From: Nitrosococcus oceani ATCC 19707
Lineage (GTDB): Bacteria > Pseudomonadota > Gammaproteobacteria > Nitrosococcales > Nitrosococcaceae
Length of the DNA: 32,000 bases
Assembly: GCF_000012805.1 (NCBI RefSeq)
Contig: NC_007484.1
Span: 3,330,001 to 3,362,000 of the forward strand
Direction of reading: 5' to 3'
How positions within the stretch are numbered: position 1 is the stretch's first letter; every line of letters begins with the position of its first letter. The position numbers were made by a program, and so were the translations under genes. Below, piece by piece: positions 1-32,000 of the stretch. Below the pieces are notes generated by a model, which worked only from the letters and a program-made list of their open reading frames with translations, did no database searches and was not told the origin of the DNA.

Positions 1-196
1 GGAGTCGGCGGTCGTCGTATTCCACGACGGCTGTACTGTCTGTGGGATATGAAACCATGATTGTTTCCCCACTTTCACACTGGTACTTGAAGGACAAGTC
101 TGCATCGCTGGACTGCTCCGTGGACGCGGTGCCACCAGTCGATGGTTGCCCGCAAGCGGACAGGAAGACAATAAGAACAATAGACAAAAAACGCAT
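1..196 (-). CDS. MliC-like lipoprotein, N-terminal part (runs off the left edge)
   Basis: Hand translation from ATG at 196: MRFLSIVLIVFLSACGQPSTGGTASTEQSSDADLSFKYQCESGETIMVSYPTDSTAVVEYDDRRL. Lipobox LSAC. GGGAGG lies 11 nt upstream. The Y-x-C ... V-x-Y pattern resembles the membrane-bound lysozyme inhibitor MliC. Not on the ORF track because it is open at the window edge. Confidence 0.5.
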   Translation of the reverse strand, partial: MRFLSIVLIVFLSACGQPSTGGTASTEQSSDADLSFKYQCESGETIMVSYPTDSTAVVEYDDRRL

Positions 197-222
197 GGTA
201 TTTCTAACCTCCCTAAATTGCG

Positions 223-282
223 GCATAACGTACGAGCTCACCGGGGGCGTGCTAGCGACCCCGGTGCAGCACCAAGTTAGAC
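223..282 (-). mobile_element. integron attC recombination site (60 bp)
   Basis: GCATAAC-GTACGA-GCTCACC-(20 nt)-GGTGCAGC-ACCAA-GTTAGAC. RYYYAAC-like box at 223-229, GTTRRRY box at 276-282. Stem CACCGGGG/CCCCGGTG. One extra base in the right-arm 8-mer. Lies 20 nt 3' of the ORF ending at 303. Confidence 0.75.
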
Positions 283-302
283 ATCTACTGCTGTGACAGT
301 GG

Positions 303-530
303 CTACTTGGTGAGTTCAGACACATGCTCTTCCTCATAACGTTCGATTAGCACCCCCACAATCTCCATCAGCGAAGCTAGCGGGTGCGCCTCGTCTTCTC
401 CGACTTCATCGATCAAACTGTCAAGGAATGAAACCAGCCGCTCATACTCTTCCTCCGTGTGCGGTACGTAGATCATTCTGGCCATCGGTGGCCAAGCGTT
501 GAGTACCTTGTCAACTTCGATAGTTTGCAT
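303..530 (-). CDS. HigA-like antitoxin N-terminal-domain protein (no HTH; probably a truncated antitoxin)
   Basis: 75 aa from ATG at 530, with AAGGAG 7 nt upstream; the ORF-track start at 545 is a GTG. EEEYERLVSFLDSLIDEV...LIERYEEEH aligns by eye with KRDYQKTLDLIEELMTEA...VEEYESKQ of the HigA at 2276-2743, but the protein stops before the HTH part. Confidence 0.5.
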   Translation of the reverse strand: MQTIEVDKVLNAWPPMARMIYVPHTEEEYERLVSFLDSLIDEVGEDEAHPLASLMEIVGVLIERYEEEHVSELTK

Positions 531-532
531 AC

Positions 533-634
533 CTACTCCTTCCACTTTCCCTGATTGTACTCCGCGTGTGTAAGCACCGCCCGGATGTAGAGCTTGCGAC
601 GATTGTAATGAATCGCTGCGATCAGAGGAGCCGC
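533..634 (-). pseudogene. higB toxin 3' remnant (N-terminal two thirds missing)
   Basis: The minus frame reads AAPLIAAIHYNRRKLYIRAVLTHAEYNQGKWKE*. This matches the C-terminus of the intact HigB at 2743-3054 (LIAAIQFVHQHVYVKHIVTHAEYDR). The frame is closed upstream by a TAG formed inside the attC box (635-637). Its stop lies 2 nt before the ATG at 530. Confidence 0.65.
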
Positions 635-693
635 CTAACGCCGGGAATCAGCAGCGCGCCGTCAGGCGCGTCCGCTACATTGACTTGTTGGGC
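633..693 (-). mobile_element. integron attC recombination site (61 bp)
   Basis: GCCTAAC-GCCGGG-AATCAGC-(21 nt)-GCTACATT-GACTT-GTTGGGC. Perfect RYYYAAC and GTTRRRY boxes, central GCGCGCC/GGCGCGTCC stem. Located just 3' of the hydrolase gene. Confidence 0.8.
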
Positions 694-776
694 AATCACT
701 GCTCCAACATGGATTGGAGTGAGTAAAAAAGGGGGATGGATACCCTCAAAATGGTGCTTTCTCAGCCCTGTGAAAC

Positions 777-1816
777 CTATCCGTGACATTCCCACTCAGG
801 CCGATATTGTCCGGATTTAGCACCATTACCGGTGCACCTGGGTTTCAGGTCAAATTTCGTAAGATCTGCCCAGATCACATTCGGTGCAGTCGTCAATTCA
901 AAATAGTAGCGCTTAGTGTCGAGATCGGTCACCGTACGGTACTCAGTATTGTAGATACCAAAGCTCTGGTAGGGTGCACCAAATGGCACCGATACGTTGC
1001 GCATAATGGACAGTATAGAAGCGACTTCCTCGCGTTCGTCCTTCGGCTTGGGTAACAATGCCGAGAAATAAGACGCCCGCTGGAAACGATCCGTAGCACT
1101 GACATTGCCGGGTAACGGGGTGTTACTGCTTGGATGCGTGAAATCAACCTCTTTTTTCATCTTCTGCAGCAACGCGAGTTGCTGATCATAGCTTGGATCG
1201 TTGGTCATGACCCGATATTGACGGCCATGATGAATGACCAGCTTGCCGTTAATGTACTCGAGGATAGCAGAATCACCCGTGGCATCTTCCAAGGCCAGGT
1301 GAACCGTGGCCTTGTGTCCGTGCATCTCGACCATCACCGGCTGGATCTTCTTGAGCAGGGGCAATGCTTGATCAACTGTCGCCCCATTGTCCAGTGCATA
1401 CTGCCCCCATAGACCAGCCTGTACACCCGGCTTGCTGGGATCGCGTGGCCCAAAATCCGTATTTTCGAGGTACAGCATGTGAATTGCTAGCCCGGCTTCA
1501 TTAAAGCCGTCAGCGGTGCCAATGCCGTAAACTGGGACCACCATACTGGCATATTTGGATGTCCACTTGGCTGGATTCACCTTGACCGCAGTCTCCGTAC
1601 CGAGGAGGCCCCCATCCCGTTTCATTCCACGTGGAAAGACCACGATCTCCGGCTGGGTAGACTCCGGCCAGTCCATCGTCCTCCCCACCACGACGTTCAG
1701 CCCGCTGTCGTTCCAAAGAACACGCGTACAGGCATCGGCGGCCTGCAAGAAAACAAGTCCCACAACCACGAAAATAGCTGCACTTGCCACGGTTCGGTAA
1801 ATCATCTGTCGGTTCA
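777..1816 (-). CDS. secreted choloylglycine hydrolase / penicillin V acylase family Ntn-hydrolase (3' end possibly frameshifted)
   Basis: Start moved to ATG 1816 (AAGGAGG SD upstream). Signal peptide ...VFLQAADA followed by CTRVLWND, i.e. the N-terminal nucleophile Cys typical of linear amide C-N hydrolases. Family-like body (GRTMDW, NEAGL, TNDPSY). Confidence 0.8.
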
Positions 1817-1886
1817 TGGTGCACCTCCTTTGGTGAGAAAACGATCGTTGATGACTTCGGCCGGCAGACAGCACCGGTCGTTTGAA

Positions 1887-1958
1887 GCCCAACGCTTGGA
1901 CTCAACTGTCGGCAGCCCGCGTAACGGGTTGGCGGTCAGCTGCAGCAAATTGTTGGAT
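1887..1958 (-). mobile_element. attC-like site (72 bp, symmetric arms)
   Basis: GCCCAAC-GCTTGG-ACTCAAC-TGTCGGC ... GCGGTCA-GCTGCAG-CAAATT-GTTGGAT. Both boxes fit the consensus and the arms pair partially (CTGTCGGC vs GCGGTCAG). No clear extra base, so orientation cannot be called from this site alone. Confidence 0.5.
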
Positions 1959-2162
1959 CTCATATTTTCTGCCACGCTGATTGTTAAATATAGCGAATGC
2001 GATGCCACTGATTAATAAAGGTGCGAGAAATAGTGGCCCCTCGGACAAAGTAATGGGGCTCCCCCAAAGTGCTAAGCCACAAAAAACCATAGTAATTGAG
2101 CTGGCTAAAGATGCGCCTTTCCAAGCAGTGAATGCAGCTAAAGGCACTATAAAAACCATCAT
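1902..2162 (-). CDS. small hydrophobic membrane protein (hypothetical)
   Basis: 86-aa ORF with 2-3 hydrophobic segments. No family recognised. Its 3' end runs into the attC-like site, as is common for cassette ORFs. Confidence 0.35.
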   Translation of the reverse strand: MMVFIVPLAAFTAWKGASLASSITMVFCGLALWGSPITLSEGPLFLAPLLISGIAFAIFNNQRGRKYEIQQFAAADRQPVTRAADS

Positions 2163-2227
2163 AAAGAACCGCAGGTGTGAATGGAGCTATCACCATTAAG
2201 GCTATGAGAGATGATGTGTCAGTCGAG

Positions 2228-2298
2228 ACCTAAGCGGTGATTCGGAGTACCCTTTTTTTTATATGCGGTCAAACGTCATCTGCAGCGATTTGTTAGGT
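2228..2298 (-). mobile_element. degenerate attC-like site
   Basis: Right arm TCTGCAGC-GATTT-GTTAGGT (2279-2298) matches the right arms of other attCs here (GCTGCAGT-GAATT-GTTATAC; ...GATTT-GTTAGGC). Left box ACCTAAG (2228-2234) has G instead of the final C, and arm pairing is poor. Overlaps the higA 3' end. Confidence 0.3.
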
Positions 2299-2743
2299 CC
2301 GCCCCAAAAAACACCGCCGGGCTTACGCCGAAACGGCCTGATAGCTTGGCAATATGCTCTTTAGTAAGCGACCGCTGCCCAGACAAAATCATAGACACCA
2401 AAGACTTAGAGCCTATTTCTTCACGCAGCCCAGATGCTCCCAGCGCATGCTGCTCCATAAGCAATCTTAATGCTGAAACACCAGGATCAATACCTTCAGC
2501 CTCCTTGTGGAACTGAACCATCTTGTCCTGTTTTGATTCATACTCCTCAACAGCGCCAGCCAGTATCTTGATGAGGTCATTCAACGGATCTAATCTAGAA
2601 TCTTCCGCTTCGGTCATGAGTTCTTCAATCAGATCCAAGGTTTTCTGATAGTCACGCTTGTTGCGGATATGGATAAAGCGATGGGCTGCTTGGGAAAAAT
2701 GAGAAAAACTATCAGCCACTTTCCGATATTCGGTAGTAAGCAT
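2276..2743 (-). CDS. higA: HigA family antitoxin (XRE-type HTH)
   Basis: 155 aa. The C-terminal IGSKSLVSMILSGQRSLTKEHIAKLSGRFGVSPAVFF closely resembles E. coli HigA (IGSKSMVSRVLSGKRKLTLEHAKKLATRFGISPALF). The start overlaps the higB stop by 1 nt. Confidence 0.85.
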   Translation of the reverse strand: MLTTEYRKVADSFSHFSQAAHRFIHIRNKRDYQKTLDLIEELMTEAEDSRLDPLNDLIKILAGAVEEYESKQDKMVQFHKEAEGIDPGVSALRLLMEQHALGASGLREEIGSKSLVSMILSGQRSLTKEHIAKLSGRFGVSPAVFFGADLTNRCR

Positions 2744-3054
2744 TATAATTCTCCTTTGAGGTATCTTGAGTTCAACCTGTCGTATTCGGCATGCGTCACG
2801 ATATGCTTCACGTAGACGTGTTGATGTACAAACTGAATCGCAGCGATTAGGCGTAAATTATTGCCACCTATATCTATGGCCCACCAACGCTTCTTATGCT
2901 TAAAGTTGTCCAATGATGGGAAAACAATTCTAAGCTCAGATGGGCTGGAAAAACTGCCCCGCCGTAAGACGTTGTACGTATCCATAATCGACTGTCGGTC
3001 ATTCGGATATTTCTTAACAGCTTCGCTAAAAGGTTGCTTAGATATGACGTGCAC
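2743..3054 (-). CDS. higB: HigB family type II toxin (mRNA interferase)
   Basis: 103 aa, GTG start. The MHVISKQPF...YPN...W...F...F...IGGNNLRLIAAIQF...VYVKHIVTHAEYDR pattern is typical of HigB_toxin family proteins. Toxin-first order with higA. Confidence 0.85.
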   Translation of the reverse strand: MHVISKQPFSEAVKKYPNDRQSIMDTYNVLRRGSFSSPSELRIVFPSLDNFKHKKRWWAIDIGGNNLRLIAAIQFVHQHVYVKHIVTHAEYDRLNSRYLKGEL

Positions 3055-3067
3055 GCCAATCCCATAA

Positions 3068-3084
3068 GTTCACTATAAGTGAAC
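3068..3084 (-). promoter_or_regulatory. palindromic putative higBA operator
   Basis: GTTCACT-ATA-AGTGAAC, a perfect 7-bp inverted repeat 14 nt upstream of the higB start. On the minus strand it contains a TATAGT -10-like hexamer. Confidence 0.45.
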
Positions 3085-3132
3085 GCTAACACGGCCACCG
3101 ACCGTTTACAATATGCGGCCGTCGTGGCGCGC

Positions 3133-3313
3133 GCCTAACGAGTCGAAGTTGAGCGGCACCCCCGACTTGGGCAAATGAGGGTTCATTCCTTCTTCGGAGT
3201 TAGTAGTCTTTTGTTGTGTAATAACGTTTAAAAGAAGCTGATTTTAGACCCTCATTTGCCCAACCAAGGGGGCGAAGCCGCGAAGCGGTGTCCGCTCCAA
3301 CGATTTGTTAGGC
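3133..3313 (-). mobile_element. long integron attC site (181 bp) with extended inner hairpin
   Basis: GCCTAAC at 3133-3139 and GTTAGGC at 3307-3313. Outer arms GAGTCGAAGTTGAGCGGCACC / GGTGTCCGCTCCAACGATTT are complementary with bulges. Inner arms CTTGGGCAAATGAGGGT (3165-3181) / ACCCTCATTTGCCCAAC (3249-3265). Confidence 0.65.
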
Positions 3314-3341
3314 GCTGACTGCAGCGACGCTTCGTCCCGGA

Positions 3342-3905
3342 TTAATTCAATGATGACACCACCGTCTCAAGCTTGCTAGATAGCTGAAAGTTAACCAGAT
3401 TCTCCTTCAGTGGCGTTGGCATAGCGCGGAAGGCTATATACGTATTGATCTGCATGTTCACAGCTGAAATCTCGTAGACATCATCTTGGAACCGCCGTGC
3501 CTCATGCTCCCGAAACCATTGCAGAATATGAGACAGATGCCAGATTGAAGGCTTGCCCTCGTGAGCAGGTTGCGGAAAATCTGCTTCGTTCGCAACGATC
3601 AGCTGCCGCATGTGTTGACGAGAAAACCCAAACATTTCTGCGACATCGGTTATTCCCACATAGTCAGGCGTGGCTTCAACAAGTCGGGAACCCGGAATAG
3701 CTTTTTGCACCGAAAAAATGGCACTTGAAACGGCATCTGCTGCGGATTGTGCAGACCGAGTAAAGTTCAGTGCGATGCGGCCATGCTGCCCAAGACCCAC
3801 CGCAGCATCATCACAGCCGGCAGCCTCCAAAGCCGCCAGATAAACCTCTGGATTTTCAGATGAGTTTTCCAGCCGGAATTTCAGGGTGAACTCGTACTCT
3901 TGCAT
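3342..3905 (-). CDS. DNA-binding (HTH-like) protein, putative antitoxin-like partner
   Basis: Likely start at ATG 3905 (GAGGA SD 8 nt upstream; the track start at 3920 is a GTG). N-terminal MQEYEFTLKFRL...AAGCDDAAVGLGQHGRIALNF fold-like module, then VGITDVAEMFGFSRQHMRQL, an HTH-like segment. Starts 4 nt after the stop of the upstream small ORF. Confidence 0.55.
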   Translation of the reverse strand: MQEYEFTLKFRLENSSENPEVYLAALEAAGCDDAAVGLGQHGRIALNFTRSAQSAADAVSSAIFSVQKAIPGSRLVEATPDYVGITDVAEMFGFSRQHMRQLIVANEADFPQPAHEGKPSIWHLSHILQWFREHEARRFQDDVYEISAVNMQINTYIAFRAMPTPLKENLVNFQLSSKLETVVSSLN

Positions 3906-3909
3906 AGAT

Positions 3910-4170
3910 TCAGTCCTCACTATTCAACATGTCAATGTTGATGCAGCGATCTACTACCCGCCGAAGCTGACGAGCGTGATTCGAAGGATTTCGAGGTGTG
4001 CTCCAAATGCTGGTGATACAAAATTCTCCGCAACGGCAACCCGCATCATTGGCTGGGCAGTACATCTTTCCCCAAGCATGGGAACCACCTACCTCAATGC
4101 GCCAGCCCTTCGCCTCTGCATGTTGAAGCGCCAGTTCGATTTCCTGTTTGGAATGTCGGGTTCTGGGCAT
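3910..4170 (-). CDS. small Cys/His-rich protein, putative toxin-like partner (family not recognised; weak HicA-like GSH motif)
   Basis: 86 aa with a strong SD (GGAGG, 4 nt spacer, ATG). GWRIEVGGSHAWGKMYCP...CRCGEFCITSIWSTPRNPSNHA. Tightly coupled to the downstream HTH protein. Confidence 0.5.
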   Translation of the reverse strand: MPRTRHSKQEIELALQHAEAKGWRIEVGGSHAWGKMYCPANDAGCRCGEFCITSIWSTPRNPSNHARQLRRVVDRCINIDMLNSED

Positions 4171-4216
4171 TTCGCCTCCATCCTCTCAATGCATAAGGAT
4201 GAGCCCAAGCGTTGAA

Positions 4217-4232
4217 GTTGTCAAATGACAAC
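4217..4232 (-). promoter_or_regulatory. palindromic putative operator of the 3342-4170 module
   Basis: GTTGTCA-AA-TGACAAC, a perfect 7-bp inverted repeat 47 nt upstream of the ATG at 4170 and just inside the cassette boundary. Confidence 0.4.
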
Positions 4233-4239
4233 AAGAAGC

Positions 4240-4357
4240 GCCTAACGGAGCGAATCCGCGAAGCGGTGTCCACTCCAACGGGAGATAGGCGGTGCAAAGC
4301 GCGGAAGGAACCAAACCGCGTAGCGGTTTGGCAGTCGGCTGGAGCGCCTAGTTAGAG
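4240..4357 (-). mobile_element. composite / degenerate attC region
   Basis: GCCTAAC at 4240-4246 and GTTAGAG at 4351-4357. 4252-4290 (GAATCCGCGAAGCGGTGTCCACTCCAACGGGAGATAGGC) is a near copy of the right arm of the 3133-3313 attC, with its core mutated to GATAGGC. Perfect 9-bp hairpin CCAAACCGC-GTA-GCGGTTTGG at 4311-4331. Confidence 0.45.
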
Positions 4358-4692
4358 CAAAACGTCGCAGATCCAAGAAAAAAACTAGGAAGCCAAAACA
4401 AACCTATAAGGGCTTCCGGCGTACAAATTATGTAGCTTATCGTGCCTTTAGAGTAACCGGGGATAAATAAGTAATGTGATCCTTCAAAACGATCCGCTAT
4501 GTATTTGCCCAGGCTAAGGAGATAATTATTAATATTATGATCAAAGAAGATAAATACAGCAGTAGAAATAACGCCAAACCCTTTGAGCGCAAAAACTTCC
4601 CAGCGAGTTTGTTGGCCGAACAAATTGCCAAATACCGAAAAGACTAGCCCAGCGGTTATGGTGACATAAAGCGTAAAGAGCACGAAACGCAT
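4348..4692 (-). CDS. two-TM membrane protein (hypothetical; possibly 5'-truncated)
   Basis: First ATG after the IS remnant/hairpin is at 4692 (MRFVLFTLYVTITAGLVFSVF...). The upstream part of the 173-aa track ORF overlaps IS5-derived sequence in another frame. The stop abuts the GTTAGAG box. Confidence 0.45.
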   Translation of the reverse strand: MRFVLFTLYVTITAGLVFSVFGNLFGQQTRWEVFALKGFGVISTAVFIFFDHNINNYLLSLGKYIADRFEGSHYLFIPGYSKGTISYIICTPEALIGLFWLPSFFLGSATFCSN

Positions 4693-4751
4693 ATTTCCAT
4701 AATGGCGCGCTGTTGCCAATACTTCGGCTATTTTCTGGTTATTTCGGTCTG

Positions 4752-4809
4752 CTGGCAAACATACTACGCCCGTTGCCGCTGTGGCAAACAGGCGTAGTAT
4801 GTTTGTCAG
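4752..4809. repeat. 58-nt palindromic hairpin element
   Basis: CTGGCAAACATACTACGCC (4752-4770) pairs with GGCGTAGTATGTTTGTCAG (4791-4809), 19 bp with one mismatch. An inner TTGCC/GGCAA stem sits in the loop. Confidence 0.6.
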
Positions 4810-5053
4810 TCGTACAGTACCTCTTCCATGGCTGGGTCTGACGAATTGTACCCCTGTTGCATGAAGCAAATACGCAGCATCCGCGCTAGACCGATCAGCC
4901 GACGGCCGCCATCCTGTGGGCTGGGGTAGTACGGCGTCAGCTCTTTGGCTAAGGCCCGCCGGGAGTTATCTGCTCCATTTCCTCCAAAAACCGTCCTTAG
5001 CGGGTCTTCTTGCCGTGCTTATCGAATCCGCCGCTGAAGCTTTTCTGGCGCAT
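4806..5053 (-). pseudogene. IS5-family transposase N-terminal remnant
   Basis: The minus strand reads MRQKSFSGGFDKHGKKTR*GRFLEEMEQITP, then after a frameshift RRALAKELTPYYPSPQDGGRRLIGLARMLRICFMQQGYNSSDPAMEEVLYD. This is the typical IS5-group N-terminus (..KKTRRE.FL.EM...PW..L...P.YP....GR.P..L..MLR..F.Q....SD...E..LYD). Similarity ends at the hairpin. Confidence 0.7.
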
Positions 5054-5136
5054 AGGCTTGTCCCAGCTTGATGATTGCCGGCATTATTTCATGGTGAGAG
5101 AATTAATCAGACCATCCTTAAATTAAGTGGAGCATT

Positions 5137-5604
5137 ATGCGGCTTTGGTCATTACATCCTCAATATCTTGATGCTAAAGGCTTGGTCGCCCTATGGCGAG
5201 AAGCGCTACTGGCGCAAGCTGTTTTGGCAGGTCTAACTCGTGGCTATAAGCATCATCCACAACTTGTTCGTTTTAAAGAAACTGAGCGGCCCAGAGGTTA
5301 TATTGCCTCTTACTTACAGGCCGTACTTGTTGAGGCTTCCCGTCGCAGCTATTGCTTCAATGGAGAGAAAATCGGCCAACTTGGTTCCGTTGAAGCGCTG
5401 CTAGTCACGAAGGGCCAGCTAAATTATGAGTGGGTACACTTAAAGAATAAACTCCAATTCCGCGATCCCTCTTGGCTATTCCAGTTTCAAAGCGTTACGA
5501 TGCCTAAACCGCACCCGCTGTTCCAGATAGTGGCGGGTCCCGTTGCGAAGTGGGAAGCTATCTCTGCCCAACAGAGCACTCAATCTGGCCGCCTTAACCG
5601 CTAG
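5137..5604 (+). CDS. pyrimidine dimer DNA glycosylase / endonuclease V family protein
   Basis: MRLWSLHPQYLDAKGLVALWREALLAQAVL...GYKHHPQLVRF is the characteristic N-terminus of the Pyr_excise family, as I remember it. Confidence 0.75.
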   Translation: MRLWSLHPQYLDAKGLVALWREALLAQAVLAGLTRGYKHHPQLVRFKETERPRGYIASYLQAVLVEASRRSYCFNGEKIGQLGSVEALLVTKGQLNYEWVHLKNKLQFRDPSWLFQFQSVTMPKPHPLFQIVAGPVAKWEAISAQQSTQSGRLNR

Positions 5605-5668
5605 GGCAGTTAAGGTTACTTCCACGTCCTTGGGCCGCTCCGGCAGCAAGTTAGCTTAGGCGTTAGGC
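5592..5668. mobile_element. possible attC relic
   Basis: Ends AGTTAGCT-TAGGC-GTTAGGC (core at 5662-5668), like the other right arms. The left side has only CCTTAAC (5592-5598) and poor arm complementarity. Confidence 0.2.
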
Positions 5669-5830
5669 ATTGCAAGATCCGCTGTGCTCATATACCCCTT
5701 AGTTTTAACACTGAAACCACAAAAAAGTCCCTGCGGCATGAGGGCCGGTTATTTATGGAAAACGTGTACCTGTCGGGTTATGCCACAGAAAGCCTATCAA
5801 TTTTCTTTTTTATGACTTAATTTTTTAGCA

Positions 5831-7600
5831 ATGATCAATCATCAATCTTCAATTCGTCCTCGTTGGCAAACCATGAAAATGGCGGCAATCTTTATTGCTC
5901 CTTACAAATGGCAGGTATTTTACAGTCTAATCGCCCTGGTGTTCACGGCAGCAATCACGCTTTCCATTGGGCAAGGCATCCGCCTGTTGATTGATCGTGG
6001 TTTTGCAACCCATTCGACGGATATATTAACCCAATACGTTTCCATATTTTTTTTATTAGTTATTGCCCTTGCGATAGGCACTTTCACACGCTATTACTGG
6101 GTGACATGGCTAGGCGAGCGGGTTATCGCCGATATTCGCCGTAGAGTATTTGACCACCTTATCGATCTGCACCCTGGTTTTTTTGAAAAAAACCGCAGCC
6201 TTGAAATTCAGTCACGATTAACGGCCGATATGACATTGCTCCAGTCAGTGATTGGATCATCGGTATCATTCGCCTTGCGTAATTTTATTATGATGGTCGG
6301 TGGCATTATTTGGCTATTCATCACCAATGCAAAACTAACCGCCATTGTCATGATTTGCGTGCCACTGGTAGTCATGCCCATTTTGATATTCGGGCGGCGG
6401 GTACGCAAGTTATCGCGTCAAAGTCAAGAAAAAGTTGCTATTGTAGGCGCTTATATTGGCGAGATACTTGGACAAATCAAAACGGTACAAGCTTACAACC
6501 ATCAGGAAATAGATAAAAAAAATTTCCATTATCATGTTGAAGAGGCTTTTACCGTCGCTAAGAACCGGATCATACAACGTGCGCTACTGGTCACCCTGGT
6601 TATTATTCTGGTATTAGGCGCTGTCGGTTTAATGCTATTAATTGGTGGTATGGATGTCATTGACGGAAAAATTAGCGGTGGCGAGCTTGCCGCTTTTGTT
6701 TTTTACAGTGTCATCGTGGGTTCAGCCGTCGCTTCTATCTCAGAGGTTATCGGTGAACTACAACGTGCGGCTGGTGCCGCTGAACGCACTATAGATTTAT
6801 TGGCTACGCCAAACGAAATACAGTCTCCATCTAAACCGCAAACACTGCCACCGGTCTCGGGTAATATCGAGATTGAACACTTAATCTTTGCCTATCCTTC
6901 ACGTCCAGACGTCCGTGTAATCAATGAGCTATCACTGACCATCAAAGCAGGGGAAACCCTAGCATTGGTGGGTCCTTCAGGCGCGGGCAAATCAACCTTA
7001 TTTGATTTATTATTACGTTTCTTTGACACCTACACGGGTTCCATCAAGCTAGAGGGTATCGATATCCGGCAGCTCAATATCTCCAAGCTGAGGCAATGCT
7101 TTGCGCTGGTATCCCAGAATCCAGCTTTATTTCATGGCAGTATCATAGACAATCTCCGCTATGCCCGACCCGATGCGCTCGATACCGAAGTTGAAGCCGT
7201 GGCAAAAGCGGCCCATGCCCATGAGTTTATTTGTAAACTGCCGCAAGGTTATGATACCCAGCTAGGAGATGCTGGATTAGGACTATCGGGGGGCCAAAAA
7301 CAACGGCTTGCCATTGCGCGGGCAATACTGGCGAATGCCCCTATTTTATTACTGGACGAAGCAACCAGCGCGTTAGATTCGCAAAGTGAATTTTGGGTTC
7401 AGCAAGCGCTGGAAAAATTAATGGTTAACCGTACCACACTGGTCATTGCTCATCGACTATCAACGGTAAAAACAGCTGATAGAATTGCCGTCCTTGATCA
7501 AGGACGGCTGGAAGCTTTGGGTTCCCATGCGGAACTAATGAAATGCAGCGAGCTATATTCACAGCTGGCAACCTTGCAGTTTCAGCATAACTTGCATTAA
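5831..7600 (+). CDS. ABC transporter, fused permease/ATP-binding protein (type I exporter, MsbA/ATM1-like)
   Basis: N-terminal 6-TM domain. Walker A GPSGAGKST, signature LSGGQKQR, Walker B ILLLDEATSALD, H-loop IAHRL. Confidence 0.9.
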   Translation: MINHQSSIRPRWQTMKMAAIFIAPYKWQVFYSLIALVFTAAITLSIGQGIRLLIDRGFATHSTDILTQYVSIFFLLVIALAIGTFTRYYWVTWLGERVIADIRRRVFDHLIDLHPGFFEKNRSLEIQSRLTADMTLLQSVIGSSVSFALRNFIMMVGGIIWLFITNAKLTAIVMICVPLVVMPILIFGRRVRKLSRQSQEKVAIVGAYIGEILGQIKTVQAYNHQEIDKKNFHYHVEEAFTVAKNRIIQRALLVTLVIILVLGAVGLMLLIGGMDVIDGKISGGELAAFVFYSVIVGSAVASISEVIGELQRAAGAAERTIDLLATPNEIQSPSKPQTLPPVSGNIEIEHLIFAYPSRPDVRVINELSLTIKAGETLALVGPSGAGKSTLFDLLLRFFDTYTGSIKLEGIDIRQLNISKLRQCFALVSQNPALFHGSIIDNLRYARPDALDTEVEAVAKAAHAHEFICKLPQGYDTQLGDAGLGLSGGQKQRLAIARAILANAPILLLDEATSALDSQSEFWVQQALEKLMVNRTTLVIAHRLSTVKTADRIAVLDQGRLEALGSHAELMKCSELYSQLATLQFQHNLH

Positions 7601-7900
7601 AGATGATCTCTTATCTTGATGCAACATATGTCTGGCATACCTTTTTACGATCTGCTACATGTGGCTGTTGGGCAGCCACCCAATGATGCCGCGATGAATT
7701 ATCAAGATAGGTGCCCCCCCTGTCAGGCTAGATGGTTGGCTACCACAACGATGAGAAAAAATGGCAAAGATTTGCTCAGGCATATTTTTAACATGATCGA
7801 TAGTTCAGTCGTAATCTGTTCACCCTCTCAAAAAATCAAAAAATACTCGTCTATTTTTTAAATGAAAGTTTCTTGTTGGGAAGCCCAGATTTCTCTCCTG

Positions 7901-8857
7901 CTACTTAGATAACTTTACTGGTGAAACAAAGCCGGGAGGTTTAACGGCAAGCACAGAACATTGCAACTGTTCGAGAATGGCTTCAGCGGTATTCCCAATG
8001 AGCAAACCCGCGATACCCGTCCGGGCGACTGTGCCCATCACCACCAAATCAGCATGCAGCTGCTTTGCTATGTCGGGTATAATGGTGGCGGCGGTCCCTC
8101 GACGCATATGAAATTCAGGGGAGAGATAGTCGCTAGCATCTCTGCCGACGCGCTCTATTAACTGTCGCCGCAGTCGGTTATAGGCGTTTTCATGACTTGA
8201 CCGCACACCCTCGACGTAGGCAATGCTTGCCTTCTGAGGGTCATCGGCCCATGTGCGTAACATCGCCTCGGCCGGGGCATCCCAAACATGAACCACATGC
8301 AGCGCGGCAAAATCAGAAAACGCGAGAGAACTAGATAAATCAAGTATCTGCTGGTTGAGGTTCTGCTCTATTGCATCTGGCATATCCGGATTGAAATCGA
8401 CAGCGGCGAGTATATGCTCGTACTTCGATTTTTCCTCCGTACGTGTTAACCATACCGGACAAGGACAATTGCGCAGTAACTGCATGTCGTCGCTGCCAAA
8501 CAGCCGTTCAATAAAGCTCGGATTCTCAGCCGGTTTGATCAGTAGATCATGGTCGTTGCGTAAAATAGCCCGAATAATTTCGAGAAATGTTCTGCCCTCC
8601 AGTACATCCAGCCGGATACGGACCCGTTTCCTGTAAGGCTCGATCAGCGCCTCGAGTTTTTTGCGGCGCTCGTTCACCGTGGCGGTTTGCAGTTCATTGG
8701 ATATCGAACCGCTGCGCAATATACCGATACCTGGAACCACATCAATGGCGGTTAAGTCCGCCTGGTTGTTTTCCGCTAGGGACACGGCTCGCATAATCGA
8801 AGCGTCCTGGGCCACAGCGCCTTCAGATACGTAAAGAATATTTTTGAATAAGTTCAT
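7901..8857 (-). CDS. tandem universal stress protein (UspA/UspE-like)
   Basis: 318 aa with two USP domains. C-terminal DLVVMGTVARTGIAGLLIGNTAE...CSVLAVKP is the classic USP ATP-binding motif region. Confidence 0.85.
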   Translation of the reverse strand: MNLFKNILYVSEGAVAQDASIMRAVSLAENNQADLTAIDVVPGIGILRSGSISNELQTATVNERRKKLEALIEPYRKRVRIRLDVLEGRTFLEIIRAILRNDHDLLIKPAENPSFIERLFGSDDMQLLRNCPCPVWLTRTEEKSKYEHILAAVDFNPDMPDAIEQNLNQQILDLSSSLAFSDFAALHVVHVWDAPAEAMLRTWADDPQKASIAYVEGVRSSHENAYNRLRRQLIERVGRDASDYLSPEFHMRRGTAATIIPDIAKQLHADLVVMGTVARTGIAGLLIGNTAEAILEQLQCSVLAVKPPGFVSPVKLSK

Positions 8858-8925
8858 CCTGATTGACCTCTCTATTCTAAAGAACCGGTGTTGTATTCGG
8901 TGATATCTGTAACCGATAAAGCATC

Positions 8926-10632
8926 TTACGGTTTATTGGTCTCATCTTCTAGAATAGGCTGGTAGCCTCGATCTCTCACGCCCTGAACCATCTCGTCGAT
9001 CTCATCGGACGATACATTGAGCATCTCCATCGCGGTGACACTAAGGCGCAAACTCAACTCAATCGTTTCCGGATAAGCGCGAGCAGCACCGGCAGCAAGC
9101 AGGCGTGTACTGGTTTCGAGATCCCGCGCCCGTACGATCACCGGCACCTGCGGACAGGTTCTATTTATATACGACATCACACCTAATGCGGTGCCGGGGC
9201 TGTCAACGGCGACTACGACTAGAGAAGCCCTTTCCACATGAATGGAAGACAGCAATCCCGGATCGGCAATGTCGCCGAACCAGACCGCATGCCCATCCGC
9301 CCGCCCCTGGGCTACCCGCTTCGGATCGGTGTCAAAAGCCACAAAGGGAACGCCGCATGAGTGCAATAGAACGGCGATGGTGTGGCCCACTCGCCCATAG
9401 CTGCCGATCACCACTTGTTTTTCCGGGGCCTCCTGTAATTCCGCTGTATCATGGGTTGTTGCCCGAGGCGTTTTGACTAACCACTTCGCTATAGTGCCAT
9501 TGAAACGGATCAGCAGAGCGCCAGCAATCATCGACAGAAGCACGGAGGTGATGGCAATTTGACCCAGTTGCATGGCAATCACGCCGGAATCGAGCGCGAT
9601 AGCGATGAGAGCGAGCCCAAATTCACCACCCACACTCACCATCAGTCCGGTTTGCCACGCTACCCGGGTATCGATCCCTGTCCCACGCACCATAGCGGCA
9701 ACAATCAACGTCTTGCTCGTCACAATAAGCAACGCGCCCAGCACGGTCCAGTGCCATATGGGGAGTATCGCCGCCGGGCTGAAGCGCATACCAATGCCGA
9801 TAAAAAACAGCCCCAATAATACGTCCCGAAATGGACGAATACTTGACTCTACCTGGTGGCGAAACTCCGTTTCGCCCAGCATCATCCCGGCAAGAAAGCC
9901 GCCGAATGCCAGCGACAAACCCAGGCTATTGGTGATCCAAGCGGCAAGCAAAGCAACCAGCAGCACAGCCAAGGTGAAAATTTCAACCGATCTGCGCTCG
10001 GAAACCACATGAAACAACGGGCCCAGCAACCAGCGCCCGGCAAAAAAGACAAGCACGAAGGCAAGCACGGCTTTTGCAAGGGCCAAGCCCAGCGTTCCCG
10101 CCAGCACATCCGCTGTGACCGACGTACCCAGCACAGGGATGGCCACAAGAAATGGAACGGCCGTAACATCTTGAAAAACCGACATTGCAAGCCCAAGACG
10201 GCCATGCTGAGTATTCTCCTCGCCCCGCTCGGTGAGCAGGCTGGCAATAATTATTGTGGAAGATTGAGCAAAAACGGCGCCGAACACGAACGCGGCGGCA
10301 ACCGGTAATCCTGCGAGCCACACTACCAACCCAACCACCAGGGTGGTGAACGCTACCTGCCCGGTACCCAGCCCAAGAACCTGGTGTCGCAAGGCGTGTA
10401 TTTGGGGCAGAGAGAAATTAAGGCCTATGGTAAACAGCAGGAAAACAACACCGAATTCGGCAAACGCTTCCAGCTCCGGCATGGCAACTACCGGTCCGAT
10501 CGTGTACGGTCCAAGCACTATCCCTACCAACAAATATCCCAGGCTGGTCGGGGTATGAAAGCGCTGAAAAATAACCACGACAGTGATCGCCGTGGCCAAA
10601 AGCAGGATAATTTGGATGAGATATTCCATCAT
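8926..10632 (-). CDS. CPA2 monovalent cation:proton antiporter (KefB/KefC-like) with C-terminal RCK/TrkA-N domain
   Basis: About 12 TM helices, then VVIGSYGRVGHTIAVLL (a Rossmann GxGxxG-like motif) typical of Kef-type systems. Confidence 0.85.
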   Translation of the reverse strand: MMEYLIQIILLLATAITVVVIFQRFHTPTSLGYLLVGIVLGPYTIGPVVAMPELEAFAEFGVVFLLFTIGLNFSLPQIHALRHQVLGLGTGQVAFTTLVVGLVVWLAGLPVAAAFVFGAVFAQSSTIIIASLLTERGEENTQHGRLGLAMSVFQDVTAVPFLVAIPVLGTSVTADVLAGTLGLALAKAVLAFVLVFFAGRWLLGPLFHVVSERRSVEIFTLAVLLVALLAAWITNSLGLSLAFGGFLAGMMLGETEFRHQVESSIRPFRDVLLGLFFIGIGMRFSPAAILPIWHWTVLGALLIVTSKTLIVAAMVRGTGIDTRVAWQTGLMVSVGGEFGLALIAIALDSGVIAMQLGQIAITSVLLSMIAGALLIRFNGTIAKWLVKTPRATTHDTAELQEAPEKQVVIGSYGRVGHTIAVLLHSCGVPFVAFDTDPKRVAQGRADGHAVWFGDIADPGLLSSIHVERASLVVVAVDSPGTALGVMSYINRTCPQVPVIVRARDLETSTRLLAAGAARAYPETIELSLRLSVTAMEMLNVSSDEIDEMVQGVRDRGYQPILEDETNKP

Positions 10633-10650
10633 AATATTTTTTATTCACCG

Positions 10651-10712
10651 GTAAAACTTAGCATCGCATTCAGCAGCGCATGTAGTGCATCCACTTGGAT
10701 AGATTGTTAGTC
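10651..10712. mobile_element. possible attC relic
   Basis: GTAAAAC ... ATTCAGCAGCGC ... ACTTGGAT-AGATT-GTTAGTC. The right arm resembles GCTTGGAC-GAATG-GTTAGGC (14967-14988), and TCAGCAGCGC is shared with the 633-693 attC. Boxes are imperfect and pairing is weak. Confidence 0.3.
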
Positions 10713-10845
10713 AAGGGATAAAAATATGCGATCCTATAGGCAACGAAAGGATCTCGTATAACCCCTTCACAAATCGCAGATACAATATATCAGATAAGAC
10801 CTGGGCCTTACTGGAATCACAGGTAGGGGTGTTTTATCCGCTAGC

Positions 10846-11150
10846 ATGATAAGGGCGTTCGGGAAAGATTATTAGGATTTCAGATTGACGGGTCTGATTA
10901 TAAACGGCTGATGATTGCCGCTATTCCAGCCCGTAAAAACTACATCCTTCAGCATGAGTATAATAAAAATTTATACGAATTACAGCATCTACTGGAAAAC
11001 GCTTTCCTTCATCTCAAACGCTGATCCAGGATTTATTACCACATGATACGCCAGAAACATCGCTTCCTTTCTCGCTACCGTAAGAATCAACCGCATCCTT
11101 CTTTGAGCCAGTATCTCCTGACTTCACCATTTAGTCCGACGCCTGATTTA
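10846..11150 (+). pseudogene. IS5-family (IS427/IS1031-like group) transposase C-terminal remnant
   Basis: The plus frame reads DKGVRERLLGFQIDGSDYKRLMIAAIPARKNYILQHEYNKNLYELQHLLENAFLHLKR*, then after a frameshift ...YARNIASFLATVRINRILL. Compare the usual ADKGYD...VIP.R.N......Y..R..IEN.F..LK.WR.IATRY.KN..SFLA ending. Confidence 0.6.
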
Positions 11151-11540
11151 AGCCTGCAATGGACGCTGATGGACAACCGTGTCTGTGTACTGGTGAAACG
11201 AGACCACTTTTCCATCCTCAAACTTCCAGACATGGGCGAACGGGGCTTTGAAGCTTTTACCCGTAGCCTTGTAGGAGCCACTGTACTCGCCAAGTGCTAC
11301 GACGGTGGAACCGTCTGCCACAAACTCCCTAGGCACTGCAGCGAAGCCATTCCACTCTCCGCAGAGCTTCATAAAGACATTCTCCAAGACTGCATCCGGT
11401 CCGATAAAGACGCCGCCGTAAGGCCCGCCTTCAGCCTCGGTCCAATGCATGTCTGGAGAAAATACTGCCAGAACCGCAGGGATGTCACCAATAGCAAATG
11501 CCTTGTACAAGCTACGTATAATATCTAAATTGTTGCTCAT
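11148..11540 (-). CDS. SnoaL-like / NTF2-fold (ketosteroid isomerase-like) protein
   Basis: 130 aa. IIRSLYKAFAIGDIPAVLAVFSPDMHWTEAEG...ALGEYSGSYKATGKSFKAPFAHVWKFEDGKVVSFHQYTD is the typical SnoaL_2 pattern. Confidence 0.8.
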   Translation of the reverse strand: MSNNLDIIRSLYKAFAIGDIPAVLAVFSPDMHWTEAEGGPYGGVFIGPDAVLENVFMKLCGEWNGFAAVPREFVADGSTVVALGEYSGSYKATGKSFKAPFAHVWKFEDGKVVSFHQYTDTVVHQRPLQA

Positions 11541-11569
11541 AAAAATCTCCAGTTGAGAGCAGGACCATC

Positions 11570-11656
11570 GCGCAACCTAGCGCTGAAATAGGCGGCGTAC
11601 GTAAGCACGCTTGGGGAGGCTAAAGGGCTGGAACATACTTGATTGACTGCTTATGT
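11570..11656 (-). mobile_element. attC-like site (good right arm, weak left arm)
   Basis: Right arm ACTTGATT-GACTG-CTTATGT (11637-11656), with the ynfA stop codon inside the core box exactly as in the 14206-14212 site. Left box GCGCAAC at 11570-11576. Poor stem. Confidence 0.3.
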
Positions 11657-11983
11657 GGTGCGAGGCGCGAACATGATAATTGCCATACCTAAAAGCGCTA
11701 TCGCAGATCCCACTAAATCCCATGTGGTTGGACGAATTCCATTGACTACCCATAGCCACAAGATCGCCATGACAATATAAACCCCACCATAGGCTGCATA
11801 GACCCTGCCCGCTGCGGTTGGATGCAGCGACAGCAACCATACGAAAGCCACCAAGCTCAAAGCGCAGGGTACCAAAAGCCAGATTGTTTTGTCTTCCCGA
11901 AGCCAAAGATATGCCAAATAGCAGCCGGCAATTTCCGCTAATGCGGTGATGAGAAACAAGCCAACAGTCTTCAACTCAGGCAA
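11651..11983 (-). CDS. ynfA: YnfA family (UPF0060) small membrane protein
   Basis: [57 protein letters not shown] is very close to E. coli YnfA ([57 protein letters not shown]). Confidence 0.9.
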
Positions 11984-12007
11984 AAGAATCTACTCCTTAT
12001 CGATACC

Positions 12008-12070
12008 ACATAACGACCAAGCTAACCGGCGCCGCGTTCATCGGCGTCCGAGTTGGACATTGCTTTGGAG
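12008..12070 (-). mobile_element. integron attC site (63 bp, one degenerate box)
   Basis: ACATAAC-GACCAA-GCTAACC-(23 nt with stem CGGCGCCG/CGGCGTCCG)-AGTTGGAC-ATTGC-TTTGGAG. The left box is identical to that of the 12479 site. The right box is degenerate. Confidence 0.55.
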
Positions 12071-12197
12071 ACTGACGGAAATCACTCGAAAGGCTTAATG
12101 GATTCAACCGCTAAATTAATATACCAAAGTCTGACTAATATAGATGAGGGAGGTGAGATAGCTCAACCTTAAAAATGGCACTAACAAAGTCTTTGGT

Positions 12198-12460
12198 CTA
12201 CGTTCCAATACAGGTCCAAAAAAATCCAACCAGAAAATCGCATTTATCAAGAAATTGTTTGTTGATTATTGCTTGGGACGAATAACCCATGTCCGGAGAG
12301 GAATGGGATTCCCAGCCAGTTGGGAGTAGCACTACCTTTCCATTGGAAGAATGAACCACGTTCCATTCGGCAATTATCTCTCGAGCAATCGCGCGCTCCG
12401 ATGCAACCTCACCGGGGGCGACGGGATCATCACCTTAAAAATGGTTGCTTCGTAGCTCAT
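12198..12460 (-). pseudogene. degraded cassette ORF (frameshift plus premature stop), family unassigned
   Basis: ATG at 12460 with GGGAG upstream: MSYEATIFKVMIPSP. After a 1-nt shift in the C-run at 12414-12418 it reads PGEVASERAIAREIIAEWNVVHSSNGKVVLLPTGWESHSSPDMGYSSQAIINKQFLDKCDFLVGFFWTCIGT*, with the stop at 12198-12200. Confidence 0.5.
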
Positions 12461-12478
12461 GCGCGACACTCCCGGTAA

Positions 12479-12543
12479 ACATAACGCTTGAACTCAGCGG
12501 TGGCCCGTCAGGGCTTGCCGTCCGCTGCAGTGAATTGTTATAC
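12479..12543 (-). mobile_element. integron attC site (65 bp)
   Basis: ACATAAC-GCTTGA-ACTCAGC-(25 nt)-GCTGCAGT-GAATT-GTTATAC. rc(ACTCAGC)=GCTGAGT versus GCTGCAGT, i.e. one extra base in the right arm. Begins 18 nt 3' of the 12561 stop. Confidence 0.8.
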
Positions 12544-12560
12544 GGAAAACTCTTCACGTG

Positions 12561-14093
12561 TTACTCGGCTGCGAGACCAGCATATCGAATACCAGCAAGT
12601 TCCGCTATGGGCTTTTTCCACGAAGTAATGTCATCTGTATTGAAGTCGTTCAGCTTGGTATGGCCACACGCTCGGGCCATAACCTTCATGAGTTCGGTTG
12701 AGGCACTAAAGAATCGGGCAAGACGTTCAGCAGCGACATCAACATTGAGCCGTGCGCGCAGCTCCTCTTTCTGTGTGGCAATGCCCGTCGGGCAGTTATT
12801 TGTATGGCATATTCGGGCACCCACGCAACCAATGGCTTGTATTGCGCTATTGGCTACGGCAATGCCGTCTGCCCCTAAACACAGCGCTTTGATGAAATCA
12901 TCAGGTGTACGCAATCCACCCGTAATGATTAAGGTAACATCCTCACGACCTACGGCATGCAAGTGTCGACGAGCACGTGCGAGCGCCGGAATCGTGGGAA
13001 CGGCTATGTTGTCACGAAACAGAAGTGGGGCCGCACCCGTACCGCCGCCTCTTCCATCTAAGATAATGTAATCAGCAGAAGCCTCCAGGGCAAAATCGAT
13101 GTCTTTTTCAATGTGCTGGGCCGACATCTTAAAACCGATCGGAATCCCGCCAGACACCTCACGCACATGGTCGGCAAATTCCTTGAAATCATGCGGTGCC
13201 TTGAGATTCGGGAAAATGGATGGGGACACCGCATCTTTCCCGACGGGTATACCGCGCACTGAGGCAATGTCCTCGCTGACCTTGACCCCCGGCAGATGCC
13301 CACCGGTTCCAGTTTTTGCGGCCTGACCAGCCTTGAAATGAAACGCTTGAATACGTGTCAAAAGGGACTCGCTATAGCCAAACTTAGCTGATGCGAGCTC
13401 AAACATGTAGCGTGAATTGGCTTGTTGTTCTGCGGGCAGCATACCACCCTCGCCAGAAGCAATACCGGTCCCGGCCAACTCCGCACCACGCGCCAACGCA
13501 GTTTTGGCCTCTTCCGATAGGGCGCCGAAACTCATGTCTGATACAAAAAGGGGTAGCGCAAGATGCAATGGCCTTTTTGCATTCGGGCCGATGGTGAGCC
13601 CTGTATCCACGGGAGCATCCTCTTGCAGAGGCATACGAGCAAGTTGTGCTGTAAGGATTTGTATATCCTCCCAGCCCGGCAGACGGGAGCGCGGCACGCC
13701 CATCGCATCCATTTTGCCTTGCTGTCCGTAGTGTTTTAGGCCGTGTTTAGCCAATGAGTGGATAAACTCCACCGTCGGCTCTTCTGGCGTATTGACTGGA
13801 GCCGGAGACTCCGCTTTTGGTCTCCTATCGGGTATTTCCAGTTCCGTTTCATCCGGCGGCAAGGTTTTGTGCGTCCCATCACAATACGGAGCATTACCTG
13901 TTTGTTTGCACATGCACAGCCATTCGCTGGCCCCTTCCTCAACCATGAACGCAACCGGTTTGATACCGGTCCCGACATGCGAGCCATCACAAAACGGTTG
14001 TTTCTTCGATCTCCCACAAGCACACCAGTAGTATTCGCCCGGCTCCGAATTCAGCTGCTTCGGAATACGATCCGCTATCTTTGCTTTCGCCAT
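12561..14093 (-). CDS. FMN-binding glutamate synthase family protein with two N-terminal CDGSH iron-sulfur domains
   Basis: Start moved to ATG 14093 (AGGTGGA SD 5 nt upstream). CACGRSKKQPFCDGSH and CMCKQTGNAPYCDGTH are CDGSH motifs. The body carries GltS FMN-domain hallmarks (GEGGMLP, KTGTGGHLPG, LDGRGGGTGAAP, CHTNNCPTGIATQ). Confidence 0.85.
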   Translation of the reverse strand: MAKAKIADRIPKQLNSEPGEYYWCACGRSKKQPFCDGSHVGTGIKPVAFMVEEGASEWLCMCKQTGNAPYCDGTHKTLPPDETELEIPDRRPKAESPAPVNTPEEPTVEFIHSLAKHGLKHYGQQGKMDAMGVPRSRLPGWEDIQILTAQLARMPLQEDAPVDTGLTIGPNAKRPLHLALPLFVSDMSFGALSEEAKTALARGAELAGTGIASGEGGMLPAEQQANSRYMFELASAKFGYSESLLTRIQAFHFKAGQAAKTGTGGHLPGVKVSEDIASVRGIPVGKDAVSPSIFPNLKAPHDFKEFADHVREVSGGIPIGFKMSAQHIEKDIDFALEASADYIILDGRGGGTGAAPLLFRDNIAVPTIPALARARRHLHAVGREDVTLIITGGLRTPDDFIKALCLGADGIAVANSAIQAIGCVGARICHTNNCPTGIATQKEELRARLNVDVAAERLARFFSASTELMKVMARACGHTKLNDFNTDDITSWKKPIAELAGIRYAGLAAE

Positions 14094-14124
14094 TATTTCC
14101 ACCTGTATGTCTTGAATATTTTCC

Positions 14125-14212
14125 CGTATAACACTTCGCATCGCCGGCAGCAAAAAGCGGAGTAACAAAGGAGCTCCGCTTTTTGCTGTCCGAGTGCATA
14201 TGATTGTTATAC
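14125..14212 (-). mobile_element. integron attC site (88 bp)
   Basis: GTATAAC (14125-14131) ... GTTATAC (14206-14212). 16-bp near-perfect stem GCAGCAAAAAGCGGAG/CTCCGCTTTTTGCTGT. The right arm is 2 nt longer than the left. The stop codon of the 14207-14920 ORF lies inside the core box. Confidence 0.8.
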
Positions 14213-14920
14213 ATATGCTTTTAATCTTGTTTCAAATACTGAAAGAACAGAATCAAAATAATTTTCTACCAGACTTTCTAAAGCCACGAGCTGGCCCTTA
14301 AAGTCTTGTTTTTTCTCGGCAACGAAATCATCCGTTTTCTTTTTGAACAGATATCTGTAGCGCTCAAAATCATCATCTTTTTCCGCGAGGAGGTAATAAG
14401 AACCAAGCTGGTCAAGATCCTTTTCTGAGTAAGTACCTTGATGCGCGACCGTATTTCTGTGATAACGGAACGGCCCAGTAAACTTATCGAGTTCAGTTAG
14501 AGATTTAGCGACAGGCGTTCCTTTTACGTGGGCATTTTTTATTATGGAATCGTTATTGCATTGCCGTTCGGGAAGGCCAAGTTGGTAAATGACGTTCGCA
14601 AGGCGAAGGCACCGATCAAAAACTGATGTAAAGCGTAGATAATAATTTTCAATCCCATAGACTACATAGTCATATCGATTCATTTTATCGGGTGAACTAT
14701 TCGACCTATACCCTGACAGCATCTCTATAGAAAAGTGTAGCTGATCTATACAGGCAACAACATTACTGATGGATAGAAATGCCTCTATCCCGTAGCTTTC
14801 TTCCCTCGTAGACAATGGATCATTCGCTGGGTCGTCAGGATTGCACTTAGTTATGTATTCCCTGCAAACGGCTACCGCCGATTTCAGAAGAGCATGGTCT
14901 TTGAGTTGTGTGATCTTCAT
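14207..14920 (-). CDS. HEPN-domain protein (Rx4H motif), putative RNase / abortive-infection-type effector
   Basis: 237 aa, all-helical-looking. R155-N-T-V-A-H160 (nt 14441-14458, checked against the DNA) fits the HEPN Rx4-6H motif. The overall look resembles Cthe_2314-type HEPN proteins (from memory). The single ORF fills one cassette. Confidence 0.6.
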   Translation of the reverse strand: MKITQLKDHALLKSAVAVCREYITKCNPDDPANDPLSTREESYGIEAFLSISNVVACIDQLHFSIEMLSGYRSNSSPDKMNRYDYVVYGIENYYLRFTSVFDRCLRLANVIYQLGLPERQCNNDSIIKNAHVKGTPVAKSLTELDKFTGPFRYHRNTVAHQGTYSEKDLDQLGSYYLLAEKDDDFERYRYLFKKKTDDFVAEKKQDFKGQLVALESLVENYFDSVLSVFETRLKAYV

Positions 14921-14929
14921 CTATTTACC

Positions 14930-14988
14930 GTATAACACTTGAGTTAAGCGGCCACTGTCACGCGGATCGCTTGGACGAATGGTTAGGC
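14930..14988 (-). mobile_element. integron attC site (59 bp)
   Basis: GTATAAC-ACTTGA-GTTAAGC-(19 nt)-GCTTGGAC-GAATG-GTTAGGC. This has the classic 59-base-element size and layout. The extra base in the right-arm 8-mer implies that the plus strand is the bottom strand. Confidence 0.8.
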
Positions 14989-15720
14989 GGCAATACCACC
15001 ACCGTTTCCTTGGGCCAACATACTGCGACAGCCGGAACCCGGCAACTGCTAAGCTGATGGTTGGCCTGCGCCGGGAAGCGAATCCCGTATTCGAGAGGCT
15101 GGACGCTGCTGCGAATAGTCCGCTGACAAAAGTTACTCCTGCAAAAGAGAAGCCTGCGGCCCAAAAGCTGCCCCGCAAGTCCAGGCACAAAGCCGAACGA
15201 GGCAAAAAAGCTTACGCCGCAAGCAGCAGGGAATTGGACCCGCAGGGATTAAGATTATACAAAACTCCCGATCATTCTCATCCCAGTTGCCCGAAGCGTA
15301 GTTCTGCTGCCACAGAAAAGTATGCTGAACATTGGCCTTCCAACCCTTCTCGTACATTGAATGATTATTGAAGATCTCCAAGAGCTGGCTGTTACGGTTC
15401 TCGAATGAGGAATCATCCAAGCTGGCGAGAAACGATTTCCCGGCAAGTAACTTCTGTTCGATTCCATTGGCCGTTCTCGGCATTGAGATGTGGCCGTTTC
15501 CAGAATAGTTGGCAAGACACCTCCCAGGTGCAAGAATGCATCACGAGGCTTATTATCAGACTTGATTCTGGCGGGCCAATTAACAACCATCGGGTTACGC
15601 GTACCGCCAGGATGAGAGGCGCGACCTCTGCCTCGCCCATTAGAAGGGGGTATTACCCGCCCAGAGCCGAATAGGTAGGCTCCGGTTTCAGGCGCTTGAA
15701 GAACTTTAGGGAAAGCTGCT
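14986..15720 (-). pseudogene. arylsulfatase-family pseudogene fragment (both ends missing, several frameshifts)
   Basis: Minus-strand pieces: ...ASHPGGTRNPMVVNWPARIKSDNKPRDAFLHLGGVLPTILETA / MPRTANGIEQKLLAGKSFLASLDDSS...LLEIFNNHSMYEKGWKA / VLYNLNPCGSNSLLLAA / ...MLAQGNGGGIAA*. Compare sulfatase SH.GGTRN..VVHWP...H.ID..PTILE..G...P..VNG..Q.P..G.S...GNR.IY..GWKA...W.LYNL. The track ORFs at 14921-15590 are its frames. Confidence 0.7.
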
Positions 15721-16097
15721 CGCTAGGAATCCTGAAAGATCACGCCGGCATCTCCTTCAAAACGGGGATCAGCATACGGTAGCGCCGTCTATCCTGTGGC
15801 AAAGAGGTCTAGAGTCCAGCTTATCCTAGGAAAAAACGCTCGGCACAAGGAACACTGCCATAAAAGCTGGGCAAAGCATAAATATAATTGCCTTTATTAT
15901 TGTCATTCTATCAGTACCTATGGATAAAATTAGGGACGGTATGGCACGAAGGGAAGTCACAAAGCTGTTTTTCCTCTCCAAAAGATTTGATGGGCGTTCT
16001 GATTATCTTTCGGATATTCCAATCCTATCCTGACGAATCGGCGCAGGGCTTTCCTGCCCCCTCGCACTAATACTTCGAAAATTTTGTCGAGGCCCTT

Positions 16098-17111
16098 ATG
16101 CTCTTCTCCTATGACTGTAAAAAAACAATTCAAATGGCGGATTACTCAAAAGCTTATAAAATATCTGTCGCACCGATGATGGAATGGACCGATCGGCACT
16201 GCCGTTATTTTCTCCGCCTGATTTCCCATCGTGCCCTGCTCTATACCGAAATGGTCACTGCGGGAGCGCTCATTCATGGGAATCGAGCTCGTTTTCTAGC
16301 CTATCATAAGTCTGAGCATCCCTTGGCTTTGCAACTGGGGGGAAGTCATCCCGAAGAATTAGCCCTTTGTGCCCAGATGGCCGAGGACTATGGGTTTGAT
16401 GAGGTCAACCTTAATGTGGGCTGTCCCAGCAACCGGGTACAGTCTGGGCGCTTCGGAGCCTGTCTGATGGCGGAGCCTGAGCTGGTTGCCGAATGCGTTG
16501 CCGCCATGGCTCAAGCCACCCAAATCCCGGTAACGGTCAAGACCCGGATTGGAATCGATGAGCAGGACTCCTACGAAGCGTTAGACCACTTCATCAGCAC
16601 GGTAGCGCAAGCAGGCTGCCGAACTTTTATCATCCATGCCCGCAAAGCTTGGCTGCAAGGCTTGAGCCCCAAGGAAAACCGAGAAAAACCTCCCTTACGC
16701 TATGATGTGGTGCGGACCATCAAGCAGGATTTTCCTCAACTGACAGTAATCATCAACGGGGGCATTACCACTCTGGAGGAGATTTCTGAGCACTTAGAAT
16801 TATTGGATGGCGTCATGATTGGCCGGGCGGCCTACCATAACCCTTATCTACTTGCCCAAGTGGACCGGAATTTCTATGGAGATTTTCATCCTTTTCTCAC
16901 CCGGCATGAGATTATTGAGGCTTTCTTGCCCTATGTGGCAGAGCAATTGGTCCAAGGCGTGTATTTGAACCATATGACCCGCCATATTCTAGGGTTGTTC
17001 CAAGGCCAACCAGGGGCACGGGCCTGGCGCCGCCATTTAAGCGAAAATGCTCATCGGCCTGGCGCGGGGATAGAGATCATCCGGGAAGCCTTACGGCAAA
17101 TGCCGTGTTAG
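16098..17111 (+). CDS. dusA: tRNA-dihydrouridine(20/20a) synthase DusA
   Basis: [22 protein letters not shown]...LYTEMV...LQLGGS.P...[18 protein letters not shown]...[18 protein letters not shown] are DusA hallmarks. The true start may be ATG 16134 (MADYSKAYK...). Confidence 0.9.
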
Positions 17112-17226
17112 TCAGGGTAAAATAAATTTTTGTGAAAAACCAAGCTTTTATATCTGCTCTATAGCAATTAACGTTTAAGTTAACACCGAGAAGAGAAGGC
17201 GTTAATCTTTTACTATTGAATTCAAA

Positions 17227-17655
17227 GTGGGTCAGGAGGAGGTAGAGATATCCGCCCCTTACTCGAAGGATTTACGCCAAAAGCTGATAACGTGCCATGA
17301 ACAAGGGGAGCTGAGCGAGGAGGTGGTGGCGAAACGATTTTTAGTCTCGCAGAGGACCTTTAAGCGGTGGTGGAAACACTACCAGGGAAGTGAGCGTATG
17401 GTCCCGGAGCTGATGGGCGATGGGGTCGAGCCGAAAGTGAATAAAGCGGCTGGAGCGTAGATACAAGGCGTGGTTGGAGGAAACCCCAAACTTTAACATT
17501 GAGCGGGCAGTGGGGGCTAAAGCGGTTAAAGTTAAGTCGTAAAAAAACCTTCTTACGACCCACAGCAAAAAAATCCGCGAGTCCAAGCGCTAAGGGCGGC
17601 CTATCAACAGAAACGGGCTCACATCGAGGAGCAGGTCCTCTTTTTTATTTCAGCC
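17227..17655 (+). pseudogene. IS630-family transposase remnant (frameshifted, 3'-deleted)
   Basis: APYSKDLRQKLITCHEQGELSEEVVAKRFLVSQRTFKRWWKHYQ is the IS630-type HTH N-terminus. Later frames give LEETPNFNIERAVGAKAVKV and KKNPRVQALRAAYQQKRAHIEEQVLFFI (compare ...V...R..Y......I....L.F.DE). No DDE domain follows. Confidence 0.6.
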
Positions 17656-17945
17656 GGAGCATTTTTAATGGCTGAAATGGGAAATCCTATAATTTTATCC
17701 CTCAAGGAGCTGCTAGGCGATCATTACCACAATCACCGCTGTCCGGGAGGATGAATGGATCACTATTGAGCTTATAAAGCAAGCGGTGGGTTTGCGGCTC
17801 AGGTCCATTCAATATGTCGTGCCGGAACAGGATCTACGGATCAACCTTACCAGAATGCCAGCCCTTCCAGGAGGCGGTTCATAGCCCAAGTGAGGCACGT
17901 GCGTGCCATGATGAACCGCAAAAATAGAGCATAGGTTGATAGTGT

Positions 17946-18479
17946 TTATGGCGGCGAGGATATTCGCGCTACGATGTCCCGTATTAGACTGGAATCGGTA
18001 TCGGTCCGGTCTTTTTGGCGGATAATGGAAATCTGTCCCCGCTGCTCGCAGATCACAAATTGAACCTCCCTTAGATCCTCAACGCCGCGCTGGCGGAGCA
18101 GCCCATGCAAGTCGTTGAGCGTCAATCCGCATTGCCGCAGCTCACCTTTGAGTACCTGCCCATGGGCAATAAGCACCCGTGGCGGAGGGTCCACCAGATC
18201 GGCAATGCTGGGAAAGTAGCGCAACTGGGTGATAATCCGGTGGGCAAGGAGCAAGGTAACCAAGGTAACTGCGCCGGCCAGGTAGCTGGTAGTGCTGGCA
18301 TTCGGTACGCGCCCAACAATAGCGCCAACGGCAACGGCGGCGACGAAATCAAAGGGCGACATTTCAATGAGGGTACGGCGTTCGCCAAGCCGAAAGCCGA
18401 TGACAGCAGTCAGATAAAGCAAAAGCGCTTTTAGGGACACCCAGCCTAGTTCCCCGCTTTCTCCTATCAGGTGGTCCAT
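17946..18479 (-). CDS. DUF421 (YetF-like) membrane protein
   Basis: Start moved to ATG 18479 (AGAGGA SD). RLGERRTLIEMSPFDFVAAVAVGAIVG plus the C-terminal soluble part LKGELRQCGLTLNDLHGLLRQRGVEDLREVQFVICEQRGQISI is typical of DUF421. Confidence 0.75.
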   Translation of the reverse strand: MDHLIGESGELGWVSLKALLLYLTAVIGFRLGERRTLIEMSPFDFVAAVAVGAIVGRVPNASTTSYLAGAVTLVTLLLAHRIITQLRYFPSIADLVDPPPRVLIAHGQVLKGELRQCGLTLNDLHGLLRQRGVEDLREVQFVICEQRGQISIIRQKDRTDTDSSLIRDIVARISSPP

Positions 18480-19081
18480 AATCAGTCCTCTGCTATATCC
18501 GTTATATATTACTTGCTGCTGTAATAATAAAACCTTCTCAAGTCTCCATAACAGACGGGATAAACTATCCGCGGCATGTACTGAGCCGAGACAAGAAATT
18601 CGATAATTTATTTGATCATAGCGCATCTTAGGTTATATTGCTTTTGCTGCTCAGGTCGGCTAGGGCTGTTTTGGCTACTTGGACAAATACTTGTGGCTGA
18701 TGCTCAATTCTGCAGAATACTTTTTGTGGCTTTTTTCCGTTCTTATAACGCCATACCGCCATCTCGATCCTCAGGAGAGCCTAAGCACAGATAGAGAAAA
18801 ATTATTACGATTTCACGCTGATTGCTTTCTTTTATTCCTGCCGCTAAAAATTTCACTGATTCAATAGCATATCCCTTACAGACTCGTTTGTGGATGCTTA
18901 TCGGGCAAAGTCAGGAGTTTTTTCATATTTTCCTTGTGCTTGGTGATGAGCTGTAAGCTCTGTTTAAACAGCAGATTGAACGGGGGCTAAGAAATATATC
19001 CTTATTTTTGGAGCACTTTCCAAACAGCGCTGAGATTATCTCTATAACATGCTGACGATTATTGACAGAGGCGTAGTGTTT

Positions 19082-20098
19082 TTAAGTTCGGGTATCACTT
19101 TGCTGCTTAAGCCAAGGCCAGCCCGTTTCTTGCGTCAGCGCCAGCCAGAGGGCGCGGCGCTCTGCTAATTCGGCCAAATTGAGTTGAAACTGCTGCTGAG
19201 CAATAACTGGAATGCCGTGTTCAGCTAAAGTAGAAAGATTCGGTGAAGGGGGAATTTTCTGAACCTGCTTGATTGAATAAGTACGCACCATAGCCTGCAG
19301 GCAGGTCGATAGTAACTGACGAGTCGGATGAAGTAAGCTGGGCTGGAGGAAATATTGCTGCCTCTGTTTAAGGCCGTAGATCACAATAGTCAGCGCTTCA
19401 TCCAAAGCCGCTAAGCGCAGGCTGATTACCTCAGCGGGGTTAGAGGTGTGGAAATAGTTCAGCACTGGGTAGGTGACGTAGTGCTGCTTCAAAATGGCGA
19501 GTTCAGGAATCAGCATAATCAAGTACTGTTCCAAGGGTTGCCAATTTTGACCATTCCAAGTATTAGCGAGGATAGCCTGTGGCGTTGCGCCGAGGCTAAA
19601 CAGCGTCAGTGCCACCATGCGCTTGTGTGCCGTCGCCTGCACGATGGGGACTAAATAGGTAATAGAAAAAGTCACCAGAAACAATCCACTCAGGGAGGCT
19701 ATCGCAGTCAGTACCTGCCAGAGGGCACCTTGGGGAGCATAATCGCCTGTGCCGAGGGTAAAAATAGTAAAGCCGGTAAAATAAATGTGGGCCCAGAAAT
19801 CGGCGGGCAGGTGTGTTTGGCTATGGAGCACTGCCTCAGCACTGCTCCAAAATATCAGCAACCAACCAAGCCACAGAAGGCAGATCCAGACAGCGACTAC
19901 TGCTAATACAATCTGAATGCCAAAAAATGACCGCAAACAATGTGATATACGGAGACCGCGCCGGCGTAGAAGACGCCAGAGCAGTTGTGCGATGCGGTTA
20001 GTCAAGGGCCCCCCTGATTCGCCTAAGGTAGTCCAAAAAATTTCAAAGACCAAGAAGAAAAGTATCACCAGGCCTAACAGAAGACTGAGCCAATCCAT
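19082..20098 (-). CDS. potassium-channel-like protein (2-TM pore, TLGTGD filter variant) with large C-terminal cytoplasmic domain
   Basis: YFTGFTIFTLGTGDYAP is a pore helix plus selectivity-filter-like T-x-G-x-G-D, flanked by TM helices. About 170 aa of uncharacterised C-terminal domain. Confidence 0.75.
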   Translation of the reverse strand: MDWLSLLLGLVILFFLVFEIFWTTLGESGGPLTNRIAQLLWRLLRRRGLRISHCLRSFFGIQIVLAVVAVWICLLWLGWLLIFWSSAEAVLHSQTHLPADFWAHIYFTGFTIFTLGTGDYAPQGALWQVLTAIASLSGLFLVTFSITYLVPIVQATAHKRMVALTLFSLGATPQAILANTWNGQNWQPLEQYLIMLIPELAILKQHYVTYPVLNYFHTSNPAEVISLRLAALDEALTIVIYGLKQRQQYFLQPSLLHPTRQLLSTCLQAMVRTYSIKQVQKIPPSPNLSTLAEHGIPVIAQQQFQLNLAELAERRALWLALTQETGWPWLKQQSDTRT

Positions 20099-20170
20099 AA
20101 TAGCCTCTTATGAACTTAAATAGTTTGGTCAATTTTTACTTATATTAATCAATGTATTATCTTTCCAAGC

Positions 20171-21433
20171 TTAATTAAGCTGTATTCTTCGCCCCCACGG
20201 CACTTGGGCTTTACCCTTGACCAGCCAGATGACGGGATAAGGGGGCTCTGCTTGCGGGAATGGACCCCGGGCATCGGTAAAATAAAGCAAAACGTCCGGA
20301 TAGAGTCCTTCACGTGCTTGCCAGGCAAAGGGAGGCCGAAAGTCGGTATCGCCGCCACCGGGTAAATTTTCTGGCAGGGTCAGTCCTTCCCAAGATTCAT
20401 AAATCCAGGGGCCTAGTTCGCACAGGTCGGCATCGCAGGCATGGAGAGTTACGCGGGCACAAAGTTGACCCTTTAGGGCGCTGACTTCGGTAAGAAAACT
20501 CTGCAATTGCTCATCATGAATGGAACCGCTGATATCCAGTACGATCGCCAGATCTATTTGCTGAGAGGCGAGACGGGGTAAAATTGCCGGACCTTCGCGG
20601 CGGGACGGGCGGGCAAAGCTGTAGTCATTCTGGGCAGCCGCACTCAAGTACTGCGCAAGTAACTGCCGCCAAGGAAGCTGGGGGCGCCCTAAATTCCCAA
20701 TAAGGCGCCGCAATGGACCGCTTAGCTTACCGTTCTGCAAGGCTTGCTGGGCAAGACTCACAGTCCGCTGTTGCCACAAGCGGCCAAGCTGTTCCCGTTC
20801 CATTTCGGTTAATGGGGGTGGCGACCCGGAAGCGGAGACTTGGGATGAGGGAAGGAGACGACCGTCATAGACGGGCGGGTTGTGCCGCTCTGGACCATGG
20901 ATACTCCAATCTTGACTGGCTGGATTGAGATCAGCGGGGGCATTGGAGGGCGAGTCCTCGTGGTCATAGACGTGCTGATCAACCGTTTGCAGTTTTGCTC
21001 CCACGGGGAGCAAAGGATAGATTTCTTCGGCGCTGAGGGCACGATAATCTTGCTTGAGCAACACCCCAGGCGGAGGCTCTAATCCCTCTCGAACCAGTAA
21101 TTGATTGACAGCATAATCGCAGGCTGCATTCCAACGGCCTAGATGCCGGCGGCCGCGGCGGGCAAAATGGCATAAAGCGCAGTGGAGGGCCTCATGAGCC
21201 AGAATAAATTGAAGCTGCTCGAAGGAAAGCCATTCCACATAGGCAGGATTGTAGTAAATGGCGCGGGCATCCGTGGCGGTGCTGCCGCACCACTCGGGGC
21301 TGGCTTCCCGTAAGGGAAGATGCAGCACCAAAGCCCCCAGAAAAGGCCGTTCCACGATAAGGCGCGTTCGGGCAGCACTGAGTTTAGTATGGAGCTTGGT
21401 CTCTTTGGACGCAGGCGCTATTTTATCGTTCAT
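20171..21433 (-). CDS. VWA-domain protein with N-terminal HExxH metallopeptidase-like domain (DUF2201-type)
   Basis: HEALH at residues 80-84 (nt 21182-21196). MIDAS-like DLAIVLDISGS. Overlaps the upstream AAA+ gene by 11 nt. Confidence 0.75.
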   Translation of the reverse strand: MNDKIAPASKETKLHTKLSAARTRLIVERPFLGALVLHLPLREASPEWCGSTATDARAIYYNPAYVEWLSFEQLQFILAHEALHCALCHFARRGRRHLGRWNAACDYAVNQLLVREGLEPPPGVLLKQDYRALSAEEIYPLLPVGAKLQTVDQHVYDHEDSPSNAPADLNPASQDWSIHGPERHNPPVYDGRLLPSSQVSASGSPPPLTEMEREQLGRLWQQRTVSLAQQALQNGKLSGPLRRLIGNLGRPQLPWRQLLAQYLSAAAQNDYSFARPSRREGPAILPRLASQQIDLAIVLDISGSIHDEQLQSFLTEVSALKGQLCARVTLHACDADLCELGPWIYESWEGLTLPENLPGGGDTDFRPPFAWQAREGLYPDVLLYFTDARGPFPQAEPPYPVIWLVKGKAQVPWGRRIQLN

Positions 21434-22469
21434 AAAGCATTAGATCGGAAACCTGCCGCGCCCATTTGGCAAATTCAGGATGCTTCAGCAGGGGACGGCC
21501 GATGGCCCGGAACATTTCAGTAACGAGCATCACGCCTATCTCCCGTTCTGGTAGCCGGGTGGCATAACCCAGGATATGGCCGTAGATCTGGTGCGCTTCA
21601 TGGCTATTCCTGGCATCCACTGCGCGGCGCACCAAGGTAGCGGCAACCCCATATTGGAGATCCAGCGCTTCTGGAATGGAAACGTCTTTTCCTCGCAATA
21701 TTGCTTCCACATCGGGCATTTGCGCCATATTATCAATAAAAGCCTTGAGTTCTAAACCGGCTCCAGGACCCACACAGGCTTGCAGGGTCTCTAGCAGAAG
21801 TTCTGGAATATCCTCGAATTTTTGCAAGGCCCGATGGGCATATTCCCAGGACCTGGGAGTAGGGAAAGCAAGGGGGTTTTGATTAGGGTCAAAATCGAAC
21901 AGCAGTTCAGGCCGATACAGTAAAAACCCAATCAAACGTTGGTCGATACTCCGATGAGCTGCCCAAGTAACCCAATCGCCTATATGGGGCTCGATTTCAT
22001 AATGAGTAAAGCGATTAGCAAGGGGGGCAGGTAAGGTATAAGTAATCCCTCGATCGCCCTGACGATTACCCGCCGCCACGATCGCCCAACCTTCTGGAAC
22101 AGTATATTCTCCTAACTGGCGATCCAGGATAAGCTGGTAGGCAGCGGCTGAGACCGTGGGGGGGGCCGATGTTAACTCATCCAGAAATAGAATTCCTTCA
22201 GACCCGTGGCGCTTTGAGTTGGGCAGCATGGAGGGGATAGCCCATTCTACCCAGTGATCTATCCGAAAAGGGATTCCACGCAGATCAGTCGGTTCAAGCT
22301 GCGATAAGCGTAGATCAATGAGTGGAACCCCAAAGCTATCCGCTACCTGAAAAAGAATCTGGGATTTGCCCACACCCGGCGGCCCCCAAAGCATTACAGG
22401 CGTATGCTGGCCGTTTCGGACTGCGGTAAATTCTCGCTTAAGGAGTGTGGTAATTTGTGAAGGGCGCAT
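21423..22469 (-). CDS. MoxR-like AAA+ ATPase (AAA_5 type)
   Basis: Walker A GPPGVGKS (nt 22362-22385), Walker B ILFLDEL. Single AAA module of about 350 aa, partnered with a VWA protein as in MoxR systems. Confidence 0.85.
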   Translation of the reverse strand: MRPSQITTLLKREFTAVRNGQHTPVMLWGPPGVGKSQILFQVADSFGVPLIDLRLSQLEPTDLRGIPFRIDHWVEWAIPSMLPNSKRHGSEGILFLDELTSAPPTVSAAAYQLILDRQLGEYTVPEGWAIVAAGNRQGDRGITYTLPAPLANRFTHYEIEPHIGDWVTWAAHRSIDQRLIGFLLYRPELLFDFDPNQNPLAFPTPRSWEYAHRALQKFEDIPELLLETLQACVGPGAGLELKAFIDNMAQMPDVEAILRGKDVSIPEALDLQYGVAATLVRRAVDARNSHEAHQIYGHILGYATRLPEREIGVMLVTEMFRAIGRPLLKHPEFAKWARQVSDLMLYER

Positions 22470-22578
22470 AAGGTTTTTCCGCTGATCAATCCCTAGTATC
22501 GCTCAACCGCTACTCAAAAGGCGAGGCGCAGGAATTCGCGCCCACGTTTTGGGTCCGTATCGTTATTAATATACTTGT

Positions 22579-23118
22579 TTAGTCGGCTTTGAGTATCAAG
22601 CCGCCTGCTTTTCGATGGGAGGGGGAACCATGCCTATCTCCAGGAAGGAATCGATTGGCGTGCTTTTTTCGATGATGCGTTGCATGGTTACCTTTATGGT
22701 GCCGGCTTAGTCTATGTTGGCGTCCATGATGCTTTAGGTTGCGATGAAAAAAATACGGATAGGCGATGCCATATTGAAACCGATCCGGTGTATTCACATA
22801 TATAACTTGCGGTGAAGTGGGTTGTTGTGCCGCCTTTTGTTTAGCTTTTTCCAGCTTTATTTTTTCTCGTTGAATATATTTTTGATGTAGGCGCTGCCAT
22901 TGGTTAGCTATTGAGTAATAATTATTTTCAACGGCAGGATAAGATGAAGGCACTTGGATCAGGGTTACCTGGGTTGCAGAAGAGCTGGGCGCTTCATCTG
23001 AATAATGGGTAACCCCCTTGTCATCGATCCATTTATGTACATTCCTGGCAAAAACCGGCCCTCCTAAAGAGATCAAAAATAAGATTATTGTGATTATTAA
23101 ATATGGGGATTTATTCAT
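22579..23118 (-). CDS. DUF4124 domain protein with His/Arg-rich C-terminus
   Basis: Signal peptide, then HKWIDDKGVTHYSDEAP (DUF4124 signature as I remember it). His-rich tail HHGRQHRLSRHHKGNHATHHRKKH. Confidence 0.6.
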   Translation of the reverse strand: MNKSPYLIITIILFLISLGGPVFARNVHKWIDDKGVTHYSDEAPSSSATQVTLIQVPSSYPAVENNYYSIANQWQRLHQKYIQREKIKLEKAKQKAAQQPTSPQVIYVNTPDRFQYGIAYPYFFHRNLKHHGRQHRLSRHHKGNHATHHRKKHANRFLPGDRHGSPSHRKAGGLILKAD

Positions 23119-23308
23119 AATCTATAAGACCACATTTACAAGAAGCTGGTTCCCTCATAGCAGAGCATTACAGAAACGCAGAAAAGAAAAAAATTGCGGC
23201 TAATTACTTATTTTAATATTAAAATTTCCCTAGCAGAAAGGAGAAATGTCCCTGCAAACAATGGGCATACTCTTGGACCACTCCGCCTGCAGGGCAAAAA
23301 TGACAGAA

Positions 23309-23593
23309 TTACTGTTTCCGCTGTTGTACTATTTCCTTGAGCGCTTTACTAGGCTTAAAGGTGGGGGCACTTTTTGCTTGTATGATTATCACCTCTCCGC
23401 TCTGGGGATGGCGGCCGGAACGGGCAGCTCGTTTTTGCACAGAAAAAGAACCAAAGCCTACTAAATTAACCCTCCCCTCTTCGCTTAGAACTCCAGTGAT
23501 CGTCTGGAACAGCGCATTTACAGCACGCTGGGCTGTCGCCTGGGAAAGGTTTGCTTTTAAAACAACAAAATTAACTAGCTCAGTTTTATTCAT
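23309..23593 (-). CDS. HU family DNA-binding protein
   Basis: MNKTELV...AV...F..I...L..G..V.LVGFGSF.V..RAAR.GRNP.TGE.I.I.A...P.FK.SKALK pattern, 94 aa. Confidence 0.9.
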   Translation of the reverse strand: MNKTELVNFVVLKANLSQATAQRAVNALFQTITGVLSEEGRVNLVGFGSFSVQKRAARSGRHPQSGEVIIIQAKSAPTFKPSKALKEIVQQRKQ

Positions 23594-23798
23594 CCTGATA
23601 TCTCGATATCCATACTACTACTCTATTTGGGAAATGCCATAAACAACTCCTAGCGACTATCTCCTCAAGCCGTAGGGAGGGTTTCGCTCATTCACTATAG
23701 GATGTATGGCCTATTGATTGACTTAAAAATGCCCGAAGCATAAACTGTATTTCTAATCTATAATTAGAGAGAGCCTAGTTCTTAGTAAAGGAAAGGCA

Positions 23799-24260
23799 AT
23801 GCAACTGACACAATATACGGATTATTCATTACGGGTTTTAATTTATCTCGATCTTTATAATAAGGAACTTGCTACTATTAGTGAAATAGCCAAAAGCTAT
23901 AATATTTCCCGTAATCACCTTGGGAAGGTAGTCCATAACCTTGCAAACTTAGGTTATATTGATACTACCCGAGGAAAAGGAGGCGGCATGCGGTTGTCGC
24001 AAGCGCCCGAGAACATTAATATAGGACAAGTGGTGCGACAGACGGAGGGACGATTTGACCTGGCTGAATGTTTTAATGCCGCACACAACACTTGCTCTAT
24101 TTCCTCTTGCTGCGAATTAAAAAATGTCTTTTGGGAAGCCCGTTGTGCATTTATCGCAGTGCTAGACCGCTATACATTGGCCGATATTGTTAAGAATAAA
24201 AGCCAGTTACGCTCCTCGCTCCAGATTGAATGGTTTCCTCCTAAAGCAGCGAGTCATTAA
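23799..24260 (+). CDS. Rrf2 family transcriptional regulator (NsrR-like, Cys-rich cluster-binding region)
   Basis: MQLTQYTDYSLRVLIYL...ISEIAKSYNISRNHLGKVVHNLANLGYIDTTRGKGGG is the Rrf2 wHTH. Cys residues in ECFNAAHNTCSISSCCEL could ligate an Fe-S cluster. Confidence 0.85.
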   Translation: MQLTQYTDYSLRVLIYLDLYNKELATISEIAKSYNISRNHLGKVVHNLANLGYIDTTRGKGGGMRLSQAPENINIGQVVRQTEGRFDLAECFNAAHNTCSISSCCELKNVFWEARCAFIAVLDRYTLADIVKNKSQLRSSLQIEWFPPKAASH

Positions 24261-24393
24261 GTCGAGAATGCATGTTGCCGAAATCTCCAAGTTCTGATCT
24301 GGAGAATATATTGCTTTATTTCTCTTGGTAACGCGGAGGTACCGCAAAATTACTCACCTAAATATAGCGGTGCGATTCCCGCTGTAATATTGA

Positions 24394-25014
24394 TCAGGGC
24401 GACTTATTTTTTTCCGAGAGCGATGGACTGGATGCCAACATTTTAGGCTTTTTCCACTTTACGCCAAATAAAACGCGTAATGTCCAATTCACAGCCCAAA
24501 TACCTCCAAGAATTAATAAAGCCCGGCCAAGTATACGCTGTTCCCCAAGTAAGTAATTAGCACATAAGCGATCCGGAAGCACCACATATAACCAGCCTAA
24601 ACGCATAAACATCGCCCAGAACTCTAGCATCAATACTCCTCGGGCAATGAAGTTAAGCTGAAACCAACTCAGGCTAAGCGCAGTACCAACAAATAATGGG
24701 ATACCAATAAATTTGGCGATTTCAAAAAGCGGCTCTGAAATGGCCGCATCTAAGGCACGGGGCAGCATCCAGTAAAATACAGTCACAACGACTAAAATCA
24801 TACCGGAGATACCCCACCGATTCCATGGAGCAATTCTACGCTTTAGCTTTTCCGGGAAGGTTTGACCCAACCACCATCCCAAAAAGGCTAGAACTGGTAA
24901 CTGCACCAGCATGTGGGTAATCATACTCATCTCTAGGGCATGCCGTAAGGGCGGCAACGCTAGCAATCCCCAAATCAGGCAAGGCAAATACCAACTCCGC
25001 TTACTAACCTTCAC
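24394..25014 (-). CDS. CtaG-like (Caa3_CtaG family) cytochrome oxidase assembly membrane protein
   Basis: Polytopic membrane protein with MITHMLVQLPVLAFLGWWLG (an H-x-x-x-H...-type first-helix motif). The track start at 25032 is a TTG. GTG 25014 has an AAGGGG SD and overlaps the SCO gene end. Confidence 0.6.
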   Translation of the reverse strand: MKVSKRSWYLPCLIWGLLALPPLRHALEMSMITHMLVQLPVLAFLGWWLGQTFPEKLKRRIAPWNRWGISGMILVVVTVFYWMLPRALDAAISEPLFEIAKFIGIPLFVGTALSLSWFQLNFIARGVLMLEFWAMFMRLGWLYVVLPDRLCANYLLGEQRILGRALLILGGIWAVNWTLRVLFGVKWKKPKMLASSPSLSEKNKSP

Positions 25015-25630
25015 CAACGTCCCCTTCAACAAGAGCCATAGTCAAATAATCCTGCAATTTGGGGTATTCTTCAACCCCAAAAATGGCTACTAGGCGCCCT
25101 TGGGGGTTAATGACATGGTAACCCGCAGTATGGGTATAACCGCCCATTCCATCGGGAATAACCGTTACCTTAAAGAAGTCTAGAATCGCCTTTTTCTCAA
25201 CAGTATGAGTGGGGCGCGCCGCAGCCCAATATTTTCCTTCGCCAGAGAAATGGGATAGATGATGTCGGAGCTGCTCCGGGGTATCCTTTTCTGGATCAAA
25301 ACTAATACTCAATAAGCGCAGCCTATCTTTATCCAGCGCTTTTTCAAACTCTCTCTGAAGATTCCCCATGCCGCTGCTGAGCGTTAAACATGCGCTCGTA
25401 CAGCTAGTGTAAATAAAATCCACAACCACATATCGCCCGTGCCAATCACCCAGTGCTAGTGTCTTAGCATTCTGATCCTCCAAATGCCAGTTGGGGACTG
25501 GTTTTGGATGCTCGCGCACTTCGAGGCGGCGCGCAGTTTCTGCGGTAAAGGCCCGACCCCCGTCTGTGCCTACCCATAGCGCTGTCAGGCCCGCTATTGC
25601 CAAGAGCGTACTTAGAAACAGAGTTCTCAT
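25004..25630 (-). CDS. SCO1/SenC family copper chaperone
   Basis: Signal/anchor, thioredoxin fold with the CTSAC (CxxxC) motif and the downstream conserved His (YTHTAGYHVI). Confidence 0.85.
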   Translation of the reverse strand: MRTLFLSTLLAIAGLTALWVGTDGGRAFTAETARRLEVREHPKPVPNWHLEDQNAKTLALGDWHGRYVVVDFIYTSCTSACLTLSSGMGNLQREFEKALDKDRLRLLSISFDPEKDTPEQLRHHLSHFSGEGKYWAAARPTHTVEKKAILDFFKVTVIPDGMGGYTHTAGYHVINPQGRLVAIFGVEEYPKLQDYLTMALVEGDVGEG

Positions 25631-25840
25631 TTCTCAATCCTCCTCATTGAGGCTGCGTGGAGCGATTAGACTCCCGTTAAATGAGATTTATCCCTTACAC
25701 TCTCCAAGCTAGTATAAAAAACTGATAGATAAAAGCGGCGCGCTTCCCTATTGCAAAGAAACGCAGCCGCTATTCATACTAACCTCTAGAATTATCAGGT
25801 GCTTATTCATTTCCTGAATCCTAGACTTACCTGCTACCTT

Positions 25841-27340
25841 TTAGTGGGCGGGTGCAAGTGCAGGATCGGGAGCTTTCGGAAGTACAGTAAGCACACGCAA
25901 GGTAAATAGCAAAACACCCACTATCACTAATACCGCGCCCAGAGTACTCCATTGCGCATAGGGAACCCACTCTTCTAAGTGAACTGCCCAGCGACGGGGA
26001 ATCCCGCTAGCACCACTAGCCAGAAATCCTCCTACGAACAACAAGGCTCCTCCCACGAAGCTGTAAAATCCTAGCCGTTCGGTTAAAGGTGGTTTTTCTT
26101 CCTGAGCGCCATTGGCTCCATTAAGAAGATAGAAAGTAAAACCAAAGATCATGGGCAACACGCCTAGCAGCAAATAAAAGTGGAAGTGGCCCGGCACCCA
26201 CATGGTGTTGTGTAAGACCCGGTTAAAGGAAACCATGGAATCAACAACTGCCGGAATGCCTCCCGCAGCCCAGCCAAATATGGAAAGCATCAGCAGCTTG
26301 GCAGAGGTATTCCACCGAATCCCAGAGCGATATACAAGCATCAGTGCCCCATAACCGGTCACCACCATTACAGGCAAACCGCTGCCATAGGAAAGTATCT
26401 GCGCCCCTATCATGGCCCACTTTGGCATGGGGAAATCCATGTACAAGTGATGGGGATAGACGCTCATGACCATGAAAACGATGGCAAACCAAGCAGCGTA
26501 AAATACTTTTGAGGTCTTATAAGGACGGCCGGTGTAACGAGGCAGTAATTCATAAATAGCCACTACCGCAGAATAAATTGCCACGTTGATAATCACATGA
26601 CCAAAGAAATAAATTAAGTTCTTGACCAGCAAAGGATCGGGCTTGAATTCTGGGTTATAAAGATTGACCAGCATCATCACCAACACCACCGCTCCTGCCG
26701 CAATACCGATAAAATCAACGATGAGCACCATGGTTCCCGCGACCACGGTCGCTGGATGGTAGGGATTCAGCGGCTCCTTGCCAAACAACTGGGGTAACCC
26801 CAGTGCGCGGCCAAAGCTACCATAGCTGGAAAGAATGGCCCGACCAAAATCTAAAAGGAGAATAAGAAACCCGGTGCCAATAATAAGCAACCCCAGCAAA
26901 AATGCCGCGGCTGCCCCAGTGGACCAAGCACCCATGGAAATACCTGGTAAGGGGTATAAAAATGTCCAGGCGCCACCATACTTGCCAAGAAATACGGACC
27001 CTAAAATAATGACTACACCGGTGAGGAAAATGCCAAAATTGATCCAAAATATCTTAGTGCTTAAGGGCACATACTGACGCAGGAAATACCATAGCACCGC
27101 CATTCCAGCAATTGCTGCTATACCGATCATGCCAGCGCCATGGACCGTCATAAATTGGTAAAAGACATCCGCTCCTATTGGCGCCATGTTGCCTTGGGCA
27201 GCACGCAACGTCGCGCCCGCCAGCATCATTAATAAGAAAACCAAAAATGCAGCAATCAGGTGGGCTTTCACCGCCACCAGGGCACCTTGGTTCTCCGCTT
27301 CACTATAACTAATTTTATTGCTTACTGTTGTTGTACTCAT
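25841..27340 (-). CDS. heme-copper oxidase superfamily subunit I (possibly sNOR-type NO reductase large subunit)
   Basis: 12-TM protein of 499 aa. FGH...Y (CuB His), PHHLYMDF (HH pair), GHFHFYLLLG (heme ligand pair). Confidence 0.85.
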   Translation of the reverse strand: MSTTTVSNKISYSEAENQGALVAVKAHLIAAFLVFLLMMLAGATLRAAQGNMAPIGADVFYQFMTVHGAGMIGIAAIAGMAVLWYFLRQYVPLSTKIFWINFGIFLTGVVIILGSVFLGKYGGAWTFLYPLPGISMGAWSTGAAAAFLLGLLIIGTGFLILLLDFGRAILSSYGSFGRALGLPQLFGKEPLNPYHPATVVAGTMVLIVDFIGIAAGAVVLVMMLVNLYNPEFKPDPLLVKNLIYFFGHVIINVAIYSAVVAIYELLPRYTGRPYKTSKVFYAAWFAIVFMVMSVYPHHLYMDFPMPKWAMIGAQILSYGSGLPVMVVTGYGALMLVYRSGIRWNTSAKLLMLSIFGWAAGGIPAVVDSMVSFNRVLHNTMWVPGHFHFYLLLGVLPMIFGFTFYLLNGANGAQEEKPPLTERLGFYSFVGGALLFVGGFLASGASGIPRRWAVHLEEWVPYAQWSTLGAVLVIVGVLLFTLRVLTVLPKAPDPALAPAH

Positions 27341-27378
27341 GACCGTCTCCGCTACTCTCTCCTCTATGTTTCAAAAGC

Positions 27379-27909
27379 CTAGTTGGCAGCTTCCACCTTT
27401 AATTCACTCATCATGACATGGTGCGCCAAGCCGCAATATTCTAGGCAAAAAATGCGGTATTTTCCGGGTTCATCAAATGTATGAATTAACTTGTTAGTAT
27501 AATCAGGCATTGCCTGAACTTGGGCGACGAGTTCTAAATCTTCATTATAGACCCCAAAACCATGGTTAACATCAGCCCCAATAACCCGGAATTCCACAGG
27601 CTTACCCGCAACGACGGTATCAGTACTCATCGTCCAATACCACTGATGTCCACTCACATCGACTTGCTGATAATCATCACTGGAATAAACCTTGGCTTGA
27701 GAGGGGATGGGAAAGGGAATGAGTGTTCCCAAAGTTAACGCAGTCCCTAAAATAATTAGGAATATAAACCACTTACCGCGAAAGCTATACCATTTTTTAC
27801 TAAAAGACGAATACTCCTCCTGGAGCTTAGAATTACTAATAACAAAATAAAACACCCCAATGAGCAACACTGTGCCGAGGAGTGTTATATACGAAGCAAT
27901 TGATTGCAT
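27379..27909 (-). CDS. heme-copper oxidase subunit II with CuA centre
   Basis: Two N-terminal TM helices. Cupredoxin domain with DVNHGF and CLEYCGLAHHVM (CuA motif H...C.E.CG..H..M). Confidence 0.85.
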   Translation of the reverse strand: MQSIASYITLLGTVLLIGVFYFVISNSKLQEEYSSFSKKWYSFRGKWFIFLIILGTALTLGTLIPFPIPSQAKVYSSDDYQQVDVSGHQWYWTMSTDTVVAGKPVEFRVIGADVNHGFGVYNEDLELVAQVQAMPDYTNKLIHTFDEPGKYRIFCLEYCGLAHHVMMSELKVEAAN

Positions 27910-28289
27910 TGTGCTTATCCTTCCTCATAGACTCGGTCAGAATCTGAAAACATATATTTGATATAGTTCTTTGTCAACTAAGGCGAGGGAATACATTCAA
28001 TATGTTTTCCCGGGGCTTCATGGCTGGAAGCAATGATTATTGGAAGCTACTATCATTAGCTGGATCTAATTGGCCTGCAACGTTAACCCACTTGCCAGCC
28101 TTAGCCTGCCCACCGTAAGTATGAGAGAAAGCTGCTACCGTGTCTATCTCAAGGTAAACCAGGAACGATAGCAAACGAAACTATCAAAAGCACCTCGCCC
28201 ACCGCTGGCTTGGGGTTGTCATCTCTCGCTCTCTACGGACGAAAGCGCCTAGATAGAAAAAAATTGTTTAATACCACAGAGCTTGTTTC

Positions 28290-28877
28290 TCAATATTTCT
28301 CTTTAATAACAACTTGATAAATGGCCAGCACTTTACGGGCGCTGCTCACCGCCGCCCGCGAACTTAGGGTAGCGCCAGTGATACCCTGGATTCCGTAATT
28401 AAGATTAAGCTCAGTGATTTGGCGGTGATAAAGCTGCGCAAACCAACGTTGCGGCGGCTGATATTCCGGAGGCTCATGGAAAGCAAGGGTGTAAATTTTA
28501 TCCAGCTCGCCCCTAGAGGTAAGAATAATCAACAAGGTTTCCGGCTTAGTACGTACCGTATGGGACTCAATCGCTGCATAGCCAAGGAGCTCGCCTTCAT
28601 TTCGCCCCACATAAAAGGTAAACAGTTTAGATTCCAGTTTAGCCCGGGCAAGCTGCTCGATTTCTTCTACTTGGGAATCAGTCAGAAATAGAGACAATAT
28701 CTCGACTTGGGCTCCTTTGCCAAAAGCCAGTTCCAACGCCTCTTTTTTACCGTAATAAATAGTACCAATAGCGTTTCCCGCTACGAGGACTGCTATCATT
28801 GCTCCCGCTATGAGAAAAAAATGCCTCCCGTTTTTAAGCGCTTTCATAAATTCCAATATAGGCATGGCAGGACCCAT
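28290..28877 (-). CDS. FMN-binding domain protein (membrane-anchored)
   Basis: N-terminal TM helix. C-terminal GIQGITGATLSSRAAVSSARKVL matches the FMN_bind covalent-flavinylation motif (S/TGAT). Confidence 0.7.
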   Translation of the reverse strand: MGPAMPILEFMKALKNGRHFFLIAGAMIAVLVAGNAIGTIYYGKKEALELAFGKGAQVEILSLFLTDSQVEEIEQLARAKLESKLFTFYVGRNEGELLGYAAIESHTVRTKPETLLIILTSRGELDKIYTLAFHEPPEYQPPQRWFAQLYHRQITELNLNYGIQGITGATLSSRAAVSSARKVLAIYQVVIKEKY

Positions 28878-28922
28878 AAAAACGGACCCTGCGCAATACG
28901 ATAGGCAAATAATACCTTTACA

Positions 28923-30395
28923 TTAAAAGATAAACCCAAGCCCCAGATTAAACTCATCGGCAGCAGAAGGGTTGCCATCTCTACCTACGAAGTTACGATA
29001 ATCCGCCTTAATAACCACATTGGGAATAGGTTTATAGTTGATACCTACCTGGTAGATATCCTGATTGATACCGCCTTTATCCGAAAATCCCGCCGGAGCG
29101 CTGGCAATAGTATTCAGTTGCTCAAAACGGAAGAAAGGGGCCAGATACTGGATGGTTTCCGGCCACACTAACGGTAACAAGTTATAAGCCAGCTCCGTGT
29201 ACCAACCAAAATTGCTCTCGCCGATGGTTTCCCCCTTGGCGGCACTAAGCGCTTCGGCATCACCGATATGCCCCCAGGCCCCCAGAGCCCGTAACCACCA
29301 GCCTCGGTATTGCCACTGGAGGTGGCCCTCATAGAGCTGAGTAAAGACATCCAGATCTTGCCCCCCATAGCTTTGATCTTGGCCAGAGTTACCCGCATAG
29401 GCGGAGCCCCCAAAGGAAAGTCCAGGCATTCCGGGAGGCGCATAATCCATGCGGCCCACAAAAGCTAAATCTTCCGCTAAAGCTTTACTGCCACTTTGGC
29501 GACCATCGCGAATACCCCTGGAGCTGAATTCTTCAGCGTTCAGTCCATTCACTCCGTACATGGTATAGGTTAACCCTGGCAGCAGCTCGCCAAAAAGGCC
29601 CACGCCAATCTCGCGCCAGGTGCTGGGAATAATTCGCCGCTCAACCTCAGGACGGTTATTTCCGAAAAAGAAAGGCGGTTCATGGATGAGGTTGATAAAC
29701 CCCATGGGCATCAACACCAAACCGGCACGAATATTAACTCTCGGATCAAGAAAGAAATCAAGCGCTGCAAACTCGACGGAAACTTCGCCCTTCTCCTCAG
29801 CCCCTTCGCCGGTAGTCCCATGCTCAAACTCAATCTCACTGTTAAAGATGATCCGGTCGGTGAACTTATACCCAGTATAAAGTACTAGCCGGGCAAAATC
29901 GGCATTATCGTCCCCATCTCCATTCACAAAAGTTTGATAGCGACCTTCACCATAACCACCAATAGATAGTCCTTTACCGACTTGATAAACCTTGGAAGCC
30001 GCCGGCCCTAGACCATACATACTTTTATATTCGAATTCTTCTGGAATATGCATGGCGGTCCGCAGACTTTCCACCGCTTCAGCGAGCACACCCGTTTTGT
30101 GTTCCAGTTCCTTAACCTGAGCTTTTGTCTCTGCATTCTCCTCAGAAGTAGAGGTAGTTGTTTTTGTGGCTTCTTTAGTTTTCTCGGGTACTTCTTTAGA
30201 AATTTCCGGATGAGCTTTCTCAGTTTCTAGGGGTTGGGATTTCGCTTTAAGCGCTTCAATTTCTTGTTGTTGCTGCTGAATGATCCGCCACATTTCTTCC
30301 ATGGTTTGGGGCATTTCCGTCGCTCCCAAGGGTAAGCTTACAGCCAGTGTGAGCGCGGCTAACCCAACTCCCACTAAGCTTTCCTTCTTCCTCAC
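28923..30395 (-). CDS. outer-membrane beta-barrel porin-like protein with N-terminal coiled coil
   Basis: GTG start with GAGAGGA SD, signal peptide, MEEMWRIIQQQQQEIEALKAK coiled coil, alternating beta-strand pattern, terminal ...FNLGLGFIF. Confidence 0.7.
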   Translation of the reverse strand: MRKKESLVGVGLAALTLAVSLPLGATEMPQTMEEMWRIIQQQQQEIEALKAKSQPLETEKAHPEISKEVPEKTKEATKTTTSTSEENAETKAQVKELEHKTGVLAEAVESLRTAMHIPEEFEYKSMYGLGPAASKVYQVGKGLSIGGYGEGRYQTFVNGDGDDNADFARLVLYTGYKFTDRIIFNSEIEFEHGTTGEGAEEKGEVSVEFAALDFFLDPRVNIRAGLVLMPMGFINLIHEPPFFFGNNRPEVERRIIPSTWREIGVGLFGELLPGLTYTMYGVNGLNAEEFSSRGIRDGRQSGSKALAEDLAFVGRMDYAPPGMPGLSFGGSAYAGNSGQDQSYGGQDLDVFTQLYEGHLQWQYRGWWLRALGAWGHIGDAEALSAAKGETIGESNFGWYTELAYNLLPLVWPETIQYLAPFFRFEQLNTIASAPAGFSDKGGINQDIYQVGINYKPIPNVVIKADYRNFVGRDGNPSAADEFNLGLGFIF

Positions 30396-30473
30396 TAATT
30401 TTATCCTCTCTCGAAAACATTACGGCAATAGCCGAAAAAAAGTGGCACAATTAACATAAGATAAGGTTAAAAT

Positions 30474-30492
30474 GCAAATTATTATCATTAGT
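30474..30492 (-). promoter_or_regulatory. Fur-box-like sequence upstream of the porin/FMN-binding operon
   Basis: GCAAATTATTATCATTAGT matches 13/19 positions of GATAATGATAATCATTATC. It sits in an AT-rich stretch 80-100 nt upstream of the GTG at 30395. Confidence 0.35.
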
Positions 30493-31215
30493 TAACGCTT
30501 TAACTTGTTAATTGAACGCTGGCATAAGGAATGGAGCTTATTAGGTTAACAACTAATTTTAAAAATTGCCCTACTCCTAATGAACTGGAAAGGCGCCCTG
30601 TCAGCTGCAGGAGAAATTCTTCTCTCCAGAGAATCCCCAGCACCGGCTGTTCAAATTATCATCAGAGAAGATTAGCCTTTTAAGGATTCGAGGCTAGCCG
30701 AGCCTTGGATTGAAGCCACCTCCATCCGGCTTCCGTCCAGTACTTATGGATTGATATAACTGTTATTTTCCACCAGGGACCAGAGCTGAAGCACCGTACC
30801 GGGTAAATGTTCAGCTAGAAAGAAGAAACGCCAAGAGCTAGCAAGTCCTCTAGCCACGTCTCATCCTCGCTTCTAGTATTAGAAATTGGGCTTCGGAGTG
30901 TTGCCGAGATTGTTGAGCATAAAGTCCCGGATAATAGCCGCTTTTACGCGCTCCTCCTAGTGCCCAGAGCGTGCATAAGGAGAGCAGGGAGGGTAGAGTC
31001 TCCGCAAACAGGGTGTAGGCTCCTCAATGGCAAATGGCCTGGATCGGCCCCGGCCCGGTGGCTTTCCTTAAACACCGCATCCCAACCCACCGTTAGCCCA
31101 AGTTTCGTGACATGCTCAGAATTATTATTTTATTTAATAAAATAATAGGGTAGATTAATAAAATCTTAAGAAGAACAGTATAAACCGCGAACAGAATGGA
31201 AAAAGGATAACGCTT

Positions 31216-31620
31216 ATGAGTATGAATTGGGGGATGGCCGCCGATGGTCTCGGTAAATTGATTTTGCGACTCACTCTGGGCATTTTGGTGCTGTTCCATG
31301 GGATCAACAAAATTACCTATGGTATTAGCGGGATCGAAGGCATGCTGCAAGGAATAGGCCTGCCAGCTTCCATCGCCTACGGGGTTTATATCGGCGAAAT
31401 ACTGGGTCCCATTCTTTTGTTGCTGGGTTGGTACGCTCGCCTTGGCGCTGGACTCATTGCCATTAACATGCTCTTTGCCCTTTTCCTGGCCCACCGCCCA
31501 GAACTTCTTAACCTGACTCCGCAGGGCGGCTGGGCTTTAGAACTGCAAGGAATGTTTTTATTTACTGCTCTGGCCTTAATTCTAACGGGCCCTGGCCGGT
31601 TTAGTCTCAACAATCGCTAA
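31216..31620 (+). CDS. DoxX family membrane protein
   Basis: 134 aa, four TM helices. RLTLGILVLFHGINK...GLP...Y..Y.GE..GP.LL..G...R......I.M..A...H motif pattern of DoxX. Confidence 0.8.
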   Translation: MSMNWGMAADGLGKLILRLTLGILVLFHGINKITYGISGIEGMLQGIGLPASIAYGVYIGEILGPILLLLGWYARLGAGLIAINMLFALFLAHRPELLNLTPQGGWALELQGMFLFTALALILTGPGRFSLNNR

Positions 31621-31635
31621 CGGGCGCGGGCACCA

Positions 31636-31666
31636 GGCGCTACTCTGGTAGGTCTAGAGTAGCGCC
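31636..31666. terminator. perfect 11-bp hairpin between convergent genes (possible bidirectional terminator)
   Basis: GGCGCTACTCT-(9 nt)-AGAGTAGCGCC. Located between the DoxX stop (31620) and the minus-strand stop at 31668. No clear U-tract. Confidence 0.4.
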
Positions 31667-31667
31667 G

Positions 31668-32000
31668 TCAAACCGGATGAATAATTAAATGACGCTGGGG
31701 CTCGCTACCTACGCTCTCCGCTAAGAGATGATGGCGGACCGCAAGGCGGTGCTGCAATTCCCGTATTGCTGCGGAGCGGGGTTGCAAAGCAGCCGTCACA
31801 CCTTCTTCCATCACTTGCTTAATAGCCGCTTCAGCTTCACTCACCGCCGTATCCACCTCGTCCCTCGGCACTCCATGAAGGATATTAAGCACATTCTGCA
31901 GCAAACGCCGAATTTGAGCAGTAGTATTCTTTTTTACGACGTAAAGGGGCAATCGAGTCGCTTGCAGTAGCCGCCGTAAACGGGCATCTTCCGCCCGGGA
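31668..32000 (-). CDS. R3H-domain nucleic-acid-binding protein, C-terminal part (runs off the right edge)
   Basis: The frame is open to the window end (SRAEDARLRRLLQATRLPLYVVKKNTTAQIRRLL...). The ending LQPRSAAIRELQHRLAVRHHLLAESVGSEPQRHLIIHP fits the R-x3-H ... S.G.EP.R pattern of R3H domains. Confidence 0.45.
   Translation of the reverse strand, partial: SRAEDARLRRLLQATRLPLYVVKKNTTAQIRRLLQNVLNILHGVPRDEVDTAVSEAEAAIKQVMEEGVTAALQPRSAAIRELQHRLAVRHHLLAESVGSEPQRHLIIHPV

Follow-up and report, generated by a model that had tools for sequence, protein, structure and literature searches.

Clusters of attC sites that lack an integron integrase have been described as CALINs (Cury et al. 2016, PMC4889954), and phages too can carry integron cassettes and attC clusters (Ghaly et al. 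2023, PMC9892861). The chromosomal locus described here, from the marine ammonia oxidiser Nitrosococcus oceani, consists of ordinary integron gene cassettes with genuine attC sites and is of the CALIN kind already known. Positions are those of the window, which is the whole 32 kb stretch of DNA that was analysed. The block at 10651-14988, in which the first-pass annotation had seen attC-bounded cassettes, an observation that is confirmed, is very probably the integrase-proximal part of a single, partly decayed chromosomal array of cassettes, about 17 kb long, from which the integrase has been lost.

Comparison with described systems

The array shares with CALINs the possession of two or more tandem attC sites in one orientation, each placed after an ORF, with no intI nearby, as well as partial degradation and a chromosomal location. 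It differs from them in being fairly long, since it spans about 17 kb and has at least 15 attC-like sites, in being common to two species and in containing an inverted segment (ABC and Pyr_excise, with attC on the plus strand) and a two-gene Kef-Usp cassette. With the sedentary chromosomal integrons, for instance the Vibrio cholerae superintegron, it has in common the chromosomal position, the vertical transmission across species, the toxin-antitoxin cassettes (HigBA and BrnT in this case) and the many other cassettes of accessory or unknown function, whereas it has no integrase and is much shorter. Moreover its attC sites are diverse (mean pairwise identity 55%, maximum 69%, lengths 44-103 bp) and do not form the homogeneous species-specific family of those integrons.

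The sites have the same architecture as those of class 1 integrons (blaOXA-10, cmlA1, aadB and aadA1), namely an R'' box RYYYAAC, a 5-nt spacer, an L'' box with one extra base, a variable stem, L', a 6-nt spacer and an R' box beginning with GTT. The difference lies in the R' box, which is GTTATAC or GTTATGT here, with T in the fifth position in place of the purine of GTTRRRY; this minor departure is also seen in the homologous cassettes of L130 and L131. Unlike class 1 integrons, the locus has no antibiotic-resistance cargo, and no IntI1, attI1 or Pc is present here. As for the phage attC clusters, the HEPN cassette of the block, with an attC that is 83% identical, is found in a mini-array of the P2-like prophage L130, whereas the N. 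oceani window contains no phage genes.

Composition and extent of the array

Two home-made covariance models, trained solely on foreign attC sites, were used: R1, based on 14 plasmid attC sites of class 1, and R2, based on 25 attC sites from other genomes (chromosomal arrays in MAGs). The features of the block and its surroundings are as follows.

7901-10632, minus strand: two-gene cassette with a Kef-like CPA2 antiporter (8926-10632) and a tandem Usp gene (7901-8857), from Pfam
10656-10712, minus strand: decayed attC directly upstream of the Kef-Usp cassette; R1 9.9 and R2 8.6 bits, noise level
11148-11540, minus strand: SnoaL_2/DUF4440-like gene, 130 aa; Pfam SnoaL_2, E 1e-17
11570-11656, minus strand: vestigial attC with an R''-like ACATAAG, L boxes gone
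11651-11983, minus strand: ynfA (UPF0060), 110 aa; Pfam E 2e-39, NCBIfam YnfA above cutoff
12008-12058, minus strand: partly degenerate attC; R1 8.2 and R2 13.8 bits
12059-12478, minus strand: degraded cassette; no ORF above 69 aa, no Pfam match
12479-12543, minus strand: attC of the CDGSH-GltS cassette, 65 bp; R1 51.7 and R2 53.8 bits
12561-14093, minus strand: gene with two CDGSH iron-sulfur domains and a glutamate-synthase FMN (GltS) domain, 510 aa; Pfam zf-CDGSH twice and Glu_synthase, E 2e-90
14126-14212, minus strand: attC of the HEPN cassette, 87 bp; R1 12.3 bits (E 0.7), R2 23.1 bits (E 8e-4)
14207-14920, minus strand: HEPN_Cthe2314 gene, 237 aa; Pfam PF18730, E 4e-13
14930-14988, minus strand: attC nearest dusA, 59 bp; R1 36.3 bits (E 1e-6), R2 21.7 bits (E 2e-3)
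15255-15640, minus strand: frameshifted remnant of a sulfatase C-terminus, between the last attC and dusA, from six-frame translation

All six sites were found at the coordinates given in the first-pass annotation. The sites of the block all lie on the minus strand, 0-17 bp past minus-strand stop codons and 0.4-1.7 kb apart, so that each attC stands 3' of an ORF of the same strand and the next attC is less than 4 kb away. The proposed single-gene minus-strand units are borne out, and Pfam agrees with every gene label that had been given. Likewise a minus-oriented array with three intact and several decaying attC sites is upheld by the independent models, by attC homology and by the comparison of junctions. 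Three sites of the block and at least six in the remaining array are significant, and the first block has five or more that are structurally intact.

The first-pass annotation took 10651-14988 for a second, separate block. This was not sustained: the two blocks form one array, since other genomes carry the Kef-Usp pair that lies between them as an attC-flanked two-gene cassette. L047 has the arrangement attC, Kef, Usp, attC, and other attC-adjacent copies of the pair are present in L025, L028, L031, L049 and L064. An intact attC is found upstream of Kef, in the position of the 10656 site, in L047, L031 and L028. The array thus runs from aroC, which lies past the window start, to 14988, where the sulfatase remnant stands beside dusA.

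Absence of the integrase and history of the locus

A search of the 32 kb window with IntI1 (tblastn, E up to 10) gave no IntI similarity, and no Phage_integrase domain was found by Pfam in the larger window ORFs (about 50 aa and up). In addition, no intI was found in the 7.7 kb past the low-coordinate end of the window and no attI between the last attC and dusA. The array is classed as a CALIN because intI is lacking in the window and in these 7.7 kb; there are more than the two attC sites that define this class and no intI within 4 kb, and the first cassette is not adjoined by an integrase gene, as it is in complete integrons. The earlier remark that the array stops at 14988 against a pseudogene, with no intI or attI, holds, for the expected position is occupied by the frameshifted sulfatase remnant (phmmer match to residues 351-412 of the PDB sulfatase 6uss, E 2e-4) and by dusA. 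The 14930 site is part of a degraded upstream cassette that contains this remnant.

Most of the same array is present in N. watsonii, with 87-95% nucleotide identity. The genes are conserved there: CDGSH-GltS has 93% amino acid identity, and ynfA and the SnoaL_2 gene are 94% and 92% identical. The proximal end is different, with a break within 2 nt of a cassette boundary, and the homology between the species begins at the 5' boundary of the CDGSH-GltS cassette. As its genes are syntenic in this sister species, the array is old and vertically inherited. At the CDGSH-GltS/ynfA junction the two species also differ, and here ordinary deletions rather than a clean attC x attC event explain the difference: the 12479 site is deleted in N. 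watsonii and just short fragments are left of the degraded cassette at 12059-12478.

Each unit would at first have been a promoterless circular cassette with one ORF, occasionally two, and an attC, and the integron integrase would have inserted it by recombining the folded attC bottom strand at the G|TT of the R' box. Past insertion by IntI is suggested by the three intact attC sites (12479, 14126 and 14930), by complementarity between the 5' ends of cassettes and the R'' boxes of the same cassettes, and by breakpoints in the cross-genome homology of the same cassette that fall at G|TT. The greater part of the array, from CDGSH-GltS onward, is older than the split of N. oceani and N. watsonii and now passes vertically. 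Without an integrase the attC sites are decaying through point mutation and deletion (12008, 11570 and 10656), and the cassettes are presumably immobile at present and expressed from internal or read-through promoters.

It could be argued that the array is still active, its cassettes being excised and shuffled by an integron integrase that works in trans on the intact attC sites and whose gene lies at another place in the genome or on a visiting element. The intact attC sites of both blocks, the fact that the proximal cassettes of N. oceani and N. watsonii differ at a cassette boundary, and the circulation of the HEPN cassette in active integrons would all suit such an activity. However, the array is 100% identical in the 15 independent N. 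oceani contigs retrieved, with no cassette polymorphism within the species, decay has affected several attC sites in both species and intI is missing from the window and from the 7.7 kb past its start. A 2008 genome-wide survey of intI is without mention of Nitrosococcus, which is weak evidence. Continued activity is therefore considered unlikely.

The array might also have arrived or been relocated as cargo of another mobile element, for instance a dusA-targeting genomic island or a transposon-borne integron, in which case the carrier rather than an ancestral chromosomal integron would account for its place next to dusA. In favour of this, dusA has different flanks in each of the four Nitrosococcus species compared, the N. 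watsonii copy of the array is 41-60 kb distant from dusA, the attC sites are as varied as those of mobile integrons, and the truncated sulfatase gene marks a rearrangement at the array end. Nevertheless neither the interval from 14989 to dusA nor the rest of the window yielded a tyrosine recombinase, a transposase or terminal repeats, and the sharing of the array with N. watsonii at a divergence typical of these species makes it old. We regard an origin as cargo as unlikely, and the preferred reading continues to be an old chromosomal array that has lost its integrase.

Structure of the attC sites

The three sites that had been called well formed (12479, 14126 and 14930) are detected by both attC covariance models on the minus strand. 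The control DNA, of about 79 kb (window 16-32 kb and 63 kb of sister-species dusA loci), contained no attC-like site above 12 bits with R1 or R2, with noise reaching at most 11.8 bits in the former and 11.1 bits in the latter. The R''/R' boxes are inverted heptamers, GCCTAAC/GTTATAC at 14930, GTATAAC/GTTATAC at 14126 and GTATAAC/GTTATGT at 12479, in which AAC and GTT never vary. An attC owes its strand polarity to extrahelical bases that are limited to the R''-L'' arm. In these sites they are found on that arm alone, the spacers are of 5 and 6 nt, and in the model alignments the extra L'' base is seen as ACT-G-CAGC at 12479 and GTC-C-AAGC at 14930.

The 12479 site (GTATAAC-AATTC-ACTGCAGC...GCTGAGT-TCAAGC-GTTATGT) is the top-scoring match of the window with both models (E 3e-10 with R1 and 1e-11 with R2) and shows 80% identity to the attC of blaOXA-10, including the GCCCTGACGGGCC loop. 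The first-pass annotation had likened it to the aadA-type 59-base element. The spacers AATTC and TCAAGC are indeed identical to those of aadA1, and that element, correctly given, is found 100% identical in 1962 plasmids. The cassette to which this site belongs, CDGSH-GltS, extends over 12479-14131 (1653 bp). The 14930 site (GCCTAAC-CATTC-GTCCAAGC...GCTTAAC-TCAAGT-GTTATAC) has 80% identity to the attC of aadB, with identical R'', L'' and L' boxes.

It can hardly be true that the palindromes are just intergenic hairpins of a usual kind, such as intrinsic terminators or REP-like repeats, which have a chance likeness to attC and stand between ordinary core genes. The sites do lie just past stop codons, where terminators would be, the 14126 site is a strong hairpin and the genes are conserved in N. 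watsonii. However, the short sites are weak as hairpins, folding not significantly better than shuffled sequence, and yet the models of foreign attC give scores as high as 54 bits. There is 80-83% identity to the attC of blaOXA-10, of aadB and of cassettes from MAGs or a prophage, the breaks in homology fall at G|TT, and the control DNA has no such sites. A terminator T-run is found at none of the attC sites, and the three intact ones are absent among terminator-like matches. With no similar sites in the half of the window outside the array or in the sister-species loci, an identity as intrinsic terminators or REP elements is effectively refuted. The first-pass annotation had itself considered that the genes could be syntenic and invariant in relatives and the palindromes mere terminators; synteny with N. 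watsonii was found, but the proximal end differs and T-runs are lacking.

The HEPN cassette

The HEPN cassette covers 14126-14935 and starts with TTATAC, followed by 9 nt and the ATG. Its stop codon (14207-14209) lies inside the core box, as had been proposed, within R'' GTATAAC. The 5' TTATAC pairs in 7 of 7 positions with this R'' of its own and not with the upstream R'' GCCTAAC. The GC content is 41%, against 48% for the core. Its attC has perfect R''/R' boxes. The stem is long and carries three single-base bulges, each of them on the R''-L'' arm, and the site folds as DNA at -26 kcal/mol (z -7). It is 83% identical, without gaps, to an attC in L047 and in L130. This 87-nt attC family is present in three unrelated contigs; among its four members six pairs show compensatory changes, and the three bulges are conserved on the 5' arm.

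The same cassette is also flanked by attC sites in the complete integron L131, whose IntI is 46% identical to IntI1, and is found in the prophage contig L130 within a mini-array of three attC sites. In all four sequences (the window, L126, L130 and L131) homology starts at G|TTATACGGTAAATAGATG. The attC upstream of it is wholly different in the window, L130 and L131, and L126 has no recognisable upstream attC; at the other end, homology between the window and L130 stops at the G of the attC. These edges at the G|TT crossover points are indirect evidence that would fit recombination by IntI. The HEPN cassette is a circulating one and differs between N. oceani and N. watsonii.

It is possible, as a tentative proposal, that HEPN_Cthe2314 is a self-contained single-gene module, either anti-phage (an abortive-infection RNase) or a phage-borne counter-defence, which spread as an integron cassette through complete integrons, prophage mini-arrays, transposon contexts and integrase-less arrays and was gained by N. 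oceani after the split from N. watsonii. No PADLOC family covers the protein, so that, if the defence reading is true, it would be a new integron-borne defence gene. The cargo of the block, earlier called unusual, is only mildly so: HEPN_Cthe2314 is a recurrent cassette, and the CDGSH-GltS fusion exists elsewhere outside arrays, where its 18 metagenomic homologues have no attC and are not cassette-borne.

Degenerate sites

The site at 12008, 25 bp upstream of the ynfA start, retains R' GTTATGT and the L boxes, and its R'' is weak (GTCCAAC) or lost. With R2 it has an E-value of 0.19 in a search of the window as a whole and of 0.009 in one limited to the 1.5 kb region. Such marginal scores agree with the earlier description of this site as partly degenerate, and the N. 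watsonii orthologue is degenerate too.

The stop codon of ynfA (11651-11653) falls inside a core box, as had been stated, here the R''-like ACATAAG of the 11570 site. This heptamer matches the 5' TTATGT of its own cassette in 6 of 7 positions. The region 11570-11656 has no match to R1 or R2 and no stable fold, so of the relic formerly proposed only the R''-like heptamer stands and an attC origin is not demonstrable. The remnant of its R' is probably GCTAGGT, judging from the canonical GTTAGGT with which it aligns in N. watsonii; GTTGCGC, considered for the same role, was set aside. For 10713-11147, next to the SnoaL_2 gene, derivation from an attC cannot be shown. The relic seen earlier at 10651-10712 (GACTAAC-AATCT-ATCCAAGT...GCTAAGT at 10656) has decayed to noise level in N. 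oceani, and its orthologue in N. watsonii (L132, 11595-11651) scores 22.5 bits (E 7.5e-4).

Genes and source of the cassette block

The block of attC-bounded, minus-strand cassettes noticed at 10651-14988 from the sequence alone was confirmed, and its interpretation is supported with two corrections: it is part of one larger CALIN (a cluster of attC sites lacking an integron integrase) and the relic at 11570 is vestigial. The window encodes the same proteins as Nitrosococcus oceani GCA_000155655.1 (DS995301.1). Over the region, 15 contigs of independent N. oceani data sets match it at 99.98-100% identity, with exactly 100% for 13 of these. The gene labels of the first-pass annotation each agree with Pfam, with all the genes of the block on the minus strand.

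Genes of the block and of its flanks
7901-8857, minus strand, tandem Usp, adjoining Kef on the same flank
8926-10632, minus strand, Kef-like CPA2 antiporter, one flank of the block
11148-11540, minus strand, SnoaL_2 (Pfam)
11651-11983, minus strand, YnfA/UPF0060 (Pfam)
12561-14093, minus strand, 510-aa fusion of two CDGSH domains to a glutamate-synthase FMN domain (Pfam), here CDGSH-GltS
14207-14920, minus strand, HEPN_Cthe2314 (Pfam)
16098-17111, plus strand, dusA, the other flank of the block

The CDGSH-GltS gene forms a large cassette of 1.65 kb. The fusion is found full-length in several metagenomic contigs at 63-75% identity; no attC site was detected in any of the 18 metagenomic loci with homologues and no other cassette-borne copy was found.

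Detection of the attC sites

Rfam at gathering thresholds gave no match in the window and no attC-like family, so our own attC models were built from foreign sequences; neither of the two covariance models, R1 and R2, was trained on sequence of the window. For R1, 14 attC sites were cut 3' of annotated cassette genes (aadA1, aadA2, aadB, cmlA1, qacL, estX, psp, yciI, aacA4, blaOXA-10, arr-3, dfrA27, blaIMP-8 and an orf) in class 1 arrays of nine plasmids. The canonical R''/R' and L''/L' pairs were annotated before model building, and the variable stems of three sites were trimmed because long attC right arms misaligned in MAFFT. R2 was trained on 25 attC sites detected by R1 in the arrays of other organisms and in plasmids, with long sites of 80-114 nt included.

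attC sites of the block and their model scores
10656-10712, minus strand, attC relic: R1 9.9 and R2 8.6 bits, noise level
11570-11656, minus strand, attC relic: no match with R1 or R2
12008-12058, minus strand, degenerate attC: R1 8.2 and R2 13.8 bits (E 0.19 window-wide, 0.009 in a 1.5 kb region)
12479-12543, minus strand, attC: R1 51.7 and R2 53.8 bits (E 3e-10 and 1e-11), top match of the window
14126-14212, minus strand, attC: R1 12.3 and R2 23.1 bits (R2 E 8e-4), long-stem sites being part of the R2 training
14930-14988, minus strand, attC: R1 36.3 and R2 21.7 bits

The sites 12479, 14126 and 14930, which had been called well-formed, are therefore detected by foreign-trained models above the controls, in which noise reached at most 11.8 bits (window 16-32 kb) and 11.1 bits (63 kb around dusA in three sister species). 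Significant matches in the block are on the minus strand only and lie immediately 3' of minus-strand stop codons. Among the weaker sites, the earlier calls stood for 12008, which is marginal, and for 10651, which is decayed; the relic at 11570 is vestigial without any model match, and its R' box had been mis-assigned. A simple heptamer regular expression returned 44 candidates, noise for the most part. When DNA folding was compared with shuffled sequence, 12479 and 14930 gave z from -1 to +0.3 and 14126 alone stood out; folding energy alone was dropped as a test because short attC sites are not separable from shuffled sequence. A reading of the palindromes as intrinsic terminators was rejected, as no attC site of the block resembles one. 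A 54-bp palindrome (GGCCAAC...GTTGGCC) is also present at 15013-15066, 24 bp past the last attC, and scores about 8.5 bits on both strands, which is noise level.

Likeness to known attC sites

Site 12479 is 80% identical to the attC of blaOXA-10, loop GCCCTGACGGGCC included, and has the spacers AATTC and TCAAGC in common with the attC of aadA1. The first-pass annotation had likened this site to an aadA-type 59-base element, and given the identity to known attC sites the comparison was correct; for the aadA1 element itself, matches of at least 99% identity were found in 1962 plasmids. Site 14930 is 80% identical to the attC of aadB, with the same R'', L'' and L' boxes.

Site 14126 shows 83% identity (72/87, ungapped) to an attC of a Binatia MAG (L047), located there 3' of a Kef-Usp cassette; the HEPN-cassette attC of a contig with a P2-like prophage (L130) resembles it to the same degree. 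One stem is preserved across four members of this 87-nt attC family, with compensatory changes at six pairs, and their three conserved single-base bulges are on the R''-L'' arm only. The asymmetry of the bulges on this arm is the source of the strand polarity of attC sites.

The HEPN cassette

Homologues of the HEPN protein fall into 62 clusters, a small family in which most members have 237 aa. L131 has the gene as the second cassette in a complete integron, and the recombinase of that integron shares 46% identity with IntI1 along its whole length. This integron (L131 4033-10613) belongs to a 6.4 Mb genome and has seven attC matches after IntI, with later cassettes that include Imm70 and DUF6985. 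In the prophage contig a mini-array of three attC sites (L130 5911-7950) lies amid P2-like tail and lysis genes, in the order attC, HEPN_Cthe2314, attC (87 nt, 43.5 bits), M48 peptidase, attC. The closest homologue (89% identity) is held by L126-L129 and present on many contigs, between IS110-family and Tn3-family transposases (e.g. L126 3936-12553), where the attC is lost beyond its left arm.

The sequence upstream of HEPN is unrelated in all four contexts. Homology of the cassette starts at TTATACGGTAAATAGATG, right after the G of the upstream attC where one is present, and stops at the G of its own attC. In the window, the 5' TTATAC of the HEPN cassette is fully complementary to its own R'' (GTATAAC) and not to GCCTAAC, the R'' of the attC upstream, and the 5' TTATGT of ynfA matches its own R''-like ACATAAG at 6 of 7 positions. 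Judged from the sequence, these junction patterns would be signatures of IntI recombination at G|TT. An HEPN_Cthe2314 cassette whose junctions fall exactly at G|TT in three settings (integron, prophage and the N. oceani array) should be useful to cassette catalogues.

HEPN proteins often act as RNase toxins or as parts of defence systems. That this gene occupies a moron position of a prophage and also occurs in integrons is compatible with a toxin or defence role but is no proof of it, and PADLOC matched no cassette protein to a defence family.

The Kef-Usp cassette and the extent of the array

When a genome collection was scanned with the Kef protein, the best 80 loci were from very diverse bacteria (68-85% aa identity), with no Nitrosococcus among these best 80 genome matches. 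Usp adjoins Kef in at least 24 of the 80 loci (among the 25 listed of 42 tblastn matches in total). The order in L047 is attC, Kef, Usp, attC, and attC sites are also found near the pair in L025, L028, L031, L049 and L064. The relic 10651-10712 occupies exactly the position of the attC upstream of Kef in other genomes, and the window junction GCTAAGT-TTTACCGGTGAAT parallels their GTTAGGC-TTTCACGACGATC. As an integron cassette of two genes, Kef-Usp occurs in several unrelated MAGs (L047 9884-12871, L031 1966-5638, L028 318-3334; window 7901-10632, minus strand), spread over Beta- and Gammaproteobacteria, Binatia, Chlorobiota and Acidobacteria. Such a widely travelled cassette should likewise be of use to cassette catalogues.

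Past the window start the array continues with MliC, DUF2283, ceramidase and BrnT cassettes with attC matches, as far as aroC. The separate "second block" proposed earlier has therefore to be given up: the Kef-Usp cassette joins the two blocks and, with the continuation to aroC, makes them one array, which spans about 17 kb between aroC and 14988. The attC sites of this array form a heterogeneous set, with a mean pairwise identity of 55% and lengths of 44-103 bp.

Several details of the array were noted. The first block has attC sites of 15-50 bits, all on the minus strand, at 223-282, 633-693, 1887-1958, 3133-3313 and 4240-4357, the 181-nt match at 3133-3313 being probably two adjacent sites, and a HigB/HigA toxin-antitoxin cassette at 2276-3054. 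At 5137-7600 Pyr_excise and ABC-transporter genes are on the plus strand within the minus-oriented array, and a plus-strand attC (5566-5668, 31-37 bits) overlaps Pyr_excise at its end; this segment of the array is inverted, and it is conserved in N. watsonii (L132 14489-16973). An orphan R'-type heptamer, GTTATAC, is found on the minus strand at 10756-10762, 44 bp upstream of the 10656-10712 relic. The approximately 430 bp of non-coding sequence downstream of SnoaL (10713-11147) have no recognisable attC and may be what is left of one or two more cassettes.

The integrase end

Where the array stops at 14988 and an attI/intI would be expected, the first-pass annotation had placed a pseudogene; a frameshifted C-terminal sulfatase remnant, identified by one phmmer match to PDB, lies there without any IntI match, followed by dusA. 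Pfam and NCBIfam gave no match for the ORFs in 14989-16097 or for those in the degraded cassette. A promoter-like sequence at 15254-15281, minus strand, is a candidate origin of cassette transcription. A tblastn search with IntI1 at E up to 10 gave no match in the window, and no Phage_integrase domain was found in the larger window ORFs scanned (about 50 aa and up). The idea of a dusA island was unsupported, as no integrase was found.

With intI looked for in the window, the array is by definition a CALIN; it is neither a complete integron nor a sedentary integron with homogeneous repeats. No mention of integrons in N. oceani was found in the literature searched, nor a Nitrosococcus entry in the portion of the IntegronFinder papers' supplements that was covered. 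The array adds a documented integrase-less cassette array for a chemolithoautotrophic marine ammonia oxidiser and leaves the understanding of integrons unchanged.

The array in Nitrosococcus watsonii

Neither cassette genes nor attC sites were found within 10 kb of dusA in N. watsonii, N. wardiae and N. halophilus. For the last two species this result covers the dusA neighbourhood only. For N. watsonii, the absence suggested by the dusA flanks was overturned by a YnfA search, which located the same array 41-60 kb from its dusA. The part common to both species comprises CDGSH-GltS, ynfA, SnoaL, Kef-Usp, ABC, Pyr_excise, HigBA and CBAH, at 87-95% nucleotide identity.

The homology between the species begins 2 nt or less from the 5' boundary of the CDGSH-GltS cassette. 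Upstream of it N. oceani has the HEPN cassette, whereas N. watsonii has a different attC and a methyltransferase-like gene, with at least seven more attC sites and other cassettes. The N. watsonii array (L132 1-8301, CP002086.1) extends at least 7 kb farther upstream, with attC matches at 1180, 2763, 4317, 5315, 5785, 6044 and 6939, a BrnT/CopG pair, a reverse transcriptase, an IS630 transposase and a DUF768 gene; this stretch runs up to a glycosyltransferase gene, and no intI was seen in it.

The genes are very unlikely to be invariant, syntenic core genes, an alternative that the first-pass annotation had considered. Most of them are indeed syntenic in N. watsonii, but the integrase-proximal end differs. 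Between the two species the cassette proteins share 89-97% identity, compared with 86% for DusA and 84% for DUF2201, so that the cassette ORFs are at least as conserved as neighbouring core genes. In N. watsonii attC 12479 and most of the degraded cassette are gone via deletions and not by a clean attC x attC event; the attC upstream of Kef is better kept there (22.5 bits versus 8.6 in N. oceani), and the canonical GTTAGGT downstream of ynfA is GCTAGGT in N. oceani. What emerges is an old array, inherited vertically and now without an integrase, in which attC sites erode, genes are kept and the integrase-proximal end differs between the two species. Being common to both species, it offers a small natural experiment on cassettes after integrase loss, with attC erosion by point mutation and deletion while the cassette ORFs stay conserved.

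On either side, the neighbourhood of dusA varies across the four Nitrosococcus species. Downstream of dusA N. oceani has YetF and an ion-channel gene (window 17946-20098); elsewhere (L107 11175-12875; L106 8617-9774) the flanks hold an AIPR abortive-infection gene in N. watsonii and, upstream in N. halophilus, an IS605 OrfB/TnpB gene. The dusA locus looks like an insertion hotspot.

Follow-up and report, generated by a model that had tools for sequence, protein, structure and literature searches.

A Cthe_2314-family HEPN protein of Nitrosococcus oceani encoded on a single-gene integron cassette, a candidate conflict effector

The HEPN gene, its cassette and the surrounding array

We analyzed a 32-kb window (the whole stretch of 32,000 nucleotides at positions 3,330,001 to 3,362,000 of contig NC_007484.1) of Nitrosococcus oceani ATCC 19707. 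A minus-strand open reading frame of 714 nt encodes 237 amino acids and is the exact sequence of Noc_2958 (WP_011331108.1), which already carries the NCBI name "Cthe_2314 family HEPN domain-containing protein". The original prediction, which was made by a model from the DNA letters and their translations, had read this 237-aa ORF as exactly filling one cassette. Both the ORF and its cassette were confirmed: attC sites lie on either side of the gene, and application of the G|TT rule at their R' boxes (GTTATAC) delimits an 804-bp unit composed of a 15-nt leader, the 714-nt ORF and the attC, in which the ORF occupies 89% of the length. The leader sequence is also present in three homologous loci (L001, L017, and L005). 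The coordinates of these features, and the contexts of the homologous loci, are given in Table 1.

Table 1. Features of the HEPN cassette in the window, and contexts of the homologous loci
Feature	Position	Strand	Details
ORF of Cthe_2314-family HEPN protein	14207..14920	-	Noc_2958, 237 aa; dN/dS 0.11-0.17
PF18730 HEPN_Cthe2314 match	14405..14728	-	Residues 65-172; 50.2 bits
R155-N-T-V-A-H160, Rx4H HEPN motif	14441..14458	-	Residues 155-160; modeled at the C terminus of core helix 3 (136-159)
Complete integron gene cassette, 804 bp	14132..14935	-	Between the G|TT crossovers of two R' boxes
Cassette leader, 15 nt	14921..14935	-	TTATACGGTAAATAG; weak GGT Shine-Dalgarno-like element; no promoter-like site
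HEPN-cassette attC, 87 nt	14126..14212	-	R'' GTATAAC, R' GTTATAC; CM 52 bits (training site)
attC of the preceding (upstream) cassette, 59 nt	14930..14988	-	Short classical type; CM 42.1 bits (training site)
attC of the next cassette downstream	12479..12543	-	CM R1 58.1 bits
L005/L008			Second cassette of a Ketobacteraceae integron; divergent IntI with IntI-specific insert
L017			P2-like prophage; three-cassette cluster flanked by its tail genes gpV and gpS
L018			Array also holding a bSEFIR defence cassette
L019, L020			Long arrays; the genes are small and co-directional
L001			IS110 transposase gene alongside; attC truncated

The attC that closes the HEPN cassette forms the imperfect palindrome R''-L''...L'-R' with an extrahelical base on the L'' arm, and the TAA stop codon of the ORF lies within its R'' box. 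Folded as DNA, this site has a free energy of -26.2 kcal/mol (z = -7.0). It possesses a perfect 15-bp central stem followed by a T-run on the mRNA strand, and for this reason it may possibly double as a transcription terminator. The preceding attC reads GCCTAAC-CATTC-GTCCAAGC...GCTTAAC-TCAAGT-GTTATAC, and the 5' edge of the HEPN cassette is set by its R' box. Directly downstream of the HEPN cassette the array continues with a cassette that has its own attC and carries a 535-aa ORF at 12561-14168, identified by Pfam as Glu_synthase/CDGSH. Positions 14120-14136 and 14924-14940 form a 17-nt direct repeat, which corresponds to the two R' boxes. Readings of these repeats, and of an inverted copy at 12532-12556, as target-site duplications, IS ends, or an operator or promoter motif were rejected, because the repeats are the R' (GTTATAC) and R'' (GTATAAC) boxes of three consecutive attC sites.

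An ad hoc attC search pattern (RYYYAAC...GTTRRRY with constrained folding) found five sites on the minus strand against a mean of 1.2 in shuffled sequences, but it missed the preceding attC and all sites of the bona fide integron in L005; it was dropped as too crude and replaced by a covariance model. The model (CM R1) was built from an alignment of twelve sites taken from the window and the homologue loci, whose members have R and L helices in common, together with a bulged base. Paired cells make up 83.8% of this alignment, compared with 27-47% when the partners are slid. Its covariation score is 0.417, a value that none of 500 shuffles exceeded (shuffle score 0.175). Both HEPN-flanking sites belong to the training set. 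Compared with their scores on the gene's strand (Table 1), those on the opposite (+) strand are just 13 bits for the preceding attC and 9.6 bits for that of the HEPN cassette. For L017, the model gives the homologous attC 57.6 bits. Beyond the training sites, the model matched 5566-5668 (+), 3133-3313 (-) and weaker others in the window, and seven sites in L005 and two each in L018, L019, and L020. Training and non-training sites taken together, 19 of the 19 matches in the homologue loci lie on the strand of the HEPN gene.

In the window, attC sites run on the minus strand from about 15066 down to 223, and the cassettes of the array include a choloylglycine-hydrolase-family gene, a HigB/HigA pair (2276-3054), ORFs without assignment, and the Glu_synthase/CDGSH gene. 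The array adjoins dusA (16098-17111), which is intact; a dusA-targeting genomic island was considered and rejected, since dusA is undisrupted and an integrase is absent. The IntI of L005, used as a tblastn query against the 32-kb window, found no integrase, none of the ORFs scanned in the window matched Phage_integrase, and tblastn with a genuine IntI detected no intI remnant in the ORF-poor gap at 14990-16097. The intI that would adjoin the array in a complete integron, alongside attI, is thus not seen in the window, and the window array is an attC cluster without an integrase within view. Upstream of the HEPN cassette, overlapping ORFs at 15133-15640 (-) looked like a frameshifted sulfatase C-terminus, for which Pfam gave nothing at E <= 1. 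Rfam and tRNA scans of the window returned nothing. A promoter scan found no minus-strand site in 14921-15250, the approximately 330 nt upstream of the HEPN gene. Because both an integrase and a recognizable upstream promoter are absent from the window, it is uncertain whether N. oceani expresses the gene, which may be silent there.

Distribution and mobility of the HEPN cassette

The family is rare: among 185,579 species-representative genomes only seven loci were found, and tblastn recovered nothing from 72,556 plasmids or from 50,697 phages. Six different cassette clusters hold the HEPN cassette, these being the window array, the IntI-containing integron, the cluster in the P2-like prophage, and three other arrays. 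The neighbors in L001 include a Schlafen/AlbA_2 ATPase and IS110/Tn3 elements. The bSEFIR cassette that shares an array with the HEPN cassette in L018, and the prophage accessory locus in L017, are consistent with a defence role.

The length class of the attC varies by locus (about 56, 76, 87, and 120 nt), and the stop-overlapping GTATAAC is usually retained, with ACATAAC in L019. In blastn comparisons with the window, homology starts at position 14942 for L017, 14937 for L001, and 14936 for L018 and L005, and in L017, where the attC is the same, it ends at 14129. Wherever the flank aligns, the cassette homology with five unrelated arrays therefore starts at the G|TTATAC crossover (14936-14942); similarity between loci breaks at the integron crossover point. 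Judged from these sequence boundaries, the HEPN gene sits on a mobile single-gene integron cassette.

At each locus examined, the genes on the two sides of the HEPN cassette are different, which indicates that there is no conserved partner and that the cassette is a one-gene module. This agrees with the original prediction, which had noted no antitoxin-like partner inside the cassette: there is no room within it for a second gene. No attC was found at more distant relatives, with 57% identity or less (L010 and L012-L014), so the cassette habit belongs to one clade rather than to the whole family. This clade comprises proteins of roughly at least 45% identity to Noc_2958, whose genes appear repeatedly on cassettes.

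HEPN family membership, motif and predicted structure

Noc_2958 matches the Pfam family PF18730 (HEPN_Cthe2314), which belongs to the HEPN clan, with a score of 50.2 bits and an E-value of 3.9e-13 against a curated gathering threshold of 27.1 bits, and it is by this measure a member of the Cthe_2314 family. The original prediction had proposed a HEPN protein on the strength of R-N-T-V-A-H at residues 155-160. The motif is where it was placed, and nowhere else does the protein match R.{4,6}H. In HEPN proteins the residue that follows the Arg of Rx4-6H is usually polar, and R155-N156-x3-H160 has this form. By itself, however, the Rx4H motif is not significant as a sequence pattern, for 57% of shuffled versions of Noc_2958 hold R.{4,6}H, although RNxxxH occurs in just 1.5%. 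What gives RNTVAH its weight is therefore its conservation, together with the match to PF18730.

A search of 5.8 billion proteins identified 62 close homologues, nearly all of 237 aa and all containing PF18730. The 28 that were aligned match PF18730 and no other family, and R155, N156, and H160 are invariant in every one. An exhaustive profile search recovered 944 cluster representatives at E <= 1e-3, most of them stand-alone proteins of 235-265 aa matched over nearly their whole length. In 52 diverse family members, with identities as low as approximately 20%, H160 and D102 never vary, and conservation is at least 90% at R82, E91, R103, R155, and N156. Together with the Pfam match, the conserved R/H pair bears out the HEPN assignment of the original prediction. 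Comparison with the nearest homologues gave a dN/dS of 0.11-0.17, a clear indication of purifying selection. From the Pfam match, the motif conservation, and the dN/dS, we conclude that Noc_2958 is a real, selected gene with a conserved HEPN-type motif.

In the original prediction the protein could not be placed by eye in a characterized defence family, and database searches gave the same outcome: PADLOC-DB v2 returned 0 families at E <= 1, and NCBIfam gave no defence-system match. The searched literature contained no experiment on any Cthe_2314-family protein.

AlphaFold modeled Noc_2958 as an all-helical protein, with a pLDDT of 89.3 for the full-length chain and 96.3 for the core (residues 36-182). 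The predicted core helices span residues 39-67, 82-111, 136-159, and 167-181 onward, with an insert of residues 112-135 between the second and third. In the models, the conserved R82, E91, D102, and R103 are placed on the second core helix, and R155-N-x3-H160 ends the third. As features of the HEPN fold we took a four-helix up-and-down bundle in which the motif ends helix 3, helix 2 bears a conserved acidic residue, and an insert separates helices 2 and 3. The topology of the model matches the layout of HEPN domains described previously (Anantharaman et al., PMC3710099).

Structural searches with the full-length model returned generic helical bundles, with a best E-value of 0.33 and HEPN absent from the best 50 matches in the PDB, and generic helical bundles only in BFVD. 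With the core model, the HEPN toxins 8yuf, 8xdj, 6m6u, 7bxo, and 7ae9 were among the top Foldseek matches, but these matches are weak (E 0.8-3.4, TM about 0.4) and not significant. A profile of the Noc_2958 clade, compared with PDB sequences, found none at E <= 10 save an unrelated designed protein, and hhalign of Noc_2958 with the neighboring TM-HEPN-like cassette protein of L005 aligned the motif alone, at 4.5% probability. Given that the fold comparison is not significant, it is the model topology, together with the weak Foldseek matches, that suggests a four-helix HEPN core.

Possible roles and relation to known systems

What we infer for Noc_2958 are RNase activity, dimerization, a trigger, and a defence role. 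By analogy, its most likely role is that of an abortive-infection or growth-arrest conflict effector against phages or other mobile elements, a reading to which we give about even odds, and a defence role like that of the validated single-gene HEPN cassettes is plausible. An integron integrase would be able to excise or insert the 804-bp cassette at the G|TT of attC. The protein would dimerize, as other HEPN RNases suggest, to create a composite, metal-independent RNase site containing R155 and H160, and the dimer would then cut cellular RNA, whether tRNA, rRNA, or mRNA. Control without an antitoxin could have two parts. Expression would be low and dependent on position, because the cassette is promoterless and its ribosome-binding site is weak, and conserved helical extensions at the N terminus (1-64) and the C terminus (183-237) would auto-inhibit the protein until a trigger is received. 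The missing antitoxin is not anomalous, since validated single-gene HEPN defences exist (Esos, Taranis, AbiV, AbiU2-HEPN, and SadR). In its most specific form the proposal is tentative, and we would sooner doubt it than rely on it: a self-contained, single-protein abortive-infection system in which the terminal helices sense infection and release a dimeric RNase, and which spreads as a cassette, even into prophages, with the attC R'' box built into its last codons.

Among the alternatives, the protein could be a stress- or dormancy-inducing RNase, or an RNA-processing RNase, that acts without a phage trigger, so that RNA cleavage slows translation under stress. A stress role has been proposed for integron-borne HEPN domains (Anantharaman et al., PMC3710099), the evidence from the family, the motif, and the cassette fits equally well, and the defence databases gave no match. 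We nevertheless consider it unlikely, as Noc_2958 has neither a stress-regulatory element nor a regulator linked to it, the single-gene HEPN cassettes that have been tested gave phage phenotypes, and the prophage accessory locus and the bSEFIR neighbor point to conflict rather than housekeeping.

It is also rather unlikely that Noc_2958 is a HEPN-like helical protein without nuclease activity, either an RNA or nucleotide binder, an adaptor, a protein with a non-RNA function, or silent cargo in N. oceani. All of the fold matches fall below significance, some HEPN domains are non-catalytic (PMC3710099), and a promoter and an integrase are absent nearby. Set against this, R-N-x3-H and the charged residues on the adjacent helix are kept down to approximately 20% identity, as expected of an active site, and a dN/dS of 0.11-0.17 means that the gene has been selected for function somewhere.

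Toxin-antitoxin cassettes are common in chromosomal integrons, a HigB/HigA pair shares the window array with the HEPN cassette, and the toxins of HEPN-MNT systems are the nearest, although weak, structural matches; an addiction toxin that stabilizes the array, with an antitoxin that is unlinked, RNA-based, or antisense within the cassette, is nonetheless highly improbable for want of a linked antitoxin, as the other ORFs of the cassette are just 40-45 aa, out of frame or antisense, and none is a credible second gene, the differing flanks at all loci examined include no adjacent MNT nucleotidyltransferase or other cognate antitoxin, and a constitutively active toxin moving without its antitoxin would kill on transfer.

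The closest precedents for Noc_2958 as a conflict effector are the experimentally validated single-gene HEPN cassettes of Vibrio, namely Esos, Taranis (AbiJ-like), and AbiV in the chromosomal integron of Vibrio cholerae (Darracq et al., 10.1101/2024.07.02.601686) and the AbiU2-HEPN cassette of V. mimicus (10.64898/2026.03.17.712381), which confer phage resistance via growth arrest or death. Like these, Noc_2958 occupies one promoterless cassette of a chromosomal array and is one HEPN protein with no partner, and its action would be expected, by analogy, to be growth arrest or cell death on infection. Unlike these, it belongs to the Cthe_2314 family (PF18730) and has no PADLOC match, Esos being compared by its description. 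The hosts also differ, the validated cassettes being from Vibrio and the Noc_2958 cassette from Nitrosococcus and uncultured environmental bacteria.

Noc_2958 conforms to the Cthe_2314 family as defined in the 2013 survey (PMC3710099, PF18730), being a member by HMM and a stand-alone bacterial protein of about 240 aa with Rx4-6H. The genomic context given for the family in that survey is "None detected" (PMC3710099), whereas the Noc_2958 clade is recurrently cassette-borne, with attC sites of several length classes. The same survey reported HEPN domains on integron cassettes as the "Integron cassette HEPN" family, PDB 3jrt (Anantharaman et al., PMC3710099). Both 3jrt and Noc_2958 are HEPN proteins on integron cassettes of Gammaproteobacteria, but they represent separate families: the clade profile has no match among PDB sequences that would connect them, and 3jrt is outside the best 50 Foldseek matches.

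The HepT/MntA (HEPN-MNT) type VII toxins are dimeric RNases with a four-helix HEPN bundle and Rx4-6H, and they are the nearest, weak neighbors of the core model. In contrast to them, Noc_2958 has no MNT partner, is about 100 aa larger, and bears conserved terminal helical extensions, so that from the models the two would share a fold class only, if that. In the HEPN protein SadR, R/N/H mutants lose both RNase and defence activity (PMC13590631). The AbiJ/SadR-type systems resemble Noc_2958 in consisting of a single protein with an R-polar-x-H type motif, which is essential in them, but they belong to the Abi_C family, possess a sensor-like N-terminal domain, and are not cassette-borne (PMC13590631).

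Integron cassettes are now seen as libraries of compact anti-phage genes. The Noc_2958 cassette adds the experimentally uncharacterized Cthe_2314 family to the cassette-borne HEPN candidates, and screening it for defence or toxicity would be cheap, because at 714 bp the gene is small and there is a clear catalytic hypothesis (R155/H160). The gain is incremental, one further family within a known category and no new principle. The HEPN annotation was already public, HEPN genes on integron cassettes had been reported in 2013 for a different family (3jrt), and phage defence by single-gene HEPN cassettes was known; new here are the recognition of a Cthe_2314-family clade as a recurrent, demonstrably mobile integron cassette, and the occurrence of that cassette inside a prophage as well.

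Extent and borders of the attC array

The covariance model, which was built from twelve attC sites of the window and of loci carrying homologues of the HEPN gene Noc_2958, traced a minus-strand attC array across window positions 1-15066, with a clearer and a weaker set of sites. No integrase gene was found across the 32-kb window holding the array, which is either of the CALIN type or part of an integron that has lost its intI or carries it at another place. The end of the array adjoins dusA (16098-17111). Within the interval of approximately 1.1 kb from the first clear attC site to dusA (14990-16097), no ORF with a family match was detected. Three minus-strand ORFs located there (15133-15483, 15255-15590, and 15413-15640) overlap one another, each in a different frame, an arrangement that suggests a decayed gene. 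A tentative reading of these ORFs (15133-15640) as a frameshifted sulfatase C-terminus found no Pfam support at E <= 1. The weak attC-like site at 15013-15066 is palindromic (GGCCAAC...GTTGGCC).

Features of the window array and of cassettes at two homologue loci
Feature	Coordinates	Strand	Remarks
attC sites, clearer set	223-282, 633-693, 1887-1958, 3133-3313, 12479-12543, 14126-14212, 14930-14988	-	
attC sites, weaker set	2228-2298, 4273-4357, 12008-12070, 15013-15066	-	
HTH antitoxin-like gene	2276-2743	-	cassette region 2276-3054
HigB toxin gene	2743-3054	-	cassette region 2276-3054
Pyrimidine-dimer DNA glycosylase gene (Pyr_excise)	within 5137-5668	+	followed by attC-like site
535-aa ORF	12561-14168	-	cassette directly downstream of HEPN cassette; attC 12479-12543
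First cassette gene, Ketobacteraceae integron	L005:9326-9901		191-aa protein; directly upstream of HEPN cassette
attC sites, prophage cassettes	L017:7911-7991, 8709-8795, 9885-9950		43-58 bits
Cassette contents, prophage	L017		211-aa unknown; HEPN gene; M48 peptidase with faint SH3_3 match

HEPN cassettes at homologous loci

At the closest homologue locus (L001, 89% identity; region of interest L001:3936-6741), the HEPN cassette is preceded, at a distance of approximately 600 nt, by an IS110-family transposase gene, and a Tn3 transposase gene is present farther downstream. The cassette attC breaks off after CAGCAAAAA, with unrelated genes in place of the remainder, and this array looks to have been rearranged by transposable elements. 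The homologue in a Deltaproteobacteria MAG (L009:4879-5590, 712 nt, 75% identity) reaches a stop after 55 codons in its starting frame, which points either to a pseudogene with a frameshift or to an error in the assembly; the R' box GTTATAC is kept just upstream of its ATG.

The 191-aa protein of the Ketobacteraceae integron, judged by eye, has an apparent N-terminal hydrophobic segment that is possibly transmembrane. It has its own R-N-Q-A-A-H motif and sub-threshold matches to DUF4145 and HEPN_Swt1; this integron would then contain two distinct HEPN-type cassettes back to back. In a P2-like prophage (L017:6740-10030), three integron-type cassettes are placed between the gpV (baseplate/spike) and gpS (tail-completion) genes and are transcribed in the direction opposite to the prophage genes. 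The trio is an attC cassette cluster carried as prophage cargo.

Candidate terminator and cargo of the array

Within its attC, the HEPN cassette has a perfect 15-bp inverted repeat (14148-14188), which on the mRNA strand closes with GCGGAG-loop-CUCCGC and then UUUUUG. This attC could therefore also serve as an intrinsic terminator that shields the next cassette downstream. A terminator scan made no call at 14148-14188, where the loop is 11 nt, whereas the scan accepts 3-8 nt. The downstream 535-aa ORF joins a glutamate-synthase FMN domain to two CDGSH iron-sulfur zinc-finger motifs. The ORF is unusually large, and its bounding attC sites score 52 and 58 bits, which marks it as large cassette cargo of metabolic appearance. 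The Pyr_excise gene, with an attC-like site at its 3' side (5566-5668, plus strand; 27.9 bits, E 2.6e-4), looks like a cassette oriented opposite to the remaining array. The array that holds the HEPN cassette also has a toxin-antitoxin cassette of typical form, made up of the HigB and HTH antitoxin-like genes and flanked by attC-like sites at 3133-3313 and 2228-2298 (the latter weak).
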